Notes under the pieces: generated by a model | Database searches by the model: none | Told to the model about the DNA's origin: nothing | The model's input: only the letters and a program-made list of their open reading frames with translations | Part shown: positions 1 to 64,000 of the stretch, piece by piece | How positions within the stretch are numbered: the stretch's first letter is position 1 | How the letters are laid out: every line of letters begins with the position of its first letter | Origin: Candidatus Binatia bacterium | Lineage (GTDB): Bacteria > Patescibacteriota > Patescibacteriia > SG8-24 | Length of the DNA stretch: 64,000 bases | NCBI GenBank assembly: GCA_035495855.1 | Contig: DATJFD010000002.1 | Coordinates: 13,365 to 77,364, forward strand | Direction: 5' to 3' | Translations under genes and position numbers: made by a program

Positions 1-2
1 TC

Positions 3-92
3 GACGGCCGCGTGCCGGTGCGTTCCAAGCCGAACAAGTACGACCGGAAGTACCTCGCCGTGAAGAAGAAGCGGATGGGACACGATCTGTGA
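3..92 (+). CDS. 3' end of unidentified CDS entering from upstream (...KPNKYDRKYLAVKKKRMGHDL*)
   Basis: Open frame from the window edge to TGA at 90-92. No family recognised. Confidence 0.3.
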   Translation, partial: DGRVPVRSKPNKYDRKYLAVKKKRMGHDL

Positions 93-94
93 TG

Positions 95-160
95 CGGGGA
101 GGGGAAAAGGGGTAAAGGGGCAGAGGGACAACGCTTTACCCCTCTACCCCTTTCCCCCTT
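95..160. repeat. heptamer-word palindrome (GGGGAAA/GGGGTAA words)
   Basis: Purine-rich left arm with an approximately complementary right arm. Confidence 0.5.
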
Positions 161-162
161 AC

Positions 163-193
163 AAAAAGAAAACCCGCCAACAGGCGGGTGTTT
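163..193. terminator. bidirectional intrinsic terminator
   Basis: CCCGCC-aaca-GGCGGG hairpin flanked by an A-run and a T-run, between convergent genes. Confidence 0.6.
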
Positions 194-885
194 CAGTCAT
201 CGAAGGTCGTGTCCGGTTCGCGCGGCGCGGCGGGCGGCGCGATGGTCCGGAGCAGCCAGTCCGTGAGCGGGATGGAGACGTTGAGGTTCCATTTCCGCAT
301 CAGTCGTGGATCGTGGTGCCGCGCATGATGGCGGCCCCAGCGGCGGATGAGGCCGAGCTTGCCGATCGGATGCCCCGCGGGCAGGTGGTACGAGAGATGG
401 AGAAGCTCGTAGGCCGCCAGGTAGAGCGATTCGGTGGCGAGCGCCAGCCAGCCGGCGTTGGCGCCGAAGACCAGCGCGGGGACGAGCGCGACGAGCGCGG
501 CGGCCAGGGCCACGACCGAGAAGGTCGCGGGGCCGAGCAATACGAGCGGCAGTTCGCGCCAGTCGCGGACGGCCATCGTCTCCTCGCGGTACAGGCGATG
601 GTGCTCGAGCGTGTGCTTCTTGTAGATGAAGCCGCCGAGCCGGGGCCGGTGCAGCACCTCGCGGTGGATGAGCCACTCGAAGGCGTTGGCGACGAGGAAG
701 GTCGCGGGAACGACCAGCCATTCGAGCGCGCGGACGTCGTGCAGGCGCAGGGTCGCGATGATCGCGGCGGCCAGGCCGATGCCGGGCGCGATGCAGACGT
801 GCCCGAGCGGCGAGTACCACCGCGGGACATGGGACAGGAGCGAAAGCCGGAGTTCTTCACGCTTGTCGGACATGGGTGCCTCCAT
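193..885 (-). CDS. fatty acid hydroxylase / sterol desaturase superfamily membrane protein
   Basis: His boxes HREVLH, HTLEHH and HHARHH plus hydrophobic segments. Start taken at MEAPMSDKR inside the 193..978 ORF. Confidence 0.7.
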   Translation of the reverse strand: MEAPMSDKREELRLSLLSHVPRWYSPLGHVCIAPGIGLAAAIIATLRLHDVRALEWLVVPATFLVANAFEWLIHREVLHRPRLGGFIYKKHTLEHHRLYREETMAVRDWRELPLVLLGPATFSVVALAAALVALVPALVFGANAGWLALATESLYLAAYELLHLSYHLPAGHPIGKLGLIRRWGRHHARHHDPRLMRKWNLNVSIPLTDWLLRTIAPPAAPREPDTTFDD

Positions 886-937
886 GCGGGAGGGCCGATG
901 AAAGGAACACGGGATGAACTTACCTTTATGAAATATA

Positions 938-1108
938 AAAGACCAGAGTACAGAGGACGGAGGGAGACCAAAGAGCAAAGGGCAAAGTAAGATCAGAGAA
1001 CAAAGAGGCCGCCGCCTCGTCGTGAACGAGGCGGCGGCCTCTGCTCTTTGTCCTCACTTTGTACTTTGATCTCCTTTCTCCCTCTGCCCTCCATTCTCTG
1101 AACTCTCA
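938..1108. repeat. heptamer-word nested palindrome around a GC hairpin (1005-1041)
   Basis: Arms are built of CAGAGNN/CAAAGNN words. The core is GAGGCCGCCGCCTCG..CGAGGCGGCGGCCTC. Confidence 0.7.
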
Positions 1109-1127
1109 TAGAAGAAAAAGACCCGCC

Positions 1128-1475
1128 TCAGCGGGTCTTGAAGTCGATCCTGAATTCCTTTCCCTGGTCCTTGAAGCCCAGCTTCAGGTACAGGGCATGG
1201 ACCTTCTCGCGTTCGTGGCGGCTCGTGGCCACCAGCTTGTAGCACCCGCGCCTGCGGGCCTCGCTGATGACGCGCTGCACGAGCGCGGTCCCGACGGAGC
1301 CGCCGCGGTGCTCCGGTTCGACGAACACGTCCTCCATGAACCCGAACGGGCGGTCGTGGAGCTTGTTCCACAGCACGTAGAGGAACGCGCGGCCGACGAT
1401 CTTCCCCTTCACCGCGCGGGTGATGAGGATGCCGCTGGCCGGCGCCCTCGTGATGGTGAGGTGCATGCGCGACAT
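1128..1475 (-). CDS. GNAT family N-acetyltransferase
   Basis: Last 115 codons of ORF 1128..2183 (MSRMHLTI...VEPEHRGGSVGTALVQRVISEARRRGCYKLV). GGAGGAG lies 4 nt upstream of the ATG. The terminator hairpin overlaps the stop codon. Confidence 0.8.
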   Translation of the reverse strand: MSRMHLTITRAPASGILITRAVKGKIVGRAFLYVLWNKLHDRPFGFMEDVFVEPEHRGGSVGTALVQRVISEARRRGCYKLVATSRHEREKVHALYLKLGFKDQGKEFRIDFKTR

Positions 1476-1486
1476 GGCTCCTCCTT

Positions 1487-2089
1487 TCAGGTGCCCGAGA
1501 GCACGTACCAGACGCCTTCGTCGTGCTCGCGGAACGGTTCGACGAGCGGAACGAACGACGGGAGCAGGCGGATGAGCGGTTCGAGCGCGTCGGCTTCGCG
1601 CCGCCCTTCGGCCGCGAAGGCCGTGAAAGCGCTGAGCGCGTACCGCACGGTATCCCAGCACGGGGCCTGCGCCAGCGCGCCGGCGTCCTTGAGTGACCGG
1701 CGCAGGGCCGCCTCGAGCCCGTCGCCGAGCGCGGCCGCGAAGGCCATCTCGAAACGCGGGTTCGAAAGCGCGGGCGTGCGTTCGCCGTCGTAGCGCGCCC
1801 GCAGGCGGTCGTACAGGAACGCATGGTCCGGCGCCGGTTCCCATAGCGGTTCGCGGTGCGGGATGCAGGCGGCCATGAACACGCAGCCGCGCGCATGGAA
1901 CTTGCCGGCGTGCCACAGCGCCGTGGCGATGCCGCCGACGTCCGCGCACGAGCCGCGGTCGAGCGGATAAGCGCCGGACGCCGCGATGGCGAAGAACGGT
2001 TCGAGGGCGGCGAGCGCGCGCTCGACGCCGGACGGGGTGCCGCCGTGCGCGAGCAGATCGCGCCGCAGCGCTTCGGGTTCGGTCTTCAT
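1487..2089 (-). CDS. hypothetical protein, member 1 of a 3-member paralog family (see 42515 and 43176)
   Basis: Starts at MKTEPEAL. Shares LEPFFxxAxSGxYPL near the N-terminus and LLPxxVP...W.VL at the C-terminus with the other two members. Confidence 0.6.
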   Translation of the reverse strand: MKTEPEALRRDLLAHGGTPSGVERALAALEPFFAIAASGAYPLDRGSCADVGGIATALWHAGKFHARGCVFMAACIPHREPLWEPAPDHAFLYDRLRARYDGERTPALSNPRFEMAFAAALGDGLEAALRRSLKDAGALAQAPCWDTVRYALSAFTAFAAEGRREADALEPLIRLLPSFVPLVEPFREHDEGVWYVLSGT

Positions 2090-2173
2090 GATGTCGCCTC
2101 CGCAGGGATGGGAAAGAACGGCGCTTCCGCGCCCACCCGACCTTACTTGAGAATCGGTGAAAGTCAATCGTAT

Positions 2174-2301
2174 GAAAGACCAAAGAACACAGAACAAAGA
2201 CGAAAGATCAGAGACAAAAGACCAGAGACGTTGGGTCGCCACCGGCGTCCTTGTTCTTTTTTCTTTGGTCTTTCATCTCTGTTCTTTGTTCTCTGGTCTT
2301 T
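2174..2301. repeat. heptamer-word palindrome (AAAGACC/AAAGAAC words)
   Basis: The left arm at 2174-2228 and right arm at 2241-2301 are approximate complements. Confidence 0.7.
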
Positions 2302-2342
2302 AATTGCAAAAGAAAAACCCCGCACGCGTGTGCGGGGAAACG

Positions 2343-3254
2343 TTACTGCGGCGAGGGCTCGTCGCCCTCGATGCGGTAGTTGATGCCCTGGACATGGATG
2401 TGGTTCCAGAGCGACTTGACCTTGGCCGTGCCGGAAGCTGCGGCGGCCATGCTCTCGGTGTCCGGCTTGTACCACTTGTACGTGCCGTCCTGCACGCCCT
2501 TCCAGAACGCCTTGAACCTCCCGACGGGGATGGTCACGATGTTCTGCGATCCGCGCGCGCCGATCGTGCCGACCAGGAAGGCCACGATGCCCTTCTGGTG
2601 CTGGCTGACGATCGCCGAGCCGGACGAGCCGGGACCGCTGCTCATCTGCACGAGCGTCGCTCCCTTCCAGTTGATCGAATCCTGGATCACCGGACGGTCG
2701 AGCTTCTCCATGCTGACGTGGCCGCGGAACAGTTGCTTGCCGAGGCCGAGCGGCGAGGCGAAGTTCGAGACGTTCTCGCCGAGCTGCGGGTCGTTCGCCG
2801 CCAGCGGGATCGTGGGAACGTCCTTGGCGAGGTCCACCTCGAGGACCGCGAAGTCGTCGCCGCGGTGCTGGTAGCCCACGCCGATGACCTTGGCCTCGAT
2901 CAGGCTCTTGTTGCCGGGCTCGTCGAAGGTGATGAACCAGTTCGTCTTCGCGACGTCCACCCGTTCGTGCTGGGTGTCGTCGTCCGAGACGCAGTGCGCC
3001 GCGGTGACGAAATGGTACTTCTTGTCCTTCTTCTCGAACGCGGTGACCGTGCACATCATCCGGAAGCCGCCGTCGTCGGTCTGCGCGTAGAGCAGGCCGG
3101 ACGCGAGGCGGAAGTCCTTCTCCAGCTGGTTCAGCTCGTCGGCCGAGGGGGCCGGCGCCGCGTAGGCGGTGGAAGAAAAGGCCGGTACGCATGAGAGCGC
3201 GCACACGGCAAGTGCCATAGACGAAAGCGAAGCACACGTCCGTGGGAAACCCAT
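2343..3254 (-). CDS. secreted trypsin-like (S1) serine protease
   Basis: TAAHCV (His) and GSSGSAIV (Ser) motifs with an N-terminal signal-like segment. AAGGAG lies 7 nt upstream of the ATG at 3254. Confidence 0.8.
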   Translation of the reverse strand: MGFPRTCASLSSMALAVCALSCVPAFSSTAYAAPAPSADELNQLEKDFRLASGLLYAQTDDGGFRMMCTVTAFEKKDKKYHFVTAAHCVSDDDTQHERVDVAKTNWFITFDEPGNKSLIEAKVIGVGYQHRGDDFAVLEVDLAKDVPTIPLAANDPQLGENVSNFASPLGLGKQLFRGHVSMEKLDRPVIQDSINWKGATLVQMSSGPGSSGSAIVSQHQKGIVAFLVGTIGARGSQNIVTIPVGRFKAFWKGVQDGTYKWYKPDTESMAAAASGTAKVKSLWNHIHVQGINYRIEGDEPSPQ

Positions 3255-3405
3255 GGGTAACGCTCCTTGCTTGCCAAGCATGGTGACCGCGAGAGAAAGC
3301 GGCAAGGTCTGACTTGAAAATGACCTTCACGAACTATAACAGGGGAACTCCGGGCGTCAAATGCGCGTTTTTCGGCCCTGTGCAGCCATGCTATGCTCAG
3401 GGAGT

Positions 3406-3984
3406 ATGTGGCTCAGCTTCGTCCAGGTGTTCTTCGCCGTTTTCGGCGTGATGGACCCGGTCGGCAACGTCCCGGTGTTCATTTCGCTGACCGGCAAGCT
3501 CGACAAGGCCGCCCGCGAGAAGCTCGCCACCGAGGCCGTCATCCGCGCCGGCATCATCCTGACGGTCTTCGTGTTCCTCGGGAACGCGGTCCTGAACGCC
3601 TTCCATATCTCGATAGAGAGCTTCCGCATCGCCGGCGGCATCGTGCTCGTGCTGCTCGGCCTGCAGATCATGTTCGGCATCGTGCTCGAGGACGACCGGC
3701 CGGACGCCGACGGCGACATCAGCGTCGTGCCGCTCGCCATGCCGCTCATCGCGGGGCCGGGGATGATCACGCTCGCGGTCATCCTCTCCAAGGAATACGG
3801 CTATCTGCTGACGCTCGCCGGCATCGCCGCCAATCTCGCTCTGACGAAGATCTTCTTCCATTTCTCCGGCATCATCCTGCGCATGCTCGGCAAGAAAGGT
3901 TCGCTCGCCTTCGCCAAGGTCATGGGCCTCATCCTCGTCGCCATCGGCGTCGAGTTCATCCGTTCCGCTCTGGGCGCGCGTTGA
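3406..3984 (+). CDS. MarC family (UPF0056) integral membrane protein
   Basis: MWLSFVQVFFAVFGVMDPVGNVPVFISL... is typical of MarC. A TATGCT -10 box lies 8 nt upstream of the ATG. Confidence 0.8.
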   Translation: MWLSFVQVFFAVFGVMDPVGNVPVFISLTGKLDKAAREKLATEAVIRAGIILTVFVFLGNAVLNAFHISIESFRIAGGIVLVLLGLQIMFGIVLEDDRPDADGDISVVPLAMPLIAGPGMITLAVILSKEYGYLLTLAGIAANLALTKIFFHFSGIILRMLGKKGSLAFAKVMGLILVAIGVEFIRSALGAR

Positions 3985-4039
3985 ACCGTCCCTGCGGTTT
4001 TCTGCTATACTTCCGGCGATAAGTCCTTCAGCCGAAGCC

Positions 4040-4225
4040 ATGAAAGTCCTCAAGTGCAGGGATTTCGGGATCGATTGCCCGGCCGAGTTCCGGGGCGAGA
4101 CGGTCGAAGACGTCCTTGAGCAGGCCAAGCGCCACGGCATGGAGAGCCACGGCCAGACCAAGGAGCAGGTCGAGGCGCCCGAGGTCCGGAAGATCGCCGA
4201 GGAGAAAAGCCGCGACCAGTCCTGA
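4040..4225 (+). CDS. small DUF1059-like protein
   Basis: MKVLKCRDFGIDCPAEF...HGMESHG pattern. A TGCTATACT -10 box lies about 28 nt upstream. Confidence 0.7.
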   Translation: MKVLKCRDFGIDCPAEFRGETVEDVLEQAKRHGMESHGQTKEQVEAPEVRKIAEEKSRDQS

Positions 4226-4229
4226 CCCT

Positions 4230-7124
4230 ATGTCGTCCCACAAATTTTCTCGTGCCGCGCGGGGAGCGGCGACAGCGACCGCCGCCTTGGCCGCGTTCTT
4301 CGCGTTCGCCTCGTTCGCGATCGGCGCCGGCGTCGCCATCGTCTCCGGCCCGTCGGTCCAGCCCTCGGAAATGACCGCGTCGAGCGCCGTCGTGCGCTGG
4401 CAGACCGACGTCGAAAGCACCACGGTCGTCCGTTTCGGCACCACGACCGCGCTCGGGCAGGAATACAAGAAGATCGAGCCCATCACCGAGGTCGAGACGA
4501 CGGAGATCGTGCACACTATGACGCTCGCCGGCCTGCAGCCGGACACGACCTATTTCTATGTGGCGCACTCCGCGACCGCCGACGCCGCCGTTGATTCGCC
4601 GATGCTGAGCTTCCATACGCCCGCGGCTTGCCAGGCCGATACATGGGAATGCGGGGCTTGGGGCGCGTGCAGCGCGGCGACCGGTACGCAGACGCGCATC
4701 TGCACCATGACGAACGACTGCCCGGACGTCTCCACGCCCAGACCGTCGCAGAGCCAGGCGTGCACGCCAGCCTGCACCGCGGACACGTGGGAATGCTCGG
4801 CCTGGGGCGCGTGCGCCAAGAGCGCCGACGGCAGTTACGATCAGCCGCGCACCTGCACCCTCAAGACCGACTGCCCCGGCGTGACGACGCCGAAACCGGC
4901 GGAGTCGCAGTCCTGCACGCCGTCCTGCACGGCGGACACGTGGTCTTGCACGGCTTACGGCGCCTGCGACCCGGCGACGAGCAAGCAGGCGCGCACCTGC
5001 ACCCTCAAGACCGACTGCCCGACGGCAACGACCGCCAAGCCCGCCGAATCGCGGTCCTGCACGGTGGCGACCCCGCCGCCCGCTCCGCCCGCGCCTCCGG
5101 CCCCGGCGCCCGTGCCGCCTCCCGCGCCTCCGCCGCAGCCCGCCTGCGACGCGGACGTCTGGGATTGCGGAGCCTGGGGGGATTGCGTCGTCGGCGCGAA
5201 CGGCGGCTATTTCCGCACCAGGAACTGCACGCTGGCGACCGACTGCCCTGCAGCCGAAACGCCGTCGCCTTCGGCGTCCGAGGCTTGCGAGCCGCCGGCG
5301 AACGCCGGCGCCGAAGGCACGAACTCGGCTCCCGCCGAGGGCGGCCTGCTGACATCGCTGGGAGACGCCGGCATCGCGGACACGGTCACCGTCCGCAGCG
5401 AACCCGGCTCGACGGACCCGAACCAATCGCTCGCGCCCGACTACGTCGTCACCCTCGTGGGCGTGGACCCCGCCCTGCAGCAGGAACTCGTGCGCGAGTG
5501 CCGCGACAACGGCATCCTCGCATCCCGCTGCGCAGCCTGGCTCACGGCCAAATACCAGGACCGCCGCTGCCTCGACGCGGGCAAGACCACGCGCGAGACG
5601 TGCGAGGGGTATCTCACCGGCCTGAACGGCGGCATCTTCCCGGGATGCGAGGGCAGGACGGACACGGAATGCGCCGCCGTCAAAGGCCGGCCGCTCATGG
5701 GTTACATCAACCTCGCCGCGAAGGCGAAGTTCGACGCCGTGCTGCAGGGCGCGCTCGATGGAGGCTTGCCGGTGGAGACGATCGACGGCCTGACCGCCGT
5801 GACGCCCGCGACGGCGAGGACGTCCATCTGGTGGCCGTCCCTGGAAGGCGATACCGCGCCCGCCATGATCATCGGCGACATGGACCGCGACGGCCTGCCC
5901 GACGATCTCGAGGTCCGCATGGGCTGGGACCCGCGCTCGAGCGACGTCGAGGGCGACGCGAAACAGGCGCGCGCGGTCCTGAAGTCGTTCTTCGAGCACG
6001 GCGACAAGCCGACGCAGTTCGTGTTCGTCGACGTCGACGGGAACGGGTCGCTCGATCTCGTCGAAGACCGCAAGCTGCTCGGGCTCAAGACGTACGATCC
6101 GGTCAAGGTCTATCTGCCGGGCGACACGTCGAAGAGGGTGAAGAACATGATGGCGGCGTTCTTCGGCGCCGAAGGCGACATGGCCGCCAAGCTCGGCGTC
6201 GACCTCGACGGCGACGGCGTTCCGGAAGCGAAGCTCTCGCGCGCGGTGCTCAAGACGTTCTTCCAGAAGGGGGACAGACCGACCGAGCAGCAGTTCGGTT
6301 CGATGATCGATCCGCGCGCCTTCGCCCCGGCCGACCTCGCGCTCATCACCGGGCACGCCATCGGGCAGCCGCTCGGCGCGGGAGAGACCGATCCGTCCTT
6401 CACCGTGGCCGTCGACCTGGACGCGAACACGACAGGAAAGAGTTCTCCCTCGCGCGACGCCAACGAACCGTCGCTCGGCACGCCGACCCGCGACCAGAAC
6501 GAACCAGGCGTGCTCGGCATCGGTCCCGTCAACGCGCCTATGGAATGCGAGACCGACAGGAATTGTCCGCCGGAATACCCGCAGTGCGTCGACCGCCGCT
6601 GCATCGGCGACGGGCATGACGCGAACGAGCCGCAGAGGCCCGGCACGACCGGCTACAACGACCGGGGCAACGAGGGCGATTACTCCAAGCACGCGTTCGT
6701 CCTCAGGGGCAAGGCGGCGCCGCATGCGGTCGTGGTGCTCTACATCTACAGCTACGTGCCGATGGTGCTCACCACCACGACGGACGAGAACGGCCAGTAC
6801 ACGTACGACGTCAGCGACAGCGTCGTCGACGGCGAGCATACGGCGTACGTCGCCGTCACCGACGACACGGGCAAGGTGGCGAAGAAGAGCTCGCCGCTGT
6901 CCTTCTTCGTGAAGGAAGCGCAAGCCGTCACGCAGGACGACTTCTACGCCTCCGACTCGAGCGCCAACGTGCCGACCGAGCCGGTCGCGCAGTGGCAGCG
7001 GTCGTACCTCATCGGCGCGGGCGCGGCGGTGGTGCTCGCGCTCATCGGCGTCTGGCTGTTCGTCGCCCGCAAGCTCGGGCCCGACCAGCCGCCGACGCCG
7101 CCCGCCGAACCGCCGAAGCAGTAG
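4230..7124 (+). CDS. large (964 aa) C-terminally anchored surface protein: FN3-like module, 4 Cys-rich repeats, Asp-rich Ca-binding-like motifs
   Basis: Starts at MSSHKF with a signal-like segment. VVRWQTD...YFYV resembles FN3. Four CxADxWxCxxWGxC...RxCT...DCP...C repeats follow, then DxDxDG-type motifs (MDRDGLPDD, VDVDGNGSLD, VDLDGDGVPE). A C-terminal TM helix is followed by a Pro-rich tail. Confidence 0.75.
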   Translation: MSSHKFSRAARGAATATAALAAFFAFASFAIGAGVAIVSGPSVQPSEMTASSAVVRWQTDVESTTVVRFGTTTALGQEYKKIEPITEVETTEIVHTMTLAGLQPDTTYFYVAHSATADAAVDSPMLSFHTPAACQADTWECGAWGACSAATGTQTRICTMTNDCPDVSTPRPSQSQACTPACTADTWECSAWGACAKSADGSYDQPRTCTLKTDCPGVTTPKPAESQSCTPSCTADTWSCTAYGACDPATSKQARTCTLKTDCPTATTAKPAESRSCTVATPPPAPPAPPAPAPVPPPAPPPQPACDADVWDCGAWGDCVVGANGGYFRTRNCTLATDCPAAETPSPSASEACEPPANAGAEGTNSAPAEGGLLTSLGDAGIADTVTVRSEPGSTDPNQSLAPDYVVTLVGVDPALQQELVRECRDNGILASRCAAWLTAKYQDRRCLDAGKTTRETCEGYLTGLNGGIFPGCEGRTDTECAAVKGRPLMGYINLAAKAKFDAVLQGALDGGLPVETIDGLTAVTPATARTSIWWPSLEGDTAPAMIIGDMDRDGLPDDLEVRMGWDPRSSDVEGDAKQARAVLKSFFEHGDKPTQFVFVDVDGNGSLDLVEDRKLLGLKTYDPVKVYLPGDTSKRVKNMMAAFFGAEGDMAAKLGVDLDGDGVPEAKLSRAVLKTFFQKGDRPTEQQFGSMIDPRAFAPADLALITGHAIGQPLGAGETDPSFTVAVDLDANTTGKSSPSRDANEPSLGTPTRDQNEPGVLGIGPVNAPMECETDRNCPPEYPQCVDRRCIGDGHDANEPQRPGTTGYNDRGNEGDYSKHAFVLRGKAAPHAVVVLYIYSYVPMVLTTTTDENGQYTYDVSDSVVDGEHTAYVAVTDDTGKVAKKSSPLSFFVKEAQAVTQDDFYASDSSANVPTEPVAQWQRSYLIGAGAAVVLALIGVWLFVARKLGPDQPPTPPAEPPKQ
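4623..5294 (+). repeat. 4 in-frame tandem coding repeats of about 145-153 bp (6-Cys module), the fourth separated by a Pro-rich linker
   Basis: Units at 4623-4769, 4770-4922, 4923-5066 and 5142-5294, by manual alignment of the protein. Confidence 0.8.
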
Positions 7125-7129
7125 AGTGC

Positions 7130-7255
7130 GAAGGGCAAAGGACAAAGGCCAGAGCTTAGAGGAAAAGGCATCCTAAAAACGCCCTGCGCAAGCAGGGCGT
7201 TTTTTTGAACATCTCGCATTCCTCTAAACTCCGTTCTCTGCCCTCTGTTCTTGCT
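7130..7255. repeat. nested palindrome with conserved terminator core
   Basis: GGGCAAAGGACAAAGGCCAGAGCTTAGAGGAA .. AAAAACGCCCTGCGCAAGCAGGGCGTTTTTTT .. TTCCTCTAAACTCCGTTCTCTGCCCTCTG. Confidence 0.8.
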
Positions 7256-8088
7256 CACTGCATCGTCACGATCTCCTTGCAGGAATCGACGATGCTCTTC
7301 ACGCGGTCGATGGGGATGCCGGTGCTCGCCGCGAGCGGGCCGGGCTTCTTCCCGGAGATCTCCCGGCAGAGCATCAGGTTCTTCTTGGAGAAGGCCTCGA
7401 GCTCCCACTGCTTCAGGTTCTCGAGCACGGTGATGGGATAGAGCGCGGCGTGGTCGACCATGCGGGCGAGCGACTGCTCCGTCTGGCTCCAGCCGATCAT
7501 GACGATGCCTTTGCAGACGCCGAACTGGTGCGCGCGGTCCGAGAAGCGGCCGTTCGTCACGATCCAGGCCTCGTCGAAGAAGGGCGTGTTCTTGCCGGCC
7601 TTCGATCCTTCGCGCAGGTCGATGAGCCGCGCCCAGGTCGCCATGGCGTCCTTGAGCGTGACGGTATCGTCGAAGCGGTTCCGGAACTTCGCCTCGATCA
7701 TGATGGTCCGGCTCGGCGACGTGGCGATGACGTCCACCTCGTGCATGACGCACAGGCCGGAGAGCTCGTTGTCGGGGATCTCCGTCTTGTACTCGTAGGC
7801 CCGCAGGATGGAGGCCACGTACTTCTCGAACTTGAAGCCGGCAGGACCGAGCTTCAGCAGTCCCGTCCTCAGGTTGTAGCGGTGCGCCAGGCACCGGCTC
7901 TCCGAGCGGAGTTCCTTGCGGACGATGGCGTAGACCTCGTTCGTGGTCATGCCGTCCTTCGTCTGGGCCATGACCTTCTGGACGATGTGGTTGATGAGAT
8001 CGTCCTTCGCGCCGATGCGCCGCAGCGTGTCGACGATCTTCTCGGGCTTGAACTGGACCTTGTCACCGTTGGCTTTCACGACGAGCAT
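7255..8088 (-). CDS. ATP-cone domain fused to a PD-(D/E)xK (restriction endonuclease-like) domain
   Basis: The N-terminus MLVVKANGDKVQFKPEKIVDTLRRIG... looks like an ATP-cone. Downstream HEVDVIA...IMIEAKF fits D...ExK. No N-terminal zinc ribbon, so it is not NrdR. Confidence 0.65.
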   Translation of the reverse strand: MLVVKANGDKVQFKPEKIVDTLRRIGAKDDLINHIVQKVMAQTKDGMTTNEVYAIVRKELRSESRCLAHRYNLRTGLLKLGPAGFKFEKYVASILRAYEYKTEIPDNELSGLCVMHEVDVIATSPSRTIMIEAKFRNRFDDTVTLKDAMATWARLIDLREGSKAGKNTPFFDEAWIVTNGRFSDRAHQFGVCKGIVMIGWSQTEQSLARMVDHAALYPITVLENLKQWELEAFSKKNLMLCREISGKKPGPLAASTGIPIDRVKSIVDSCKEIVTMQ

Positions 8089-8095
8089 ACGCCGT

Positions 8096-8923
8096 CTATT
8101 GTCGCGCGGGATGCCGTTTTCCGGCAAGGCCCGCCGCGACGGCCATGGAGACCAGGAAAAAGGCGACGGCGCAGAGCACCACGGTCGCACCGCTCGCGAG
8201 GTTGAGATAGTAGGAAAGGATGAGGCCGGTCACGGTCGAGAGCGCGGAGACCGCGGTCGCGATCGCCCAGGTCGCGCGGAAGCCCAGGCGGAACTGCATC
8301 GCCGCAAGCACGGGAATGACCATGAGCGCGCCGATGAGCAGGACGCCTACGACGTGGATGGAGATGGCGATGGTCGCGGCGCCGAGCACGGCGAGCAGGC
8401 GGTTAAGCGTCTTCACCGGAAGTCCGGCGGCCTGCGCGACGTCCTCGTCGAGCGAGACCGCGAAGAACGGCTCCCACAGGAGCGCCGCGACGGCGAGCGC
8501 GAGCGCGCCGAGCACGGCGATGTTGCGGACCTCGTCGCCGGTCACGGTGAGCACGCTGCCGAACAGGAAGCTGGCGATGTTGATGCCCGCCGAGCGCCTG
8601 AGGCCGAGCAGGACGACGCCCGTCGCCAGCCCGCCGAAGAGGAAGAGCGAGACGACCGTGTCCGAGGCGAGCGTCCGCCGCTCGCGGAGCCGCTCGATGC
8701 CGAGGATGGCGATGACGCAGGCGATGAGCGCGGACCACAGCGACGAGAGCCCGAAGAACATCCCGGCCGCGACGCCGGCGAGCGAGACGTGCGCGAGCGT
8801 GTCCGCCATGGCGGAATAGCGGCGCACGACGAAGAAGATGCCGATGGTCGGCGCGACGATCGAGAGGACCAGGCCGGCTTCGAGCGCGCGCCGCATGAAC
8901 TCGTAGTCGAGGAAATTCGGCAT
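8096..8923 (-). CDS. metal (Zn/Mn) ABC transporter permease, ZnuB/MntB-type
   Basis: Polytopic protein beginning MPNFLDYEFMRRALEAGL...DTLAHVSLAGV, typical of the ABC-3 permease family. Confidence 0.85.
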   Translation of the reverse strand: MPNFLDYEFMRRALEAGLVLSIVAPTIGIFFVVRRYSAMADTLAHVSLAGVAAGMFFGLSSLWSALIACVIAILGIERLRERRTLASDTVVSLFLFGGLATGVVLLGLRRSAGINIASFLFGSVLTVTGDEVRNIAVLGALALAVAALLWEPFFAVSLDEDVAQAAGLPVKTLNRLLAVLGAATIAISIHVVGVLLIGALMVIPVLAAMQFRLGFRATWAIATAVSALSTVTGLILSYYLNLASGATVVLCAVAFFLVSMAVAAGLAGKRHPARQ

Positions 8924-8924
8924 A

Positions 8925-9716
8925 TCAATGGTCGTTGCCGTGAGGTTCTCCGTTCTCGTGGAACCCGTGGTGGGCCTCGAGGTCGTTGTGGTCGTGGTGG
9001 AGGTTCTTCATGGCGCTGCCGGTGACGACGCAGGCCTTCTCGCCGTGGCAGACCAGCTCGTGGCGCAGGCACAGCGCGGAATCCGCCTCCTTGGCGATGC
9101 GATGGACGTCGTGCGACACGAAGATGATGGTCTTGCCCTTCTTGTTGAGCGCCTTGAGCGTGGCGTAGAACTCCTCGCGAGAGCCGGGGTCGAGCCCCTC
9201 GATGGGCTCGTCGAGCATGAGGATGTCCGGCTCGGCGGCGAGCGCGCGGGCCAGCAGCACGCGCTGCCGTTCGCCGCCGGAGAGCGACGCGATGACGCGG
9301 TGGCGGAGATGGCCGATGTTCGTGGCGTCGAAGGCGGCGTCGATGGCCTTCTCATCCGAGGCGCTGGGCCGCGCCAGGAGGCCGCGGACCTGGGTGCGTC
9401 CGGCGGCCACGACCTCCTCGGAGGTGGCCGGGAAGGACGGGTCGATGAGCCCGCCGCGCTGGGCCACGAAGCCGATGCGGCGCCTCGCGTGCATGTCGCC
9501 GCACGGCAGCCCGAAGACGCGCACGGAGCCTTTCGTCGGTTCGAGCAGGCCGAGCAGCACGCGCAGGAGCGTCGATTTCCCGCCGCCGTTCGGTCCGATG
9601 ACCGCGACGTACGAACCCGGCGCGATCGTGAAAGAGAAGTTCTCGAAGAGCGCCTCGCCGTTGCGGACGTAGGTCAGGCCCTTTGCTTCGATGGCCGCGG
9701 TCTTTTTCACTGGCAT
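8925..9716 (-). CDS. metal ABC transporter ATP-binding protein with His-rich C-terminal tail
   Basis: Walker A GPNGGGKST, signature LSGGERQR and Walker B LMLDEP. The tail reads HHDHNDLEAHHGFHENGEPHGNDH. Confidence 0.85.
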   Translation of the reverse strand: MPVKKTAAIEAKGLTYVRNGEALFENFSFTIAPGSYVAVIGPNGGGKSTLLRVLLGLLEPTKGSVRVFGLPCGDMHARRRIGFVAQRGGLIDPSFPATSEEVVAAGRTQVRGLLARPSASDEKAIDAAFDATNIGHLRHRVIASLSGGERQRVLLARALAAEPDILMLDEPIEGLDPGSREEFYATLKALNKKGKTIIFVSHDVHRIAKEADSALCLRHELVCHGEKACVVTGSAMKNLHHDHNDLEAHHGFHENGEPHGNDH

Positions 9717-10624
9717 TCGAGCGCTGTTCTCAGGTTCGCGAGGTTCTCGCGCTGCACCGAGAGATAATCCCTGCCCGCGGCGATGTCGCCGTCCGTCAGG
9801 CCTTCGAGCGGGTTGAACACGAGGGTCTGCGCGCCGATCTCGGCGGCGATGGTCTTGGAAAGCTGGGGGTTCACCAGCGTCTCGAAGAAGACGTAGTGCA
9901 CGTCCTTCGCCTTCGCCGCGGCCGCGAGCGAGGCCATGGCCCCGGCGGAGGGTTCTTCTTCGGGCGACAGGCCGGCGATGGAAAGCTGGGTGAAGCCGTA
10001 ACGCGCGCCGAGATAGGCGAAGGCGGCGTGCGAGGTCACCGCGGTGTGGAGCCGGCAGGACGCGAGACCGCCCTTGAACTCGGCGTCGAGCTGAGCCAGC
10101 TCCGCGACGTACGCGGCGGCGTTGGCGCGGTAGGTCTCGGCGTGCGCCGCGTCGATGGCGATGAGCTTGTCGCGGATGGCCTCGACCTCCTTCTGCGCGA
10201 TGACGGGATCGAGCCAGAAATGCGGATCGAAGGCCAGTTCCTGTTCTCCCTCGGGCGCCGGCAGCTTCGCGTCCACTGCCGGGGAGATCTCGAGCGTCGC
10301 CGTCCTCGAACCGTCGAGCGAAGGCGCGAGCCTCGCGGCCCAGTTGTCCATGCCGCCGCCGTTATACACGAAAAGGTCGGCCTCATGCGCGGCCGCGACC
10401 TGCCGCGGCGTCGGCTCATAGTCATGCGGCTCGGCGCCGGCGGGCGTCACGTTCGTGACCGACGCGAGGTCGCCGGCGACCTTGGAAGCGAAATGGGCAA
10501 GGGGATAGAAGCTCGCCATGATCGTGAGGTTCGCGCTCGTCGGGGCAGCCGGGGCATTGCCGCAGCCGAAGCCCGCGAAGAGCAGGGCCGCGACGGACGC
10601 GATGAAGGGAAGTCTCTTGCGCAT
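9707..10624 (-). CDS. metal ABC transporter substrate-binding protein (ZnuA/TroA family), probable lipoprotein
   Basis: Signal segment ending ...LFAGFGC. DPHFWLDP and the overall pattern match cluster-9 binding proteins. Confidence 0.8.
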   Translation of the reverse strand: MRKRLPFIASVAALLFAGFGCGNAPAAPTSANLTIMASFYPLAHFASKVAGDLASVTNVTPAGAEPHDYEPTPRQVAAAHEADLFVYNGGGMDNWAARLAPSLDGSRTATLEISPAVDAKLPAPEGEQELAFDPHFWLDPVIAQKEVEAIRDKLIAIDAAHAETYRANAAAYVAELAQLDAEFKGGLASCRLHTAVTSHAAFAYLGARYGFTQLSIAGLSPEEEPSAGAMASLAAAAKAKDVHYVFFETLVNPQLSKTIAAEIGAQTLVFNPLEGLTDGDIAAGRDYLSVQRENLANLRTALECQ

Positions 10625-10644
10625 GCTCGTTCGGTGATGCCCCG

Positions 10645-10665
10645 ATGATAATGCAACTGAGTTGC
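10645..10665 (-). promoter_or_regulatory. candidate -10 box (TATCAT) with adjacent perfect 6-1-6 palindrome GCAACTcAGTTGC (possible metalloregulator operator)
   Basis: Lies in the 46-nt spacer upstream of the binding-protein start. The palindrome spans 10653-10665. Confidence 0.3.
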
Positions 10666-10670
10666 GTCTG

Positions 10671-12617
10671 TCAAACCTTGGGGCCGTTGCCGTTCCCGTA
10701 CCTTTTCTTGATCGGCAAGAGCTTCCCGCCGGTGACGTCCACCGCGACGCCCATCACGCCGATGATCGCGCCGTCGCGGGCCTTGAGCGGCATGTTCGTG
10801 ACCTCGAGCGTTCGCTCCTTGAGGAACAGCGTGCCGCGCACGGTCTCGCCCCTGAGCGCGCGATGATGGTTGTCGACGATGGCCGGCTCGTTCTTGTACA
10901 GCTCGAACACCGACATGCCGATGTGCGACCCCGGCTCGATGCCGAGTCCGGCGAGGCCGCGGCCTTCCGAGAGCGTCATCACGCCATCCTTGTCCGTGGC
11001 CCAGAGGATGATCGGCGCCCCGTCGAGCACCGTCTTGAGGCGCATCTCGCTGTCGCGCAGTTTCTCCGTCCTGCGCCGCACTTCCTCGGAGAGTTCGGCG
11101 CCCTTGGTGCGAAGTTCGTTCTCCATCTTCCGGAAGGCGGTGACGTCGTGGACGGTGACGACCAGGCGGACGGGCTTGCCGGCGCCATCGCGCTGCACCG
11201 CGCCGTGCGCGCGCAGGATGCGCTGCTCGCCGTCCGGACGCGTGATGCGGTGATCGAAGCTGAAAGGGACCGCCTCGGTCCGCGCCTTCTTCACGGCGAT
11301 CTTCACCCGCTCGCGGTCTTCCGTGTCGATCTGCTGCAGATAGGCGGCGAGCGTCGGCCTCTCCGAGCCCGGCTCGAGGCCGTAGATGCGGAAGAGCTCG
11401 TCGGTCCAGGTCATCTCGTCCGTCGCGGTGTCCCATTCCCAGCTGCCGACATGGGCGATGCGCTCGGCCTCGGCCAGGAGCTCCGTCGTCTTGCGGCGCT
11501 CCTCCTCGGCCTGCTTGCGCGCCGACAGGTCGCGCGCCACCACCGCGAGGCCGGCGAGCCTGCCCCGTTGCCCGATCGGCGAGACGGTGACCGCGACGTC
11601 GATGCGTGAGCCGTCCTTGCGTTTGTGGACGGCCTCCATCTGCTCGATGTGCTCGCCCTCGGCTGCGCGCTCGATGAGCGCCGCGGCCTGTTCTCCGGCG
11701 AGGCCGTCCGGCAGCAGCGCGGACAGGTTCTTGCCCAGGATCTCCTCGGCGGCGTAGCCGTAGGCGTCGCGTGCGCCCTGGTTCCAGCTCGTGATGGTCC
11801 CGTCGGCGTTCGTGCCGAAGATGGCGGCGTGCGAGGCGTGCACGATGGCCGCCAGGCGGTCATGCGCTTCGCTCTCGGCCACGCGCTTGCTGACGTCGCT
11901 GAAGGTCGCGAGCGCGGCGAAGGTCTCGCCGGAGCGCCGGACGGGGACGACGCGCAGGTCGAACACCGCGGGCTCGCCGGCCGGTCCGCGAAGTCGCACC
12001 TCGTTGCGGGCCTCGCCGCCGTTCGAGAACACCCGCGACAGCATCTTGCGGGCCTGGGCCCGGTGCTCGGCCGGCAGCAGCGTCACGAACATCCGGCCGA
12101 CCACGCTGCCCTTCTCCTCCGGCGACCAGGTGAGGGGGCGGTTGACGTAATGGACCGTGCCGTCGCGGCGCACGGTCATGACCACGTCGGGGACGTGCTC
12201 GGAGAGCAGGCGCCACATCTGTTCCGCTTCGCGCAGCCGGGCGTTGTCGCGCGCCATGCGCGACGTGAGCGCGTTGACCGCGAGCGTGATGACGGGGAAG
12301 CCGATCGACACGACGATCATGCGCATGCGATCGTCCGAGGTATAGAGGAAGAACGTGCGCGGTTCGGAAAGAAGCCCCGCGAGGAAGAACCAGCCGATCG
12401 CGCCGCAGACGAGGCCCGCGATCACGCCGCCCTCGAGCGTCGCGTAGAGGACGAGCAGGCCGAAGACCAGGGAAGCGATGTCGTGCGGAACGTGCCAGCC
12501 GGAACGTTCGGCGGCGACGAGGAACGAGCCGACGAACAAGGACGCCGCCGGGACGGCGGAAGCGCGGAGGATGCGCAGGAGGGTCGCCCGGTTCATCGCG
12601 TCGCGGCGATTCGCCAT
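10671..12617 (-). CDS. membrane-anchored multi-PAS sensor protein with no recognisable output domain
   Basis: N-terminal TM helices followed by several PAS-like units (e.g. MWRLLSEHVPDVVM, RLAAIVHASHAAIFG, ELLAEAERIAHVGSWEW, RLKTVLDGAPIILWA). The protein ends just after the last PAS unit. The start is uncertain (12617, 12623 or 12596). Confidence 0.7.
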   Translation of the reverse strand: MANRRDAMNRATLLRILRASAVPAASLFVGSFLVAAERSGWHVPHDIASLVFGLLVLYATLEGGVIAGLVCGAIGWFFLAGLLSEPRTFFLYTSDDRMRMIVVSIGFPVITLAVNALTSRMARDNARLREAEQMWRLLSEHVPDVVMTVRRDGTVHYVNRPLTWSPEEKGSVVGRMFVTLLPAEHRAQARKMLSRVFSNGGEARNEVRLRGPAGEPAVFDLRVVPVRRSGETFAALATFSDVSKRVAESEAHDRLAAIVHASHAAIFGTNADGTITSWNQGARDAYGYAAEEILGKNLSALLPDGLAGEQAAALIERAAEGEHIEQMEAVHKRKDGSRIDVAVTVSPIGQRGRLAGLAVVARDLSARKQAEEERRKTTELLAEAERIAHVGSWEWDTATDEMTWTDELFRIYGLEPGSERPTLAAYLQQIDTEDRERVKIAVKKARTEAVPFSFDHRITRPDGEQRILRAHGAVQRDGAGKPVRLVVTVHDVTAFRKMENELRTKGAELSEEVRRRTEKLRDSEMRLKTVLDGAPIILWATDKDGVMTLSEGRGLAGLGIEPGSHIGMSVFELYKNEPAIVDNHHRALRGETVRGTLFLKERTLEVTNMPLKARDGAIIGVMGVAVDVTGGKLLPIKKRYGNGNGPKV

Positions 12618-12705
12618 AGTCATCCTATGATAGCACGAGCGGAACCCCCTCCGCGAACCGCGGAGGATGGCCGACGCGCCGGAAATGTGGCATGGTGGAC
12701 GGGTT

Positions 12706-14178
12706 ATGAGCCCCGCAGACGCAGCGCGAGCGGTCGCGCCCATCCTCGACGATCCGCGCCTGGCCTTCCTCGGCAGGATGCGTGAGGCGTTCCCGTCCGC
12801 CGAGTGGTTCCTCGTGGGCGGCGCGGTGCGCGACCTGGTGCTCGGCCGCTCCGGCACGAAGGACATCGACCTCGTGGCCCGCAAGGTCGGCCTCGAGGAG
12901 CTTTCACGGCTGCTCGCCAAGGAAGGCGACGTGAACTACGTCGGCAGGAACTTCGGCGTGCTCAAGTTCCGGCCGCGGGGTACCGGAGACGTCATCGATA
13001 TCGCCTGGCCGCGCACCGAACGCGCCGGCATGACCGGCGCCTACCGCGACTTCGCCGTGCAATCCGACCCCGACCTTCCCATCGAGCGCGACCTGGCGCG
13101 TCGCGACTTCGCCATGAACGCCATGGCCTTCGACCTCGTGAAGGGCGAGCTGCTCGATCCTTATGGCGGGCTCGCCGACATCGAGGCGAAGACGGTGCGC
13201 GCGGTCGGCGATGCGCAGGTCCGTTTCGCGGAGGACCACTCGCGCATGCTCCGCGCCGTCCGGTTCGCCTGCCAGCTCGGCTTCGTCATCGAACCGGCAA
13301 CGTGGGACGCGATCGCGCGCCGCGTGCCGCATCTGCATGACCTGCGTGAGGACGGGGAGCGCGTGGTGCCGTACGAAACGATCGCGAAGGAGTTCGTGAA
13401 GGCCATGGCCGCGGACCCCGCGCGCGCCGTCGAACTGTTCCACAAATGCGGCGCGCTGTTCCGGCTCGTGCCCGAGCTCGCGTCGCTTTCATCCTGCGCG
13501 CAGACGCCGGAGCATCATGCTGAAGGCGACGTCTGGACCCACACCATGCTCGCGCTCGCGAAATTGCGCGGGCCGGAGTTCGCCGGGCTCTTCCCGGGGG
13601 AGGCCGCGGACGCCGAGACGGCGATCGCGGTGCTGCTCCATGACGTCGCCAAGCCGCAGACGTTCGAGCTGCGCGGAGGCAAGGCGACGTTCTACGGCCA
13701 TGACGAGCACGGCGCGCGGATCGCGCTGGTCGTGGCCGAGCGGCTGCGCCTGTCGAGCGCCGGCATCGATCCCGAACGGCTCGCCTGGCTCGTGCAGCAC
13801 CACCTCTTCCCGAACCTCGTCGACCTCGCCGGCGTGCGCAGGACGACGCTCGCGCGGTATTTCCTGAAGGACCGGCTCGCGGGGCGCCGCCTGCTGCATC
13901 TCGCCTGCGCGGACGCCGCGGCGTCGCTCCGGCCCGACGGGTCCGCGGACCTCGGCACCTTGCGCGCGCTGCTTGCGACCCTGCGCGAGATGGAGGACCG
14001 CGAAGAGGCGGCGCCGTCGCTGCTCACCGGCGACGACGTCATGGCGATGACCGGCATGGGCCCGGGCCCGGGCGTCGGCAAGTTGCTCGATGCGCTCAAG
14101 GAGGCGCAGCTCCGCGGCGAGGTCGCGGACATCGATCATGCGAAAGAACTGATCAGAGGACTGCACCCGACGGAATGA
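12706..14178 (+). CDS. cca: CCA-adding enzyme / poly(A) polymerase family nucleotidyltransferase with HD domain
   Basis: FLVGGAVRDLVLGR...DIDLV nucleotidyltransferase head plus LLHDVAKP...HDEHG HD motif. An alternative start exists at 12667. Confidence 0.7.
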   Translation: MSPADAARAVAPILDDPRLAFLGRMREAFPSAEWFLVGGAVRDLVLGRSGTKDIDLVARKVGLEELSRLLAKEGDVNYVGRNFGVLKFRPRGTGDVIDIAWPRTERAGMTGAYRDFAVQSDPDLPIERDLARRDFAMNAMAFDLVKGELLDPYGGLADIEAKTVRAVGDAQVRFAEDHSRMLRAVRFACQLGFVIEPATWDAIARRVPHLHDLREDGERVVPYETIAKEFVKAMAADPARAVELFHKCGALFRLVPELASLSSCAQTPEHHAEGDVWTHTMLALAKLRGPEFAGLFPGEAADAETAIAVLLHDVAKPQTFELRGGKATFYGHDEHGARIALVVAERLRLSSAGIDPERLAWLVQHHLFPNLVDLAGVRRTTLARYFLKDRLAGRRLLHLACADAAASLRPDGSADLGTLRALLATLREMEDREEAAPSLLTGDDVMAMTGMGPGPGVGKLLDALKEAQLRGEVADIDHAKELIRGLHPTE

Positions 14179-14179
14179 G

Positions 14180-14205
14180 AACCGGCCAGCACGGCCGGTT
14201 TTTGG
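14180..14205 (+). terminator. intrinsic terminator after cca
   Basis: AACCGGCC-agca-CGGCCGGTT hairpin followed by TTT. Confidence 0.7.
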
Positions 14206-14214
14206 TTTTCATGT

Positions 14215-14430
14215 AGAGCCGGCCTGCCTGGGGCATCCCGCCGGTCGCCTCGGTCGGCTTCGCCTCCCTAAACGGCGACCTTGCGGGACGCCCCGGCGCG
14301 GCCTCCGCCCTCGGCAAAAAGCATCCCGGAGACTAATGAACAACAAAGAAATCCGGCCCCAAAAATGAAGCGCCGCCGCATCTCATCGGGCCGGATTTCT
14401 CGCAGGATCTTAGAAGAGGCTTCGATGGTG
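14215..14430 (-). repeat. structured repeat family, copy A (reverse orientation)
   Basis: The reverse complement starts CACCATCGAAGCC..AGATCCTGCGAGAAATCCGGCC, then a loop, GGCCGGATTTC, and a long GC hairpin. Confidence 0.75.
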
Positions 14431-14436
14431 CGGTCT

Positions 14437-14552
14437 GTTTCTGGACCCCGGGTCAAGCCCGGGGTGACAAAAGTTAACTGTCACCCCGCACTTGATGCAG
14501 GTCCAGAAAAAAAGAAATGTCACCCTGAACTTGTTTCAGGGTCCAGAAACAA
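14437..14552. repeat. REP/BIME-like hairpin cluster 1 (3 units)
   Basis: Units follow TGTCACCC-stem-loop-stem-GGGTCCAGAAA. One unit is inverted. Confidence 0.75.
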
Positions 14553-14564
14553 TGACCACCTGTA

Positions 14565-14790
14565 CCACCGAAGCCGAGTTAAGAGATCCGTCGAGAAATC
14601 CGGCTCGCTGAGACTAGGGTACGCTCCATTTCTGGAGCCGGATTTCCATGTTGCTCCATCCATGTGCGAGCGCGCATATATCGAGTACGTAGGCCGGGCC
14701 GGTCAGGTCACGCGGCGACCATTTCAGGACCCATGGGATTATGGGTCCTGGGTCGCCGCTGGCCTGACCGGACGGCCGGCTCCTCTGCCG
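14565..14790 (+). repeat. structured repeat family, copy D
   Basis: CACCGAAGCCGAGTTAAGAGATCCGTCGAGAAATCCGGC, then a loop, GCCGGATTTCC, and a long hairpin (GGCCGGTCAGGTC...GGCCTGACCGGAC). Confidence 0.7.
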
Positions 14791-14799
14791 AGTGAGACG

Positions 14800-14826
14800 A
14801 AAAAAACCGGCCCGAAGGCCGGTTTT
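14800..14826 (-). terminator. intrinsic terminator (bidirectional shape) after the YtxH-like gene
   Basis: AAAAAAACCGGCC-cgaa-GGCCGGTTTT. Confidence 0.7.
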
Positions 14827-14838
14827 CAGATCGCGACG

Positions 14839-15168
14839 TTATTTCTTCTTCCTCTTCTCGACCATCTCCTTCACGTCGGTCCAGCCCGCCTTCAGCTCCG
14901 ACTTGAGCTCCGAAAGCTCGTCCTCGGAAAGCGCCTTCACGCCGCGGAACTCCGCGACGGTCGTCTCGACGATCTTCTCGTATGCCGTCTTGCTGAGCTT
15001 GCCGAGCCTCTTGGCATGGCCGGCGACCTTGTCCTTGATGCGCATCGCCTCTTTCTTGATGTCCTTGGCGGCCTTGTCCTTGTCCTTCATCGAGTGGAGC
15101 ATGGCGGCGACCGCGCCGAGGACGGCGCCCGCTGCCAGACCCTTCACGAAGCTTTTCTTGGAGCCCAT
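14839..15168 (-). CDS. YtxH-like small protein (N-terminal hydrophobic helix plus Lys/Glu-rich helix)
   Basis: Last 109 codons of ORF 14839..16071 (MGSKKSFVKGLAAGAVLGAV...). The upstream in-frame ATG at 15201 overlaps a TGCTATAAT -10 box and was rejected. Confidence 0.6.
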   Translation of the reverse strand: MGSKKSFVKGLAAGAVLGAVAAMLHSMKDKDKAAKDIKKEAMRIKDKVAGHAKRLGKLSKTAYEKIVETTVAEFRGVKALSEDELSELKSELKAGWTDVKEMVEKRKKK

Positions 15169-15285
15169 ACAAAGCGAGGGTGAGTGAGCGAAGGCCTTCA
15201 TTATAGCACGTCTTGACGCGCCCGGCGACCGGCCAGTACGGTGAACCGGTCCCAATGTCGTCGTGTGTTCGACAGGAGGGCGATC

Positions 15286-15975
15286 ATGAAGTTCCGAAAG
15301 ACCGCGCCGCTCCTTATCCTTGGACTTTCGTTCCTTTCCGCCGCTCCGGCCGGGGCCCAGCCCCGGCATCATCGCGAACCCGCCTATGCCTCGATCCTCC
15401 GCGGCAGCCGCGGCGCGCTTGCCGGCGAGAACGCGGTCGGCGACCGCTACGGCCTCACCCGCATCCGCGACGTCGACGAGCTCCGCCGCTTCATTGCGGC
15501 CGGGCTGCTCGTCCCCGTCGCCTCGACGGACGCGTACGAGCTGGACCCTACGCTCGGCGAGGAGGACCCGGACAACGCCGCGCTCTACGCGCACGCGCGT
15601 CCCTGGACCCGCGCCTTCCTCGACGACGTGCTCGCCGAGGGTCACCGCCTCCACGGCGACCGCTACAAGATCACGTCGCTCGTGCGCACGCAGGCGTACC
15701 AGCGTACGCTGCGCCGGCACAATGCCGCCGCCGCGACGGGAAGGACGAGGGACGAGCGTTCCTCGCACCTGACGGGGTCGACCGTCGACATCCGCAGCAC
15801 CGAGCTGTCGCCGGCGGGCATCGAATGGCTGCGCACGCGGCTCGCCGCGCTCGAGCGCGCCGGCGCCATCCGCGCGACCGAGGAGCGCTACAACGGCTGC
15901 TTCCACATCATGGTCACGCCCGACTTCGAACGGCTGGCGCACCCCGCGCCGCCCCGGCATCGAAAGCACAAATAG
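15286..15975 (+). CDS. secreted LAS/M15-like metallopeptidase (VanY-like) candidate
   Basis: Signal segment MKFRKTAPLLILGLSFLSAAPAGA. SSHLTGSTVDI matches the SxHxxGxAxD motif, with a distal CFHIMV. Confidence 0.5.
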   Translation: MKFRKTAPLLILGLSFLSAAPAGAQPRHHREPAYASILRGSRGALAGENAVGDRYGLTRIRDVDELRRFIAAGLLVPVASTDAYELDPTLGEEDPDNAALYAHARPWTRAFLDDVLAEGHRLHGDRYKITSLVRTQAYQRTLRRHNAAAATGRTRDERSSHLTGSTVDIRSTELSPAGIEWLRTRLAALERAGAIRATEERYNGCFHIMVTPDFERLAHPAPPRHRKHK

Positions 15976-16005
15976 ACGACCTGCCCCTCGAGGCGGGTTT
16001 TTTTT

Positions 16006-16124
16006 AGAGGAAAAAGGGAAAAGAAAAAAGCTTAGATGAATTGAGATCTCTAAACCGTCCTGCTCGAGCATGACGGTTTTTTGTACATGTCCATTCCTCT
16101 AAGCTTTCCCTTTTTCCTTTTTTG
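16006..16124. repeat. nested palindrome (AAAAGGG words) with terminator core
   Basis: AGAGGAAAAAGGGAAAAG..GCTTAGA .. AAACCGTCCTGCTCGAGCATGACGGTTTTTT .. TCCTCTAAGCTTTCCCTTTTTCC. Confidence 0.7.
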
Positions 16125-16152
16125 CTTTTATCTCCATTTATCCCCAGCTCGT

Positions 16153-16180
16153 TTGACCAAACGTTCAACCCTGGTATCCT
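16153..16180 (+). promoter_or_regulatory. promoter of the thr operon leader (TTGACC - 16 nt - TGgTATCCT)
   Basis: The -35 and extended -10 boxes were read directly. The -10 ends 8 nt before the leader ATG. Confidence 0.5.
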
Positions 16181-16188
16181 CCATCCAT

Positions 16189-16245
16189 ATGGTTCTCGCG
16201 ACCGTCACCACGACCACGACGTCGACCACGCGCAAAGCGGGGTAG
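16189..16245 (+). CDS. threonine operon leader peptide MVLATVTTTTTSTTRKAG
   Basis: 18 codons, of which 8 are Thr (a run of 5). It sits between the promoter and the terminator upstream of aspartate kinase. It is below the 60-aa cutoff of the ORF track. Confidence 0.6.
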   Translation: MVLATVTTTTTSTTRKAG

Positions 16246-16273
16246 GTTGTCGTGCGAAGGAGACACGAGACCG

Positions 16274-16302
16274 GACCCCGCCACTGAGCGGGGTCTTTCT
16301 TT
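16274..16302 (+). terminator. attenuator terminator of the thr leader
   Basis: GACCCCGC-cactga-GCGGGGTC followed by TTTCTTT. The 5' arm can alternatively pair with GCGGGGT at 16237-16243, which overlaps the leader stop codon. Confidence 0.6.
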
Positions 16303-16315
16303 AAACCAAGACCTT

Positions 16316-17764
16316 ATGATCGTCATGAAGTTCGGCGGCAGTTCCGTCGGGACCGCCGAGGCCATCGGCCAGGTGGCGGGGCTGGTCGAAAGCTACCGCG
16401 AAGAAAAGCCCGTCATCGTCGTTTCAGCCCTCCAGGGCGTCACCGACCGCCTGCTCGCGCTCGCGGACGCGGCGCTCGCGCGCGACCTCGACGCCGTCGA
16501 GGCCGGCCTGGCGCAGCTCCGCAGCCGCCATCGCGAGACCGCCATCGGCGCGGCGGGGGACGACGCCCTCGCCTGCCTCGCGCGCATCGACGCGCTCATG
16601 GGCGAGCTCGGCCACGCGCTGCGCGGCATCGCGGCCCTCGGCGAGCTCTCGCCGCGCTCGCTCGACCTCGTCGTCTCGTTCGGCGAGCGGCTCTCCGCGC
16701 CCATCGTCGCCGCGGCGCTCTCCGCCCGCGGCATCCCCGCGGAGGACGTCGACGCCCGCGCGCTCATCGTCACCGACGACCGCTTCACCTCCGCCGCGGT
16801 GCGCTTCCCGGAGACCGACGCGCGCGTGGCCGCGGCGCTGCCGCCGATGACGGATGCGGGCAAAGTGCCGGTCGTCACCGGTTTCATCGGCGCGACCGAG
16901 GACGGCGTCACGACGACGCTCGGCCGCGGCGGGTCGGACTACAGCGTGGCCATCCTCGCCGGCGCGGTCGGCGCGCGCGAGATCTGGATCTGGAAGGAGG
17001 TCGACGGCGTCATGACCGCGGACCCCGGCACCGTGCCGGACGCGTCGCTGCTCTCGGCCATCAGCTACGACGAAGCCGCCGAGATGTCCTACTTCGGCGC
17101 CAAGGTGCTCCACCCGAAGACGATGATCCCGGCGGTCGAAAGGTCCATCCCCATCAGGATGCGCAACACCTTCCGGCCGGACGCGCCGGGCACGGTCATC
17201 GGCCGCGGCACCGTCGCGTCGCCGCTCGGCGTGAAGGTCGTGACCGCCATCAAGAAGCTCGCCATGGTGACCGTCGAGGGCAAGGGGATGATGGGCATGG
17301 CCGGGTTCGCGGCGCAGGTGCTCGGCGTCGCCGGCCGGCGCGGCATCAACGTCATCATGTTCAGCCAGTCTTCGTCCGAGCAGAACATCTGCCTCGTCAC
17401 CGGCGCCAAGGACGGCCACCGCTTCAAGGCCGAGCTCGAGCGCGAACTGCGCGAAGAACTTTCGCAGCGGCTCATCGACCGTATCACCGTCGAGGACGGC
17501 GTCGCCGCGGTCGCGGTCGTGGGCGAAGGCATGAAGGGCGCGCCCGGCGTGGCCGCGCGGCTGTTCGGCGCGGTCGCGGAGGCGAACGTGAACATCCTCG
17601 CCATCGCGCAAGGATCGTCCGAGCGCAACATCTCGTTCGTGGTCCGCGAGGCCGACGCCGACGCCGCGGTGCGCGAGGTCCACAAGGCCTTCGGCCTGCA
17701 TGATTTGGCCCCCAAGACCACGGCCAAAGCCTCGAAGCTCGAAGCTAGAAGCTCGCAGCTATGA
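16316..17764 (+). CDS. ask: aspartate kinase
   Basis: MIVMKFGGSSVGT..., GRGGSDYS and C-terminal ACT-like repeats. Confidence 0.9.
   Translation: MIVMKFGGSSVGTAEAIGQVAGLVESYREEKPVIVVSALQGVTDRLLALADAALARDLDAVEAGLAQLRSRHRETAIGAAGDDALACLARIDALMGELGHALRGIAALGELSPRSLDLVVSFGERLSAPIVAAALSARGIPAEDVDARALIVTDDRFTSAAVRFPETDARVAAALPPMTDAGKVPVVTGFIGATEDGVTTTLGRGGSDYSVAILAGAVGAREIWIWKEVDGVMTADPGTVPDASLLSAISYDEAAEMSYFGAKVLHPKTMIPAVERSIPIRMRNTFRPDAPGTVIGRGTVASPLGVKVVTAIKKLAMVTVEGKGMMGMAGFAAQVLGVAGRRGINVIMFSQSSSEQNICLVTGAKDGHRFKAELERELREELSQRLIDRITVEDGVAAVAVVGEGMKGAPGVAARLFGAVAEANVNILAIAQGSSERNISFVVREADADAAVREVHKAFGLHDLAPKTTAKASKLEARSSQL
17727..17760 (+). repeat. GCTCRAA heptamer array inside the ask 3' end, abutting the hom ATG
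   Basis: AAGCCTC GAAGCTC GAAGCTA GAAGCTC GCAGCT followed by ATG. Confidence 0.7.
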
Positions 17765-18849
17765 AACTCGTCCCCATCGCCGTCATCGGCAAAGGCAACG
17801 TCGGCAAGGCCTTCCTGCGGCAGGTCGCGGAGGCCCGGCCCAGGTTCCGCGAGCGCGGGCTCGACCTGCGCGTCACCGCCGTGGTCGGCAAGAGCGCCGG
17901 CCTCTACGTGCAGGGCGGGATCCCCGACGCGACCATCGAGGACCTCGCGAACGGCCGCGCGAAGATCGAGAAGACGAGGACCGGCGATGGTCCCGCGGGC
18001 GGCTGGGACGAGGTCACCGCCAACATCGCCGCGGCCGGCGCGCTCGGCCAGGTCGTCGTCGACGCCACGGCCGAGGACGACGCGCGCGTGCACGCGGAAT
18101 GGCTGAAACGCGGCTGGAACGTCGTCACCGCGAACAAGCGGCCGATCACGGGACCGCTCCTGCATTACGACGCCATCCTCGCCGGACGCGACCGTCCCGA
18201 AGCGCCTGGCTACCGCTACGAAGCGACGGTCGGCGCGGGACTGCCGATCATCTCGACGCTCCAGGACATGCTGGCCACCGGCGACGAGGTCATCGAGGTC
18301 AGGGCCGCGGTCTCCGGCACGCTCGGGTTCCTGTTCTCCTCGTGCGAGGAGGGCGTGCCGTTCTCTGCGGCGGTGGCGGAGGCGAAGTCGCGCGGCTACA
18401 CCGAGCCCGACCCGCGTGAGGACCTCTCCGGCGCGGACGTCGCCCGCAAGGCGCTCATCCTCGCCCGGCTGTTCGGCCAGCGCAAGGAATTGAAAGATAT
18501 TCCCGCCGAGAGCCTCGTGCCGCCGGAGCTCGAAGGCGCGACCGTCGAAGAGTTCCTGCGCGAGCTCGGCGGGCACAGCCGCGCGATCGACGATCGCTTC
18601 CGCGCCGTGGCGCGGCGCAAGCACACGCTGCGCTACCTCATGGCCGTCACGCCCTCCGACGTACGCGTCGGCATCGAGGAAGTCCCGGTCGGGACGGCCT
18701 TCGGCGCGCGCAAAGGCCCCGAGAACATGTTCATCATCCGGACGCGGCGCTACAACGCGCTGCCGCTCGTCATCCGCGGCCCCGGCGCGGGCGCCGAGGT
18801 CACCGCGGCCGGCATCTTCGCCGACGTCCTTCGCATCATCAGGCATTGA
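17761..18849 (+). CDS. hom: homoserine dehydrogenase
   Basis: VIGKGNVGKAF Rossmann motif with conserved VVTANK and EPDPREDLSGADVARK. Its ATGA overlaps the ask stop. Confidence 0.85.
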   Translation: MKLVPIAVIGKGNVGKAFLRQVAEARPRFRERGLDLRVTAVVGKSAGLYVQGGIPDATIEDLANGRAKIEKTRTGDGPAGGWDEVTANIAAAGALGQVVVDATAEDDARVHAEWLKRGWNVVTANKRPITGPLLHYDAILAGRDRPEAPGYRYEATVGAGLPIISTLQDMLATGDEVIEVRAAVSGTLGFLFSSCEEGVPFSAAVAEAKSRGYTEPDPREDLSGADVARKALILARLFGQRKELKDIPAESLVPPELEGATVEEFLRELGGHSRAIDDRFRAVARRKHTLRYLMAVTPSDVRVGIEEVPVGTAFGARKGPENMFIIRTRRYNALPLVIRGPGAGAEVTAAGIFADVLRIIRH

Positions 18850-18860
18850 CCCCTTCATCT

Positions 18861-19916
18861 ATGAACGCACCCCGCTATCGCATCGGCATCCTCGGCGCCA
18901 CCGGCATGGTCGGCCAGCGGATGCTCTCGCTCCTCGACGGCCATCCTTGGTTCACCGTGACCGCGCTCGGCGCTTCCGAACAATCCGCCGGCAAGCGCTA
19001 CACCGACGCCGCCGCCTGGCAACTCGACCAGCCCATGCCCGCCTGGGCCCGCGACATGGTCGTGAAGAACTGCGTGCCGGACCTCGAGTGCGACCTGGTC
19101 CTCTCCGGCCTCGACAACGCCGTGGCCGGCGAGATCGAAGAGACGTTCGCCGCCGCCGGCTATCCCGTCATCTCGAACGCCAAGAACCACCGCATGGAAG
19201 CGGACGTGCCGCTCGTCATCCCCGAGGTGAACCCCGGGCATCTCGACGTCCTCGCGCGGCAGCGGGCGATGCGCGGCTGGAAGAAGGGCTGCATCGTCAC
19301 GAACCCCAACTGCTCGACCGTCGGCCTCGTCTGCGCGCTCAAGCCGCTCCAGGATTCGTTCGGCCTGCGCAAGGCGATGGTCACGACCATGCAGGCGATC
19401 TCCGGCGCGGGCTATCCCGGCGTCGCCTCGCTCGACATCCTCGACAACGTCATCCCGTTCATCAAAGGCGAAGAGGAGAAGATGCAGTCCGAGACGATGA
19501 AACTGCTCGGCAACTTCGACGGCGAGAAGTTCGCCGACGCGGACATGGCCGTCTCCGCGCACTGCAATCGCGTGCATGTCCGCGACGGGCATCTCGAATG
19601 CGTCTCGGTGGAGCTCGAGGAGCAGGCCTCGCCCGAACAGGTCGTCGAGGCGTGGCGCTCCTTCAAGCCGGAGGTCGCGGCCCTGAAGCTGCCGAGCGTG
19701 CCCGACCCGTTCATCGTCTATAAAGATGAAGAGAACCGTCCGCAGCCGCGGCGCGACCGCGAGGCGGGCAAGGGGATGACGGTCTCCGTCGGCCGGCTGC
19801 GCAAATGCCCCATCCTTCAGTACAAGTTCGTCGTGCTCTCGCACAACACCGTCCGCGGCGCGGCCGGCGCGGCGATCGCCGACGCCGAACTGCTCGTCGC
19901 CAAGGGGCTGGTCTGA
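18861..19916 (+). CDS. asd: aspartate-semialdehyde dehydrogenase
   Basis: IGILGATGMVGQR, active-site NPNCST, and SHNTVRGAAG at the end. An alternative TTG start lies at 18846. Confidence 0.85.
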   Translation: MNAPRYRIGILGATGMVGQRMLSLLDGHPWFTVTALGASEQSAGKRYTDAAAWQLDQPMPAWARDMVVKNCVPDLECDLVLSGLDNAVAGEIEETFAAAGYPVISNAKNHRMEADVPLVIPEVNPGHLDVLARQRAMRGWKKGCIVTNPNCSTVGLVCALKPLQDSFGLRKAMVTTMQAISGAGYPGVASLDILDNVIPFIKGEEEKMQSETMKLLGNFDGEKFADADMAVSAHCNRVHVRDGHLECVSVELEEQASPEQVVEAWRSFKPEVAALKLPSVPDPFIVYKDEENRPQPRRDREAGKGMTVSVGRLRKCPILQYKFVVLSHNTVRGAAGAAIADAELLVAKGLV

Positions 19917-20017
19917 GAGCACGAAAAAGGAAAATAGCAAGGGTCCCCCGAAAGGGGGGACTGGACGAACTCAGCGCCGGGTTTAAGGTGAGAACGTAAG
20001 TCATTAAGTCCACGCGT

Positions 20018-20323
20018 ATGCACAAGGAAATGTTGTTCGCGTACGGCACGCTCCGGGACGGTGACATCCGCAAGGCGCTGTTCGGCGGCCTGCCGGCGGG
20101 AGAACCCGACATGTTGCACGGGTTCCTGAAGACGACGACGTCGATCAGCGGCGTCCATTACCCGAACATCGTCCCCGCCGAGGACGTGGTCGTGCACGGC
20201 GAAGTGCTGGAGGTGGACGAAGACACGCTGCGGCGCGTCGACGCCTACGAATCCGAGGCGTACCAGCGGCGCAGGATGCGGCTCGCGAGCGGGAAACAGG
20301 CCTGGGTCTACATCAGGGACTGA
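20018..20323 (+). CDS. gamma-glutamylcyclotransferase (AIG2/GGACT-like) family protein
   Basis: LFAYGTLR...VHGEVLEV...LRRVDAYE pattern. Confidence 0.65.
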   Translation: MHKEMLFAYGTLRDGDIRKALFGGLPAGEPDMLHGFLKTTTSISGVHYPNIVPAEDVVVHGEVLEVDEDTLRRVDAYESEAYQRRRMRLASGKQAWVYIRD

Positions 20324-20326
20324 CGC

Positions 20327-21277
20327 ATGCCGATGACGCACGCCAGAGCCTTCGCGCCCGCGACCGTCGCCAACGTCGGTCCCGGTTTCGACGTCTTCGG
20401 GTTCGCGCTCGAGCGGCCGGGGGACGTCGTCGAAGCCTGGAGGAACGGCAAGCGCGGCGCGCGCCTCGTCGAGGTCACCGGCGACGACGGGAAGCTTCCG
20501 CGCGACGCGGCGACGAACGTCGCTTCCGCGGTCGCCGCGCGGATGCTGCGCGGCTCCGGAGCGAAGTTCGGCGTCGCGCTCCGCCTGGAGAAAGGGCTGC
20601 CGCTCGGCAGCGGGCTCGGCTCGTCCTCCGCTTCCGCGGTCGCCGCGGCCGTGGCCGTCAACGCGCTGCTCGACCGCCCGTACACGGAGGATGAACTGCT
20701 CGAGTTCGCGCGCTACGGCGAGAAGGTCGCCTGCGGAGCCGCGCACGTCGACAACGTCGCCCCCGCGCTCTTCGGCGGCTTCACCGTCGTCGTCCGCCAG
20801 GACCCGCCGGAAGTCGTCCGCCTGCGCTGCCCCAAGACCTGGCGCGCGGTCGTCGCGCATCCCCGTTTCGAGCTTTCCACCCGCAAGGCGCGCGCGGTGC
20901 TGCCGCGCGAGGTGCCGCTTTCGCGCATGACCGCCAACGTCGCAGCCGCAGCCGCCGCGGTCGCGGCCGTGATGGGCGGCGACCTCGCCGCGCTGGGACG
21001 CGCCATCACCCGCGAGGCCGTCATCACGCGCGCCCGCGCGGGCCTCATCCCCGGCTTCAAGGAGGTCGGCGAAGCCGCCTTGTCCGCCGGCGCCGCGGGC
21101 TTTTCCATCTCCGGCGCGGGCCCGTCGATCTTCGCGTTGACCGACGGCGACCGCCGTGCGACGCTCGTGGGAGCGAAGATGATCGCGGCCTGGAGGCGCC
21201 TCGGCATCGCCGCGGACCTCTATCTGAGCCGCGTCGGCGCCCCGGGCGCCCGCCTTTTGGAAGACACAAGGAGCTAG
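20327..21277 (+). CDS. thrB: homoserine kinase
   Basis: ATVANVGPGFDVFG and the GHMP motif GLPLGSGLGSSSAS. Confidence 0.9.
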   Translation: MPMTHARAFAPATVANVGPGFDVFGFALERPGDVVEAWRNGKRGARLVEVTGDDGKLPRDAATNVASAVAARMLRGSGAKFGVALRLEKGLPLGSGLGSSSASAVAAAVAVNALLDRPYTEDELLEFARYGEKVACGAAHVDNVAPALFGGFTVVVRQDPPEVVRLRCPKTWRAVVAHPRFELSTRKARAVLPREVPLSRMTANVAAAAAAVAAVMGGDLAALGRAITREAVITRARAGLIPGFKEVGEAALSAGAAGFSISGAGPSIFALTDGDRRATLVGAKMIAAWRRLGIAADLYLSRVGAPGARLLEDTRS

Positions 21278-21279
21278 TT

Positions 21280-22584
21280 ATGCAAAGCGCGACCCGTCTC
21301 GCCTGCGTTCTTTGCGGAGCGGCATACCCGCTCGACGATCGCATGTCGTGCGGCTGCGGGGGACTCCTCGACGTCGTTCACGACATGCATGCGGCCGCGA
21401 AACGCGGCCCCGACGGCTGGAAGCGCCTGTTCGCGTCCCGCCGCGCGGGCCCGATGTCGCCCGCGGACGCGAGCGGCGTCTGGCGTTACCGCGAACTCGT
21501 CGTGCCCGACCTCGACCCGGACGAGCTCGTCACCCGCGGGGAAGGCAACACCCGCCTCTACGGCCCCGGGCTCTTCAGGAAGGCCAACGCCTTCATGGGC
21601 ACGGACGCCGTCTCCTTCAAGCATGAAGGGGAGAACCCGACCGGCTCGTTCAAGGACCGCGGCATGACCGTGGCCATGAGCTGGGCCAGGAAGCGCGGCG
21701 CCAAGACCGTCGTGTGCGCCTCGACCGGCAACACCTCGGCCGCCGTCGCCTCGTACGCCTCGCTCGCCGGACTGCCCGCCGTCATCATCATCTCCGAGAA
21801 GGGGACGGCGCTCGGCAAGGTCGCGCAATCGCTCGCCTACGGCGCGCGCTGCGTGATGATCCGCGGCGACTTCGACGCCGCCCTCAGGCTGGTCATGGCC
21901 TCCAAGGACAAGCTCGGGCTCACGGTCATGAACTCCGTGAACCCGATCCGCCTCGAAGGCCAGAAGACCATCATCTGGGAGGCGCTCGAGCAGCGCGGCT
22001 GGGACCCGCCCGACTGGTTCGTCGTTCCCGGGGGAAACCTCGGCAACGCCGCCGCCTTCGGCAAGGCGCTGCGCGAGGCCGTCGACCTCGGGCTCATCGC
22101 CCGCATGCCGCGGCTCGCCGTGGTGCAGGCCGCCGGCGCGGACCCGTTCTACAAGGCCTCGCTCGCCGGCTGGAAGCGCGGCCCCGTCGCCGCGAAGACC
22201 ATCGCGACCGCCATCAAGATCGGCGACCCGGTGAACTTCGACAAGGCCGTGCGCGCCATCAACTGGACGAACGGCGCCGTGACCGAGGTCGACGACCAGG
22301 CCATCATGGACGCCAAGGCCGCGCTCGACGCGGACGGCGTCGGCGCCGAACCCGCCTCCTGCGCCACCGCCGCCGGCATCCGCCGGCTCGTGGCCGAAGG
22401 GGTCATGCGCAAGGACGAGACCGCGATCGCCGTGCTCACCGGGAACTTCCTCAAGGACCCGGACGCGACCATGGGCTACCACGCGGGCACGCTCGACGGC
22501 ATCGCCTCGAACGCGGCCAACCGGCCGGTCGTCATCGACGCGACGCTCGACGCGCTCGAAGCCGCCCTCGCCGCGCCGCGATAA
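21280..22584 (+). CDS. thrC: threonine synthase
   Basis: PLP lysine motif NPTGSFKDRGM and GNLGNA, with N-terminal Cys pairs. Confidence 0.9.
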   Translation: MQSATRLACVLCGAAYPLDDRMSCGCGGLLDVVHDMHAAAKRGPDGWKRLFASRRAGPMSPADASGVWRYRELVVPDLDPDELVTRGEGNTRLYGPGLFRKANAFMGTDAVSFKHEGENPTGSFKDRGMTVAMSWARKRGAKTVVCASTGNTSAAVASYASLAGLPAVIIISEKGTALGKVAQSLAYGARCVMIRGDFDAALRLVMASKDKLGLTVMNSVNPIRLEGQKTIIWEALEQRGWDPPDWFVVPGGNLGNAAAFGKALREAVDLGLIARMPRLAVVQAAGADPFYKASLAGWKRGPVAAKTIATAIKIGDPVNFDKAVRAINWTNGAVTEVDDQAIMDAKAALDADGVGAEPASCATAAGIRRLVAEGVMRKDETAIAVLTGNFLKDPDATMGYHAGTLDGIASNAANRPVVIDATLDALEAALAAPR

Positions 22585-22620
22585 AAAAGACCCCGACAGC
22601 CGTCGGGGTCGTTTTCTTTT
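22584..22620. terminator. bidirectional intrinsic terminator
   Basis: AAAAAAGACCCCGAC-agcc-GTCGGGGTC followed by GTTTTCTTTT, between convergent genes. Confidence 0.75.
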
Positions 22621-23054
22621 CAGGAGTGCCGGACCGAGATCCGGCCGAGCATGTTCGTCATGTGGACGTGGAGGCGCCGCGCCTGGGAAGGCGACATGTG
22701 CCGCATCATCATCTTCTCGAGGCGCTGGACCTCCGCTTCCTCCGCCTTGCCGTCCCCGTCGCCGACGAACGAATCGCCGATGAGGATATGCAGGCATTCG
22801 TGCACGAAGGTCGCGATGACGTCCTCGCGGTAGTCCACGAAGATGGTGCGCGTCTCCTCGTCGACCATGCCGACGCAGGCGGTGACGGGCCGGCCGGTCC
22901 TGTCCGTCAGGCCGAGGCGTTTCGACACGCGGGGGTTCCCGAACATGTCGATGTACACGAGCCGCCACTCGTACTGGCCGCACAGCTTGTAGATGCGGTG
23001 CATGAGGCGGTAATGCAGCCGGCGCTCGCGGCGCCGGCGATCGTTCTTCGCCAT
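22620..23054 (-). CDS. hypothetical small HExxH protein (putative zinc metallopeptidase-like)
   Basis: 144 aa with a basic N-terminus and an FVHECLHIL (HExxH) motif. No family recognised. Confidence 0.5.
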   Translation of the reverse strand: MAKNDRRRRERRLHYRLMHRIYKLCGQYEWRLVYIDMFGNPRVSKRLGLTDRTGRPVTACVGMVDEETRTIFVDYREDVIATFVHECLHILIGDSFVGDGDGKAEEAEVQRLEKMMMRHMSPSQARRLHVHMTNMLGRISVRHS

Positions 23055-23135
23055 GGCACGCTCCGGGTCCGGACACGGTTCGAAAGGGCTTCCTCAGCAG
23101 TACCAAAGGGAACGCCGAGGCGCAAACCGAAGGCC

Positions 23136-23219
23136 GAGTACCCAGTACTCAGTACTCAGTAAACAGAGGTCGGCGTCGATTCTGTGTACTGTGTACTGAG
23201 TACTGTTTACCGTGTACTC
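23136..23219. repeat. heptamer-word palindrome (GTACTCA/GTAAACA words)
   Basis: Lies in a divergent intergenic region. Uses the same word family as 53756-53830. Confidence 0.7.
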
Positions 23220-23227
23220 GCCCGTCC

Positions 23228-23236
23228 TGCTATAAT
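23228..23236 (+). promoter_or_regulatory. extended -10 box TGcTATAAT, 6 nt upstream of ATG 23243 (leaderless-type)
   Basis: Read directly. No Shine-Dalgarno is possible in the 6-nt gap. Confidence 0.5.
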
Positions 23237-23242
23237 CGTCCC

Positions 23243-23572
23243 ATGAGCAAGAAGTGCGGCGTCGACCGCGAGAACGCCATCATGTACCTCAAGGACGTCG
23301 AGCCGTTGTGGCGCGCTTTCTGGCTGCACATGCACCTGATGGCCAAGAACCTCCGCGAGTTCGGCGAGGGGCTGGCCACGGTGAGCGACGACGTCTTCGC
23401 CTACCACGTGAGCGGACAGAAGAACGACCTCAGCCGCTGGGTGCAGGAAGTGATCGGCGACGCCTCGCTGGCCGAGGACCTGCGCACCGTGAAGGACCAG
23501 CGCGAGGCCTCCCGCATCGTCCTCGACCGCGTGGCCGAGCTCGAGCTCGCGGCGGCCGGAAGGGCCGCTTGA
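23243..23572 (+). CDS. hypothetical protein (pattern reminiscent of DUF5752, not verified)
   Basis: 109 aa with GC3-rich codons. FAYHVSGQKNDLSRWVQEVIGD pattern. Confidence 0.5.
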   Translation: MSKKCGVDRENAIMYLKDVEPLWRAFWLHMHLMAKNLREFGEGLATVSDDVFAYHVSGQKNDLSRWVQEVIGDASLAEDLRTVKDQREASRIVLDRVAELELAAAGRAA

Positions 23573-23622
23573 TGAACGCCGCGCGGCGCGCTATCGTGAT
23601 GCCAAGATCCATTCATTAAACT

Positions 23623-23799
23623 ATGAAGGAAAAGGCGAACGCCACCAGGCTCGCATGCACCGTCTGCGAGCACGAACACAAGGATGACGGCACCTGCGAA
23701 TGCGGGTGCGAGGCCGAGCAGCAGGTCGATCAGATCTGCTGGAACTGCGGCCACGCCATGCACAACGAGAGGGAATGCAAGTGCGGCTGCCTCGGCTGA
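23623..23799 (+). CDS. 58-aa Cys/His-rich miniprotein with an internal duplication
   Basis: MKEKANATRLACTVCEHEHKDDGTCECGCEAEQQVDQICWNCGHAMHNERECKCGCLG has 10 Cys arranged twice as CxxCxHxxHx5CxCxC. Codons are GC3-rich. It is absent from the ORF track because it is under 60 aa. Confidence 0.55.
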   Translation: MKEKANATRLACTVCEHEHKDDGTCECGCEAEQQVDQICWNCGHAMHNERECKCGCLG

Positions 23800-23854
23800 G
23801 CCCGGGCCTCCGCGGACACGGCGCTTCGGCGCGCGTCTTTTTTGACCATAACGT

Positions 23855-24436
23855 ATGACCGGAAAGGAAGTCGTCCTCGACATCGAAACCTCCAACAGCT
23901 TCGCCGACGTCGGCAAGTACGATCCGAGCCTGCTCAAGGTCTCGCTCGTCGGCCTGTACTCGTACGCGACCGACAAGTACGAGTCGTTCCTCGAGCCTGA
24001 CCTGCCGAAGCTCTGGCGCATCCTCGAGTCCGCCGACCGCATCATCGGCTATAACCTCTTCGGCTTCGACTACACCGTCCTCAACGAGTACTACGCCGGC
24101 GACCTCCACAAGTTCCCGACGCTCGACGTGATGCTCGAGATCGAGAAGAAGCTCGGCTTCCGCATCAAGCTCGACGACGTCGCCCACGGCTCGCTCGGGG
24201 TGGGGAAGTCCGGCAACGGTCTCCAGGCCATCGAGTTCTTCCGCCGCGGCGAGATCGACAAGCTGCGCGACTACTGCCTCATGGACGTGAAGGTAACGAA
24301 GGAGGTCTACGAGTTCGGGCTCGCCAACAAGCACGTGAAGTTCAAGGACCGCCAGGGCCAGCTCGTGCAGGTGCCGATCGACTTCGCCATCAAGCAGGAA
24401 GAGAAGAAGGCGGTGTCGATGACGCTGCCGTTGTAA
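23855..24436 (+). CDS. DEDD-type 3'-5' exonuclease (RNase H-like fold) family protein
   Basis: VLDIETS (ExoI), GYNLFGFDYTVL (ExoII) and YCLMDV (ExoIII) motifs. Confidence 0.7.
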   Translation: MTGKEVVLDIETSNSFADVGKYDPSLLKVSLVGLYSYATDKYESFLEPDLPKLWRILESADRIIGYNLFGFDYTVLNEYYAGDLHKFPTLDVMLEIEKKLGFRIKLDDVAHGSLGVGKSGNGLQAIEFFRRGEIDKLRDYCLMDVKVTKEVYEFGLANKHVKFKDRQGQLVQVPIDFAIKQEEKKAVSMTLPL

Positions 24437-24556
24437 AGGGCAGAGGGCAAAGGACAGAGTCGAGAGGTAAGGATGTTCAAAAAACGCCCTGCGAGCGCAG
24501 GGCGTTTTCAGTAGGTCCCTTCCTCTTACCTCTGCCCTCTGTCCTTTGTCCTTTTT
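24436..24556. repeat. nested palindrome with conserved terminator core
   Basis: GGGCAGAGGGCAAAGGACAGAG.. AAAAAACGCCCTGCGAGCGCAGGGCGTTTT ..CTCTGCCCTCTGTCCTTTGTCC. Confidence 0.8.
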
Positions 24557-24650
24557 TCCAAGCGCCGTGAAACGCATCTTGCTAACTTTTTCCTCGCGTA
24601 AACAGCCTTATAAACGGGCTTTCCATGCGTCGCGGCGTTATCCACAATGA

Positions 24651-24666
24651 CCACAACATATTGTGG
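24651..24666 (+). promoter_or_regulatory. NrdR box 1 (CCACAACATATTGTGG), overlapping the TGgTATACT -10 box at 24664-24672
   Basis: Matches the known NrdR-box consensus acaCwAtATaTwGtgt. Confidence 0.7.
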
Positions 24667-24683
24667 TATACTCGAACTAATCG

Positions 24684-24699
24684 ACACTATATGTTGTGT
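24684..24699 (+). promoter_or_regulatory. NrdR box 2 (ACACTATATGTTGTGT)
   Basis: Second box, centre about 33 bp from box 1, upstream of the RNR gene. Confidence 0.7.
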
Positions 24700-24789
24700 A
24701 TAACTGTCCTTTCCCGAGCCCGTTGCGCGGAACGCAGCGAGCGAGTATAACTTCTCAGCACGAACGAAATATTTTCTTCACCGCGCATT

Positions 24790-27987
<3,198 letters not shown>

Positions 27988-28101
27988 AAAGTGCTATACT
28001 GAGAACGAACAATGATCCCGTGCGTCAGCAATGCTGATACGGCGGCGAGCCCCTCCTCACGCTTATGCCTCTAATAAGGTAAAGGAGGTGATCACAAACT
28101 A

Positions 28102-28136
28102 CGGCGCCCGGTCCGCAAGGGCCGGGCGCCGTTTTG
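28102..28136 (+). terminator. intrinsic terminator between nrdJ and cobO
   Basis: ACGGCGCCCGG-tccgcaag-GGCCGGGCGCCGT followed by TTT. Confidence 0.7.
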
Positions 28137-28144
28137 GTCCCGAT

Positions 28145-28720
28145 ATGTCCGATGTCCGCACATCCGAAAAAGCGCCGAAGTCCGTCGGCCTCGTCCAGGT
28201 CTACACCGGCGACGGGAAGGGAAAGACCACCGCTTCGCTCGGGATGGCCTTGCGCGCCGTGTCGCAGGGCATCCGCGTGGCCATCGTCCACTTCGACAAG
28301 GGCGGCACGCACTACGCCGAGCGGCAGGTCATCGCCGAGAAGTTCCCCGGGCAGATCGACCTGTTCGCCTGCGGGCTCGACCGCATCGATCCGAAGACGA
28401 ATCGGTTCCGCTTCGGCGTGACGCCGGAGGACAAGGCCGAGGCCGGGCGCGGGCTCGCACTCGTCCGCGACATCTTCCGGAAAGGGGAGCACGGGCTCGT
28501 CATCCTCGACGAGATCAACTGCACCGTGTCGCTGGGCATGCTCTCCGAAGAGGACGCGCTCGCGGTCATCGCCGAGAAGCCGCCCGCGACCGAGCTCGTC
28601 CTCACCGGCCGCCAGGCGCCGGCCTCGTTCCGCGAGCTGGCCGATCTCGTGACCGAGATGACGCTCGTGAAGCATTACTTCTACGAAGGGGTGCCGGCGC
28701 GGTACGGATTGGACTATTAG
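28145..28720 (+). CDS. cobO: cob(I)yrinic acid a,c-diamide / cob(I)alamin adenosyltransferase (CobO/BtuR type)
   Basis: VQVYTGDGKGKTTASLGMALRA...LDE motifs. Start taken at MSDVRTSEK. Confidence 0.85.
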   Translation: MSDVRTSEKAPKSVGLVQVYTGDGKGKTTASLGMALRAVSQGIRVAIVHFDKGGTHYAERQVIAEKFPGQIDLFACGLDRIDPKTNRFRFGVTPEDKAEAGRGLALVRDIFRKGEHGLVILDEINCTVSLGMLSEEDALAVIAEKPPATELVLTGRQAPASFRELADLVTEMTLVKHYFYEGVPARYGLDY

Positions 28721-28838
28721 AGGACAAAGGGCAGAGGACAGAGCTTAGAGGAATGCGAGACATTTCAAAAAACGCCCTGCGCAAGCAGGACGTTTTAGAA
28801 TGCCTATTCCTCTAAACTCTGCCCTCTGGCCTTTCGTC
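28719..28838. repeat. nested palindrome with conserved terminator core
   Basis: GAGGACAAAGGGCAGAGGACAGAGCTTAGAGGAA .. AAAAAACGCCCTGCGCAAGCAGGACGTTTT .. TTCCTCTAAACTCTGCCCTCTGG. Confidence 0.8.
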
Positions 28839-28898
28839 CATCTCGACAAAACCGCGAAAACATGCTCAACTGGAGCCGTCCTTTCTTGGAGGTGCGTC

Positions 28899-29117
28899 AT
28901 GCCGAAACCGCTCCGTTTCCTCGCCGCCGCCGTCGCGCTCATCGTGGTCATCGTCGCTCCCGTGTTCGCGTTCATCGGCCTCGTCGAGCTGGTCGCGGAC
29001 CGCCTGCTCCTGCAGGAGGGCATCACGTGGCCGTACCTGCTCATCTTCGGCGCTCCCGCGGCGATGCTCCTCATGCTCCTCGCGCTTCGCCGCCTGTACC
29101 CGCGCCACTTCAGCTGA
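28899..29117 (+). CDS. small (72 aa) two-TM membrane protein
   Basis: GGAGGT lies 6 nt upstream of the ATG. Two hydrophobic helices. Confidence 0.55.
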   Translation: MPKPLRFLAAAVALIVVIVAPVFAFIGLVELVADRLLLQEGITWPYLLIFGAPAAMLLMLLALRRLYPRHFS

Positions 29118-29261
29118 ACACCGCCTCAGGCGGTCTTTTTTTATCCCCAATTCGGGGACAGTCCCCGATGTGTGGATATCCACAACGGGGTCAGACCCCG
29201 CGGTGGACAAAGCGGCGGGGCCCGTGACAGGGTGAACGTAACGAACTCTTAACGACAGCCT

Positions 29262-29561
29262 ATGAGCCTCACCATCCTTTTCGCCTACGGAGAAGCCGCG
29301 TTCCATGTCTTCCTCGCCGCCGTCGCGCTGGGCGCGCTGCGCAAGTTCGGCCTCGGCGCCTGGCGCAACGTCGCCGCAGCCGTCGGCGCGGTGAAGATCG
29401 CGCAGGAGGCGGCCGTCACGGTCGCCGCCATCGCCATCGGACGGCCGCTCGAGCATCCCGGCGAGACCGTCGCCTGGGCGCTCACAGGAACGGCACTCGT
29501 GGTCATCGCCGTCTACGCCAGGATGCGGCAACATGCATGCTCCGAAGAAAGGAGAGTTTAG
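29262..29561 (+). CDS. small (99 aa) hydrophobic membrane protein
   Basis: Ala/Val-rich TM segments. No family recognised. Confidence 0.45.
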   Translation: MSLTILFAYGEAAFHVFLAAVALGALRKFGLGAWRNVAAAVGAVKIAQEAAVTVAAIAIGRPLEHPGETVAWALTGTALVVIAVYARMRQHACSEERRV

Positions 29562-29620
29562 GATTGAGAATTGAGAAGTCGGCTACGCTCTCAACTCTAA
29601 ACTCTCAATTCTCATTTCTC
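29552..29620. repeat. heptamer-word palindrome (ATTGAGA words)
   Basis: GAGAGTTTAGGATTGAGAATTGAGAAG .. CTCTCAACTCTAAACTCTCAATTCTC. Confidence 0.65.
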
Positions 29621-29729
29621 GTCAGGAAGACTGCGTGCGCGTCGACCGCTAGAGGAACGAAAGGCCGCTCCCGAGGGGGCGGCCCTTGCTTTTTCGGTCC
29701 GCGCGTGCGCAAGCTGGAGGCACGACCTT

Positions 29730-30236
29730 TTGAAGTCACCGAAGGGACGCGACGTGAAGAAATTCTTCCGGACGCTTTCGCTCGCCGCGGTCGGCATCGG
29801 CTCCACGCTCACGGGCTTCGCCTTCTACGAGGGCTGGCAGCGCGGCTTCTCGCTCGATCTCGAGCTCGGGAACTGGGACCCGTTCATCAAGGGCGCGACC
29901 GGCGCGGCCATCGCCGCGCTCGGCGCGGTCGCCTACCTGTACTTCGCGCACGCCGCGGAAGGCGGGCGCCGCCGCCACGCGCTCGCGAGGGCGCTCCGCG
30001 GGTTCGCCGCGTTGATGCTCTCCGGTCTCGAAATGCTCGGACTGCTCGCCGCGGTCTCCGCGTTCATCATCTTCCTGACGCTCGAGCGCGCGGGCGGCGG
30101 CGGCATCTGGGCGCTCGGCGTCTGCGCCTGCGGGATCGTGACGAACGTCGCGGCCCGGCCGCTCCTCACCTGGGCCAAGGGCGACACGCCGCCCCCGAAA
30201 GAGACGTCCGTCGCTTCGTTCGACGATCGCGATTGA
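29730..30236 (+). CDS. hypothetical 4-TM membrane protein
   Basis: TTG start 9 nt after GGAGG (alternative GTG at 29754). Hydrophobic segments. Confidence 0.5.
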   Translation: MKSPKGRDVKKFFRTLSLAAVGIGSTLTGFAFYEGWQRGFSLDLELGNWDPFIKGATGAAIAALGAVAYLYFAHAAEGGRRRHALARALRGFAALMLSGLEMLGLLAAVSAFIIFLTLERAGGGGIWALGVCACGIVTNVAARPLLTWAKGDTPPPKETSVASFDDRD

Positions 30237-30368
30237 GGGCCGCCCGGCCCTCTTTTTCCTCCTTCGCGATCTAGCCATGAGCCTTTCGCGGCGTTCGGCG
30301 AGACGAAACCCGTCGAAGCCTACGCGAAGAAGGTCCTAAAAACGCTTCGGAGGACTCCGCTCGCGCCC

Positions 30369-30587
30369 ATGCGCGAGCTTTTCATTTTTCGCCCGCGGTG
30401 CGATGATGCGGCCGCCGCAGCAGCGGCCGGAGGAACCGTGGACAAGGTCATCGCAGGCCTCTTCGTCATCCTCTTCTTCATCGGGTGCGCCTACGTCGGC
30501 TGGACCGCCGGCCGCGCGTACCCGTTGTGGCTCGTCCTTTTCTTTCTCTCGCTCGCAGCGCTGGTCATCCTCGACCGGCGGAGGTGA
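30369..30587 (+). CDS. small two-TM membrane protein (possibly only 49 aa from GTG 30438)
   Basis: GGAGGA lies upstream of GTG 30438. VIAGLFVILFFIGCAYVGW...LVLFFLSLAALVIL. Confidence 0.45.
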   Translation: MRELFIFRPRCDDAAAAAAAGGTVDKVIAGLFVILFFIGCAYVGWTAGRAYPLWLVLFFLSLAALVILDRRR

Positions 30588-30593
30588 ATCCCG

Positions 30594-30743
30594 ATGCGCA
30601 CAGTGATGATCGCGGCGGTCTTCGCCGCTTCGCTCGCCGCAGGCTACCTGCTCGGCACCAGGCTTCCCGTCTGGGTCGCCGTTCCGGTCGTGGTCGCCGC
30701 GGCCCTCTACGCGCGGCACCGCCTCGTGTCCGGCGGCCGATGA
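30594..30743 (+). CDS. 49-aa two-TM membrane miniprotein
   Basis: GGAGGTGA lies 6 nt upstream. The sequence is MRTVMIAAVFAASLAAGYLLGTRLPVWVAVPVVVAAALYARHRLVSGGR. It is not in the ORF track because it is under 60 aa. Confidence 0.5.
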   Translation: MRTVMIAAVFAASLAAGYLLGTRLPVWVAVPVVVAAALYARHRLVSGGR

Positions 30744-30973
30744 ACGCGCCCGCCCGTTCGCCGCTCAAGCCCTGGCGCAAGTTCCGCGCCGCGCTCATGG
30801 CCTTCCTGGCCCTGAAGCTCTCGGGCTGGTCGCCGTTGACCGACGCCTGGCAGCGCACGGCGCTTGCCGTCGCCGCGATGACGCTCATCTTCCTGGCCGC
30901 GCTCCGTTTCGAGCGCTGGATCCAGGACCAGCGTGAAGCGGCCGAACGACCTTCCGATCCCAAGGACCCTTGA
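30740..30973 (+). CDS. 77-aa two-TM membrane protein
   Basis: Its ATGA overlaps the previous stop. Starts at MNAPARSPLKPWRKF. Confidence 0.5.
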   Translation: MNAPARSPLKPWRKFRAALMAFLALKLSGWSPLTDAWQRTALAVAAMTLIFLAALRFERWIQDQREAAERPSDPKDP

Positions 30974-31085
30974 CCGGGTCCTTTTCTTTTCCTTTGGAAA
31001 ACTATGCCCTGTAGTGCTATACTGTCGGCGTTGCGTCCGCTTGTGGAAAAGCGGCTCCGCGGATAATTCCTTCATCAACGCACTT

Positions 31086-32390
<1,305 letters not shown>

Positions 32391-32402
32391 GGTTCGAAGA
32401 GA

Positions 32403-32431
32403 AAAATCCTGCCTTCGGGCAGGATTTTTTG
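32403..32431. terminator. bidirectional intrinsic terminator
   Basis: AAAAATCCTGCC-ttcg-GGCAGGATTTTTT. Confidence 0.8.
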
Positions 32432-32450
32432 TAGGAGTCCGGTCATGGAG

Positions 32451-32993
32451 CTAGATCCCGAGGCCGCGGAGGAAGGGGAAGCGGCGCAGGATGCGCGTGA
32501 CAATGCGGGCCTTCGGCAGCGGCCGCGGCGCCGGGGCGGGCAGCAGTGCCGCGCGGCCGGGCGCCTTCGAGGCCCAGTCCGCGAGCGCGGCGCGCGTCGC
32601 GTCTTCGGCGAACCTCGCGGACCACATCAGGTCGGCGGGGTGCGACCGCGCGTCGAGTTCGCCGGTCCTGACGGCTTCCTCGCGGCTCCAGCTCATCCGC
32701 GCCGTTGGAGGCGACGGTCGCGAGAAGTCCGCCGCGGACCGGACCGGCTTGCCCGCGAGATGCCCGGCGATCGAGCCGGCGATGATCTTCTCAAGGCCCG
32801 GGGAATCCTGGTCCTCGACGTGGCATCGCGCTTCGGCGATGTGCCCGTCGCGGACGCGGACCTGCAGGCGGATCCGGACGTCCCAGAGAAAGTTGGAGCC
32901 GTGGTCGGCGGTGCCGACGTCGGGGTCCTCGGGGTCGAACCAGCCGCCCGCGTGCGGAGCGGGCCACTGCGCGATGGTGATGCCTTCTTGCAT
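32451..32993 (-). CDS. IscU/NifU N-terminal-like paralog lacking all three cluster-ligand cysteines
   Basis: GAGGAGG lies 5 nt upstream of the ATG. It aligns by eye to the adjacent IscU: FDPEDPDVGTADHGSNFLWDV vs LDKEDEDVGTGLVGAPACGDV, and FAEDATRAALADW vs LAEDAVKAAIADW. Confidence 0.6.
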   Translation of the reverse strand: MQEGITIAQWPAPHAGGWFDPEDPDVGTADHGSNFLWDVRIRLQVRVRDGHIAEARCHVEDQDSPGLEKIIAGSIAGHLAGKPVRSAADFSRPSPPTARMSWSREEAVRTGELDARSHPADLMWSARFAEDATRAALADWASKAPGRAALLPAPAPRPLPKARIVTRILRRFPFLRGLGI

Positions 32994-33074
32994 GATGCCT
33001 CCTCGGAAGGTGCGACGCCGCACCCTAGCACGGGTCCCCGAAAAGAAAAAGACCCCGACATGCATCGGGGCCGT

Positions 33075-33647
33075 TCAGCAGCCGTCGGGATCGCCCCCGA
33101 CGGGATCGTTCCTGCCGGGCGCGGCCGGGTCCGGCGGGTTCGCCGGAGGGTCCTGCGACGGGCCGTGCGGGCCGGAGGCGCCGTCCTCGGCGACGGGCGT
33201 CGCCGGGAATTCCGGCGGCAGCGGCGACGGAGGCGCGGGCGGCTCGGGAGGCGCGGCGGCGAGCCTGGCCGCGCGCTTGCGCTTCCAGTCCGCGATGGCC
33301 GCCTTCACGGCATCCTCGGCGAGCACCGAGCAGTGGATCTTCACGGGCGGGAGCGAGAGCTCCTCGACGATCTCGGAGTTCTTGATCGTCAGGGCCTCCT
33401 CGACCGTCATTCCTTTCACCCATTCGGTGACGAGCGACGAGCTGGCGATCGCGGAACCGCAGCCGAAGGTCTTGAACTTGGCGTCCACGATGACGCCGTC
33501 ATCGCCGATCCTGATCTGGAGGCGCATGACGTCGCCGCAGGCCGGCGCGCCGACGAGCCCCGTGCCGACGTCCTCGTCTTCCTTGTCGAGCGTGCCGACG
33601 TTGCGGGGATTCTCGTAATGGTCGATGACCTTGTCCGAATAGCCCAT
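33075..33647 (-). CDS. iscU: Fe-S cluster assembly scaffold IscU/NifU-like with Pro-rich C-terminal extension
   Basis: GAPACGD, GCGSAIASSS and HCSVLAEDA motifs, plus an additional Pro-rich tail of about 60 aa. Confidence 0.85.
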   Translation of the reverse strand: MGYSDKVIDHYENPRNVGTLDKEDEDVGTGLVGAPACGDVMRLQIRIGDDGVIVDAKFKTFGCGSAIASSSLVTEWVKGMTVEEALTIKNSEIVEELSLPPVKIHCSVLAEDAVKAAIADWKRKRAARLAAAPPEPPAPPSPLPPEFPATPVAEDGASGPHGPSQDPPANPPDPAAPGRNDPVGGDPDGC

Positions 33648-33753
33648 CCGAACACCTCCTCATCGGAAAAATGAACGCGCGGGAAGGATACTGGTGCGGC
33701 GGGCGCGGGTCAATGCGGTTCCGAAACCGGAAGAAAAATGGTACAATGACCGC

Positions 33754-34923
33754 ATGTCTGAGCAAAACCGCAAACTTCTCTCCACCCTGGTCCTGAGCGC
33801 CGCGGCCATCGCCATCGCCCTTTTCGCCGCGCAGAACATCGTGCTGCAGACCGTGAAGACCGCTCCGTTCGTGCCCGGCAAGCTCGTCCCCCCGACCCCG
33901 TCCGCGGCCGTGCCGCCCGGCGCGCCGAAGGAGCCCGTCACCGTGCTCGAAGACCTGCGCGTGCCCTGGGAGGTTGTCGATGCCGGCGGCGGAGCGTTCC
34001 TCGTGACCGAGCGGCCCGGCTCCGTGCGCCGCTTCGTGCCGGGCGGCGAGCAGCGCACCTACGCCATCCCGAACGTGGCCGACACCGGCGAAGGCGGGCT
34101 CATGGGCATGACCTTCTCGCCGGACCGCAAGTATCTCTACCTCTACATGACCGGCCGCAAAGGCATCGCCGGCCTGACCGTGGTCAACCGGGTCATCCGC
34201 TACGCCTGGACCGACGCGGGGCCGAAGGAGGACAAGGTCATCCTCGACGACATCCCGAGCCAGATCTATCACGACGGCGGCCGCATCGCCTTCGGGCCCG
34301 ACGGCATGCTCTACGTCGCGACCGGCGACGCGGGGAATTCGAGGAACGCGCAGAACACGAGTTCGCTCTCCGGGAAGATCCTGCGCATCACCGCCGACGG
34401 CGGCATCCCCGCGGACAATCCGTTCGGCAACGCCGTCTGGTCATACGGGCATCGCAACGTGCAGGGCCTCGCCTGGGACGACAAGGGCCGGCTCTGGGCG
34501 ACGGAGCACGGCCGCTCGGGCGCGCAGAGCGGCTTCGACGAGCTCAACCTCATCGTGAAGGGCGGCAACTACGGCTGGCCGGACATCCAAGGCGATCAGA
34601 AGAAAGCGGGGATGATCACGCCGGTCATCAATTCCGGACCGGACGTGACCTGGGCGCCTTCCGGCCTCGCCTGGCTCGACGGCTCGCTCTGGTTCGCGGG
34701 GCTGCGGGGCGAGACGCTCTACGAAGCGGTCCCGTCCGCGGATGGGAAGAGCGTCGACTTCCGCGAGCATCTCAAGGGACAGTACGGCCGCCTGCGCGCG
34801 GTGCAGCCTATCGGCGGCCGCCTCTACGTCACCACGTCGAACACCGACGGCCGCGGCAAGCCGAGGCCGGGCGACGATCGCATTCTCGAGATCGACCCCG
34901 CCTTCTTCCGCCAGGCCCGGTGA
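33754..34923 (+). CDS. PQQ-dependent sugar (glucose/sorbosone) dehydrogenase family beta-propeller protein
   Basis: YHDGGRIAFGPDGMLYV, GKILRI...IPADNPF, SYGHRNVQGLAWD and NYGWP motifs. A TGgTACAAT box lies 6 nt upstream of the ATG. Confidence 0.8.
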   Translation: MSEQNRKLLSTLVLSAAAIAIALFAAQNIVLQTVKTAPFVPGKLVPPTPSAAVPPGAPKEPVTVLEDLRVPWEVVDAGGGAFLVTERPGSVRRFVPGGEQRTYAIPNVADTGEGGLMGMTFSPDRKYLYLYMTGRKGIAGLTVVNRVIRYAWTDAGPKEDKVILDDIPSQIYHDGGRIAFGPDGMLYVATGDAGNSRNAQNTSSLSGKILRITADGGIPADNPFGNAVWSYGHRNVQGLAWDDKGRLWATEHGRSGAQSGFDELNLIVKGGNYGWPDIQGDQKKAGMITPVINSGPDVTWAPSGLAWLDGSLWFAGLRGETLYEAVPSADGKSVDFREHLKGQYGRLRAVQPIGGRLYVTTSNTDGRGKPRPGDDRILEIDPAFFRQAR

Positions 34924-34927
34924 TCCT

Positions 34928-35521
34928 ATGCGGTTCTTCGCCGCGCTCGGGAAAAACCTCCGCGAAGGCGCCTGGTTCCCGTGGCTGCGGTTCCTCACCG
35001 TCGTCATCGTCTTCGTGCTCGGCATCTGGCTCGGCCGCATCGCGCTCCGGAACGACGTCGTCGGCGAGCTGGTGCATCGCTTCGGGTACGTAGGCCTTTT
35101 CTTCGTCTCGCTGGTCGCCGGCTTCAACGTCGTCGTGCCGATACCGGCGGTCGCTTTCATCCCGCTCTACCTCGCGGCCGGCATGGCCTTCTGGCCGATG
35201 ACGCTCGTCATGGTCGCGGGCGAGACGATCGCCGACCTGCTGTCCGTCTGGCTCGGCCGCACCGGCCGCGAGCTCGACAACGTCAGGCACGCGCGGACCG
35301 TGAAGCGGCTTGAGCGCTTCCGCAAGAAGCATTTCTGGGCGCCGCTCGGCCTGATGTTCGCCTTCGCCTCGGCGGCGCCGTTCCCCAACGAGGTCCTGGC
35401 CATCCCTCTCGGCATAATGGGGTATCGCGTCTGGCAGGTCGCCATCCCCATCTTCTGCGGCAACCTGGTCTTCACCGCCGTCACGGCCTACGCGCTGCGC
35501 GCCGTGCTCTGGGGCCTCTGA
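34928..35521 (+). CDS. DedA/VTT (SNARE-associated) family membrane protein
   Basis: Polytopic protein with the general pattern of the family (VGLFFVSLVAGFNVVVPIP...). Confidence 0.55.
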   Translation: MRFFAALGKNLREGAWFPWLRFLTVVIVFVLGIWLGRIALRNDVVGELVHRFGYVGLFFVSLVAGFNVVVPIPAVAFIPLYLAAGMAFWPMTLVMVAGETIADLLSVWLGRTGRELDNVRHARTVKRLERFRKKHFWAPLGLMFAFASAAPFPNEVLAIPLGIMGYRVWQVAIPIFCGNLVFTAVTAYALRAVLWGL

Positions 35522-35562
35522 AAAAACAAGACCCCCGATGTGCATCGGGGGTTTTCGGTCCC

Positions 35563-36024
35563 TCAGGAGAGGACCGTGGCGGCGGGTTCGTCGACGGGCG
35601 TCCCGTCCCAGGCGGCGACGTGGTAGCCGGGCACGGCCAGGAACTGGCCGGTCGGGGTCGAGGCGAGCAGGTCGATCGCGCCGGGCCGAGGCACGAAGGC
35701 CACGCTCTGGAGCGCGATGAGCTTGTCGCCGTCGAGGAAGACGGTGAAGCCGCAGCGCAGCGACTTCGGGATGCGCCCGCGCTGCCGCTTGTCGCGCGGC
35801 GTCCAGATGACGAACATGTCGCCCTCGGAGTCGACGGAGCGCTCGATGCGCTCGCGGATCTCGCGGAACTCCTCGGCGGTCCCGTCGAAACCGATCCGGC
35901 AGCCGTCGAAGCTCCAGTCGCCCGAGAGCACGCACCAGAGCCGTTCCACGGCCGTGGGCACTTTGAGGTCGTCGAGCAGGCGCTTGATGGCGCCATGGTC
36001 TTGCAGAATGAGCGGATGGTTCAT
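35563..36024 (-). CDS. hypothetical protein
   Basis: GGGAGGA lies 6 nt upstream of the ATG. 153 aa. No family recognised. Confidence 0.5.
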   Translation of the reverse strand: MNHPLILQDHGAIKRLLDDLKVPTAVERLWCVLSGDWSFDGCRIGFDGTAEEFREIRERIERSVDSEGDMFVIWTPRDKRQRGRIPKSLRCGFTVFLDGDKLIALQSVAFVPRPGAIDLLASTPTGQFLAVPGYHVAAWDGTPVDEPAATVLS

Positions 36025-36157
36025 GGCTTTTCCTCCCGTGAGATGTGGCGCGCCTAGAACGGGACACCTTGCCACGACAGGGTCCCGCTGTCAAGATAAG
36101 GCGGCGCTGGAAGGCGCAGTTCTTTCATCCCGCACCAAGGTTCCAAGGAGAAGGACC

Positions 36158-36523
36158 ATGTCCGACCAGAAGGCGACTTCCGGAGACAAGAAGGCCGATG
36201 CCGCGACCAAGCCGCTCGAAAAGGAGAAGATCGACGTCAGCGTGACGCCGAAGCAGGGCGGCGACAAGAAGCAGACCCAGGACAACCGACAGTACGCTGA
36301 CAAGGTGAAGAAGAGCCTCGAGAACGACGTCAAGAAGTCCCTCGACGGCGCCAAGCAGGACGGCGCCAAGAAGCAGCTCGACGCCGCCGAGAAGACCGCG
36401 CAGGACGCCGGCAAGAAGATCGACCCCTCCAAGATCGAGAAGGTCAAGGTGAAGGTCGAAGGCGAGGCCGGCGGCGAGAAGGTCAAGCGCGAGACCGTCG
36501 TCGCCCCCAAGAAGGAGAGCTGA
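36158..36523 (+). CDS. Lys/Asp-rich low-complexity hypothetical protein
   Basis: AAGGAG lies upstream of the ATG. 121 aa and highly charged. Confidence 0.5.
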   Translation: MSDQKATSGDKKADAATKPLEKEKIDVSVTPKQGGDKKQTQDNRQYADKVKKSLENDVKKSLDGAKQDGAKKQLDAAEKTAQDAGKKIDPSKIEKVKVKVEGEAGGEKVKRETVVAPKKES

Positions 36524-36637
36524 TGCGCTTTCGTCGCTCGAAGACGCGCACCCGAGCCCCGGCGCTTGTCGGGGTTTTCATTTTGTCCGGACGGCCCGCT
36601 CGACACGGCGGGCGGCCCGCGTTATCCTTCCTTCGTT

Positions 36638-37159
36638 ATGTGGTTCAGGCGCAGACAGGACACGACGATGGCCGACGATGCCGTGCTGGCGCTCGGCCTG
36701 CTCGGCATGGCCTTCATGGGGTACCTCTCGTACCTCCACTTCAAGACGACGCCGGGCAGCTCGTTCTGCAATTTCGGCGCGCATTTCTCCTGCGAGATCG
36801 TGAACAAGAGCGTCTATGCCGAGCTGTTCGGCGTGCCGCTGGCCTTCATGGGCTTCGCGTACTTCGCGTTCGTCGCGGCGCTCGCGACCTCCGCGTATCC
36901 GTGGCGGCACCGCGCCATCCTGCTGGCCTCGGTGTTCTCCATCGTCTTCTCGCTGCGCCTGTCCTTCGTCGAGCTGTTCGTCCTCGGCGCCATCTGCGCG
37001 TTCTGCGAAGCCTCGAAGGTCGTGATGTTCGCGATCATCGGGCTGACCGCCCGCTCCGTCATCCGGGCCAGGGAACGTCTGCCGCTCGGCGGCATCGCCT
37101 GGGCGCTCTTCGCCGGCGCCGTCTTCACCGCCGCCGCCCGATACTTCCAGGCTTCCTAA
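36638..37159 (+). CDS. vitamin K epoxide reductase (VKOR) family membrane protein
   Basis: Loop Cys pair (FCNFGAHFSC) and the CAFC active-site motif in the last TM region. Confidence 0.75.
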   Translation: MWFRRRQDTTMADDAVLALGLLGMAFMGYLSYLHFKTTPGSSFCNFGAHFSCEIVNKSVYAELFGVPLAFMGFAYFAFVAALATSAYPWRHRAILLASVFSIVFSLRLSFVELFVLGAICAFCEASKVVMFAIIGLTARSVIRARERLPLGGIAWALFAGAVFTAAARYFQAS

Positions 37160-37165
37160 CTGCTT

Positions 37166-37378
37166 CATCGAAGCCGAGTTCAGAGATCCCGCGAGAAATC
37201 CGGCCCGTCCGAGACAGCGGGGCGGATCCTTTTTTTGAGGCCGGATTTCCGTGCCCTACTTCTCCGGCGGCCATGAAGAGCACCGCGGGTGGCGCGGGAA
37301 TGGGGTCCCCGCTCGCGCGTATTTGCGAAGCAAAACGCACGTGCGGGGTTATTCCCGCGACAGGACCCGCGGGGTTCA
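37166..37378 (+). repeat. structured repeat family, copy B
   Basis: CATCGAAGCCGAGTTCAGAGATCCCGCGAGAAATCCGGCC, then a loop, GGCCGGATTTCC ... ACCGCGGGTGGCGCGGGAAT ... ATTCCCGCGACAGGACCCGCGGG. Confidence 0.8.
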
Positions 37379-37408
37379 TCACCGCTTCGTCATGCTATAA
37401 TGAAAACC

Positions 37409-38122
37409 ATGAACAGCATCTTCTTCCTCGCCATCGCGGCCGGATTCCTGACCATCCTCGCGCCCTGCATCCTGCCGGTGCTGCCGTTCCTGCTCGGCAC
37501 GAGCGGCGGCCGCTCGAAGCTCCGGCCGGTGATGATCATCATCGGCTTCGTGCTGAGCTTCAGCGTGCTCGGCGCGGCCTTCGCCACGGCCGGGACCTTC
37601 CTCGGCGTCTCGAACGGCGCGATCCGCACGGTGGCGGTCGTGCTGCTCCTGCTTTTCGGCCTGGCGCTCCTCTTCGAGAGCGTCTACGACAAGGCCATGG
37701 CCCGGCTGCAGCCCGTCCTCGCGCGCTGGAGCGCGAAGGTCGCGGGCAAGGCGGCCATCAAGACCGACGCGCTCTCCGGCCTGCTCGTAGGCGTGTCGCT
37801 CGGCCTCGTCTGGACGCCCTGCGCCGGCCCCATCCTCGGCTCCATCCTCACGCTCGCGAGCCGCACCGCCGACTACGTCACGACACTGCTCCTGATGTTC
37901 GCCTACGCGCTCGGCGCGGGCGCGCCGATGCTCGCCATAGCCTACGGCGGCAACGCGCTGCAGCGCCGCCTGCTGAAGTTCGGCAAATGGCAGTCGGTCC
38001 TCAACAAGGTCTTCGGGGTCCTCGTCGTCGCCATGGCGATCCTCATCCTCACGGGCTACGACCTCATCCTGCAGGCCTGGCTGATCCAGTTCTACCCTTC
38101 ATCCTTCACCGGCAAGCTATGA
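37409..38122 (+). CDS. ccdA: cytochrome c biogenesis / thiol-disulfide electron transporter CcdA (DsbD core)
   Basis: ILAPCILPVLPF and WTPCAGPILG motifs. A TGCTATAAT box ends 7 nt before ATG 37409. An alternative ATG at 37400 lies inside the -10 box. Confidence 0.85.
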   Translation: MNSIFFLAIAAGFLTILAPCILPVLPFLLGTSGGRSKLRPVMIIIGFVLSFSVLGAAFATAGTFLGVSNGAIRTVAVVLLLLFGLALLFESVYDKAMARLQPVLARWSAKVAGKAAIKTDALSGLLVGVSLGLVWTPCAGPILGSILTLASRTADYVTTLLLMFAYALGAGAPMLAIAYGGNALQRRLLKFGKWQSVLNKVFGVLVVAMAILILTGYDLILQAWLIQFYPSSFTGKL

Positions 38123-39288
38123 GCGCGGAACCCGGCATCAAAAGGAACTTCCTCATCGGCGCCGCCGCGGCCGCCGTGCTCGTCATCATGGCGGCGGTCG
38201 TGAACCTGCGCCTCCAGGGCCTGCAGATGCCGCTGGGGGAGCTCGCGAACATGAACGCGCCCGCCTTCGGCACGCCCGACCAGCTCACGAAGCGCGTGAT
38301 GGACGCGGGAGGCGCGGAGGCCAAGGTGCTGCCCGTGCTCGCGCAGGCGATGCCCGAGTTCAAGGGCATCAAGGCCTGGATCAACTCCGGCCCGCTCACG
38401 CCCGCGGACCTCAAGGGCAAGGTCGTCCTCGTCGATTTCTGGACCTACTCCTGCATCAACTGCATCCGTTCGCTGCCGTACGTCACGTCGTGGCACGAGA
38501 AGTACAAGGACAAAGGCTTCACGGTCATCGGCGTGCACACGCCGGAGTTCGCTTTCGAGAAGATAGAGAGCAACGTGCGCGACGCCGTCGCCCGCAACAA
38601 GATCACGTACCCCGTGGCGATGGACAACGACTACGGCACCTGGAACGCCTACGGGAATCAGTATTGGCCGGCGCATTATCTCTTCGACGTTGACGGCCGG
38701 CTGCGGCACGTCCATTTCGGCGAAGGCGAATACGACGAGACCGAGCGCGACATCCAGCTGCTGCTCGAAGAGGCCGGCAAGAAGGTCGGCGGCGGCATGA
38801 CCGAAGTGCCGAGCACCACCGACTTCTCGCGGATCGGGACGCCGGAGACGTACGTCGGCTATGGCCGCGGGGACCTGTTCGGCAGCCCCGAGGCGCTGAA
38901 AAAGGACGAGCCGCAGAACTACGTCGCGCCGCCGGACCCGCCGGAAGGGAGCTTCTATCTCTTCGGGACCTGGCGGGTCGAGGAGGAACGCGCCGTGTTC
39001 GTCGGCGACACGGGCGGGATCGCGTATCGCTACCAGGCGTCGAACGCCAACCTCGTGATGGGCGCGCCGGGCGGCAAGGTGCGCGCCGAAGTGACCCTCG
39101 ACGGCGCGCCGGTTCCTGCCGGGCTGCGCGGCGCGGACGTCTTCGAGGTCGATGGCAGGACGTACGTCGACGTCTCGGGCCAGCGCCTCTACAGCCTCAT
39201 CGACGCGCAGGGCGACTACGACAGCCGCACGCTGCGCATCAAGTTCCTCGCGCCCCGCGTCGAGGCCTACGCCTTCACGTTCGGCTAG
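38119..39288 (+). CDS. membrane-anchored thioredoxin-like (TlpA/ResA fold) protein with DipZ-like C-terminal domain
   Basis: Its ATGA overlaps the ccdA stop. Contains VLVDFWTYSCINCIRSLP (CxxC). Confidence 0.8.
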   Translation: MSAEPGIKRNFLIGAAAAAVLVIMAAVVNLRLQGLQMPLGELANMNAPAFGTPDQLTKRVMDAGGAEAKVLPVLAQAMPEFKGIKAWINSGPLTPADLKGKVVLVDFWTYSCINCIRSLPYVTSWHEKYKDKGFTVIGVHTPEFAFEKIESNVRDAVARNKITYPVAMDNDYGTWNAYGNQYWPAHYLFDVDGRLRHVHFGEGEYDETERDIQLLLEEAGKKVGGGMTEVPSTTDFSRIGTPETYVGYGRGDLFGSPEALKKDEPQNYVAPPDPPEGSFYLFGTWRVEEERAVFVGDTGGIAYRYQASNANLVMGAPGGKVRAEVTLDGAPVPAGLRGADVFEVDGRTYVDVSGQRLYSLIDAQGDYDSRTLRIKFLAPRVEAYAFTFG

Positions 39289-39346
39289 CCGCGACGAAAA
39301 GAAAAACGCGGCTTCGGCCGCGTTTTGAGTTTCTCGCGTCTTTGAA

Positions 39347-39378
39347 CCTCGGAGCTCGAAGCTTGGCGCTCGAAGCTC
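39347..39378 (+). repeat. GCTCRAA-type heptamer array
   Basis: CGGAGCTC GAAGCTT GGCGCTC GAAGCTC. Confidence 0.6.
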
Positions 39379-39721
39379 ACCCGCGCAGATCGATCACCTC
39401 GACCTTGGCCGGGTCGTACGTGACCTCCGCCAATGTCGCGAAGAAGTCGAGCGCGGCGGTGATTGCCGTTCGCACGCGTTCCGGAGCGTCGGGGAGCTCG
39501 CAGCGCTGGCAGCCGAGGCGGCCGGGCTCCTTCTCCTCGATGGTCACATGGACCTTGCCGCCGGTGCGCATCGCTTCCGCGATCGCGCCCGCGTAGTCCC
39601 GCCAGCGCGGATATTCGGGGTTGAGCGGCGCGCCCGGCTGTTCGAGCAGCGCCCTGCCGAGTTCGAGCATCCCGAGCTCGACGATGACGTTGTGCCTGCC
39701 TTCTTGTCCGTAGAAGAACAT
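39377..39721 (-). CDS. hypothetical protein
   Basis: 114 aa starting at MFFYGQEG, with AAGGA upstream. Confidence 0.45.
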   Translation of the reverse strand: MFFYGQEGRHNVIVELGMLELGRALLEQPGAPLNPEYPRWRDYAGAIAEAMRTGGKVHVTIEEKEPGRLGCQRCELPDAPERVRTAITAALDFFATLAEVTYDPAKVEVIDLRG

Positions 39722-39832
39722 CGTCCGTCCTTGTCCGCATGCAGAAAACAAAAGACCTCCTCATGGTGTACCGCGCCGTTCGAAAAAAGAAAAATCCGCC
39801 GCGGGGGCGGATCGCAGGGAAGGTGACGGCGC

Positions 39833-40519
39833 TCATGGCGCCCGTTCGGCCGGGTCGCACAGGAACTCGGCGACCGTCGTGACGAGGCGCTGGGCGCCGG
39901 CGGCCCGGAGCCGCGCGTCGCTCACCGTGCCGCGGACGCCGATGGCGTACAGGCCGTTCGTCCGCGCGATCTCCATGTCGGTCTCGCCGTCCCCGCAGAA
40001 GAACGCCTTGGCGGCGAACTCGGCGAGGTCCTTGCGCGCGACCTCCGAGAAGATCTCGAGGTGGCGGCGGCCCTTGGGGACCGCCGTGGAGCCGTACGCG
40101 AGCGTGAAGTGCTTCGTGGCGCCGCCGGCATTGAGGCGCTTCCAGACGCAGGCGTCGGAGGCCGCGCTCGAGAGGAACAGCGTCAGGCCTTTGCGGCGCA
40201 GCCGCGCGAGCATGCGCCGCGCGTGCGGGAAGAACCGGACGTCGAGCTTCAGGAAGGCGGCGTCGAAGTCCTTGCGTACGCGCTCGATCTCCTCGTCCCG
40301 GAGCGCGATGCCGTGGGCGGCGAGCACGCCGCGGTACTGTTCGCGCATGGGCATGCCGGTCGTCTCGGCGTAATAGCGTTCGGCGTCCGCGCGCGGCACG
40401 CCGTAGGGAGCGACCGCGTCGGCGAAAAGGCCGGCGCAGTACGGGAGCGTGTCGACGAGCGTGCCGTCATTGTCGAAAACGCCGTACTCGAACGAGAGAA
40501 CGCTGCGGGAATGGCGCAT
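39833..40519 (-). CDS. HAD superfamily hydrolase (phosphatase)
   Basis: FDNDGTLVDT motif I and the downstream GDGETD motif. Confidence 0.8.
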   Translation of the reverse strand: MRHSRSVLSFEYGVFDNDGTLVDTLPYCAGLFADAVAPYGVPRADAERYYAETTGMPMREQYRGVLAAHGIALRDEEIERVRKDFDAAFLKLDVRFFPHARRMLARLRRKGLTLFLSSAASDACVWKRLNAGGATKHFTLAYGSTAVPKGRRHLEIFSEVARKDLAEFAAKAFFCGDGETDMEIARTNGLYAIGVRGTVSDARLRAAGAQRLVTTVAEFLCDPAERAP

Positions 40520-40607
40520 CGGCGCCTCCTTCGTCGTCGAAAGAAAAAGGACGAGCCTTGAACTTACCGCGGCCGCGCAGCGAGGTCAAAAAGATCAAAG
40601 CATGCAC

Positions 40608-40821
40608 CATCGAAGCCGAGATCAGAGATCCTGCGAGAAATCCGGCCCATCCGTGTCCAGCCGAAGCAGCGTTCTCGAGGCCGGATTTCCATCGTTCATA
40701 GAATGCCCGGCGTCGGTCAGAGAACCGCGGGTGGCGGGGGCAACGGGGACCCCGGCAGCGCGCAGGGCCGGGCCCGAGCACTGACGGGGTGGTTGCCCCC
40801 GACAGGACCCGCGGGCCTCAT
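40608..40821 (+). repeat. structured repeat family, copy C
   Basis: CATCGAAGCCGAGATCAGAGATCCTGCGAGAAATCCGGCC, then a loop, GGCCGGATTTCC ... ACCGCGGGTGGCGGGGGCAAC ... GTTGCCCCCGACAGGACCCGCGGG. Confidence 0.8.
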
Positions 40822-40862
40822 GCATTGAAAAACCGCCCGGTAAAGGGCGGTTTTCCCGATCC

Positions 40863-41756
40863 CTACTGCGCCAGCGCGCAGGTCCCGTTGTCGTCGTAGC
40901 AGGCGTAAGGGATCCCCGGCTGGTCCTTCGGCGGGTTGTACGGCTCCCAGCCCGGCGCCGGGTCCTTGCAGACCTTGGTGCCGCAGCCGAAGCAGTCGAC
41001 CTTCCCAGAAGCCTTGTCGCGCATCAGCGTGCAGCTCGATTTCGCGGAAGGAGGCGGGGGAGGCGACTTCTCCGTCGTGCACCGCACCTGCGCCGGATAG
41101 CTCTCCATGATGACGCATTGGCCGTCGGGGCAGCCGGCCGCGAGGCATTCCTTGCCCGCGGGCACGCAGAACGTGCCGTTCTTGTTCGGCAGCTGCGCGC
41201 AGGTCTGGCCCGCCTGGCAGGGGTTCGTGAGACCGCAGGCCTGGGTCGGCATGCGCGGCTCGACCGTCAGCTCGTAGCAGTAGCGCCCCGCCGGATGGTT
41301 CCAGTCGCGGTAGCCGGGCGCGACGCCGCCGATCATAGGCTTCGTCGGCACCGGCGCGGCCTGCGGGCGGCCGTACTGGTCCGTCTGCTGGGTGACGTCG
41401 TCGAAGGTCGCGCAGAGTTCGTACGTGTCGCCGTCCGTCGTCCGGTATTCGTACGGCGCGCGCGTCGCCGGGTCGACGATCGACGGGACGTAGTTGTCCT
41501 GTTTGTTCGCGGCGAGCTCCTCGAGCGACGACGGGAGATGGCCGTCGCGGTAATACGCGTTGTCGACCGCGTTCGCGATCTGCTGCAGTTCGTTCACGCG
41601 TTGCTCGTCGAAGCGGCGCTCGCGTTCCTTGGAAGGGGAGCCGGCGACGTACAGGCCGACGGCGATGACGGCCGCCACCATGGCGACGACCGCGGCGGTG
41701 AACACCTTCAAGCCGGCGCGCCTTTGTCCTTTGTTCTCTGTTCTTTGTTCTTTCAT
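40863..41756 (-). CDS. membrane-anchored exported protein with pilin-like N-terminal region and Cys-rich C-terminal domain
   Basis: TM helix followed by RRFDEQRVNELQQIANAVDNAYYRDGHLP (a pattern seen in pilin-like proteins). The C-terminal half has about 18 Cys. The first 12 codons are built from heptamer-repeat words. Confidence 0.55.
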   Translation of the reverse strand: MKEQRTENKGQRRAGLKVFTAAVVAMVAAVIAVGLYVAGSPSKERERRFDEQRVNELQQIANAVDNAYYRDGHLPSSLEELAANKQDNYVPSIVDPATRAPYEYRTTDGDTYELCATFDDVTQQTDQYGRPQAAPVPTKPMIGGVAPGYRDWNHPAGRYCYELTVEPRMPTQACGLTNPCQAGQTCAQLPNKNGTFCVPAGKECLAAGCPDGQCVIMESYPAQVRCTTEKSPPPPPSAKSSCTLMRDKASGKVDCFGCGTKVCKDPAPGWEPYNPPKDQPGIPYACYDDNGTCALAQ

Positions 41757-41757
41757 A

Positions 41758-42393
41758 TCAGCCTTCCTTCTCCTCCTGGCGCAGGTCCCAGAGGTAGTAT
41801 CCGAAGATCAGGCCGGCGATGAGCAGCACGGTCAGCACTTTGAGGGTGAAGCGCAGCGTGAGCTCGCCGCCGAGGAGGTTGAAGAGCAGCGTGATGAGGT
41901 CGCCGATGATCACGCCCGCGGTGATGAAGAGCGTGATGTACGTCAGCCACTTGCGGATCTTCGAGGCCTTCTTCTCCGAATCCTTGCGGATGGCGCCGGC
42001 GACGAGCGACGACAGCCACAGGTACACCGGGAAGGCGACGATGAGCGACGCGACCGACATGCGCACGGACGAGAGGTCGTATGACGCATACGGCTGGAGC
42101 GCGTCGGGGATCCAGCGGTTGATGAAGTGGAACAGCAGCGTGCCGAAGGCGAACGCGCTGATGTACAGGCAGAGGAAGAGCAGCAGGTACATGAAGGCCT
42201 CCCTCGCCGAGAGGTATGGCTTGCGCTTGGGCACGGGGATGGCGAACGGGACGTCGGCGAAAAGGCCGAGCGCCGCGTTGATCTCGTCGTCCTGCCAGCC
42301 CGCCTTGCGCAGCGCCGCCTGGACCTCGGGCTTGGGGATGCCGCGGGTCAGCGCCTCTTTCACGAACGCATTGATGTCGTAGTGCATATGCAA
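41758..42393 (-). CDS. DUF5671-like polytopic membrane protein
   Basis: N-terminal soluble segment (GIPKPEVQAALRKAGWQDDEINAAL) followed by 4-5 TM helices. Confidence 0.55.
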   Translation of the reverse strand: MHMHYDINAFVKEALTRGIPKPEVQAALRKAGWQDDEINAALGLFADVPFAIPVPKRKPYLSAREAFMYLLLFLCLYISAFAFGTLLFHFINRWIPDALQPYASYDLSSVRMSVASLIVAFPVYLWLSSLVAGAIRKDSEKKASKIRKWLTYITLFITAGVIIGDLITLLFNLLGGELTLRFTLKVLTVLLIAGLIFGYYLWDLRQEEKEG

Positions 42394-42514
42394 ACACTAT
42401 AAAGGAAAACCCGGCCCGCCGGAAGCGCGGCGCGATATCCACCGAAGGGTTTGCTTCTTAGACGGTGCGGCGGTAGAACGATATGAAGTTCTTTCAATAG
42501 AGAAGGAGGCGAGC

Positions 42515-43135
42515 ATGCGCATGTTCCGCCCCGGCATCGCCGCGACCTTGGCCGTCCCCAAAGGCGACGGGCCGCTCATCGGCCGCTTCATGCGGGACGC
42601 CGAACCGCTGTTCCGCATCGCGGAATCCGGCTCGTACCCGCTGGCGGAAGGGGAGCGCCTCAACGATGCGAACGTCGCGGTCGCCATCGCGTCCGCTACG
42701 CTCGCGCCCGCGCACGGCATCATGCCGATCTCTTCCGCGAACGAGGCCGTGCCGCCGGACTGGAGGTTCGAGCGGCATTACCGCACGTTCCTCTCGCACG
42801 CGCTCCGGCAGAACCGACGGGACGCGTTCGACGCCGCGCACGGCCCGGGCACGCTCGCCGCGCTCGTCGATCCGCTGTGGAAGGACTTCGGCGCCGCGTA
42901 CGTCGCCGCGCTGCAAAGCACGCACGAGGAGTTCCTCGGTCAGTTCGACATGGCCATGGCGAGCGACATCGCCTTCGGCCCCCTCGTCGCAGCGACCTAT
43001 GCCGCCGGCTTCGCCGCCTGCGGCGATGCGCAAGGCTACGCGGCCATGCGCGGCCTGCTGAAGCTCCTTCCCTGGGCCGTGCCCGTGGGCATGCCCGAAG
43101 GCGCGGGCCGCAAGTGGCTCGTGCTGGTCTCCTGA
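42515..43135 (+). CDS. hypothetical protein, paralog family member 2
   Basis: GAAGGAGG lies upstream. Contains AEPLFRIAESGSYPLAEG ... LLKLLPWAVPVG...KWLVLVS. Confidence 0.6.
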   Translation: MRMFRPGIAATLAVPKGDGPLIGRFMRDAEPLFRIAESGSYPLAEGERLNDANVAVAIASATLAPAHGIMPISSANEAVPPDWRFERHYRTFLSHALRQNRRDAFDAAHGPGTLAALVDPLWKDFGAAYVAALQSTHEEFLGQFDMAMASDIAFGPLVAATYAAGFAACGDAQGYAAMRGLLKLLPWAVPVGMPEGAGRKWLVLVS

Positions 43136-43175
43136 AACCCGAACCGTCCCGAAGACGAAGAATAGGAGGTCTGTC

Positions 43176-43817
43176 ATGTTCAGTGACAGGTCGACGCTCC
43201 ATCATTTCCTTCTGGAACGCGGCAAAGGTGAACGAGGCCGCGTCCGCGCCGACCTGGCGCTTCTCGAACCGTTCTTCCGCAAGGCGGACGCTGCCGAGTA
43301 CGACGTCTCGCACGCATCCCGCGTCGAGCCGCAGAAGGCCGCCGAGGCCATCGCCGAAGCGACGGGCGCGGACATCGAACGCGTCGACTTCCTGTCGCTG
43401 CGTACCGGTCCTTCGCCGCTCCGGGGAGATGCCGCCGTCGCCTTCTGGGAATCGCAGGTGCGCGAGCTCTCCGCCGACGTGAAGAGCCTGCTCTGGCGGC
43501 GCAACACCGGCGCCATGGAGGAAGGGTTCGGGGGCGAGAAGAACGTCCTCGAGTTCCACGACCTCATCTGGCAGACGATCGGCGAGCCGCTCTGGCACAG
43601 CTTCGAACAGAACCGCTGGGAATCCACCGGCCACAAGCTGCGGCTCATCGTTCGCGCCAACCTGCTCGAGGCCGTGAAGCAGTTCTCCGCCTTCATGCTC
43701 CTCGGCGCCGAGGAACGGCTCGTCTCGCTCCGTCCGCTCATGCGGCTCATGGCCGAGGCCATGCCCATTGGCGCGCGTAACGGCAACGACGCCGTCTGGG
43801 CGTGCATCACCGCGTAG
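43176..43817 (+). CDS. hypothetical protein, paralog family member 3
   Basis: AGGAGG lies upstream. Contains LEPFFRKADAAEYDV ... LRPLMRLMAEAMPIG...VWACITA. Confidence 0.6.
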   Translation: MFSDRSTLHHFLLERGKGERGRVRADLALLEPFFRKADAAEYDVSHASRVEPQKAAEAIAEATGADIERVDFLSLRTGPSPLRGDAAVAFWESQVRELSADVKSLLWRRNTGAMEEGFGGEKNVLEFHDLIWQTIGEPLWHSFEQNRWESTGHKLRLIVRANLLEAVKQFSAFMLLGAEERLVSLRPLMRLMAEAMPIGARNGNDAVWACITA

Positions 43818-43896
43818 TTCGTTCCTCAGAAGCCCCTCGTCGCGAGGGGCTTTTTCTTTGCGCGGCGGCGCCTCGTCTCTGCTATACTGCATTTTT

Positions 43897-45402
43897 ATGG
43901 AGACATCATCACCGTGGTCCGGCGGCGCGCCCGCCGGTCCCGCATTCCCTGCGCTCGAAGGCGTCGTCCGCGCCGACGTCGCCGTCGTCGGCGGCGGCAT
44001 CACCGGTATCACCGCCGCGTACCTGCTCGCCAAGGCCGGCAAGAAGGTCGTGCTCGTCGAGAAGGACAAGCTGCTCTCGGGCGAGACCGGCTTTACCACC
44101 GCCTTCCTGACGTACGTGCCGGACGTGCGTCTCACGAAGATGCGCGCAGCCTTCGGCGACGACGCCGCCAAGCGCGTCTGTCTCGCGGGAGCTGAAGCGA
44201 TCGACGCCATCGAGCGCATCGCCCGCGAAGAGGGGATCGAGTGCGGCTTCCGCCGCTGCGACGCGACGATCTACGCGACCGACGCGGCCGGACTCCGCGT
44301 CCTCGCCGAAGAACGCGACGTCGCCGTCGGCTGGGGCCTCCCCATGGCGCTCCACGAAGGCGCGTTCGCCGTGCCGGCAGCGGGCCGCCTCGTCGTGCCT
44401 GGACAGGCGAAGTTCGACCCACGCAAATTCCTCCTCGGCCTGGCGGAGAAGGCCGTTGCCCGCGGCGCGGTCATCCACGAGGACGCTCCGGTCACCGGCT
44501 TCGAAGGAAAGGGGACCGTCGTGACGCGCGGCGGCCGCATCGAGGCGGACGAGGTCATCGTCGCCACGCATTCGCCGATCGACGATCCGATGGAGATCCC
44601 CACGCGCCTGTTGACCTTCCAGACCTATGTCATTGAGGCGCTGTTGCCGAAGGGCGTGCTGCCTGAAGGCATCTATTGGGACACCGCCGTGCCGTATCAT
44701 TTTTTCCGGGTCGATGCGGGCGCTGACCGCGATCGCGTACTGTTCGGCGGCGAGGACCGCGAGGCCGGCACCGAGACCGACGCAGCGCCGCATCACGAGG
44801 CGCTGAAGGGCGAGCTCGCGCGGCTCCTGCCCGGCGTCGCCGTCGAGCACGTCCGCGCCTGGGGAGGGCAGATCATGCACAGCTGCGACGGACTGCCGTA
44901 CGTCGGACGTTCGAAGAAGAACATGCGGCATCTCGTCGCCAGCGGCTACGGCGGCAACGGCATGACCTTCGGCACCATCGCCGCCGGCGTCATGACGGAC
45001 CTCGTGCTCGGCCGCGAGAACGCGATGGCCGCCATCCTTTCTCCCTCGCGCCGCGACCCTCTCGGCCCGACCGTCGGACGTTTCATCAAGATGCTCGAAA
45101 AATATTTCGGCGGGTTCCTGCGCGGCGCGCTGCCGTCGGAGGTCGCGGCGATCCCCGCGGGTTCGGGCGACGTCATTCGTCTCCGTGGCCGCCGCGTCGC
45201 CGTGCACAGGACGAAGGAGGGGAAGGTGATGGCCGTTTCGCCCGTCTGCACGCACCTCGGCTGTACCGTGCGCTGGAACCAGGCGAGGACGAGCTGGGAT
45301 TGCCCGTGCCACGGGAGCCGCTTCGACGTCGACGGCAAAGTGCTGAACGGTCCGGCCACGGAACCGCTCGCGTCCGTCCCGATCGACGGCGCGAAGAAGT
45401 GA
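43897..45402 (+). CDS. FAD-dependent oxidoreductase fused to a C-terminal Rieske [2Fe-2S] domain
   Basis: VAVVGGGITGITAAYLLAKAG dinucleotide fold and CTHLGC...CPCHGSRF Rieske motif. Confidence 0.8.
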   Translation: METSSPWSGGAPAGPAFPALEGVVRADVAVVGGGITGITAAYLLAKAGKKVVLVEKDKLLSGETGFTTAFLTYVPDVRLTKMRAAFGDDAAKRVCLAGAEAIDAIERIAREEGIECGFRRCDATIYATDAAGLRVLAEERDVAVGWGLPMALHEGAFAVPAAGRLVVPGQAKFDPRKFLLGLAEKAVARGAVIHEDAPVTGFEGKGTVVTRGGRIEADEVIVATHSPIDDPMEIPTRLLTFQTYVIEALLPKGVLPEGIYWDTAVPYHFFRVDAGADRDRVLFGGEDREAGTETDAAPHHEALKGELARLLPGVAVEHVRAWGGQIMHSCDGLPYVGRSKKNMRHLVASGYGGNGMTFGTIAAGVMTDLVLGRENAMAAILSPSRRDPLGPTVGRFIKMLEKYFGGFLRGALPSEVAAIPAGSGDVIRLRGRRVAVHRTKEGKVMAVSPVCTHLGCTVRWNQARTSWDCPCHGSRFDVDGKVLNGPATEPLASVPIDGAKK

Positions 45403-45440
45403 ACGATGAAAAAAGCGCTTCGCATCGCGAAACGCTTTTT

Positions 45441-45494
45441 TTGTCGGGGCGACACGCGGGAAACCTGCGGCCCCTCGGTCCAGGACCGAGCGCA
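45441..45494 (-). pseudogene. degenerate relic of the tRNA-Pro 3' half
   Basis: About 75% identity by eye to 46144-46200 / 46351-46407 (GTCGGGGCGACA..AACCTGCGGCC.CTCGGTCC..GACCGAGCGCA). The T-loop is destroyed. Confidence 0.55.
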
Positions 45495-45513
45495 GCCGGC
45501 GGTCTTTTAACGG

Positions 45514-46047
45514 TCACTTTTTCCCGAACATCCTTTTCCACCAGGGCAACTTCGGCGGCGGCACGGGCTGCTTTTCCCTGCCGATGCCGACCTTGCGGTC
45601 GGCCGCGGTCCGCCGTTCCTCCGGCACGCCGCTCCTGATGTCGCGGATCCTGCGGCGCACCGCTTCCCGTTCCTGCCCGAGCGCATCGAGCCGCGCCGAC
45701 TCGTTCCGCAGCGCGGCATCGGACAAGGTTCCCGACCCGATGTTCATCCTGATGGCGTCGGCGATCTCGTCGATCTCTTCCACGTCGGCGGAAAGGCTCT
45801 CGATCTCCTGGAGGTCCTCTTCGGACAGATCGAAGTTCCGCGTCGCCTCGATGGCCGCGCGGGCCTCCGCGATGCGTTTGATCCGCTCGCGATGCTCGGC
45901 CTCGGCCGAAGCGTCCTTTTCCTCGGCGGAAAGCGAGGGGCGGCCGTCGGGTCGCTCCGGCGCGTCCGGCATCATTTCCTGTCCCGCGTCCCGCGGACCC
46001 TCCGGTCCGGGGGCGCCTTCTCGTTCGCGCATGGTCGTATCGTTCAT
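45514..46047 (-). CDS. acidic coiled-coil-like hypothetical protein
   Basis: The start is uncertain, with several in-frame ATGs up to 46125. No family recognised. Confidence 0.4.
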   Translation of the reverse strand: MNDTTMREREGAPGPEGPRDAGQEMMPDAPERPDGRPSLSAEEKDASAEAEHRERIKRIAEARAAIEATRNFDLSEEDLQEIESLSADVEEIDEIADAIRMNIGSGTLSDAALRNESARLDALGQEREAVRRRIRDIRSGVPEERRTAADRKVGIGREKQPVPPPKLPWWKRMFGKK

Positions 46048-46143
46048 TGGCCCATGATGCATCTGTAGCAGAAATTTCGGCCGCCCACTACTTCTCCGCG
46101 GACCCCCGTACATAAAATTCCCCACCGGGTGAGGAATTTTTTC

Positions 46144-46306
46144 TGGTCGGGGCGACAGGGATTGAACCTGCGGCCTCTCGGTCCCGAACCGAGCGCACTA
46201 CGGCGTGGTCGGATCGCATTGCGATCCGACATTGCGAGGCGCGCCTAAGGGCGCTTCTTCTCGACGCAAGCCGCATGGCCGCGGCTTACCACTGTGCTAC
46301 CGCCCG
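46144..46306 (-). pseudogene. tRNA-Pro(CGG) copy interrupted in the D-arm by an 88-nt structured insert
   Basis: The 3' 57 nt are identical to the intact copy. The 5' part CGGGCGGTAGCACAGTGGTA resumes after the insert (46201-46288). The acceptor 5' strand has 2 mismatches to its partner. Confidence 0.6.
46201..46288 (-). repeat. three-hairpin insert element, copy 1 (inside tRNA-Pro)
   Basis: On the minus strand it reads AAGCCGCGGCCATGCGGCTT..GCGCCCTTAGGCGCGC..GTCGGATCGCAATGCGATCCGAC. Confidence 0.6.
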
Positions 46307-46350
46307 ACGATCGGAAAACAAAAACGTCCGGCTTCACCGGACGTCTTTGA

Positions 46351-46425
46351 TGGTCGGGGCGACAGGGATTGAACCTGCGGCCTCTCGGTCCCGAACCGAG
46401 CGCACTACCACTGTGCTACGCCCCG
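46351..46425 (-). tRNA. tRNA-Pro (anticodon CGG), CCA encoded
   Basis: Manual cloverleaf: acceptor CGGGGCG/CGCCCCG, anticodon loop TTCGGGA, T-loop TTCAATC. 75 nt. Confidence 0.85.
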
Positions 46426-46510
46426 AGGGTTGCGAAGCAAACCTCATTCAGATGCGCACCTAAGGGTGCCACATCTCGGCGCAAGACGCACGGCCGCGTC
46501 TTACGCCCCG
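46426..46510 (-). repeat. three-hairpin element, copy 2, directly 5' of the intact tRNA-Pro and followed by a 9-nt duplicate of the tRNA 5' end
   Basis: On the minus strand it reads CGGGGCGTA, then AAGACGCGGCCGTGCGTCTT..GCACCCTTAGGTGCGC..GAGGTTTGCTTCGCAACCCTC, then CGGGGCGTAGC (the tRNA). Confidence 0.6.
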
Positions 46511-46517
46511 TTATTTT

Positions 46518-46565
46518 AGCTTCGAGCGCCGAGCTTCGAGCTTGAAGCTCGGAGCTTGGCGCTTT
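46518..46565. repeat. inverted pair of GCTCGAA-type heptamer arrays
   Basis: AGCTTCGAGCGCCGAGCTTCGAGCTT / GAAGCTCGGAGCTTGGCGCT. Confidence 0.6.
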
Positions 46566-46676
46566 TCGCTCCGACATTGCAGACAGCATGATAAAGGACT
46601 ACGGCTCGCTTGGCAAGGGGCCGTGCTTAAATCCATAAGGAGGCTCAACCCAGCGAAAATATGGCACACGGCATCC

Positions 46677-46705
46677 TTGACAAAAGGGTCATTTTGTGCT
46701 ATTGT
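46677..46705 (+). promoter_or_regulatory. promoter TTGACA - 17 nt - TATTGT (with TGc extension)
   Basis: Read directly, about 80 nt upstream of CDS 46785. Confidence 0.5.
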
Positions 46706-46784
46706 ATGACGTTCGAAGGAGCAAGCGCTTCGAACGACCCAGCGGAATCGTCCGCACTTTCCACCTTCAACCAGGAGTCAGTCC

Positions 46785-47099
46785 ATGTCGAACATGCCCG
46801 AGCGCATCGAGCTCACCACCGACCCCGACCGGCACGCGAAGCTCCGCCGCAAGCTCGAAGAGTACGCCCAGCGCATGACGCTGCAGCACGGCCCGAGCAC
46901 CATGCTCGATCTCACGCTGAAGCACCGCCTCCTGTCCGCCCTCCTCGAGGACGGTTCCGTCGACATCATCGCCTTCCAGGCGCGGATGGAGTCCGAGAAC
47001 CTCTTCAGGAGCGACACGTTCAAGAACGCGGTCATGGTCATCGCGGCCTACAACGACGACATGCCCGCGGCTCTCCTCGGCGGCACCGGGCTCCGCTAG
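46785..47099 (+). CDS. hypothetical protein
   Basis: AGGAG lies 7 nt upstream. 104 aa. Confidence 0.55.
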   Translation: MSNMPERIELTTDPDRHAKLRRKLEEYAQRMTLQHGPSTMLDLTLKHRLLSALLEDGSVDIIAFQARMESENLFRSDTFKNAVMVIAAYNDDMPAALLGGTGLR

Positions 47100-47189
47100 C
47101 TCCTTCCACGCGACCCTCCACGTTCCTTCCACCAACCCCAACCACAACCTCCTTCCAAAACGCACCTGGCTTCGGGTGCGTTTTTAATT

Positions 47190-47330
47190 AAAGAACAAAG
47201 AGCAGAGAGCAGAGAACAGAGAAAGCTAAGAAGTACTGACCTTGAAAAAACCGCGTCGCATGGCGACGCGGTTTTAGAAGATCCGCATTCCTCTAAACTC
47301 TGTTCTCTGTCCTCTGGTCTCTGTTCTCTC
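47190..47330. repeat. nested palindrome with terminator core variant
   Basis: AAAGAACAAAGAGCAGAGAGCAGAGAACAGAG .. AAAAAACCGCGTCGCATGGCGACGCGGTTTT .. TTCCTCTAAACTCTGTTCTCTGTCCTCTGG. Confidence 0.75.
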
Positions 47331-47332
47331 AC

Positions 47333-47914
47333 TCACGGCGTCGTGCCGTCGGGCAGCGTCTCGAGCGGGATCGGCAGCCGGTTGTCGGTGAAGCGCGCGA
47401 CGCGGTCGCGGTCGGCGAGGACGGCGCGCACCAGGTCGGCGGCGTCGCCGTCCGCGGTCGCGATGCGGCGCAGCGCTTCGGCCAGCTGGGCCGGGGTGCC
47501 GTTGCCGATGAGCCCCTGCACGGCGCGGATGTCGTCCGCGGAGAAGTAGGCGATGCTCTTCTGCATGTACATGCGCATGCCGGCGTTGCGCGCCTGCGCG
47601 TTCGCCTCGGGCGAGAGCATCAGGCCGAGCATGGCGGCGATCGCGCGCTCCGGCGATTCGGGGAGGCTCTCGACCTCGCCGTTCCAGACGCGCCAGACGA
47701 CGTTGCGCTTGGCCATGGCCTCGCGCGTGTTGGCGTTCGCGGGGACGCATTGCCCCGGGGCGGACGCGGCGGGCGCGGGCCGCGCCGGGCCGTACGAACG
47801 GCCGATGACGTAGCCGAGGAAGCCGGTGCCGCCGGCGAACGCGAGGATGAGGAAGGCGCCGAACGCGATACGGCGCAGTCCGCGCTTCGCTCCGTCGATC
47901 CATGAAAAGTCCAT
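47333..47914 (-). CDS. membrane-anchored hypothetical protein
   Basis: AAGGAGG lies 6 nt upstream of ATG 47914. N-terminal TM helix. Confidence 0.55.
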   Translation of the reverse strand: MDFSWIDGAKRGLRRIAFGAFLILAFAGGTGFLGYVIGRSYGPARPAPAASAPGQCVPANANTREAMAKRNVVWRVWNGEVESLPESPERAIAAMLGLMLSPEANAQARNAGMRMYMQKSIAYFSADDIRAVQGLIGNGTPAQLAEALRRIATADGDAADLVRAVLADRDRVARFTDNRLPIPLETLPDGTTP

Positions 47915-48003
47915 GACGAACCTCCTTTCGAGGCCTGGAAAGAGCCGGTCCCCGCATCGGGGACGCAAGACGTTCACGAGGAACGGAAGGACCCTAACAT
48001 CGG

Positions 48004-48077
48004 GAGTCGAAAGTGGAAAGTCGAGAGTCGAAAGAACGCGGCCTCTCGACTCTCGACTCTCGACTCTCGACTCTGGA
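48004..48077. repeat. heptamer-word palindrome (GTCGAGA/GTCGAAA words)
   Basis: GAGTCGAAAGTGGAAAGTCGAGAGTCGAAAG .. TCTCGACTCTCGACTCTCGACTCTCGACTC. Confidence 0.7.
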
Positions 48078-48106
48078 CTAAAAAAGACCGCCGAAGCGGT
48101 CTTTTA

Positions 48107-49273
48107 CTAAGGATGTCGCTGCCGCGCGAGGCGCGCGTGCGAGCCGGGGATGCCCTCGCCCGCGAGCGCGAGCAGGGCGGCGAAGTTCTGCGCCAGCCCC
48201 GCGGCGGCCATGAGGCCGGCGAGATCGGCGGCGTCCTTCACGCCCATGAGCTTGCGGCAGAACGCCGCGGTCGGATGGCCGGTCGCGCCGCCGACGGTCC
48301 CGATGGGGAGCCGGAGCTCGAGCCTGCCGCGCACCTCGCCTTCGCCCGCGGCCTCGTAGGCCGTGAGCGGCCTGTACCCGCAGGCCGTCGCCGCGGACGC
48401 GTGGACGCAGGCCTCGATGGCGCGCGTGTCCTGGCCGGTCGCGAGCGCGATGGCCGAGACCGCGTTCATCACGCCCTTGTTGTGCGTCACGGCGCGCGTC
48501 GCGTCGTGTGCGGCCCAGACCTGGAGGTCGAGCACCCTCTGCGGGAGCGCCGCGGCGCCCGGCGCGCGGAACGTCGCTTCGGCGACGACGGGGAAGCCGG
48601 CGTCGTCGTTGCAACAGATGACCGCGGTCGGCCGCGCGTCGGTGAAGAGCCTGAGCAGCCGGTCGGCCGCGCGCTCCGCGATGCGGGTCACGACGTTCGC
48701 GCCCATGGCGTCGCCGGTGCCGATCTCGAGCTCCACGATGATGAGCGTGTCGCGGTCGCCGGGGACGAAGCGCGGCTCGAGCACCTTGAGAGCGCCGCCG
48801 TGCTTGGCCATCGGATTGCATTCCGCGGCGAGCAGGTCCTCGATGTGGGACCTCCAGGCGCGCAGCTTGGCGAGCGCTGCCGGCGGATCAGCGAGCCGCG
48901 CGTACAGTATCTGCGCCCTGGTCCGCGCCTTGCCGACCGTGACGGTGATGCCGCCGTCGGCGAGCTTCGCTGCCTTCGACGCCGCGGCGATGACCGAACG
49001 TTCTTCGGTCGCCATGGCGATGAGCCGCGGCTCGCCGTTCACGACGAAGTTCGTGGCGAGGCCGAGCGGCACCGGAAAGGCGCCGATGCAGTTCTCGATC
49101 ATGGCATCGAACGCCATCGCCAGCTTCTCCGGCGTGTGGTTCAGGATGCCGTAGACGTCCGGTGACGCGAGGTCGAGCCGGTAGAGCTCCGTCATGCGCC
49201 GCGCCGGGGACATCCCCCGGAGCTTGAGCGCGTGGCGGGCGGGAAAAGAACGGGGTTGCGAGGAGTCGGACAT
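48107..49273 (-). CDS. mvaA: class II hydroxymethylglutaryl-CoA reductase
   Basis: IENCIG, ATEERSVIAA, GDAMGANVV and IGTVGG motifs. AAGGAGGA lies upstream of the ATG. Confidence 0.8.
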   Translation of the reverse strand: MSDSSQPRSFPARHALKLRGMSPARRMTELYRLDLASPDVYGILNHTPEKLAMAFDAMIENCIGAFPVPLGLATNFVVNGEPRLIAMATEERSVIAAASKAAKLADGGITVTVGKARTRAQILYARLADPPAALAKLRAWRSHIEDLLAAECNPMAKHGGALKVLEPRFVPGDRDTLIIVELEIGTGDAMGANVVTRIAERAADRLLRLFTDARPTAVICCNDDAGFPVVAEATFRAPGAAALPQRVLDLQVWAAHDATRAVTHNKGVMNAVSAIALATGQDTRAIEACVHASAATACGYRPLTAYEAAGEGEVRGRLELRLPIGTVGGATGHPTAAFCRKLMGVKDAADLAGLMAAAGLAQNFAALLALAGEGIPGSHARLARQRHP

Positions 49274-49375
49274 GCGTTCCTCCTTGAAGTTGCACATCGT
49301 GCGCCCTTCCGCCGGGTTCGACCCGACGTCGGAACGTAGCACCGGCCTACCTGAGCGTCAAACGGCGCGCGGTCG

Positions 49376-49520
49376 TTTTCTAGACCCTGAAACAAGTTCA
49401 GGGTGACATTTTTTCTGGACCCCGCATCACGTGCGGGGTGACATTCTTTTGTCATGCTGGACTTGTTTCAGCATCCAGAAAAAAATGTCACCCCGGCCCG
49501 CGAGCCGGGGTCCATAAAAA
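49376..49520. repeat. REP/BIME-like hairpin cluster 2 (4 units: 2 inverted, 2 direct)
   Basis: Units have TGTCACCC/TGTCATGC ... GGGTCCAGAAAAA flanks with three stem types. Confidence 0.75.
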
Positions 49521-49526
49521 ATCGCC

Positions 49527-49563
49527 CGAAGCTCGAAGCTCAAAGCTCGCAGCTCGAAGCTCC
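49527..49563 (+). repeat. GCTCRAA heptamer array (5 units)
   Basis: GAAGCTC GAAGCTC AAAGCTC GCAGCTC GAAGCTC. Confidence 0.7.
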
Positions 49564-49595
49564 AAAAAGAAAAACCCCGGCGGAGCGCCGGGGCG

Positions 49596-49871
49596 TCATG
49601 AAGAGCCGAAAGGCTTGGAGTCGCGCTTGCGGGCGACGGCCAGGATGCGTTCGAGGTCCTTCTCGTCGCGATAGTCCTCGAGGAGCATCTCGCGGAGCGC
49701 CTGCGCCCCGTCGACGAAGAACTCTGGCGGCAGCTTGCCAGGATCGAGCTGCCCGTCGCGGGCCCGCTCATAGCGGACGAGCTCGAGGAGCTTCTGGATC
49801 TTGGTGAGGCGGCCGAACTTGCGTTTGAAATGCTCGACGCTGTCGCGGCGAGGGTCTTTGCTCGAGGCCAT
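49596..49871 (-). CDS. hypothetical protein (91 aa)
   Basis: Starts at MASSKDPRR. No family recognised. Confidence 0.45.
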   Translation of the reverse strand: MASSKDPRRDSVEHFKRKFGRLTKIQKLLELVRYERARDGQLDPGKLPPEFFVDGAQALREMLLEDYRDEKDLERILAVARKRDSKPFGSS

Positions 49872-49949
49872 GAGGCCCTCCGGGATCGGGTCCTGCTTCG
49901 AAAGAAACCGTTTTGAGCGTAGCGGAGGAGGGGAATACGGGCAATCATT

Positions 49950-50021
49950 GAGGTTGTAGGTGGTAGGTTGTAGGTTGTAGGAAGCCACCGCCGCCCTACA
50001 ACCTACCCCCTACAACCTAGG
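49950..50021. repeat. heptamer-word palindrome (GTTGTAG words) in a divergent promoter region
   Basis: GAGGTTGTAGGTGGTAGGTTGTAGGTTGTAGG .. CCTACAACCTACCCCCTACAACCTAGG. Confidence 0.7.
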
Positions 50022-50028
50022 ACCTCGC

Positions 50029-51312
50029 ATGGACCTCTTCTCCTACAAAGCCAAAGAACAACAAAAGAAGGACGCGCCGCTCGCGGACCGCATGCGACCC
50101 GAGACCCTCGCCGAGTTCGTCGGCCAGGCCGAGGTCGCGGGCGAGGGCAGCGCGCTCCGCAAGCTCATCGAGGGCGACGAGGTCCCGTCGCTCATCCTTT
50201 GGGGCCCGCCCGGCACGGGAAAGACGACGCTCGCGCGCCTCGTCGCCACCCTCACGGCCTCCCGCTTCGTGGCGCTCTCCGCGGTCTCGAGCGGCGTGGC
50301 CGAACTGCGCCAGGTCGTGGCCGAGTCCAAGGACCGGCTGGCGCTCCACGGCACGCGCACCATCGTCTTCGTCGACGAGATCCATCGCTGGAACAAGGCG
50401 CAGCAGGACGCGTTCCTCCCGTACGTCGAGGACGGCACCGTCACGCTCATCGGCGCGACCACCGAGAACCCGTCCTTCGAGGTGAACTCGGCGCTCCTCT
50501 CGCGCTGCCGCGTGTTCGTGCTCGCCAAGCTCGAGGCGGACGACATCGCCGTGCTGCTCCGCCGCGCGGTCGACGACCCCCGCGGCCTGGGCGGGCGCGC
50601 CACCGCGGACGACGACGCCCTCAAGCTCATCGCCGCGGTCGCTGACGGCGACGCCCGGACCGCGCTCAATGCGCTGGAACTCGCGGTCGGCGCGGCCAGA
50701 CCCGCCGCCCCCAAGGCCGGAAAATCCGGCGTCGACGCCCCTGCCCCGAGCGTGGTACACTTGCGTCGCGAGGACGTCGCCAAGGTCCTCAAACGTTCGC
50801 ACTTCCTCTACGACAAGACGGGGGAGGAGCACTACAACATCATCTCGGCGCTGCACAAAAGCATGCGCGGCTCGGACCCCGACGCGGCCCTCTACTGGCT
50901 CGGCCGGATGCTCGAGGCCGGCGAGGACCCGCTCTACGTCGCCCGCCGCCTGGTCCGCTTCGCCTCCGAGGACATCGGCCTCGCCGACCCGCAGGCGCTC
51001 GTGCAGGCCACGGCCGCCTTCCAGGCCGCCCACCAGCTCGGCATGCCCGAGTGCGACGTCTGCCTGGCGCAGGCCGTCGCTTACATGGCCAAGGCGCCGA
51101 AGTCGATCGCCCTCTACGCCGGCTACGGCCGCGTGAAGCGCGACATCGCCGAGTCCGCCAACGACCCCGTGCCCGTCCACCTGCGCAACGCGCCGACGAA
51201 GCTCATGAAGGAGCTCGGCTACGGCAAGGACTATATCTATACGCCCAGCGACCCCGCCGCGCAGCAGGACTTCCTCCCGCCGCGCCTCAAGGGAAAGAAA
51301 TACCTTTCGTAA
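50029..51312 (+). CDS. rarA: replication-associated recombination protein A (AAA+ ATPase)
   Basis: LWGPPGTGKTTLA, VFVDEIHRWNK and the C-terminal MgsA-type region. Confidence 0.9.
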   Translation: MDLFSYKAKEQQKKDAPLADRMRPETLAEFVGQAEVAGEGSALRKLIEGDEVPSLILWGPPGTGKTTLARLVATLTASRFVALSAVSSGVAELRQVVAESKDRLALHGTRTIVFVDEIHRWNKAQQDAFLPYVEDGTVTLIGATTENPSFEVNSALLSRCRVFVLAKLEADDIAVLLRRAVDDPRGLGGRATADDDALKLIAAVADGDARTALNALELAVGAARPAAPKAGKSGVDAPAPSVVHLRREDVAKVLKRSHFLYDKTGEEHYNIISALHKSMRGSDPDAALYWLGRMLEAGEDPLYVARRLVRFASEDIGLADPQALVQATAAFQAAHQLGMPECDVCLAQAVAYMAKAPKSIALYAGYGRVKRDIAESANDPVPVHLRNAPTKLMKELGYGKDYIYTPSDPAAQQDFLPPRLKGKKYLS

Positions 51313-51347
51313 AAAAGCTCAAAGCTCAAAGCTCGCAGCTCAAAGCT
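51313..51347 (+). repeat. GCTCAAA heptamer array abutting ATG 51348
   Basis: AAAGCTC AAAGCTC AAAGCTC GCAGCTC AAAGCT followed by ATG. Confidence 0.7.
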
Positions 51348-52316
51348 ATGAAAAGATACGCGCTCACCATCGCCTTCATCGTCATGCTCGCCGGCGGCGT
51401 GGCGATGAGCCTCATCTACAACCAGAGGCCCGAACGGATCGTGGGCGAGGCGATGCGCAAGCTGCGCGACGCGAATTCGTTCATGGGCGCGGCGACCATC
51501 GCCACCTTCGCGCCGGAACGCATCGTGCAGGCCGCGGGCGCGGACCCGAACCTCGTGCTCCTGCCCATCGTGTTCGTCGGCGAGGTCGGCGTGAACGTGC
51601 CGCCCGGCGGCAAAGTGAGCGGCGACGCGAACTTCGAGCTCATCGGCAGCGACAAGGACAAGCCTGTCACCTTCCACGTCGTCACCGCCGAGGACGGCAC
51701 GTCCTACGTGCGGTTCGAGAACGTCCCCGCGGAGAAGACCTCCGCCAAGGTCGTCGAGGAACTGAACGGCAAATGGTACTCGATGCGCACGCGCGGTCTC
51801 GCCGCGCTCCTCGCCAAGGACGGGGAAGCGACGGCCGACCAGGAGGACCCGAGCGGAAAGCCGGCGGCCGACGCCTGGGAGCGCATCCGGGCGACGGTCT
51901 CGAGCGGCGAGCTGTTCGGGAGGCCGGAGCAGCAGGGCAGGCAGGTCCTCGGCGCGGCGTCCGTGACGAAGTACGAGGTGCCGCTCAGGCGCGAGGCGCT
52001 CGTCGGCCTGGCGCAGGACATCAAGACCATGGTGCGCGGACGCGCGCTCACCGACGAGGAACGCGCGGAGGTCGAGAAGACGATGGCCGACCGCGACGTT
52101 TCGCTGCAGGTCTGGATCGACCGTTCCGCCAAGAAGCTCATGCAGGCGAACCTCGACGTGCGCACGCACGCGGCCGACGAAGGCGGCACCGAGCAGAAGC
52201 CCGCGCTCCTCAGCGTGCTCATGCGGTTCAGCTCCTGGAACGAACCCGTCCCCGTCGAGGCCCCCAAGGACAGCCAGCCTTTCGGCGATCTCATCGAACG
52301 TCTCAAGAAGAAGTAA
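51348..52316 (+). CDS. membrane-anchored hypothetical exported protein
   Basis: Starts at MKRYALTIAFIVMLAGGVAMSLI. The ATG directly abuts a GCTCAAA heptamer array. Confidence 0.55.
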   Translation: MKRYALTIAFIVMLAGGVAMSLIYNQRPERIVGEAMRKLRDANSFMGAATIATFAPERIVQAAGADPNLVLLPIVFVGEVGVNVPPGGKVSGDANFELIGSDKDKPVTFHVVTAEDGTSYVRFENVPAEKTSAKVVEELNGKWYSMRTRGLAALLAKDGEATADQEDPSGKPAADAWERIRATVSSGELFGRPEQQGRQVLGAASVTKYEVPLRREALVGLAQDIKTMVRGRALTDEERAEVEKTMADRDVSLQVWIDRSAKKLMQANLDVRTHAADEGGTEQKPALLSVLMRFSSWNEPVPVEAPKDSQPFGDLIERLKKK

Positions 52317-52399
52317 TGGAGGAGTGAAGGAACTGAGTGGTTGGGCGACGATGCCTCGATCACTCATCCACTCCATTCCTCAGTTACTCCGTTACTCCA

Positions 52400-53689
52400 A
52401 TGTCTCAGCCCGCGATGGCGGACCTCTCCTCGGCGGGAGGGCCGAAGAAGCCCGCGAAGAAGTGGTACACGAACGTGTACATCCTTTTGATCATCCTCGT
52501 CTCGCTGTTGGCGGTGTCCATGGCGGCGCTGTTGCTGCTGCTCCTGCCCCGCTCGTCCGAGATCATCCGGTTGATGCAGTGGCGGATGGTCAACGCCAAG
52601 AGCTTCTACGTCGACGCGAGCGCGGAGTACCACGGCGAGCTGCAATCGAAGGACGACAGCGGCATCGTCCGCAAGCGCGACGAGGACCTGACCTTCGACA
52701 CCGTCGGCTGGGTGGACCTGAAGGACCCCGCGCTCAAGCGCATGGCGCAGAAGTTCGACCTTCGCGCCGGCAAAGGCGAGACCGCGCTGGTGTTCGCGGG
52801 CGACTATCTCCGCGCCGGGACCGCCAACTACTTCAATTTTTCGACGATGCCGGCGCGCCTCGGCACGCTCCACTTCGACGAGTTCCAGGGCAAGTGGCTG
52901 CGCATCAACGTGAAGAAGCTCCTGTCCTTCCTCGACCTGCCGCTCATCGGCGGCGACCATCCCGAACTGAGCGACGAGGACAAGGCCTATCTCACCGAGC
53001 AGTTCCGGCAGACGCCGTTCCTGCAGGTCGAGGAGAAGCTCCAGAGCGAGCCGATCGGCGGCGTGCGCACCTACCATTACAAGGTCCGGCCCGAGAAGCT
53101 CTTCTTCAAGGACTTCTACGTGATGGCTGAAAGCAAGCGTCTCGGCCGCGAGCTCACCAACAAGGAGCGCCTGGCGGCGGAGACCTTCTTCGCCAACCTC
53201 ACGGAGGACTCCGGCGAGATGTGGATCGGCACGGGCGACTACTATCTCTATAGGATGCGGCTGCGGTTCAAGTACGACGACGGCAAGCGTGCCGGTTACG
53301 TGTCGCTGACCGCCAACTTCTCCCAGTTCAACGAGATCCCGGTGATCGAGGCGCCGACGTCCGGCGTGCAGGACGCGACGCAGGTCGTGGCTTCGATGCT
53401 GCCCGGCTTCAAAGAACATCTCCCGCTCGCCAAGGAAGGCCAGGTGCCGTGGGGCACGGCCGCCGAGGAGGAGGGGATCGGCGGCTTGCCGATCAAGGTG
53501 AACGACTCCGGCCAGGACGATCCCGACCAGGACGGACTGCCGAACGTCCTCGAGAAGTTCTACGGTTCGGACCCGAACAACCCCGACACCGACGGCGACG
53601 GCGTGAAGGACGGCGAGGAGGTCAACCGCGGCGACAATCCGACCGGCGCCGGCAAGCTGTTCGACTTTTTCGGCGGAAGGTTCCAGTGA
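52400..53689 (+). CDS. membrane-anchored hypothetical exported protein with C-terminal Asp-rich (thrombospondin type-3-like) Ca-binding motifs
   Basis: N-terminal TM helix. The C-terminus reads DDPDQDGLPN...DPNNPDTDGDGVKDGEE. Confidence 0.55.
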   Translation: MSQPAMADLSSAGGPKKPAKKWYTNVYILLIILVSLLAVSMAALLLLLLPRSSEIIRLMQWRMVNAKSFYVDASAEYHGELQSKDDSGIVRKRDEDLTFDTVGWVDLKDPALKRMAQKFDLRAGKGETALVFAGDYLRAGTANYFNFSTMPARLGTLHFDEFQGKWLRINVKKLLSFLDLPLIGGDHPELSDEDKAYLTEQFRQTPFLQVEEKLQSEPIGGVRTYHYKVRPEKLFFKDFYVMAESKRLGRELTNKERLAAETFFANLTEDSGEMWIGTGDYYLYRMRLRFKYDDGKRAGYVSLTANFSQFNEIPVIEAPTSGVQDATQVVASMLPGFKEHLPLAKEGQVPWGTAAEEEGIGGLPIKVNDSGQDDPDQDGLPNVLEKFYGSDPNNPDTDGDGVKDGEEVNRGDNPTGAGKLFDFFGGRFQ

Positions 53690-53755
53690 TCGTGACCATA
53701 TGGCCGGCGCGCTCGGCAGACCGGCATGATTTTTCGTGCTTCCACGGCTATACTT

Positions 53756-53830
53756 GAGTACACAGTAAACAGTACCCAGTAAACAGAACTCGGACCGTTC
53801 CGAAACTTCTGTGTACTGTTTACTGGGTAC
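53756..53830. repeat. heptamer-word palindrome (GTACNCA/GTAAACA words)
   Basis: GAGTACACAGTAAACAGTACCCAGTAAACAGAA .. TTCTGTGTACTGTTTACTGGGTAC. Confidence 0.7.
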
Positions 53831-53839
53831 TTCGCCCAC

Positions 53840-55603
53840 ATGTCCTCCTGGCACCGGACAACCAGGCCGGGCCGCGCCGCCCCGAAGCGGCCGGCCGGAG
53901 AACTGCGGCTGCGCATCTTCCAGGGCGCGGTGCTTTTGGCGATGGCCGCCGTCGCCGGCCGGCTGTTCGCGCTGCAGGTGCTCTCGCACCGTTTCTACGC
54001 CGCGCTCGCCTCCAACCAGCACGGCATCCTCGAAGACCTCTTCCCGACGCGCGGCGCCATCTATCTGCGCGACCCGAAATCGCCCGACGGCAGGTTCCCG
54101 GCGGCCATCAACAAGACGCTCTCGACCGTCTACGCCAACGACCGTGAGATCAAGGACGCGCGCGCGGTCGCGCACGAGCTCGCGCCGGCCATCGGCCTCG
54201 AGGAGGCCGCGCTCTTCGAGAAGCTTTCGAAGCCGCTCGATCCGTACGAGCCCCTCGTGAAGAAGGCGGACGACGCGCTCGTGGACAGAGTGAAGGCGCT
54301 CGGCATCAAAGGCATCGGCTTCACCCGCGAGCAGTTCCGCTACTACCCGGAGAAGTCGTCGGTCGCGCACGTCGTGGGCTTCGTCGCTTCGAGCGGCGGC
54401 AGCGAGCGCGTCGGGCGCTACGGCATCGAGGGGCACTGGCAGGAGGCGCTGGCCGGCAAGCCGGGCGCGCTCGCGAGCGATGACGGCCCGCTCGGGCGGT
54501 TCATCGGCTCCGCGGACGCGGGCTTCGCTCCCGCCAAGGACGGCGACGACCTCACGCTCACCATCGACCGCAACATCCAGTACGTGGCCTGCGAGAAGCT
54601 CCGCGAGGCGGTCGCCCGGCACGGCGCGGACAGCGGCAGCGTGGTCATCCTCGACCCCAAGACCGGCGCGGTCATGGCGATGTGCGGCGTGCCGGACTTC
54701 GACCCGAACGACTTCGCCAGCGCCGACCTGCGCCGTTTCAACAATCCCGTCATCTTCGGCGCGTACGAGCCAGGCTCGGTCTTCAAGCCGGTCACGATGG
54801 CCGCGGCGGTCGATGCCGGCAGGGTCGGTCCCGGCACGCTCTACAACGACGAGGGCTTCGTGAAGATCGGCCCCTATACCATCAAGAACTCGGACGGCAA
54901 AGGCCACGGCATGCAGACCATGACGCAGGTGCTCGAGGAGTCGCTCAACACCGGCACCATCTTCGCCGTGCGCCAGCTCGGGCCGAAGGCGTTCCTGCAG
55001 TACGTCTCGGACTTCGGGTTCGGCAGTCCGCTCGGCATCGACCTCGACACCGAGTCCGGCGGCGACATCGAGTCGCTGCGCAAGAAGGGCGAGATCTATG
55101 CCGCGACAGCCTCGTTCGGCCAGGGCATCACCGTGACGCCGCTCCAGCTCGCGGCGGCGTACGGCGCCATCGCCAACGGCGGCAAGCTCATGAAGCCGTA
55201 CGTCGTCGGCTCGGTGAAGCATCCCGACGGCACCGAGGAGAAGACCGAGCCCGTCGTCATCCGCCAGGTCATCACCAAGCGCGCCGCGGGGCTCGTCGGC
55301 GGGATGCTCGTGCGCGTGGTCGAGAACGGCCACGGAAAGAAGGCCGCCGTGCCGGGCTATTACGTCGCCGGCAAGACGGGCACCGCGCAGATCCCGAGGC
55401 CGGGCGGCGGCTACGAGGTCGGCGCCTCCATCGGTTCGTTCGCGGGGTACGCCCCCGTCGACGACCCGGCGTTCGTCATGGCCGTCCGCCTCGACCGGCC
55501 GCGCGACGTGGAATGGGCCGAGTCTTCGGCCGGTCCGCTGTTTGGAGACATTGCCAAATTTCTGCTACAATACCTGCAAATCCCGCCTGACCGGACCAAA
55601 TGA
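53840..55603 (+). CDS. penicillin-binding protein 2 / FtsI-type peptidoglycan transpeptidase
   Basis: SVFK (SxxK), SLN (SxN) and KTGT motifs, with an N-terminal TM anchor. Confidence 0.9.
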   Translation: MSSWHRTTRPGRAAPKRPAGELRLRIFQGAVLLAMAAVAGRLFALQVLSHRFYAALASNQHGILEDLFPTRGAIYLRDPKSPDGRFPAAINKTLSTVYANDREIKDARAVAHELAPAIGLEEAALFEKLSKPLDPYEPLVKKADDALVDRVKALGIKGIGFTREQFRYYPEKSSVAHVVGFVASSGGSERVGRYGIEGHWQEALAGKPGALASDDGPLGRFIGSADAGFAPAKDGDDLTLTIDRNIQYVACEKLREAVARHGADSGSVVILDPKTGAVMAMCGVPDFDPNDFASADLRRFNNPVIFGAYEPGSVFKPVTMAAAVDAGRVGPGTLYNDEGFVKIGPYTIKNSDGKGHGMQTMTQVLEESLNTGTIFAVRQLGPKAFLQYVSDFGFGSPLGIDLDTESGGDIESLRKKGEIYAATASFGQGITVTPLQLAAAYGAIANGGKLMKPYVVGSVKHPDGTEEKTEPVVIRQVITKRAAGLVGGMLVRVVENGHGKKAAVPGYYVAGKTGTAQIPRPGGGYEVGASIGSFAGYAPVDDPAFVMAVRLDRPRDVEWAESSAGPLFGDIAKFLLQYLQIPPDRTK

Positions 55604-56877
55604 GTATGCGCAAGATGCTGGAAAATAAGCTGGCGAGGTTCGCCAAGGCGGTCCTGCGGCGCGAGAAGCCGCAGATCGTCGCCGTGACCGGTTCGGTCGG
55701 CAAGAGCTCGGCCAAGGAGGCCATCGCCGTGGTGCTGGCCAAGCGGTTCCGCGTGCGCGCGAGCGCGAAGAACTACAACACCGAGATCGGGCTGCCGCTC
55801 GCCATCCTCGACCTGCCGAGCGGCGACCGCTCGGGCCTCAAGTGGCTCGGCATCCTCTGGAAGGCCTGGGGCCGCGCGATGACCAAGAACGACGACTATC
55901 CGAAGGTCCTCGTGCTCGAGATGGCGCTGCAGCATCCTGCCGACATCGCCAAGCTCTGCGACATCGCGCCGCCGGACGTCGCCGTGGTCACCGCCATCGG
56001 CGAGAGCCACCTCGAGTTCATGGGCACGAAGGACGCCATCATCAAAGAGAAGCGCATCGTCGTCGAGCGGCTGCCGAAGGAAGGCGTGGCCGTGCTGAAC
56101 CGCGACGACGAGAACGTCTGGGCGATGCGCATGAAGACGAAGGCGAGGGTGCTGTCGTACGGCTTCCATGAGGAGGCCGACGTGCGCGCGCTGCCCGAGT
56201 CGATCACCTACGCCTGCTCGCCGGACCGCGAATGCGGGATGCATTTCAAGCTGACTGCGGGCGGCGCGACCGTCCCGGTCTTCCTGCCGCACGTGCTCGG
56301 CAAGCACGGCATCTACGCCGCGCTCGCCGCCGCCGCCGTCGGCACCGCCAAGGACATGAACCTCGTGGAGGTCTCGGACGGCCTCGGCCTGTACTCGCCG
56401 CCGCCGGGCCGCCTCCGCTACGTCGCCGGCATCAAGCACACCGTCATCATCGACGATTCGTACAATTCCGCGCCGACCTCCGCGCTCGCCGCGCTCGAGG
56501 TGCTCCGCGACATCCCGATGCCGGACACCGTGAAGCGCATCGCCGTGCTGGGCGACATGCTCGAGCTCGGATCGGACTCCGAGGACGGCCATCGCCGCGT
56601 CGGCATCAAGGCCGCGCACAGCGCCGACGTGCTGGTGTTCGTGGGCGAGCGCATGCGCGACGCCATGAAGGCCGCGGCCGGAGAGGGGGCGGGGGAGGAG
56701 CGCTCGTTCTGGTTCGCGACGCCCGAGGAGGCCGGCCGCTTCGTACAGGAGCGCATGAAGATGGGCGATTACATCCTGGTGAAAGGCTCGCGCGGCATGC
56801 GCATGGAGAAGGTCGTGAAGGAGATCATGGCCGAACCGCTCGACGCGGACAGGCTGCTCGTGAGCCACGTCGAATGA
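55600..56877 (+). CDS. murF: UDP-N-acetylmuramoyl-tripeptide--D-alanyl-D-alanine ligase
   Basis: VTGSVGKSS P-loop and Mur ligase middle and C-terminal patterns. Overlaps the PBP stop. Confidence 0.85.
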   Translation: MSMRKMLENKLARFAKAVLRREKPQIVAVTGSVGKSSAKEAIAVVLAKRFRVRASAKNYNTEIGLPLAILDLPSGDRSGLKWLGILWKAWGRAMTKNDDYPKVLVLEMALQHPADIAKLCDIAPPDVAVVTAIGESHLEFMGTKDAIIKEKRIVVERLPKEGVAVLNRDDENVWAMRMKTKARVLSYGFHEEADVRALPESITYACSPDRECGMHFKLTAGGATVPVFLPHVLGKHGIYAALAAAAVGTAKDMNLVEVSDGLGLYSPPPGRLRYVAGIKHTVIIDDSYNSAPTSALAALEVLRDIPMPDTVKRIAVLGDMLELGSDSEDGHRRVGIKAAHSADVLVFVGERMRDAMKAAAGEGAGEERSFWFATPEEAGRFVQERMKMGDYILVKGSRGMRMEKVVKEIMAEPLDADRLLVSHVE

Positions 56878-57410
56878 ACTTGAAACGCTCCATCTTGGCC
56901 GTCGCGCCGCTCGCCGCCCTGCTCTTCCTGGGCGTCGGTTGCAACGAGCTTTGGGACAAGTACGTGCTGGGAGAGGACAGCGAACAGCGCCGCATCGATT
57001 CCGACAGGCAATACAGCGCCTTCTTGGACAGGGAAGCGGCGGAGAAGGCCGCCAAGGAGCGGGAGGCGCAGCAGAAGCTCGACGCGGCCAGGCGCGCGCC
57101 GACGCAGACCTACTTGAACCTCGCCAAGAAGCTCCCGGCCGAGATCCGCGCCATGGCGCCCATCGTCGTGCCGATGCTCACCTATGACGGCCAGAAGTTC
57201 CCGTTCCCCGAGGACCAGTTCACGAAGTCGCAACCCGACCACTGTGCGCAGGTGCATTATCACGGCGGCGTCGGTTTCTCGATGGAGTTCAAGAAAGTGC
57301 GCCAGCCGGACGACCCCTGCGGCTTCGGCAGCGACGTGAAGGACGAGGAAGTCGACACTGAGGCGATCATCCGCTGGATGCAGGAGGGCCCGAAGGCGCT
57401 GCATCTCTGA
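56874..57410 (+). CDS. putative lipoprotein
   Basis: Its ATGA overlaps the murF stop. The signal segment ends LLFLGVGC. Confidence 0.6.
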   Translation: MNLKRSILAVAPLAALLFLGVGCNELWDKYVLGEDSEQRRIDSDRQYSAFLDREAAEKAAKEREAQQKLDAARRAPTQTYLNLAKKLPAEIRAMAPIVVPMLTYDGQKFPFPEDQFTKSQPDHCAQVHYHGGVGFSMEFKKVRQPDDPCGFGSDVKDEEVDTEAIIRWMQEGPKALHL

Positions 57411-57454
57411 CGATGAGCATCGCAAAAGAACCGCCTTTGAGGCGGTTCTTTTGA

Positions 57455-57532
57455 TGGTAGTCCCAAGGGGATTCGAACCCCTGTTTTCTCCGTGAGAGGG
57501 AGACGTCCTGGACCGGGCTAGACGATGGGACC
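57455..57532 (-). tRNA. tRNA-Glu (anticodon CTC), CCA encoded
   Basis: Manual cloverleaf: GGTCCCA acceptor, anticodon loop CTCTCAC, T-loop TTCGAAT. 78 nt. Confidence 0.85.
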
Positions 57533-57667
57533 CCGTGGCGCGGACGCGGTCGCGTCCGATTTGCGATTGCCACTGTAACAAAACGTTCCCGGCTTGTCGA
57601 GCCCCGCGCCGGCCCGCGACGCACCCTTGACCTTCCGCCTTATTCCTGCTAAGGTCCGGCGTTCGTC

Positions 57668-58117
57668 ATGAACAAGGAGGGCGAGATGCCCGAAACACCC
57701 GTCGTACCTTTCCTGCCGAGATCGGCCCTGTTCATCCGCGGGATGGCGGCGCAACGCCCGTCGCTCGCGGTGCTCATCGCCTTCGCCGAGAAGGATTCGC
57801 CGGTGCCGCCGCACAGGCGGCACGCCATCATCGAGAAGCTCTTGCGGAGCCTGCCCGCGCTCCCGCCCCCGATGGGGGCGGACGCCCGGACGGCGCTCGA
57901 AGCCCTGACGCCGGAAGGCGTCGACGCGCTCGAGAAGGACCAGCGCGGCAGCGGGGTCGTCACGCTCCGCAAGGCTTGGGAGCCGGTCATCGCGAGCCTC
58001 GACGACGAGGCCGACCGCGCTTTCGCGCACCGTTGCGGGACGCTCCTCGTCGAGCTGTTCCGCCGCCGGGTCAACCTGCCCGGCCGTAAGTCCGCCGTCT
58101 TCCGCAAGAACGCCTGA
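57668..58117 (+). CDS. hypothetical protein
   Basis: A TTGACC - 17 nt - TAAGGT promoter-like sequence lies upstream. 149 aa. Confidence 0.45.
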   Translation: MNKEGEMPETPVVPFLPRSALFIRGMAAQRPSLAVLIAFAEKDSPVPPHRRHAIIEKLLRSLPALPPPMGADARTALEALTPEGVDALEKDQRGSGVVTLRKAWEPVIASLDDEADRAFAHRCGTLLVELFRRRVNLPGRKSAVFRKNA

Positions 58118-58146
58118 ACAGGGCGTTTTTTTGCGCCCGGGCACGG

Positions 58147-58175
58147 TTGACAAAATCAGGAATTTATGCTACATT
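58147..58175 (+). promoter_or_regulatory. promoter TTGACA - 17 nt - TACATT (TGc extension)
   Basis: Read directly, upstream of CDS 58203. Confidence 0.55.
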
Positions 58176-58202
58176 GACGCCAATATCAGTCCCAATGTCC
58201 CC

Positions 58203-58907
58203 ATGCCTATGAGCGAACGACCTGACATCGGCCGGATGATCGAAGAGGAACTCGCCAAGAAGGAAGTGCCCAAGACGGGCGAGAAGCCTCTCGAAGTCAC
58301 CGCGGAAGGAGCCATCGTCGAGTCCCAGCGGGACGACGTCGATGACGCTTTCGACGCCATCACCGCCGACAAGGCCCAGGATTCCAAGGACGCGATGAAG
58401 CTCGCGGACCTCGGCGGCGACGCCGCGCGCAGGATCCAGATGGCCTTCGAGAAGGGCGACGCCAAGGCGGTCGACGCCGCCGCGAAAGAGTTCCTCGCCA
58501 AGGCGGAGGGGCTCGGCGCGGACGCGGGCGAGGCCAAGGGCGTGCTGCGCGAACAGCTCAAGGCCTACCACGACACCTACTTCGAGGCCGGCCTCAAGGA
58601 AAAGGCGGCGGAGATCGACGCCTTCAGCCGCTCGCTCGAATCGTCGGCCGAGGTCTCGACCGACGCGGGCAAGGCCTTCCTCGCCAAGCTCGACGCCGGC
58701 GGGTTCGCCTCCATCGAACAGGCCATCAACGCGCTCGACGGCATCAAGACCGAGGCCAAAGGCGCGAACGAGGAGCAGCTGAACGCGGAGTTCAACGTCC
58801 TCTACGCCAAGATCAATGAGAAGTTCCTCGGCAGCAACGAGTCCGGCGAGCACAAGATCGACCTCGGTGACGAGGATATCGACGACGTGCTGAGCGCCCT
58901 CGGCTGA
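58203..58907 (+). CDS. acidic Ala/Glu/Lys-rich helical hypothetical protein
   Basis: Starts at MPMSERPD. No family recognised. Confidence 0.5.
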   Translation: MPMSERPDIGRMIEEELAKKEVPKTGEKPLEVTAEGAIVESQRDDVDDAFDAITADKAQDSKDAMKLADLGGDAARRIQMAFEKGDAKAVDAAAKEFLAKAEGLGADAGEAKGVLREQLKAYHDTYFEAGLKEKAAEIDAFSRSLESSAEVSTDAGKAFLAKLDAGGFASIEQAINALDGIKTEAKGANEEQLNAEFNVLYAKINEKFLGSNESGEHKIDLGDEDIDDVLSALG

Positions 58908-58954
58908 CGGAAAAAGGAACGCCCGCGGCATCCGCGGGCGTTTTGGTACCGGCA

Positions 58955-59938
58955 TCATTGTCCGACGTCGCTGATCGCCTTCGACCGCGCCGAGCAGGAA
59001 GCCGCGTCCTTCGCCGGCAGGCCGTCGCCCGGCCACGGGCGCGCTTTCTTCGTCGCCGCGAAAAGCCACCGCGCACCGGCCAGGCACCCGATCCGGTCGT
59101 CGGCGCGGAGCCTCGCGCACTCGCGGTCGATCGCGACCATGTCGTAGCGGCCGAGCTCGGCGGTCGCGCGGCCGAAGCCGAGCAGGCAGCTCTCCTTGAG
59201 CGCGGGGTCGGCGAGCGCCGCGCAGCGGTCCATCGCGGCCGCGCTGCCGAGGTCCGCGCGCAGCATCCAGAAGTACGGCTGCTCGAAATAGCAGGCCGCG
59301 CGGTACGGCGGCGCCACCGAGGTGCATGGCTGGTCGAGGTCCTTGCGGTCCACGAGCGAAGGGTCGTCGGCCGCCGCGTTGCTGTAGTCCATGAATGCGC
59401 CCTGCGCGCAGCCGAGCAGTCCCGGCCGCTGGATGGAGGCGCAGCGGTCGAGCGCCGAGCCGAGGTCCTTGGGGCCGAAGAATTCCACGAGCCCGTGGCC
59501 GATGCCGTGGCGGCAGCCGGTGTCGTCGTCGCCGTGCGCCGCCTTGCAGGCCGCGTCGATCTTCGGCAGCGCGTCGAGACCTTCGGTCACGAGCGCGCGG
59601 ACGATCAGGCCGTGGTAGCAGCCGAAGGTCATCGCATTGTCGCAGTATCGGATGGCCGCGATGCCTTCTTTCTTATATGCGAGCTCGCCGAAGATGTGGG
59701 CGTCGCCATGGAGCGCCTGATCGTCCTTCCTTTCGTTCTTGAGGTCCGCGTACGTCCGCTCCAGGCCGTCGTGCTCGATGCGGGAGAGGATGTCGGTCCT
59801 GATGCGGTCCGCGTCGGCGATGGCGCGACGTTCCGCCCCGGGAGGATGCCTGGGCAGCGCGGTCGCGAACGCGACGGCGCCGAGCGCGACGACGGCCGCG
59901 ACCGCAGGGATGACGACGTTGACGGGGATCTTCTTCAT
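58955..59938 (-). CDS. membrane-anchored Cys-rich hypothetical exported protein
   Basis: N-terminal TM helix and about 16 Cys spread over 327 aa. Confidence 0.6.
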   Translation of the reverse strand: MKKIPVNVVIPAVAAVVALGAVAFATALPRHPPGAERRAIADADRIRTDILSRIEHDGLERTYADLKNERKDDQALHGDAHIFGELAYKKEGIAAIRYCDNAMTFGCYHGLIVRALVTEGLDALPKIDAACKAAHGDDDTGCRHGIGHGLVEFFGPKDLGSALDRCASIQRPGLLGCAQGAFMDYSNAAADDPSLVDRKDLDQPCTSVAPPYRAACYFEQPYFWMLRADLGSAAAMDRCAALADPALKESCLLGFGRATAELGRYDMVAIDRECARLRADDRIGCLAGARWLFAATKKARPWPGDGLPAKDAASCSARSKAISDVGQ

Positions 59939-60070
59939 GCCGTTTCATCCTACATCGGCCGGGGTCGCGAGAACAGGCGCGTTTTGACCCTTCGCCGCCG
60001 CCATGGTGCAGTGGTTTCGTGCACCTTTCGCAACGCCTTTCGGAGCCCGCGAGGGCGAAGAGGGAACCCC

Positions 60071-60397
60071 ATGGGGAACGGCGCCATCCTGCCGGTCATC
60101 GCCCGCGCGGTCCTTCTCGACCGCCGCGAGCGCCAGGAGACCGGCCGCGTCCTCTACGCCTTCCTCATCCTCGAGAAGGCGAGCGGATGCATCCGCGAAC
60201 GGCCGGCGGCTATGCGCACGTTGCGCGAGCTCCTGGCCTTCGTCATCGCTTACCGCAGGGCCAACCCGGGCCTGCCGCGCGTGAAGTTCGACCCGCCGGG
60301 CGAGGTCGACCGCGACGCGGGCAAGTTCCCGCGGCGCTACGAGGCGCTGGAGCTCTCGGAACTGTTCTTCGCCTCTTCGATGCTCGGCCAATCTTGA
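60071..60397 (+). CDS. hypothetical protein (weak call)
   Basis: Last 108 codons of the otherwise antisense ORF 58943..60397, followed by a terminator at about 60398-60425. Confidence 0.3.
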   Translation: MGNGAILPVIARAVLLDRRERQETGRVLYAFLILEKASGCIRERPAAMRTLRELLAFVIAYRRANPGLPRVKFDPPGEVDRDAGKFPRRYEALELSELFFASSMLGQS

Positions 60398-60436
60398 ACC
60401 CCGCCTTCGCCGCGGGGATTTTTTCTGGAACGAAAT

Positions 60437-60590
60437 CGTCACCCCGCAGTGATGCGGGGTCTAGAAAAAAAGAAATGTCGCCCTGAACTCGTTTCAGGGT
60501 CCAGAATTCTTTCACCGTTCTGGATCCCGGGTCGCGGCCCGGGATGACACTTTTTACTTGTCACCCCGGCCCCCGAGCCGGGTCTCCCGC
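60437..60590. repeat. REP/BIME-like hairpin cluster 3 (4 units, one inverted)
   Basis: Same unit design as clusters 1 and 2. Confidence 0.75.
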
Positions 60591-60679
60591 CGTGGCGGGA
60601 CCCCGCCCTCTTTGATGAAAGAAAAGTGGCGGGGCAGAAAAAATTGTTCGCCCCGGTCGCCCTCTGCTATCATCGACCC

Positions 60680-61195
60680 ATGGCCAATGAAGAGCAGGCG
60701 GGCATCCACAAGCACGTGCTCAAGCCGACGCGGAAGTTCATCGACGACTTCCGGCAGTTCGCCGTGCGCGGCAACGCCTTCGACCTCGCGGTCGGCGTGG
60801 TCATCGGCGCCGCCTTCGGCAAGATCATCACCTCGTTCGTCACGGACATCATCACGCCGCCCATCTCGCTGCTCATGGGCCGCGCGAACTTCACGGACAT
60901 GTTCGCGGTCCTGTCCGGCGGCAGCTTCGCGACGCTCGATGAAGCGAAGAAAGCGGGCGCCATCACGGTGAACTACGGCGTGTTCATCAGCACGCTGTTC
61001 GATTTCGTCCTCGTTTCGTTCGTCATCTTCCTGCTCGTCCGCGCGCTCTCGCGCATGCGCCGCGAAGACCCGCCGCCGTCGGACATGAAGGACTGCCCGT
61101 TCTGCCTCACGCCCGTGAAGAAGGCCGCGACTCGCTGCGCGTTCTGCACGAGCGACCTGGCGCCGAAAGAACAAAGGACAGAGGTCAGAGGTTAG
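60680..61195 (+). CDS. mscL: large-conductance mechanosensitive channel MscL with C-terminal CxxC...CxxC zinc-ribbon-like tail
   Basis: FRQFAVRGNAFDLAVGVVIGAAFGKII is the MscL signature. The tail reads CPFCLTPVKKAATRCAFCTS. A TGCTATCAT box lies 6 nt upstream of the ATG. Confidence 0.85.
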   Translation: MANEEQAGIHKHVLKPTRKFIDDFRQFAVRGNAFDLAVGVVIGAAFGKIITSFVTDIITPPISLLMGRANFTDMFAVLSGGSFATLDEAKKAGAITVNYGVFISTLFDFVLVSFVIFLLVRALSRMRREDPPPSDMKDCPFCLTPVKKAATRCAFCTSDLAPKEQRTEVRG

Positions 61196-61295
61196 AGGAA
61201 ACAGATCTGATAAAACCGCGCTGCCCAAGCAGCGCGGTTTTTGAAAGATACGCATCCTCTAAACTCTGTCCTTTGTCCTCTGCCCTTTGATCTCT
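61166..61295. repeat. nested palindrome with terminator core variant; the left arm encodes the last 9 codons of mscL
   Basis: AAAGAACAAAGGACAGAGGTCAGAGGTTAGAGGAA .. AAAACCGCGCTGCCCAAGCAGCGCGGTTTTT .. ATCCTCTAAACTCTGTCCTTTGTCCTCTGCCC. Confidence 0.75.
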
Positions 61296-61389
61296 AGTTA
61301 TCCCCATCCCCATCTTGCTCGCCATGCGCGCCCGGTCTATGCTTTTGGCCGTTCGCGGATGCGCCCCGGCGCATTCTCGCTTTTATTCT

Positions 61390-61674
61390 ATGCCGCATTG
61401 GTACGTGTACGTCGTCCGCTGCTCCGACGGCTCGCTCTACACCGGAGCGACCACGGACGTCGAACGCGAGATGAAGACGATGAACGGCGGGGGAGGGAGC
61501 GTCTACGTGCGCGCCCGCGCCCCGGTCTTCTTGGCGTACACGGAGGAGTACATGAACGAGCATGACGCCCTGAAACGCGCTGCGTCCGTGAAACGCCTCG
61601 GCCGCGTGGGCAAAGAGCGGCTGCTCGTCGCGCCCGGTTTCGGCGCCATCGGCGACCTCGGCCTGGCGACGTGA
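61390..61674 (+). CDS. GIY-YIG nuclease superfamily small protein
   Basis: WYVYVVRCSDGSLYTGATTDVEREM... is a typical GIY-YIG N-terminus. Confidence 0.7.
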   Translation: MPHWYVYVVRCSDGSLYTGATTDVEREMKTMNGGGGSVYVRARAPVFLAYTEEYMNEHDALKRAASVKRLGRVGKERLLVAPGFGAIGDLGLAT

Positions 61675-61675
61675 T

Positions 61676-61751
61676 CGAAAGAGAAAAGCAAAAAGGGAAA
61701 AGCTTAGAGGAAGGCCCATCCTCTGAGCTTTTTTCTTTTCTCTTTTCCCTT
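61676..61751. repeat. heptamer-word palindrome (AAAAGGG words) with a CTTAGAGGA/TCCTCTGAG centre
   Basis: GAAAGAGAAAAGCAAAAAGGGAAAAGCTTAGAGGAAGGCCCATCCTCTGAGCTTTTTTCTTTTCTCTTTTCCC. Confidence 0.7.
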
Positions 61752-61820
61752 TATTGAAGGTTCCCCGGCGTCAGAGTATACTCTCAGAAAGATGCGGATG
61801 ACGCGTCTTTTCATGGTTTT

Positions 61821-62480
61821 ATGGCCTGGCTGCGGAAGGAGAAGGTCAACAACGTCGTCCTCACGATGGTCTACGCCGACTTCCTCCTGGTCTCGGCGAC
61901 CGGTTTCCTTTCGCCCATTTCCGCGGTGTACATCACCACGCAGATCGCGGGAGCCTCGCTCTCGACCGTCGGTTTCGTCACCATGCTGTTCTGGGTGGTG
62001 AAGTCCGCGACGCAGATCCCCGTGTCGTCCTACGTCGACGCGCGGCGCGGCGAACGCGACGACTTCCAGTTCATGATCGTCGGCTGCATCATCAGCGCGG
62101 TCGTGCCGCTCCTCTATTATTTCTACGTCCGGGAGACCTGGCAGCTGTTCGCCGTGGAGACGCTCAACGGCGTCGGCTACGCCATGCAGGTCCCGACCTG
62201 GCTCGCCATCTTCACGCGGCACATCGACAAGCACCGCGAGAGCACGGAGTGGACCCTGCACTCGAACGCCATCGGCCTCGGCTTCGCGGCGACCGCGGCG
62301 TTCGGCGGCGTGCTCGCGGACCGGTTCGGCTTCCGGGTGCTGTTCCTCCTGGTGTCCGCCGTCATGTTCATGGGCACGGTCGCGCTGCTGTTCATCAAGG
62401 ACGAGATGCTCGCCTCCGACGGGCGCGAGATCCCGCAGGGTTACGCCATAAACCAAGAGAAGCAGAAGATACGGAGCTGA
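61821..62480 (+). CDS. half-size (about 6 TM) MFS-like membrane protein
   Basis: GGVLADRFGFRVLFLL loop motif and hydrophobic profile. At 219 aa it is much shorter than a 12-TM MFS protein. Confidence 0.45.
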   Translation: MAWLRKEKVNNVVLTMVYADFLLVSATGFLSPISAVYITTQIAGASLSTVGFVTMLFWVVKSATQIPVSSYVDARRGERDDFQFMIVGCIISAVVPLLYYFYVRETWQLFAVETLNGVGYAMQVPTWLAIFTRHIDKHRESTEWTLHSNAIGLGFAATAAFGGVLADRFGFRVLFLLVSAVMFMGTVALLFIKDEMLASDGREIPQGYAINQEKQKIRS

Positions 62481-62489
62481 ACCACGACT

Positions 62490-63191
62490 ATGGGACAATT
62501 CTGGCACGACTACCTTTATAACCCGCTGCTCAACGTCCTGTTCTTCCTGTACTCCGGGCCGGCCTTCGGCAACCTCGGTGTCGCGGTCATCGAGTTGACC
62601 GTGCTGCTTCGCCTCGCGCTCCTGCCGTTCACCATCCTCGAGGAACGCAGCCGCTTCCGCTACGAGAAGCTCAACAAGAAGATCGAGGCCATCGAGCGCG
62701 ACTTCAAGACGGACCACGTGAAGCGCGCCGAGCGCATCCGCGAGCTGCTGAAGGAGCACAAGGTCAGTTACTGGTCGAAGGTCGTCGTTCTCGGCGTGCA
62801 GCTGCTCGTCCTCGTCCTGCTCTACCAGGTCTTCATCGGCGGCATCCGCTTCACCCGCTACGAAGTGCTCTATCCTTGGGTCTCGGCGCCGCAGCAGCCG
62901 GTCAACACGACCTTCCTCGGCTTCGACCTGGCCTCGCACAGCCTGCTGTGGGCCGGCATCGTCGCGGTGCTGCTCTTCCTCCAGATCTACACGGTGCAGA
63001 AGCAGCGCGAGCACCTCATCCGCCGCTCCGACGTGATGTACTTGTTCGTCTTCCCGATCTTCACGCTCGTCATCCTGCTCATGCTGCCGATGGTGAAGTC
63101 GCTCTTCGTGCTCACCTCGATGCTGTTCTCGATGTTCATCTTCGGAGCGCGCAAGGCCCTCTTCAAGGTCCCGATGCCGGACGCGGACTAG
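62490..63191 (+). CDS. yidC: membrane protein insertase YidC/Oxa1 family (short form)
   Basis: GVAVIELTVLLRLALLPFT and the downstream basic loop and TM pattern. Confidence 0.8.
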   Translation: MGQFWHDYLYNPLLNVLFFLYSGPAFGNLGVAVIELTVLLRLALLPFTILEERSRFRYEKLNKKIEAIERDFKTDHVKRAERIRELLKEHKVSYWSKVVVLGVQLLVLVLLYQVFIGGIRFTRYEVLYPWVSAPQQPVNTTFLGFDLASHSLLWAGIVAVLLFLQIYTVQKQREHLIRRSDVMYLFVFPIFTLVILLMLPMVKSLFVLTSMLFSMFIFGARKALFKVPMPDAD

Positions 63192-63272
63192 CCTTAAAGC
63201 CGTTTTTCCGCTACGATGCCGGAGGTAAGCGCATCCTCCGGCTTTTTTGGCTGAGGTTCGCGCAAGGAACGT

Positions 63273-63881
63273 ATGAGCGACAGCCTGGACAAGATCATGT
63301 ATTCGTTCGTGGTCGAAGACGTCCTCAAGGGACTCTTCATTTACGTTCCGCCGGGCTACGTGGCCTGCGTCTACGACCTCGGCCGCGGCGTGCTCAAGAA
63401 GGTGCTCACCCCGGGCCTCCACCTCAAGATCCCGTTCTGGCAGAAGGCCAAGCTCTTCAACACGCAGACGCTCGAGTACTCGATCAGCCGCCGGTTCAGC
63501 CCGGACAACGACCAGGCGATGGGGGACCATCCGATCGCGGCGACGACCATGGACGGCAAGCGCATCTCGATGGAGGGCACCGTGCTCCTGCGCCTCGACA
63601 TCAACCAGGTGCCGACCATCTGGCAGAACGTCGGCGAGGACTTCGTGTCGAAGATCGTGCGCCCGACCATCCGCAGCCGCATGCGCATGATCGCCTCGCG
63701 CTACAACCACCAGGACATCTGCTCGACGCACCGCGACAAGGTCGAGGTCGAGACCAAGAACGAGCTCGAACGCATCTTCTATCCGCGCGGCATCTTCGTG
63801 GAGAACGTGCTGCTCTCGGACATCAACCACATGAGCGGCTCGGGCTCGGGCTCGCGCGACGAGCATGAGGACGAGGAGTGA
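63273..63881 (+). CDS. SPFH/Band 7 (prohibitin-like) domain protein
   Basis: GLHLKIPFWQKAKLFNTQTLEY... is the SPFH pattern. Acidic C-terminal tail. Confidence 0.7.
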   Translation: MSDSLDKIMYSFVVEDVLKGLFIYVPPGYVACVYDLGRGVLKKVLTPGLHLKIPFWQKAKLFNTQTLEYSISRRFSPDNDQAMGDHPIAATTMDGKRISMEGTVLLRLDINQVPTIWQNVGEDFVSKIVRPTIRSRMRMIASRYNHQDICSTHRDKVEVETKNELERIFYPRGIFVENVLLSDINHMSGSGSGSRDEHEDEE

Positions 63882-64000
63882 AAGTAGAGTACAGAGGACA
63901 GAGGTGAGATGAAGTGACCTTGAAAAAACCGCCCTGCCCAAGCAGGGCGGTTTTGTGATGCCCCTGCCTCTAAACTCTGTCCTCTGTCCTTTGCCCCTCA
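63881..64000. repeat. nested palindrome with conserved terminator core (runs to the window edge)
   Basis: GTAGAGTACAGAGGACAGAGGTGAG .. AAAAAACCGCCCTGCCCAAGCAGGGCGGTTTT .. GCCTCTAAACTCTGTCCTCTGTCCTTTGCCC. Confidence 0.75.

Follow-up and report, generated by a model that had tools for sequence, protein, structure and literature searches.

A dispersed family of terminator-centred palindromes with inverted heptamer arrays in the gene spacers of a patescibacterial genome

The focal spacer and its family

The Patescibacteria, a very large bacterial branch known only from uncultured members, have tiny genomes. The stretch of DNA analysed here (the window, 64 kb in length) comes from a soil patescibacterium with a G+C content of 66 %, and its genes are of a housekeeping character, with functions in the threonine pathway, class II ribonucleotide reduction, ZnuABC and peptidoglycan synthesis among others. 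The DnaK protein, encoded just past the end of the window, is matched best by proteins of metagenome-assembled genomes (MAGs) labelled Parcubacteria, Uhrbacteria or Patescibacteria, and the Binatia label carried by its two closest relatives is taken as a mislabel. A further contig, L001, belongs to the same genome as the window (0 mismatches over a 2,569-bp overlap) and extends the sequence to 73.9 kb.

A gene for a large surface protein and a gene for an ATP-cone/Mrr-like protein converge on a spacer (7125-7254) that is occupied in its entirety, from one stop codon to the other, by the focal element (Table 1). This is a palindrome of three layers, with outer arms of degenerate 7-nt words, an inner pair of clamp sequences and a terminator-like core, and unnamed spacers separate each clamp from the A-run or the T-run. 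The focal copy folds better than shuffled sequences both as RNA (z = -4.9 for the + strand and -9.7 for the - strand) and as DNA (z = -3.5). In a second assembly of positions 7002-11027 (contig L086), which is the sole population comparison, the element is identical and there is no variation in copy number. Contig L086 ends 123 nt past the element.

Table 1. Coordinates of the focal spacer and its neighbours, of the seven family copies and of other heptamer or octamer arrays in the window
Feature	Position	Strand	Remarks
Large surface protein gene	4287-7124	+	Stop TAG 7122-7124
ATP-cone/Mrr-like protein gene	7255-8190	-	Stop 7255-7257 (TCA on + strand)
Left outer arm	7125-7153		Degenerate purine-rich 7-nt words (GGGCAAA GGACAAA GGCCAGA ...) of GGRCARA type; starts directly 3′ of TAG
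Left inner clamp GCTTAGAGGAA	7154-7164		In register, the two innermost words of the arm
Predicted bidirectional intrinsic-terminator core	7175-7206
Core A-run (A5)	7175-7179
Core left stem strand CGCCCTGC	7180-7187		8 nt
Core loop GCAA	7188-7191
Core right stem strand GCAGGGCG	7192-7199		8 nt
Core T-run (T7)	7200-7206
Right inner clamp TTCCTCTAAAC	7219-7229
Right outer arm	7230-7254		Pyrimidine-rich words, complements of left-arm words; ends at stop of - strand gene
Focal copy c7130	7125-7260		Body inverted relative to c28720
Copy c16005	16003-16135		A-rich variant, words GGGAAAA; hairpin 16052-16082; directly 3′ of the upstream gene's plain terminator 15978-15999
Copy c24440	24436-24560		Between RNase H-like gene and class II ribonucleotide reductase gene; arm starts at stop codon
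Copy c28720	28718-28845		Downstream of cobO; TAG stop inside first word; body is the inverse of c7130
Copy c47190	47186-47335		Words AGAGAAC; stem CGCGTCGC/GCGACGCG; directly 3′ of plain terminator ~47160-47185
Copy c61170	61165-61295		Stem CGCGCTGC/GCAGCGCG; mscL frame enters left arm and stops at TAG of GGTTAGAGG
Copy c63885	63883-64000		Downstream of Band_7 gene; cut by window end; full copy is L001:2451-2580
(AGTACTC)n hairpins	23137-23218 and 53757-53831
(AGTCGAA)n hairpin	48005-48079
(AGGTTGT)n hairpin	49951-50019
(GAGAATT)n hairpin	29552-29614
(AAAGACC)n hairpin	2175-2301		No terminator
8-mer hairpin	100-160
Direct (GAAGCTC)n arrays	e.g. 17731-17760, 51314-51347		Up to start codons

An earlier note on this DNA, made from its letters, had described a dispersed nested palindrome with a bidirectional-terminator-like centre, and the parts listed there are present to within a few bases. 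The window contains seven homologous copies in its 64 kb, each of about 120-130 bp, which lie without exception in spacers, occur in both orientations and can be aligned over their full length, the order of the word variants included. Every copy is 3′ of a gene and abuts or overlaps its stop codon. A hidden Markov model (HMM) built from the seven clamp-to-clamp cores recovers precisely these seven in the window, and the near-identical cores reported previously are all present, a search with the 20-nt core at up to three mismatches giving six matches in the window where 0.05 are expected. One correction is that the copies differ in orientation, the body of c7130, for example, being inverted relative to that of c28720. 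Despite this inversion, four copies have (G/C)CAA as the + strand sequence of the loop; the loop keeps its orientation while the body inverts between copies, so that loop and body have been turned against each other. Hairpins typically undergo such small inversions, and the observation lends indirect support to the recombination substrate that was among the roles first suggested.

The clamp 10-mer TCCTCTAAAC, at up to one mismatch, has 12 matches in the window where 1.16 are expected, an enrichment of about 10-fold. All but one lie in spacer palindromes, nine in the seven copies and two in related small hairpins; the lone match in coding DNA is at 12340. A scan of 185,579 species genomes with the pattern TTAGAGGAA-N40-70-TCCTCTAAACTC gave three matches, none from the source lineage, and in two of these the same clamp surrounds a terminator-like hairpin. 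One, in a Nomurabacteria MAG, is an armed terminator palindrome, and the other is in a genuine Veillonellaceae MAG (L003), which has three clamp copies flanked by heptamer arrays. Both were picked by the search pattern itself, with about eight chance matches expected by our own estimate, and they are leads and not independent evidence. A candidate mini-ORF starting at AGAGGAAATG of the Veillonellaceae copies was rejected, the reading frames not being conserved between copies.

These matches bear on the idea that the clamp is recognized as DNA, TTAGAGGAA/TTCCTCTAAAC being an inverted short signal (a DNA-uptake, recombinase or nucleoid-protein site) that flanks terminators like the DUS pairs of Neisseria. 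The enrichment in the window and the recurrence of the clamp around hairpins in the two MAGs speak for such a site, but its occurrences are nearly all inside the seven elements and not scattered, it is degenerate in three of the seven copies and absent from 80 related loci (see below), and the two outside matches are of the pattern-selected kind just described; we consider this reading highly improbable. A DUS/USS interpretation in particular was discarded on the distribution of the TCCTCTAAAC near-matches between spacer palindromes and coding DNA; uptake sequences are short words enriched all over a genome, genes as well, and frequently paired in inverse orientation at terminators.

The central terminator and the arms

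All seven copies share a centre composed of an A-run, a GC stem of 8-9 bp, a loop of 3-4 nt and a T-run. By sequence definition this is a canonical bidirectional Rho-independent (intrinsic) terminator, and the core within 7125-7254 would be expected to end both convergent transcripts. At 5 of 13 pairs of the stem (CGCCCTGC, CGCGCTGC, CGCGTCGC and their partners) both bases have changed and pairing is preserved, while the flanks are homologous, and we regard this co-variation as good evidence for selection on the central hairpin itself. The GC-rich stem-loop with an A-run before and a T-run after it, the position 3′ of stop codons and the co-varying stem are all as in bidirectional intrinsic terminators. 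The element departs from ordinary terminators in its two extra palindromic layers (30-45 nt per side), in the dispersal of near-identical cores at several loci, and in the presence of symmetric copies also between co-directional genes, where one direction is superfluous. A simple terminator scanner reports several copies (24498-, 63934+, 63945- and 47267-) and omits that at 7180, our guess being that the A- and T-runs of the latter are absorbed into the stem. Many arm-less plain terminators are also found in the window, and two of the copies, c16005 and c47190, immediately follow one that belongs to a gene.

The clamp TTAGAGGAA/TTCCTCTAA and the GGRCARA words together are inverted arrays of a degenerate 7-nt word and its complement. 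With the terminator removed and a GAAA linker in its place, the arms alone fold better than composition-matched shuffles in seven of seven copies (z = -2.8 to -9.4), and in 13 of 14 tests none of 200 shuffles was as good; the comparison of fold energies with shuffled controls that had been proposed is thus favourable for the whole element and for the arms alike. Counted as Watson-Crick pairs, the complementarity of the two arms is 0.68-0.78, which agrees with the figure of about 70 % that the earlier note had obtained by hand. Identity of an arm to its reverse-complemented partner is 0.63-0.87 in register and does not change on a shift of 7 or 14 nt, and most of the pairing energy survives when the 7-nt blocks within one arm are permuted. 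The pairing is independent of register, and arm complementarity therefore stems from word composition, as that note had supposed, and not from position-specific base pairs. Mismatches between the arms comprise 32 potential G-U pairs on the + strand, 51 potential G-U pairs on the - strand and 75 transversions. The lengths of paired arms are correlated (r = 0.54, p = 0.003), a relationship consistent with one arm serving as the template of the other.

Real RNA structures are expected to fold better on the sense strand. This is so for tandem spacers without arrays (206 versus 106, p = 4e-13), whereas the sense-strand advantage is absent from spacers with heptamer arrays (22 versus 27), a test that covers 18-49 spacers with rough gene calls. 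The lack of a sense-strand bias, together with the independence of register, argues that arm complementarity is produced in DNA and is not the result of tuning in RNA.

Both observations also weigh upon the alternative that the arms were selected for a function in RNA, either as a 3′ UTR platform for protein, in which the GGA, AGG and GAGG motifs that occur every 7 nt would be bound by a CsrA-, S1- or Csp-like protein, or as a dedicated RNase III or mRNA-stability hairpin. The purine arm does come first on whichever strand is transcribed toward the terminator, the folds are predicted to be very stable, and binding of S1, Csp or CsrA has been proposed for the heptamer arrays that precede start codons in Beggiatoaceae (PMC4679880). 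Selection at the RNA level is nonetheless distinctly unlikely in our view, given the strand and register results and two properties of the wider set of arrays described below, namely that neither different genomes nor the various arrays of this one use related words, and that the terminator is missing from many heptamer hairpins.

Heptamer arrays in this genome and in related Patescibacteria

The earlier note missed that the family is one of many sets of period-7 arrays, others of which have unrelated words, form hairpins that lack a terminator or are direct arrays before start codons (Table 1). The arrays of the window were located by Tandem Repeats Finder and the counts refer to the window plus L001 (73.9 kb). 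The spacers contain 28 period-7 arrays with at least three copies, versus 0.02 in dinucleotide shuffles, and period-7/8 arrays account for 10.3 % of spacer bases versus 0.44 % of coding bases. The autocorrelation scan at lag 7 that had been recommended gives 0.311 for spacers versus 0.258 for coding DNA, with spacer peaks at lags 7, 14 and 21 and a period of 3 only in coding DNA. The words of different arrays are unrelated even within this genome.

The same periodicity predominates in 80 related loci (883 kb, GC 33 %-66 %) obtained from a metagenome scan with the Band_7 protein, in which 135 arrays with at least three copies have a period of 7, compared with 25, 55 and 37 for periods of 6, 8 and 9 respectively. 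Words differ from genome to genome (132 arrays fall into 91 classes), and neither this variation nor the lack of a sense-strand bias in G-U pairs supports the protein or RNA binding platform that the earlier note had put forward. A word motif common to the genomes, such as AAG every 7 nt, was sought and is not supported, there being no strong 3-mer enrichment and just a depletion of ATG. Adjacent array pairs are inverted in 28 of 38 cases, and the inverted pairs of the relatives form long hairpins in which one position per 7 nt is often mismatched. A terminator is enclosed by some of them (L031 4580-4745, L050 10570-10750 and L007 7890-7990); others run up to a start codon, and many are without a terminator. 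A few relatives, L005 for example, are nearly array-free.

None of these 80 loci contains the core or the clamp of the window family, and the model search of relatives that had been proposed, run with the HMM of the seven cores over ~880 kb, gave no further copy; period-7 arrays extend to other genomes, and the core family is found in this genome only. Two relatives permit comparison at orthologous sites. In L005, whose DnaK is 86 % identical, the Band_7-maf spacer orthologous to c63885 has a plain, arm-less terminator. In L007, whose Band_7 protein is 92 % identical to that of the window and whose coding DNA is 73-86 % identical, the site after mscL has an armed terminator with words AGAATAA, versus AGAGGAC in the window; the arms are partly alignable, and the central hairpin is unrelated to that of the window and cannot be aligned with it. 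L007 also shares a 28-nt array stretch, at 100 % identity, with a non-orthologous site of the window.

The architecture therefore persists and its sequence is replaced. A genome's own copies are more alike than orthologous copies in different genomes, and this is the signature of concerted evolution or of repeated copy-and-paste. The mscL site also speaks for the RNA-level alternative, in that the architecture and the complementarity of the arms are kept although both arms have changed their words, and this could instead reflect selection for pairing. Arms under selection, should they prove to be so, would suggest an RNA- or DNA-binding factor which recognizes units of 7 nt.

Hairpins of 7-letter words are a wider pattern and occupy the intergenic spacers in a large part of this little-studied group, and we consider this clade-wide habit a more interesting result than the focal family. 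In a tree-of-life survey that gave no reason for it, the density of perfect inverted repeats in patescibacterial phyla, Uhrbacteria included, ranked among the highest (PMC13155455), and heptamer-array hairpins are a plausible source of that density. A more speculative and rather unlikely proposition is that the Patescibacteria, along with scattered members of other groups such as the Veillonellaceae MAG L003, have an active process that measures 7 nt and sets mirror-image word arrays around gene-boundary hairpins; such spacers would be a self-assembling 'foldback' class, written in each genome's own words, that serves as modular control of RNA 5′ and 3′ ends and is not a passive by-product of slippage.

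Relation to known repeats and proposed origin of the family

A literature search found no account of this element, nor of heptamer or inverted-array repeats of this kind in Patescibacteria, and Rfam at gathering threshold reports just two tRNAs in the window and no family for the element, so the earlier impression of an undescribed repeat family holds for Rfam and the searchable literature. A permissive Rfam scan gave mir-3202 for c16005 (27.9 bits, the gathering score being 90), a Brucella sRNA model that weakly matches the centre of c61170 (19.4 bits), and sub-threshold matches to generic miRNA-precursor hairpin models for other heptamer hairpins of the window. Inverted heptamer arrays around terminators in Patescibacteria do not figure in the literature searched; heptamer simple sequence repeats (SSRs), terminators and REP/MITE-like families are already known.

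REP sequences affect termination and mRNA stability. The element resembles the REP and REPIN sequences of proteobacteria (PMC3116915) as a genome-specific, multi-copy, extragenic palindrome that forms hairpins, is often situated between convergent genes, and is homogeneous within a genome and different between species. It differs from them in having arms that are variable-length tandem arrays of degenerate 7-nt words, a complete terminator at its centre and a patescibacterial host, and in that neither a RAYT gene nor a conserved RAYT-type recognition motif was seen in 74 kb. The similarity to the Correia (NEMIS) elements of Neisseria lies in a length of ~100-150 bp, inverted-repeat ends, a location in spacers and co-transcription with the neighbouring genes. 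Correia elements are MITEs that duplicate TA at the target, and their long RNA hairpin is a substrate of RNase III and can act on transcription; the present element, in contrast, has no target-site duplication or defined termini, and its arms are made of heptamer words. The defined terminal inverted repeats and target duplications by which MITEs are recognized are thus lacking, and neither the 74 kb nor the loci examined in relatives contained a parent IS with matching ends.

A classical non-autonomous mobile element (MITE, REPIN or PATE-like) deserves consideration all the same, with the terminator as a passenger or domesticated part and the arms as terminal inverted repeats or hairpin signals for a transposase located elsewhere (an IS200/IS605-type Y1 or RAYT). 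Homology of the whole element at seven loci in both orientations, word order included, would be expected of it, and the placement of c16005 and c47190 right after the plain terminators of their genes, where they are redundant, speaks for it. c47190 and the terminator-less hairpin at 2175-2301 moreover share the start AATTAAAGA just past a T-run, the families are genome-specific, and the identical 28-nt array in two species is at non-orthologous sites. Set against this, none of the seven copies shows target-site duplications, flanking direct repeats or sharp ends, the arms are degenerate and variable in length, the spacer is always filled exactly up to the stop codons, a relative at 73-86 % nucleotide identity has an armed terminator at the same site, and there is no transposase, Y1_Tnp, RAYT or TnpB domain in the ~60 proteins of the window (~74 kb of genome examined). 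We judge a classical mobile element to be unlikely. The mobile terminator cassette of the earlier note is a candidate consistent with the data: the homology and the two copies beside plain terminators are in its favour, while target duplications and, in 74 kb, a transposase are missing.

The affinity to heptamer SSRs (the cyanobacterial STRR, TAACTGA of Beggiatoaceae and the 'LSSR' of Mrazek 2007; PMC4679880, PMC4692102) is in the 7-nt unit, the strictly intergenic location, the scattered phylogeny and the occurrence of arrays directly before start codons, which in the window are those of (GAAGCTC)n. As in those repeats, tandem 7-nt units are present above chance and confined to non-coding DNA; the differences are that the arrays here are mostly inverted pairs forming hairpins, some of them around terminators, and that the words are degenerate and many per genome. 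The preference for a 7-nt unit seen in cyanobacteria, Beggiatoaceae and others thereby reaches a further clade and takes a new form, that of inverted arrays round terminators. According to Mrazek (2007), as cited in PMC4679880, heptamers are the commonest long SSR unit in prokaryotes, and polymerase slippage was proposed as the cause.

Two further comparisons are of lesser weight. Integron attC sites, imperfect palindromes found behind a gene cassette, have the inverse core RYYYAAC at the 5′ end and the core GTTRRRY at the 3′ end; in the element the motif order is reversed (GTTTAGAGG ... CCTCTAAAC) and the neighbours are housekeeping genes, and this candidate was rejected. The Foldback (FB) transposons of eukaryotes have long inverted terminal repeats of short tandem sub-repeats, are of kilobase scale and are associated with a transposase, and they resemble the heptamer-armed element in design only.

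The account that we favour, and consider on balance probable from the sequence comparisons, is that of a genome-specific, dispersed 'armed terminator', REP/MITE-like in its behaviour and evolving concertedly, with arms that would be a lineage-wide outgrowth in DNA, deriving from 7-nt slippage and palindrome-templated copying. Replication slippage in units of 7 nt would build the arrays of an arm at the DNA level, and quasi-palindrome template switching from arm to arm would keep the two sides symmetric; we infer this origin of the arms from the properties described above. Template switching at quasi-palindromes is a well-known source of mutation. Either copy-and-paste or ectopic gene conversion among the loci may then homogenize the family within the genome, and because of this proposed homogenization turnover between species would be fast, much like that of REP/REPIN or MITE families.

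On the same armed-terminator account, transcripts terminated from either side would carry a single-stranded purine-rich tail followed by the terminator hairpin, whereas read-through RNA would form an interrupted hairpin of ~50 bp (-57 to -81 kcal/mol), which could be a back-up stop, a target for RNase III or a barrier to exonucleases. If the arms do arise by slippage and palindrome-templated copying, these spacers are a natural experiment in palindrome growth under reduced repair. Elements of this kind have practical consequences too, in that metagenome assemblies break at them and repeat-encoded residues can be appended by them to protein ends.

Heptamer arrays in spacers, gene starts and coding ends

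Besides the seven-copy family of armed terminators, in which a bidirectional terminator core lies within a clamp pair and inverted arrays of 7-nt words, the spacers of the window and of L001, the same genome beyond the window end, contain other hairpins built from inverted arrays of 7-nt (or 8-nt) words. The words are unrelated (AGTACTC, AGTCGAA, AGGTTGT, GAGAATT, AAAGACC and GGGGAAAA), several word families occur at two or more loci each, and the central terminator is absent from most of these hairpins. A 28-nt stretch of heptamer array at 7350-7377 of L007, a relative with 92 % Band_7 identity, is 100 % identical to window positions 2274-2301, although the two sites are non-orthologous and the coding DNA of these co-occurring species is only 73-86 % identical.

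Direct arrays, (GAAGCTC)n, abut start codons or constitute whole intercistronic spacers in the window and L001, and no Shine-Dalgarno sequence is present; Beggiatoaceae show the same situation in their TAACTGA arrays (PMC4679880). Heptamer arrays also invade two coding ends: the C-terminal residues of MscL (..KEQRTEVRG*) are encoded by a purine-word array, and the N-terminal residues of the ORF at 40863-41756(-) (MKEQRTENKGQ..) derive from the same one.

Coordinates of array, hairpin, promoter-like and metabolic features
Feature	Sequence	Positions
(GAAGCTC)n direct arrays	window	17731-17760, 51314-51347, 39344-39378, 46518-46564, 49527-49562
(GAAGCTC)n direct arrays	L001	3419-3475, 7925-7956
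Coding ends invaded by arrays	window	61165-61195, 41722-41756(-)
Other inverted-array hairpins	window	100-160, 940-1070, 2175-2301, 23137-23218, 29552-29614, 48005-48079, 49951-50019, 53757-53831, 61692-61750
Other inverted-array hairpins	L001	4764-4848, 8111-8204
Armed-terminator loops, (G/C)CAA on + strand	window	7188-7191, 28781-28784, 61225-61228, 63938-63941
Array-clamp-hairpin design	L003	2130-2211, 4197-4474, 6704-6872
Array-clamp-hairpin design	L004	1100-1210
Second hairpin family	window	14522-14542(-), 49384-49404, 49419-49439, 49490-49511(-), 60524-60545
Second hairpin family	L001	4197-4238
TGCTATA(A/C)T boxes	window	23228-23245, 53745-53760
TGCTATA(A/C)T boxes	L001, L005	
Metabolic gene regions	window	16316-22584, 24790-28720, 48107-49297

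Terminator hairpins and promoter-like boxes

The design array, TAGAGGAA, hairpin, CCTCTAAACTC, array is found again outside the source lineage. The genuine Veillonellaceae contig L003 has three occurrences, of which two form a tandem pair, and they lie downstream of genes that include ffh. The words CTCTAAACTCTCAA are common to L003 and window 29588-29614; in the low-GC Nomurabacterium L004 a near-perfect palindrome of the same clamp design encloses a terminator.

Four armed terminators have (G/C)CAA as the + strand loop, yet their bodies are opposite in orientation (c7130 versus c28720, and c61170 versus c63885), so that either the loop has been inverted against the surrounding element, or selection favours it in the reading direction of the + strand genes that lie upstream. 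L086 (window 7002-11027), an independent contig of the same sample, terminates 123 nt past the focal copy c7130, which is consistent with these repeats breaking metagenome assemblies; its four SNPs relative to the window are all in coding DNA.

Terminator-like hairpins of a second family, likewise dispersed, have the conserved flanks TTCTGGACCC(C/T)G-loop-C(G/A)GGGTGACATTTTT. This family numbers six copies in 74 kb, with a cluster of three at 49376-49520, and L007 has one similar copy at about 7250-7300.

Promoter-like extended -10 boxes, TGCTATA(A/C)T, recur in spacers, including those of L001 and of L005, a relative with 86 % DnaK identity. The ATG lies only ~7 nt downstream of the box at 23231, and this short distance suggests a leaderless mRNA. 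The box at 53747 immediately precedes a heptamer hairpin, and the transcript would then begin with this hairpin.

Host gene content

The source Patescibacterium (66 % GC) is metabolically rich for its group. It has a threonine pathway cluster (aspartate kinase, homoserine dehydrogenase, ASD, a GHMP-family kinase of homoserine type and a PLP-dependent enzyme of threonine synthase type), and the window also encodes class II ribonucleotide reductase with CobO, and HMG-CoA reductase. 'Binatia' is the label on the closest public MAG proteins and is probably a mislabel. A tRNA-like match at 46147-46207(-), near the tRNA at 46354-46425, scores 25.3 bits, below the gathering score of 29.

Follow-up and report, generated by a model that had tools for sequence, protein, structure and literature searches.

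Species-specific tandem heptamer arrays at gene boundaries of a high-GC Patescibacterium

Two genes of an ultra-small, high-GC Patescibacterium, hom and the coding sequence (CDS) that begins at position 51348, start directly after short tandem arrays of a 7-nt unit and lack a Shine-Dalgarno (SD) sequence, which raises the question of whether such arrays serve SD-independent translation initiation or coupling, or are repeats that have invaded gene boundaries. Both readings had been offered in the initial annotation of the window, i.e., the whole 64,000-nt stretch of DNA that was analysed. The five arrays that it listed there are all real, as they were recovered as period-7 repeats by TRF, and the word GCTCRAAGCTC (with at most one mismatch) occurs 22 times in the window, compared with 6.0 +/- 2.4 times in shuffled sequences, none of 100 of which reached 22.

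Arrays of the window and the ask/hom junction

The features concerned are as follows (window coordinates).

16316..17764, plus strand: ask (aspartate kinase), with the Pfam domains AA_kinase at 1-284 and ACT_9 at 399-459
17727..17760, plus strand: lone forward GAAGCTC-type array of ~4.5 units (TRF 17731-17760, 4.3 copies), in the 3'-terminal part of ask, up to the hom ATG
17761..17764, plus strand: ATGA, the overlap of the hom start and the ask stop, read from the sequence
17761..18849, plus strand: hom (homoserine dehydrogenase), with the Pfam domains NAD_binding_3 at 10-139 and Homoserine_dh at 162-357
39344..39378, minus strand: GAGCTTC-type array in gene-strand reading (TRF 5.0 copies), beginning inside the TGA stop of gene 39377-39721 (-)
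46518..46564, no strand assigned: inverted pair, a GAGCTTC-type arm followed by a GAAGCTC-type arm on the plus strand (two overlapping TRF arrays of opposite sense)
49527..49562, minus strand: GAGCTTC-type array in gene-strand reading (TRF 5.1 copies), downstream of gene 49596-49871 (-)
50029-51312, plus strand: MgsA/RarA-like gene ending in TAA before the second lone array, upstream of the ATG at 51348
51313..51347, plus strand: lone forward AAAGCTC/GCAGCTC array of 5 units (TRF 51314-51347, 4.9 copies), filling the whole TAA-ATG gap

The two lone forward arrays do end at the ATG codons of hom and CDS 51348, as had been noticed, and both start codons are backed by homology. In the second case, the junction at 51310-51350 reads TAA-AAAAGCTCAAAGCTCAAAGCTCGCAGCTCAAAGCT-ATG, and its 35-nt gap is array throughout. 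The reported lack of an SD sequence before the two genes holds as well, and the predicted pairing with the 3' end of 16S rRNA is -2.2 and -0.3 kcal/mol, respectively. The arrays at 39344 and 49527, which had been listed as recurrences of the same repeat, exist, but they lie antisense to their minus-strand neighbours and come after stops, not before starts. A two-way terminator (39298-39326) is next after the former, and the latter lies just beyond the terminator hairpin (49576-49594) of gene 49596-49871 (-). The inverted pair at 46518, downstream of tRNA-Pro genes, was borne out as a loop-less hairpin of 19 bp (-41.5 kcal/mol, z = -4.4). The folds of the lone arrays do not differ significantly from those of shuffled sequences (z = -1.7 for 17727-17760 and -0.6 for 51313-51347), and selected RNA structure was rejected for lone arrays on these grounds. 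No inverted partner of the 17727-17760 array was found within 220 nt upstream (partner score 5), and Rfam covariance models run against the window matched two tRNAs and no other RNA family.

At the ask/hom junction (...GCC TCG AAG CTC GAA GCT AGA AGC TCG CAG CTA TGA), the reading frame implies that the ask open reading frame (ORF) ends in KASKLEARSSQL*, with its TGA overlapping the hom ATG at 17761. The array encodes ask residues 471-482 (KASKLEARSSQL), i.e., 12 codons where about 11 residues had been estimated, and the last ACT domain ends at residue 459. The GAAGCTC consensus holds stop codons in none of its three frames and is read as ...EARSS.. within ask; an array can therefore be read through as an extension of the preceding ORF, of which the ask tail is an example. 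Alignments of 80 distant ask homologs reach residues 443-474 and no further, and the C-terminal tails differ among relatives, which rules out a conserved ask tail. The alignment of ask C termini and hom upstream regions that had been suggested as a check showed the tail to be lineage-specific and absent at the congener junction. The closest congener (G003) has an array-free ask/hom junction with an AAGGAGG SD sequence and an 8-nt overlap of the two genes, and its ask protein carries a 7-residue tail past the conserved LH[DE]. Another relative (G010) shares the ATGA overlap, without an array. Hom starts with ATG at the equivalent codon in G003 and in a further relative (G007), and its Pfam NAD-binding domain runs from residue 10; the G007 homolog of CDS 51348 similarly has its ATG at the same codon, after an array-free gap of 8 nt. 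The 5' end of hom was present in none of the metagenome contigs in which it was sought.

Judging from these comparisons, approximately 36 nt of array would have replaced an ancestral SD-bearing junction and given ask the 12 codons past its last ACT domain, with the ATGA overlap retained. Since this stop/start overlap is kept, hom is presumably still translated via termination-reinitiation. Slippage by one unit as a means of fusing ask to hom in frame was considered and rejected, as a gained unit meets a TAG in the array and a lost unit produces a long out-of-frame tail.

Abundance, placement and polarity in the genome

The unit GAAGCTC is the commonest family of a species-specific burst of tandem heptamers at gene boundaries. 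In the genome, period 7 is the tandem period most often detected by TRF (601 arrays; periods 6 and 8 have 217 and 129, respectively), with AAGCTCG as its top unit, and its density reaches 37 arrays per 100 kb, compared with 1.6-11 in sampled relatives. Across 1.6 Mb, the burst as a whole amounts to ~600 arrays, with 175 unit types among them. GAAGCTC-type arrays number 79 genome-wide, nearly all of 3-5 units (18 of three units, 29 of four, 30 of five, and one each of 7, 9 and 12), such that their size has a sharp upper limit at five units, or ~35 nt. With two G and two C per unit and no G-runs, the arrays do not qualify as G-quadruplex sequences. Heptamer density was seen to vary with gene content across genomes (rho = 0.71, n = 10, uncorrected for phylogeny), which may serve as a lead.

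A census of arrays relative to start codons, also suggested earlier, revealed a strongly non-random distribution. Forward GAAGCTC arrays end between -2 and +12 nt from a start in 34 of 79 cases, whereas chance would give 7.6 (p = 7e-15) and the reverse orientation gives 5 (p = 2e-6), and the offsets peak at -1 to +7 nt. Of the 34 forward arrays that are free to move over 60 nt or more, 16 still lie against the start, where 3.0 would be expected. Approximately 13 of the 34 start-adjacent arrays are the 3' arm of a hairpin that stretches from stop to start, and the other 21 are lone. Directly 3' of stops, arms are mostly reversed, with 12 in the GAGCTTC and 5 in the forward orientation. In metagenome contigs, five forward GAAGCTC arrays and no reverse ones precede starts.

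An origin of this adjacency in chance or in gene calling is effectively refuted. The gene starts come from our own simple caller, based on GC3 and codon usage, and a start is expected within 12 nt of a random intergenic position in as many as 9.6% of cases because ORFs in high-GC DNA extend upstream. However, the observed 34 arrays stand against the 7.6 expected, an artefact would not produce so strong an asymmetry of orientation, and 12 of the 14 array-adjacent starts for which a homology check was possible were confirmed, nine exactly and three within two codons. Arrays are neither scattered at random relative to starts nor part of a conserved ask tail, and both results favour the initial observation.

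The polarity is seen in every heptamer family of the genome and follows gene direction on both strands. Replication-strand bias is unlikely to lie behind it, since both orientations, each tracking gene direction, occur inside single contigs of this fragmented assembly. What sets the polarity was sought in unit composition. Neither purine/pyrimidine nor A+C content serves as a single rule, as both fail for GAAGCTC, ACTGTGT and ACTTTCG. G-poverty fits most families and gives a tie for GAAGCTC, and depletion of start codons fits GAAGCTC. As this unit has no G/C skew and yet obeys the orientation rule, G-richness alone cannot be the rule. Start-adjacent arrays contain 80 ATG, GTG or TTG triplets as transcribed vs. 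179 in reverse complement, the corresponding numbers for GAAGCTC and AAAGCTC arrays being 5 and 29. SD-like words likewise number 29 as transcribed and 78 in reverse complement, and the forward arm folds on itself more weakly in 74 cases and more strongly in 31, a real but small effect with a mean difference of ~0.8 kcal/mol. This orientation filter is correlational and is consistent with arrays that are transcribed as leaders; on account of it, a positive role of the arrays in translation is possible.

The same polarity bears on the idea that the arrays act as DNA, as sites for transcription factors or nucleoid proteins, promoter spacers, or recombination or replication signals, with promoter geometry responsible for their nearness to starts. 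Heptad direct repeats bind regulators in other bacteria, as reported for TTTTGAT upstream of ctxAB, and another heptamer family of this genome precedes a promoter-like ...GTACTCGyCCGTCCTGCTATAmT located 6-8 nt before ATG (window 23218-23242; contig C60). A polarity that follows gene direction is, however, not required of double-stranded sites, GAAGCTC arrays end 0-7 nt from the ATG, where a -10 box cannot fit, and many of them are found within operons, in stop-to-start gaps of 30-100 nt, or inside ask. We regard a DNA-level role as very improbable.

Probable recent spread and bearing on translation initiation

The 3' end of the 16S rRNA of this genome (GAUCACCUCCUUUCU) carries a canonical anti-SD sequence. 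SD-like words precede ~21-27% of genes genome-wide and 15% of those with array leaders. Mean anti-SD pairing is -2.1 kcal/mol in array leaders vs. -4.1 in background sequence, and the duplex energy lies between -0.3 and -2.3 kcal/mol in 23 of 27 array leaders. That the array is a disguised SD sequence was rejected because the 16S end is canonical and the pairing of array leaders is weaker than background. Where an SD sequence is present, the array halts short of it, as in GAAGCTAggagtcacccATG.

Comparison with relatives separates the arrays from the starts that they adjoin. The GAAGCTC family has 101 matches in the source genome and none in 40 relatives, three of which are congeners. One array-free congener (G002) nonetheless resembles the source genome in SD use (26%) and spacer lengths, and long hairpins occupy 3% of its gaps between genes of the same direction, compared with 25% in the source genome. 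Orthologous junctions that measure 9-27 nt in a congener are 76-105 nt long and filled with repeats in the source genome. Junctions carry arrays equally often whatever the length of the ancestral gap (11 of 43 where it was at most 30 nt, 6 of 21 where it exceeded 120 nt). Arrays thus accrue by junction rather than by nucleotide, which suggests a process directed at gene boundaries. In congeners and other relatives, the corresponding genes begin at the equivalent codons with no array, and usually no SD sequence, in front of them. A contig of the same species (99.8% identical) places 13 of its 18 differences beside one array, including an indel of one 7-nt unit in the 5' arm beside a 12-unit array; these changes concern a single locus. 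Such variation in unit number between close strains is shared with slippage-prone simple-sequence repeats, or contingency loci. The earlier suggestion that gene boundaries were invaded by a repeat has good support in the absence of the family from 40 relatives, in the array-free ask/hom junction of the closest congener and in the short congener gaps whose counterparts here are repeat-filled. The alternative suggestion of an SD-independent initiation or coupling element is not needed, as array-free congeners keep the same starts at equally low SD use.

The arrays are probably fast-evolving heptamer repeats of gene boundaries that are kept only in the orientation harmless to SD-less initiation. 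A repeat-generating process aimed at gene junctions would create and spread them in a high-GC host that, like its relatives, initiates mostly without SD sequences. They would be dispensable for initiation and would be retained only where their orientation gives a harmless leader, with few upstream ATG, GTG and TTG codons, few SD-like words and weak self-pairing. Some observations sit uneasily with this account. A purely neutral or selfish origin leaves unaccounted for the lone arrays that hug starts in long spacers, the equal frequency of arrays in tiny and in long gaps, and the sharp stop at five units. Start-hugging, independence of gap length and the five-unit stop would also suit a selected leader element or a targeted insertion machine.

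One such element would be a forward array acting in cis on translation, either through S1, a cold-shock protein, a CsrA-like or a dedicated protein, or as a standby site for the 30S subunit, drawing ribosomes to SD-less starts as MacGregor proposed for TAACTGA repeats (PMC4679880). The tight placement in fixed orientation, which includes lone arrays in long spacers and extends to the five forward and zero reverse arrays of metagenome contigs, would be in keeping with this proposal, as would leaders with no room for an SD sequence and no anti-SD affinity, a limit of ~35 nt that we take to approximate the upstream part of the 30S binding site, and a like placement in unrelated phyla (PMC4679880). 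Nevertheless, congeners use the same starts without an array and mostly without an SD sequence, the array-free congener makes equally low use of SD sequences, the family is species-specific, and the array merely stops before the SD sequence where there is one (GAAGCTAggagtcacccATG). Moreover, 175 unit types share the placement, so that a single sequence-specific reader is unlikely. A cis-acting role of this type is rather doubtful.

Function might instead reside in the paired form, with a hairpin from stop to start that keeps the two codons adjacent so that terminating ribosomes reinitiate, or that is cut by RNase III, as in an rRNA intervening sequence, to give the downstream gene a nearly leaderless mRNA, lone arrays being remnants or precursors. 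The bases of the hairpins are indeed flush with stop and start; the 5' arm often opens with the TAG itself, and the terminal unit reads GCTA+TG. Hairpins have been inserted in gaps that measure 9-27 nt in a congener, and leaderless starts exist in the clade, with TATAAT 6 nt before ATG at 23231-23245 and further cases in G002. In addition, both IVP (PF05635) genes of the genome sit in loops of heptamer palindromes made of other unit families, and one of these palindromes reaches from a stop codon to the following start. However, mismatches in the 172 hairpins between genes of the same direction are strand-symmetric (174 G.U and 179 A.C), giving no sign of selection for pairing at the RNA level. 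Furthermore, 21 of the 34 start-adjacent GAAGCTC arrays, among them those of hom and CDS 51348, lack a partner arm, and lone arrays fold like shuffled sequences. A function of the paired form is accordingly quite improbable.

A broader proposal would combine both forms as working parts of SD-less translation. Forward arrays would be selected leaders free of starts and structure, and hairpins would be cassettes akin to intervening sequences, some with IVP, that hold the terminating ribosome or are cut by RNase III to yield nearly leaderless operon mRNAs; the unit sequences would be replaced quickly, with the design itself lasting across Patescibacteria, cyanobacteria, Beggiatoaceae and Xanthomonas. 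We deem this scheme unlikely.

As for the enzyme that might generate the preferred gene-boundary repeats, none of the GAAGCTC copies contains an ORF. The source assembly (~95% complete) has no match to the Y1 transposase family (RAYT, PF01797) and none to reverse transcriptase (PF00078), and a REP/RAYT or retroelement origin was rejected for this reason; at this completeness, the absence of a reverse transcriptase from the genome is probable rather than certain. PF01797 was found in 8 of 12 relatives searched, all without arrays.

Relation to known heptamer repeats

Cyanobacteria, giant sulfur bacteria and Xanthomonas have for decades been known to carry heptamers at gene boundaries, with no established function or generating mechanism. 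The GAAGCTC arrays belong to this already described class of repeats, in which the TAACTGA repeats of Beggiatoaceae and the GGGAATC repeats of Xanthomonas come nearest to them, and are not a demonstrated new translation signal. The present genome offers a clean natural experiment, in that a recent and dense burst stands beside nearly array-free congeners whose genes, starts and low SD use are the same. That upstream start codons are avoided provides a concrete and testable alternative to a G-richness rule. For Patescibacteria, the arrays also represent an annotation hazard, as they may lengthen upstream ORFs and mislead the prediction of start codons.

Direct repeats of the heptamer TAACTGA have been described in marine Beggiatoaceae and in some Cyanobacteria and Bacteroidetes (MacGregor, 2015; PMC4679880). 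Similar to the arrays reported here, they form short tandem runs of 2-6 copies, sit right before start codons in forward orientation, overlap the expected ribosome-binding site in leaders where canonical SD sequences are rare, occur in a genome of low SD use (~25%), in some sets extend into the end of the preceding ORF, vary between related strains by indels in 7-nt steps, and have a patchy phylogenetic distribution (PMC4679880). In contrast, the TAACTGA unit provides stops in all three forward frames, and GAAGCTC provides none. Dozens of unit families coexist in the source genome, whereas in the TAACTGA genome direct repeats of related heptamers are rare or absent, and inverted pairing concerns ~40% of start-adjacent arrays here, compared with one indirect repeat there. 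The host, a high-GC Patescibacterium, is also unlike those of TAACTGA.

The G-rich heptamers GGGAATC and GGGGAYT of Xanthomonas and Nostoc (Rehm et al., 2015; PMC4692102) resemble our arrays in their intergenic enrichment, with many convergent inverted pairs able to form stem-loops, and in their polarity, the G-rich version being on the coding strand just after or over stops and its complement just before starts. Other heptamer families of the source genome show the same polarity as the GGGAATC repeats. GAAGCTC differs from GGGAATC in its equal G and C content, in the lack of a G-quadruplex and in its short arrays of five units or fewer. Moreover, different species largely share the Xanthomonas repeats, but the GAAGCTC family is missing from congeners.

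The STRR sequences of cyanobacteria are dispersed tandem heptanucleotides of several unit types and are lineage-specific, as are the arrays here. To our knowledge, strict placement at start codons has not been reported for them. Their hosts differ in GC content from the present one, and their units differ from GAAGCTC. STRR are also mentioned by MacGregor, and the Microcystis sets sampled in that study had mixed orientations (PMC4679880).

REP, BIME and REPIN elements, which are mobilised by RAYT, are similarly short, species-specific, palindromic and intergenic at gene ends, often within operons. Each REP or REPIN family has one conserved imperfect palindrome with a conserved head tetranucleotide, whereas the arms here consist of tandem heptamers, 175 unit types in all, the loops vary between copies, and lone arrays are common. 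Finally, the intervening sequences of 23S rRNA genes that encode IVP (PF05635) share with the heptamer palindromes a stem of complementary ends enclosing a loop that may hold the IVP gene; they lie in rRNA, whereas the heptamer cassettes of this genome lie between protein-coding genes.

Heptamer arrays of the window and the ask-hom junction

Five heptamer arrays had been placed in the window by the initial annotation, and period-7 arrays were recovered by TRF at all of these positions. An array is called forward here if it has the GAAGCTC sense on the coding strand, and a reverse arm if it has the GAGCTTC sense.

Period-7 arrays recovered by TRF in the window
17731-17760: array at the 3' end of ask, before the hom ATG at 17761
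39344-39378: array 3' of the stop codon of the adjacent minus-strand gene, in the sense opposite to that gene
46518-46564: two arrays that overlap and run in opposite senses
49527-49562: array 3' of the stop codon of the adjacent minus-strand gene, in the sense opposite to that gene
51314-51347: array before CDS 51348

The pattern GCTCRAAGCTC, with at most one mismatch, has 22 matches in the window vs 6.0 +/- 2.4 in dinucleotide-preserving shuffles. The opposite sense and post-stop position of the arrays at 39344 and 49527 had gone unmentioned in the initial annotation. The 49527 array is separated from the start of the gene 48107-49297 by a different dispersed repeat (49376-49450 and 49460-49520), with units such as TTTTCTAGACCCnGAAACAAGTnCAGGGTGACATT and GGGGTGACA...CCCGG hairpins; similar blocks are found in long spacers of contig C38 of the same genome.

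At the first gene junction, positions 17727-17764 read ...AAA GCC TCG AAG CTC GAA GCT AGA AGC TCG CAG CTA TGA in the ask frame, and the array does, as had been claimed, encode the C-terminal end of the ask product (KASKLEARSSQL). According to Pfam, this protein comprises AA_kinase and then ACT domains, the last of which ends at residue 459 of 482, and the genes that follow are hom, then asd. The ask TGA and the hom ATG overlap as ATGA, and because this overlap has been retained, hom is likely translated by termination-reinitiation. At 51310-51350, the whole 35-nt gap from the TAA of an MgsA/RarA-like gene (Pfam) to the next ATG is occupied by array. Both starts, hom and CDS 51348, indeed lack a Shine-Dalgarno (SD) sequence.

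DNA of relatives was sampled at 40-335 kb each; hom was found in 13 of 40 relatives. The congener nearest to the window's genome, G003, has a hom 75% identical; its ask terminates in ...LHEMKEAVCA* and overlaps hom by 8 nt, AAGGAGG is located 6 nt upstream of the hom start, and the junction carries no array. An array-free ATGA overlap is present in another relative, G010, and ask tails of other kinds in G001 and G002. Past the conserved LH[DE], the tail has 19 residues in the genome holding the window (G000) and 7 in both G003 and G010; this makes the array a ~36-nt insertion in place of a junction endowed with an SD in G003. Alignments with distant ask homologs (n = 80) reach only residues 443-474. 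The comparison of ask C-termini and hom upstream regions, which the initial annotation had called for, thus reveals differing tails and a lineage-specific one in G000.

Placement and polarity across the genome

The G000 assembly comprises 1.61 Mb in 92 contigs (66% GC). Its most frequent tandem period is 7, with 601 TRF rows, whereas periods 6 and 8 have 217 and 129. There are 175 period-7 unit types, the top one being AAGCTCG, a rotation of GAAGCTC (31, with a further 24 in reverse). GAAGCTC is thus one of many families in a phenomenon seen across the genome. Genes (1536; 86% coding) were called by a simple method of our own based on GC3 and codon usage, and our own scan for at least three units yielded 79 GAAGCTC arrays after one contig-end duplicate had been dropped.

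The arrays are not distributed randomly relative to start codons, a point for which a census had been proposed. Of the 79, 34 are forward arrays ending -2 to +12 nt from the start codon of a long high-GC3 ORF, 27 of these starts being ATG, vs 7.6 expected from the 9.6% chance level for a random intergenic position and strand (p = 7e-15). Only five are start-adjacent in the reverse sense (p = 2e-6), and post-stop positions hold 12 reverse arms vs 5 forward arrays. The last unit often provides the A of the start codon (GCTA+TG), and the stop codon is often made of the first three bases of a reverse arm (TAGCTTC...). For forward arrays with room to shift by 60 nt or more, uniform placement would put 3.0 of 34 no farther than 12 nt from the start; 16 are found there. 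A complementary 5' arm upstream gives a stop-to-start hairpin in 13 of the 34 start-adjacent cases; the other 21 are lone direct arrays, including those before hom and CDS 51348. Homology was used to check the starts of 14 array-adjacent ATGs that could be compared with homologs in the DNA of relatives: the equivalent codon is an ATG exactly in nine and within two codons in three, hom and CDS 51348 included.

Three units are found in 18 arrays, four in 29, five in 30, and 7, 9 and 12 in one each. There is thus a sharp ceiling at 5 units (~35 nt) in G000; GAAGCTC arrays of other organisms in metagenomes reach 10-26 units.

Strand polarity is present in all heptamer families of G000.

Unit counts by heptamer family in G000
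AACCTAC, start-adjacent: 17 vs 8 for the reverse complement
ACTCTCG, start-adjacent: 16 vs 3 for the reverse complement
AAAGTCG, stop-adjacent: 22 vs 1 for the reverse complement
ACACAGT, stop-adjacent: 10 vs 1 for the reverse complement

Polarity tracks gene direction on both strands, also inside single contigs. Most start-proximal arms are G-poor, but G content cannot explain the polarity of GAAGCTC, which has equal G and C. In start-adjacent arrays of all families, ATG, GTG or TTG occurs 80 times as transcribed vs 179 in the reverse complements (5 vs 29 for GAAGCTC and AAAGCTC), and SD-like words 29 vs 78 times. Self-folding as transcribed is weaker in 74 cases and stronger in 31 (p = 5e-5), with a mean difference of ~0.8 kcal/mol. 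The orientation rule probably represents a filter that keeps the leader clear of false starts and SD-like words.

Lineage specificity and dynamics

The pattern GCTCRVRGCTCRVRGCTC has 101 matches in G000 and none in the 40 relatives, three of which are congeners; a longer version is matched, in few copies, by just 3 genomes among 400 others of the phylum. Period-7 arrays number 37 per 100 kb in G000 vs 1.6-11 in nine sampled relatives. SD use in the congener G002 (26%) and its spacer-length distribution equal those of G000, and long hairpins occupy only 3% of its same-direction gene gaps vs 25% in G000. The two genomes share 94 conserved pairs of same-direction genes, and at many of their junctions a G002 gap of 9-27 nt corresponds to a repeat-filled stretch of 76-105 nt in G000. 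Arrays are present at 11 of 43 junctions whose G002 gap is at most 30 nt (405 nt in total) and at 6 of 21 with gaps above 120 nt (6229 nt). With chances about equal for short and long gaps, arrays therefore go with junctions rather than with the amount of non-coding DNA.

Whole-unit changes of these repeats take place within the time that separates strains. Over 9.8 kb, a metagenome contig (L301) and contig C5 of G000 share 99.8% identity, and 13 of the 18 differences (locus C5:4608-4640), one 7-nt unit indel among them, fall in the 5' arm and loop beside a 12-unit GAAGCTC array, this 3' arm being identical in both. More widely, (GAAGCTC)4 is found in at least 120 metagenome contigs of 36-77% GC, often in longer arrays, a GC spread indicating that many unrelated organisms carry them; among such loci (L208-L327), metagenome Ga0196963 has dozens of contigs of ~71-73% GC. 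The same polarity trend appears in 77 non-redundant metagenome cases, with 23 reverse arms vs 10 forward arrays after stops, and five forward and no reverse arrays before starts.

No Y1 transposase or reverse transcriptase was found in the G000 assembly. A purely neutral model leaves unexplained that lone arrays hug starts in long spacers, that tiny gaps are hit equally often, and that size has a 35-nt ceiling; a positive role for the arrays, or a targeted generator, accordingly still deserves consideration.

G000 has two genes for the 23S rRNA intervening-sequence protein (IVP, PF05635; regions C59:15700-16480 and C31:1-830), and each sits in the loop of a heptamer-type palindrome whose units belong to other families. 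The one on C31 stretches from a TAG stop up to a point 6 nt ahead of the following gene's ATG. In the 10 genomes sampled, the number of IVP genes rises with the combined density of period-7 and period-8 arrays (Spearman 0.71, p = 0.02, uncorrected for phylogeny).

Translation signals, RNA structure and known repeats

The 16S 3' end of G000 (contig C34) is canonical (GGATCACCTCCTTTCT), and SD-like words occur at -18..-3 in only 21-27% of genes vs 4-12% in control windows farther upstream. Mean anti-SD pairing of array leaders (-2.1 kcal/mol) is weaker than background (-4.1) and than that of all genes (-4.8); in leaders with an SD, the array ends before it (GAAGCTAggagtcacccATG). Positions -3..-1 of 1486 called genes are strongly C/T-rich (-1: T 41%, C 39%, A 7%; -2: C 51%), possibly a context signal for start codons in a genome where SDs are scarce.

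The initial annotation had suggested an SD-independent initiation or coupling element. The absence of SDs agrees with this. The arrays are nevertheless probably dispensable for initiation, since in congeners translation of these genes begins at identical codons with no array present. That forward arrays constitute a specific translational element is, on balance, unlikely.

A coupling or processing device built on the hairpins appears distinctly improbable. Long ungapped inverted repeats that separate genes of the same direction (n = 172) show 174 mismatches that would be G.U in the transcript and 179 that would be A.C, and this lack of strand asymmetry gives no sign of selection on RNA pairing. 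The inverted pair at 46518 folds strongly (z = -4.4). Folding of the lone arrays at 17727 and 51313 does not exceed that of shuffles (z = -1.7 and -0.6), and an Rfam search returned no family at the arrays.

In contig C3 of the array-free G002 (L125-L141), many first-of-operon genes have a TAnAAT-like box 6-9 nt 5' of the ATG (e.g., ctacaatgggcctgtATG), and leaderless initiation therefore seems common in the clade. In G000, the 3' arm of an AGTACxC/ACTGTGT-family hairpin is followed by a conserved GTACTCGyCCGTCCTGCTATAmT module (window 23137-23245; C60 ~1374-1484) with a TATAAT-like box 6-8 nt 5' of an ATG, which looks like a promoter for leaderless mRNA, beside or part of the repeat element. 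At C74:29993-30060 (minus), (GCAGCTC)4 lies in frame directly 5' of a pilin-type G|FTLVE motif and may be translated within a prepilin leader peptide (AARSSQLAASSG-FTLVE).

A literature search found no paper on such heptamer repeats in the Candidate Phyla Radiation. In a 'Maribeggiatoa' genome with ~25% SD use, 169 sets of TAACTGA repeats are mostly forward and directly 5' of start codons, the largest class ending 1 nt short of the start; the sets overlap the expected ribosome-binding site, and binding of S1, Csp or CsrA has been suggested (MacGregor 2015, PMC4679880). The GGGAATC repeats of Xanthomonas form convergent inverted pairs, and they obey the same strand rule toward stops and starts as the arrays of G000 (Rehm et al. 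2015, PMC4692102).

What the first reader, a model, noticed from the sequence alone, without database searches (positions are those of the whole stretch)
37166..37378. Four-copy ~215-nt structured repeat with a conserved 5' module and compensatory changes in the 3' hairpin
Copies lie at 14215-14430 (minus strand), 14565-14790, 37166-37378 and 40608-40821.
All four share CA(C/T)CGAAGCC...AGAGATCCNGCGAGAAATCCGGCC, a variable ~30-nt loop, and GGCCGGATTTC. That gives an 11-bp stem conserved in sequence.
Copies B and C continue with ACCGCGGGTGG and a long hairpin whose inner stem differs but stays paired: GCGGGAAT/ATTCCCGC in B versus GGGGGCAAC/GTTGCCCCC in C. It closes with GACAGGACCCGCGGG.
Copies A and D replace this part with different long GC hairpins.
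The translations differ in frame between copies, so the element is not coding. Structure-preserving substitutions suggest selection on an RNA or single-stranded DNA fold. I could not match it to a riboswitch, T-box, SRP, tmRNA or RNase P pattern.
Basis: seen in the sequence. Interest (0 to 1): 0.75.

Follow-up and report, generated by a model that had tools for sequence, protein, structure and literature searches.

The report
Modular hairpin repeat in a Patescibacterium
The four copies are real members of a previously undescribed, probably mobile family of about 220-base non-coding repeats, each made of two long hairpins, that sits between housekeeping genes of a high-GC Patescibacteria-like bacterium; whether it also works as an RNA is not shown.

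Summary
Four ~220-nt copies share a 5' module (H): ~32 conserved bases plus an 11-bp hairpin with a variable tip. Each adds a long 3' hairpin, type T1 in B and C or type T2 in A and D.

About 19 more copies turned up in one MAG and in soil and groundwater metagenomes. Nothing matched in Rfam, phages, plasmids or viral contigs. Both 3' hairpins show compensatory changes: 11 and 9 pairs changed on both sides, and 0 of 500 shuffles reached that.

The copies behave like inserted DNA. B and the whole A-D block are missing from the same gene gaps in eight contigs from related organisms (71-90% protein identity). C sits where two relatives carry a gene. The modules recombine into compact, solo, decayed and head-to-head forms. 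Copies lie next to terminators and short REP-like palindromes. I found no promoter, no fixed orientation to neighbours, no terminal inverted repeats, no consistent target duplication and no transposase in the window.

Best reading (0.5): a lineage-specific mosaic repeat in the style of REP/BIME/REPIN, kept foldable as a single strand. An independent small-RNA family is the main rival (0.25). Two things keep it alive: T2 folds better on one strand in 8 of 8 copies, and the H core is conserved at what looks like a shared locus.

The parts
14216..14308 (-). Copy A, 3' module: T2a long hairpin ending ...CAGGCAGGCCGGCT
   Evidence: T2 covariance model R2 scores it 89.3 bits. Fold.
14334..14435 (-). 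Copy A, 5' module H: conserved leader plus 11-bp hairpin (arms 14399-14389 and 14358-14348)
   Evidence: Model R1 scores it 90.6 bits. Sequence.
14438..14549 (.). Three REP-like 32-nt palindromes, TGTCA[stem]CTTGA[stem]CCAGAAA, at 14438-14469 (-), 14479-14509 (+) and 14518-14549 (+). They fill the gap between the facing 5' ends of A and D.
   Evidence: Regex scan. The same units precede H in L043, L055, L069, L114 and L116.
14558..14660 (+). Copy D, H module (arms 14595-14605 and 14636-14646; the last pair is U-A)
   Evidence: R1 scores it 93.3 bits.
14687..14782 (+). Copy D, T2b long hairpin with the tip GGACCCATGGGATTATGGGTCC
   Evidence: R2 scores it 69.5 bits. It has the same subtype as L091 586-679.
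14176..14204 (+). Terminator hairpin ACCGGCC-AGCAC-GGCCGGT after the CCA-enzyme gene; left flank of the A-D block
   Evidence: Terminator scan. It is one of only two ACCGGCC...GGCCGGT hairpins in the window.
14800..14827 (.). Bidirectional terminator AAAAAAACCGGCC-CGAA-GGCCGGTTTT; right flank of the A-D block
   Evidence: Relatives have a single terminator at this site.
37158..37263 (+). Copy B, H module (arms 37195-37205 and 37239-37249)
   Evidence: R1 scores it 93.6 bits.
37282..37373 (+). Copy B, T1 long hairpin (CCGCGGGT GG ... GACAGG ACCCGCGG)
   Evidence: T1 model R3 scores it 80.1 bits. Pair counts.
40600..40703 (+). Copy C, H module (arms 40637-40647 and 40679-40689)
   Evidence: R1 scores it 99.4 bits.
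40724..40815 (+). Copy C, T1 long hairpin
   Evidence: R3 scores it 88.7 bits. It is nearly identical to the T1 hairpins of L043 and L083.
40828..40855 (.). Bidirectional terminator AAAAACCGCCC-GGTAAA-GGGCGGTTTT between C and the 297-aa gene
   Evidence: Sequence; fold.

Best explanation
The element is a lineage-specific, non-coding mosaic repeat of a high-GC Patescibacteria/Parcubacteria-like bacterium.

A unit has two parts. H is a terminator-like hairpin with a fixed 11-bp base, a conserved 5' leader (...AGATCCnnCGA) and a free tip. T is a long imperfect hairpin of one of three kinds: T1, T2a or T2b.

Shown:
- Units and head-to-head pairs of units have been inserted into intergenic gaps next to terminators and REP-like palindromes.
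- The modules are shuffled, shortened and lost.
- Pairing in the stems is kept through compensated changes.

Inferred:
- The family spreads as DNA through a trans-acting enzyme or a recombination process that reads hairpins in single-stranded DNA, as REP/REPIN elements do with their RAYT transposase. That need keeps the stems paired.
- Once in place a copy is transcribed only passively, where it can act as a hairpin punctuation mark (terminator, insulator or RNA-end stabiliser).
For: Insertion:
- The VKOR-CcdA gap is 250 nt with B. It is 63-96 nt in five contigs from related organisms at 79-90% CcdA identity, and none of them has a copy.
- The CCA-enzyme/108-aa gene gap is about 660 nt with A-REP-D. 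In L210 and L211 (71-77% identity) it is 45 nt with one terminator. L209 (81%) likewise shows a single terminator there.
- C sits where L146 and L154 have an FMN-reductase gene.

Modularity:
- Compact H occurs in L002 and L091.
- Solo T2 occurs in L011 and L093.
- A decayed T1 occurs in L069 and a partial T1 end in L043.

Pairs as units:
- Head-to-head pairs occur in the window, L043, L091 and L002.
- Window A-D aligns end to end with the L091 pair at 74% identity, although tblastx finds no similarity in the flanking sequence.

Context:
- REP-like palindromes or terminators lie just 5' of most copies.
- The only two ACCGGCC hairpins of the window flank the A-D block.
- There are no sigma-70-like promoters and no fixed orientation to neighbouring genes.

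Stem changes:
- In T1 the compensated changes are mostly C-G to G-C swaps with almost no G.U intermediates.
- T1 folds equally well on both strands.

Density: 4 copies in 64 kb of plain housekeeping genes.
Against: - No transposase, recombinase or reverse transcriptase lies in the window or next to copies elsewhere.
- There are no terminal inverted repeats and no consistent target duplication.
- Conserved asymmetric internal loops (GG opposite GACAGG in T1; the bulges in T2), a recurrent G.U pair and 8 of 8 sense-strand preference in T2 ask for more than simple palindrome upkeep.
- At the gatB locus of L011 and L093 the layout is shared and the H core is about 90-100% identical while its tip cannot be aligned. 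That looks like long-term constraint rather than recent selfish spread.
- T1 of C, L043 and L083 is nearly identical while their H tips have diverged.
Confidence: 0.5

Rival explanations
1. A family of independently transcribed, structured small RNAs of about 220-260 nt. They would share a 5' domain (H) and carry alternative 3' domains (T1, T2), ending at the nearby intrinsic terminators. They would act in trans, or as the RNA part of a protein complex.
For: - Compensated changes in both T hairpins, with 0 of 500 shuffles reaching them, and in H pairs 7 and 11.
- Conserved unpaired motifs and asymmetric loops.
- A recurrent G.U pair, and T2 more stable on the sense strand in 8 of 8 copies.
- Many copies are followed by a hairpin plus T-run on their own strand.
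- The H core is conserved at the shared gatB locus while its tip is free.
- L093 has a fair TGGTCA-17-TATAAG box just upstream (my reading).
Against: - No conserved promoter travels with the repeat, and there are no sigma-70-like sites at the four window copies.
- In L091 the two facing 5' ends are only about 12 nt apart.
- Copies are absent from close relatives.
- Decayed and solo modules exist.
- T1 shows no strand preference.
- The variable parts match nothing else in the window.
- Four copies in 64 kb of a bacterium from a lineage I expect to have a small genome would be an unusually dense RNA family (genome size from general knowledge, not measured here).
Confidence: 0.25
2. Non-autonomous derivative or end fragments of a hairpin-dependent mobile element, with H and T as the two ends. 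Candidates are an IS200/IS605-type PATE, an IS110-type element, or an attC-like single-strand recombination site for a tyrosine recombinase.
For: - No TIR or TSD, as in IS200/IS605.
- Conserved hairpins near both borders, with short conserved tails (CATAG after T1).
- Strand-specific folding of T2.
- Insertion at hairpins, with a duplicated terminator around A-D.
- Imperfect palindromes with conserved extra-helical bases resemble attC sites (resemblance from general knowledge, not tested).
Against: - The H and T stems are unlike each other, whereas the two end hairpins of an IS200/IS605 element bind one enzyme and are alike.
- No conserved target tetranucleotide was found.
- No tnpA, tnpB, IS110 or integrase gene is present in the window or beside other copies.
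- No Rfam hit to IS605-orfB or HEARO-type RNAs.
- The copies are not in cassette arrays.
Confidence: 0.12
3. A cis-acting RNA element selected in place, such as a leader, attenuator or 3'-end stabiliser for particular genes.
For: - B lies 22 nt before the ccdA start.
- Several copies are co-oriented with and downstream of a gene.
- H looks like a weak bidirectional terminator.
Against: - All orientations relative to neighbours occur; C is antisense to both of its neighbours.
- The neighbouring genes are unrelated.
- Relatives do without it at the same sites.
Confidence: 0.08

Closest known systems
REP / BIME / REPIN elements (RAYT-mobilised palindromic repeats of proteobacteria)
   Same: - Intergenic and multi-copy.
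- Built from hairpin units with a conserved base and a free tip.
- Units occur in opposite orientation and in mosaics with other motifs.
- They sit by terminators between genes.
- Compensated changes keep the stems paired.
- They are present or absent between close relatives.
   Different: - The H-T unit is about 220 nt with two unlike hairpins and conserved asymmetric loops, much larger than a 20-40-nt REP or a ~100-nt REPIN.
- It has no GTAG-type 5' tetranucleotide.
- No RAYT gene has been seen.
- The host is a Patescibacteria-like organism.
RIME, ERIC and bcr1-type structured intergenic repeats (Rhizobium, enterobacteria, Bacillus cereus group); comparison from general knowledge
   Same: 100-200-nt intergenic repeats that fold into long imperfect hairpins. 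Some are reported to have compensated changes and possible RNA-level roles when co-transcribed.
   Different: No sequence similarity. ERIC- and MITE-type members have terminal inverted repeats and often a TA duplication, and neither was found here.
Integron attC sites
   Same: Imperfect palindromes with a conserved base, a variable centre and conserved unpaired bases, read as a folded single strand in one orientation.
   Different: No R''/R' core (RYYYAAC/GTTRRRY), no cassette array, no integrase nearby, and an extra H module.
Retron msr-msd non-coding RNA
   Same: Similar length and layout: a 5' stem-loop followed by a long variable hairpin. In a few copies the 5' end can pair with sequence after the 3' hairpin (L011, L043).
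   Different: No reverse transcriptase gene follows any copy. The end-to-end pairing is absent in most copies. It is multi-copy, and Rfam has no match.

Membership tests
Any Rfam 15 RNA family | Covariance-model score at or above the gathering threshold | tested here: not met
   Only two tRNAs pass in the whole window. Relaxed scans of the copies (E up to 10) give only chance microRNA-type hits caused by the long inverted repeat.
MITE | Terminal inverted repeats | tested here: not met
   The 5' and 3' ends pair significantly in only about 4 of the 13 copies scored. For the A-D block the outer ends share only GAGCCGGCC.
MITE | Target-site duplication of fixed length | tested here: not met
   Flank comparison gives 7-11-nt repeats of varying length at three copies, near the number expected by chance. 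Only the A-D block is flanked by two like hairpins.
MITE | Short, non-coding, multi-copy, present or absent between relatives | tested here: met
   About 23 copies are known. Empty sites are seen in eight contigs from related organisms.
REP/BIME/REPIN | Intergenic palindromic units, in clusters and in opposite orientations | tested here: met
   Head-to-head pairs in the window, L043, L091 and L002. REP-like 32-nt units in alternating orientation at 14438-14549 and 49377-49518.
REP/BIME/REPIN | A RAYT (Y1 HUH transposase) gene in the same genome | not testable with these tools
   Only 64 kb of the genome is in hand and it has none. The whole genome cannot be scanned.
REP/BIME/REPIN | Unit size of 20-40 nt (REP) or about 100 nt (REPIN), with a conserved 5' tetranucleotide | tested here: not met
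   The H-T unit is about 220 nt and has no GTAG-like tetranucleotide. The conserved leader is AGATCCnnCGA.
IS200/IS605-derived PATE | Similar subterminal hairpins at both ends, and a tnpA or tnpB partner | tested here: not met
   The H stem (GAAATCCGGCC) is unlike the T bases (CCGCGGGT; GGCC..GCC). No tnpA or tnpB was found.
Retron ncRNA | A reverse transcriptase gene directly downstream | tested here: not met
   Downstream genes are ccdA, a DUF5715 gene and others, and no RT is present.
Trans-acting sRNA gene | Own promoter conserved with the gene | tested here: not met
   No sigma-70-like site at any window copy. Upstream flanks are unrelated. Promoters of this lineage are not characterised, so the test is weak.
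Trans-acting sRNA gene | A discrete transcript | not testable with these tools
   No expression data are available.
Riboswitch / leader | Constant position and orientation upstream of a gene class | tested here: not met
   All orientations occur and the neighbours are unrelated.
Integron attC | R''/R' core sites and a cassette array with an integrase | tested here: not met
   No RYYYAAC/GTTRRRY at the hairpin bases. The copies are dispersed and no integrase is present.

The most novel reading that the evidence does not exclude
H-T units are a new class of multi-copy structured RNAs of Patescibacteria, a group with no described sRNA families that I know of. One form of this: they are the RNA part of a mobile or RNA-guided system, with a constant protein-binding base in each hairpin and free tips. 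Their spread to new intergenic sites would then be a property of that RNA-protein system.
Probability: 0.2. Interest if true: 0.8.

Novelty: new variant of a known kind. Interest (0 to 1): 0.5.

Why it matters
- Repeat families and non-coding RNAs of Patescibacteria are, as far as I know, largely undescribed. This one has clear structure, modular build and good comparative support.
- If it is a mobile hairpin repeat, then REP/REPIN-like genome parasites or punctuation elements exist well outside the proteobacteria, in a lineage generally regarded as having a small genome. It would also point to an unknown mobilising enzyme.
- If it is an RNA, it would be an unusually abundant new RNA class.
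- Either way, the three covariance models built here give a handle for annotating the family in metagenomes.

Tried and rejected
- **Rfam.** Gathering and relaxed thresholds gave nothing beyond two tRNAs and chance hits from the long inverted repeat.
- **Coding.** Frames differ between copies, and no ORF is conserved on either strand (plus my reading of translations).
- **Whole-element closing helix or TIR.** Significant only in L011, L043 and copy A.
- **Target duplications.** Near chance level.
- **Variable tips and linkers as guides.** No match elsewhere in the window beyond chance 11-12-mers.
- **Phage or plasmid origin.** The viral hairpin hits are unrelated repeats. One T1-pattern hit is coding sequence. 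53 leader-pattern hits are chance. blastn against plasmids and phages found nothing.
- **Genome-collection hits outside one MAG.** The matches in Bifidobacterium, Acidisphaera and others lie in an unrelated sequence context, apparently coding, and have no hairpin.
- **Metagenome hits.** Most of the 120 loci carry only the same 10-nt palindrome in unrelated repeats.
- **Strand choice from whole-element folding energy.** No consistent difference. Only the T2 module taken alone is asymmetric.
- **Sigma-70 promoter scan.** Empty.
- **Hammerhead, SRP, glycine and guanidine riboswitch look-alikes.** These were recalled from memory and have no Rfam support.
- **Literature.** Searches for the sequence strings and for Patescibacteria repeats found nothing relevant.

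Full report
**What is there.**
Aligned, they share a 5' module that I call H. It is a leader, (G)CACCATCGAAGCC..AGATCCnnCGA, followed by an 11-bp hairpin, GAAATCCGGCC/GGCCGGATTTC, whose tip of 30-45 nt varies.

After a 35-45-nt linker comes a long hairpin.
- In B and C this is type T1. It has an outer stem CCGCGGGT/ACCCGCGG and conserved unpaired GG opposite GACAGG. Two inner stems are separated by GGGGA and UG, and the tip carries GCAG...CGAG(C/G)AC.
- In A and D it is type T2. It runs GGAGGCCGCGCCGGGG...GGCGACCGTTT[tip]GGTCGCC...CCCCAGGCAGGCCGGCT, with two tip forms, T2a in A and T2b in D.

All four copies fold better than shuffled sequence, with z between -2.9 and -6.8. A covariance model of H scores them at 90.6-99.4 bits and finds no further copy in the window. 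Models of T2 and T1 find none either.

**Known families.**
- Rfam gives only two tRNAs at gathering score. Relaxed scans of the copies give only chance hits.
- blastn against plasmids and phages finds nothing.
- Viral-contig scans find no true copy.

**Host.**
The window is 66% G+C and made of ordinary chromosomal genes. These include the CCA enzyme, a threonine pathway, class II ribonucleotide reductase, VKOR-CcdA-thioredoxin, HMG-CoA reductase, MgsA, a PBP and a Mur ligase. There is no transposase, integrase or reverse transcriptase.

The closest CcdA and CCA-enzyme homologues come from MAGs labelled Patescibacteria, Parcubacteria or Uhrbacteria. Gene order matches GCA_964491475.1 and GCA_023246195.1.

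**More copies.**
- One scan of 185,579 species genomes found real copies in a single MAG (JAVHQX01, 'Patescibacteria group bacterium', 65% G+C). The other 16 hit loci lie in an unrelated sequence context, apparently coding, and lack the hairpin.
Filtering for the leader left copies in Ga0310810 (nine contigs), a Hainich groundwater contig and Ga0079216.
- With the model searches the count is about 23 copies.

**Structure evidence.**
- On eight full T1-type elements, 96% of cells pair. Eleven pairs change on both sides. No shuffle out of 500 reaches the observed values, and sliding the partner columns collapses the pairing.
- On eight T2 hairpins, 90% of cells pair, nine pairs change on both sides, and again 0 of 500 shuffles reach that.
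- Between window A and L091, three adjacent pairs of one stem are flipped: GGTCGCC/GGCGACC against GGCGACC/GGTCGCC.
- The H stem looked invariant partly because my search patterns required it. Two compact copies (L002, L091) have GAAATCGGGCC-GCG-GG(C/T)CCGATTTC, with pair 7 switched from C-G to G-C. Pair 11 is C-G, U-A, U.G or C.A in different copies.

**Which strand, and RNA or DNA?**
- Whole-element energies show no strand bias.
- Taken alone, T2 is 3-14 kcal/mol more stable on the sense strand in 8 of 8 copies. A G.U pair recurs at one position in four copies, and further wobbles occur in D and L091b.
- T1 is not asymmetric, and if anything is slightly better on the antisense strand.
- In T1 the compensated changes are mostly C-G to G-C, with almost no G.U intermediates.

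This shows selection, or some correction process, on a single-stranded fold. It does not say whether that strand is RNA or DNA.

**Insertion and modularity.**
- *Copy B.* The VKOR-CcdA gap is 250 nt with B. It is 63-96 nt in five contigs from related organisms at 79-90% CcdA identity. About 20 kb around the gene in each of two of them holds no copy.
- *The A-D block.* The gap between the CCA-enzyme gene and a convergent 108-aa gene is about 660 nt in the window. In L210 and L211 (71-77% identity) it is 45 nt with one terminator, and L209 (81%) likewise shows a single terminator there. The window's only two ACCGGCC...GGCCGGT hairpins flank the inserted block.
- *Copy C.* It lies where L146 and L154 carry an FMN-reductase gene.
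- *Variant forms.* These include compact H, solo T2 (L011, L093), a T1 broken by unrelated sequence (L069) and a spare T1 end (L043).
- *Pairs.* Head-to-head pairs recur in the window (A-D), L043, L091 and L002. Window A-D and the L091 pair align along their whole length at 74% identity, although tblastx finds no similarity in the flanking sequence. The pair is therefore itself a unit.
- *Neighbourhood.* Most copies start just after a terminator, or after a REP-like 32-nt palindrome (TGTCA[stem]CTTGA[stem]CCAGAAA). That palindrome family also occurs on its own at 49377-49518.

**Against a plain selfish repeat.**
- Downstream of gatB, L011 and L093 share one layout: stop codon, antisense solo T2, terminator, then H. 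The gatB 3' end is about 80% identical between them and the H core about 90-100%, while the H tip cannot be aligned.
- The T1 hairpins of C, L043 and L083 are nearly identical while their H tips differ.
- Conserved asymmetric loops also suggest a specific partner.

**Against an RNA gene.**
- No promoter-like site lies at any window copy.
- Upstream flanks are unrelated.
- In L091 the two facing 5' ends are about 12 nt apart.
- Orientation to neighbours is arbitrary, and the neighbours are unrelated housekeeping genes.
- The variable parts match nothing else in the window.

**Verdict.**
The best-supported reading is a new, lineage-specific mosaic of hairpin modules in the manner of REP/BIME/REPIN. 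It was inserted into intergenic gaps and is kept foldable as a single strand (confidence 0.5). An independent structured RNA family remains a serious rival (0.25). A derivative of a hairpin-dependent mobile element (0.12) and a locally selected cis element (0.08) are less likely.

The family fails the tests for MITE (TIR, TSD), IS200/IS605 PATE, retron, attC and every Rfam family. It fits REP/BIME only in behaviour, not in size or sequence. Transcript mapping and a whole-genome census would decide between the readings.

Noticed in passing
window 14438-14549 and 49377-49518; also L027 6581-6651, L043 1108-1215, L069 1129-1160, L114 7238-7269, L116 3-34: A second repeat family: 32-nt REP-like palindromes, TGTCA[7-9-bp covarying stem]C(T/G)TG(A/T)[stem]CCAGAAA, in clusters of 3-4 with alternating orientation. 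The cluster at 49.4 kb has no H-T element. It widens the HMG-CoA reductase gap to about 254 nt, against 116 nt in L146.
   Followed up: partly
L146 9940-9990, L149 9945-9990, L151 4655-4690, L152 2735-2770, L154 275-315 (upstream of ccdA in relatives): Five related contigs share a leader before ccdA: an extended -10 box (TGnTATAnT) followed by the hairpin CUACG-AAA-CGUAG and a T-run. The window keeps only CATGCTATAAT and lacks the hairpin and T-run. So B's arrival went together with loss of this possible attenuator.
   Followed up: no
window 14176-14204 and 14800-14827: The only two hairpins in the window with the stem ACCGGCC/GGCCGGT flank the A-REP-D block, where relatives have a single terminator. 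They may be a ~25-nt duplication of the target terminator, or end modules of the inserted block. The same stem sits next to copies in L027, L043, L069 and L093.
   Followed up: partly
window 40520-40862 compared with L146 12591-13314 and L154 3778-4050: An FMN-reductase gene lies between the HAD gene and the 300-aa gene in two relatives. It is missing in the window, where copy C sits.
   Followed up: partly
window 32389-32436: An ordinary bidirectional terminator, AAAAATCCTGCC-TTCG-GGCAGGATTTTTT, resembles the H stem with its A3/T3 flanks (R1 18.5 bits). H may derive from a terminator of this kind.
   Followed up: no
L020, L035, L037, L038, L040, L048, L050, L062 and others (Ga0056131/0056132/0056123, Ga0209681, Ga0209788 contigs): An unrelated, AT-rich, highly repeated element, TAGGGCTGTACCGGATTTGCTTTT(A/G)(A/G)GAAATCCGGCC...GCCGGATTTCACCATATAATTAGT, happens to share the 10-nt palindrome arms. 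It made up much of the metagenome scan and looks like a MITE of some other organism.
   Followed up: no
window 36523-39288 (+): A 921-aa ORF runs across copy B in a third frame. It is a high-GC artefact: by GC3 and Pfam the real genes are VKOR (ends 37159), CcdA (37409-38122) and a thioredoxin-like gene (to 39288).
   Followed up: yes
whole window: NCBI files the identical CCA enzyme (P0121, 101-kb contig) under 'Candidatus Binatia', while all close homologues are Patescibacteria or Parcubacteria. That looks like a binning or label conflict. The window also carries a full asd-hom-thrB-thrC set, class II RNR and HMG-CoA reductase, which as far as I know is more biosynthesis than is typical for this group.
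   Followed up: no
window 46351-46425 and 57455-57532 (-): tRNA-Pro(CGG) and tRNA-Glu(CTC) are the only Rfam or ARAGORN hits in the window.
   Followed up: yes
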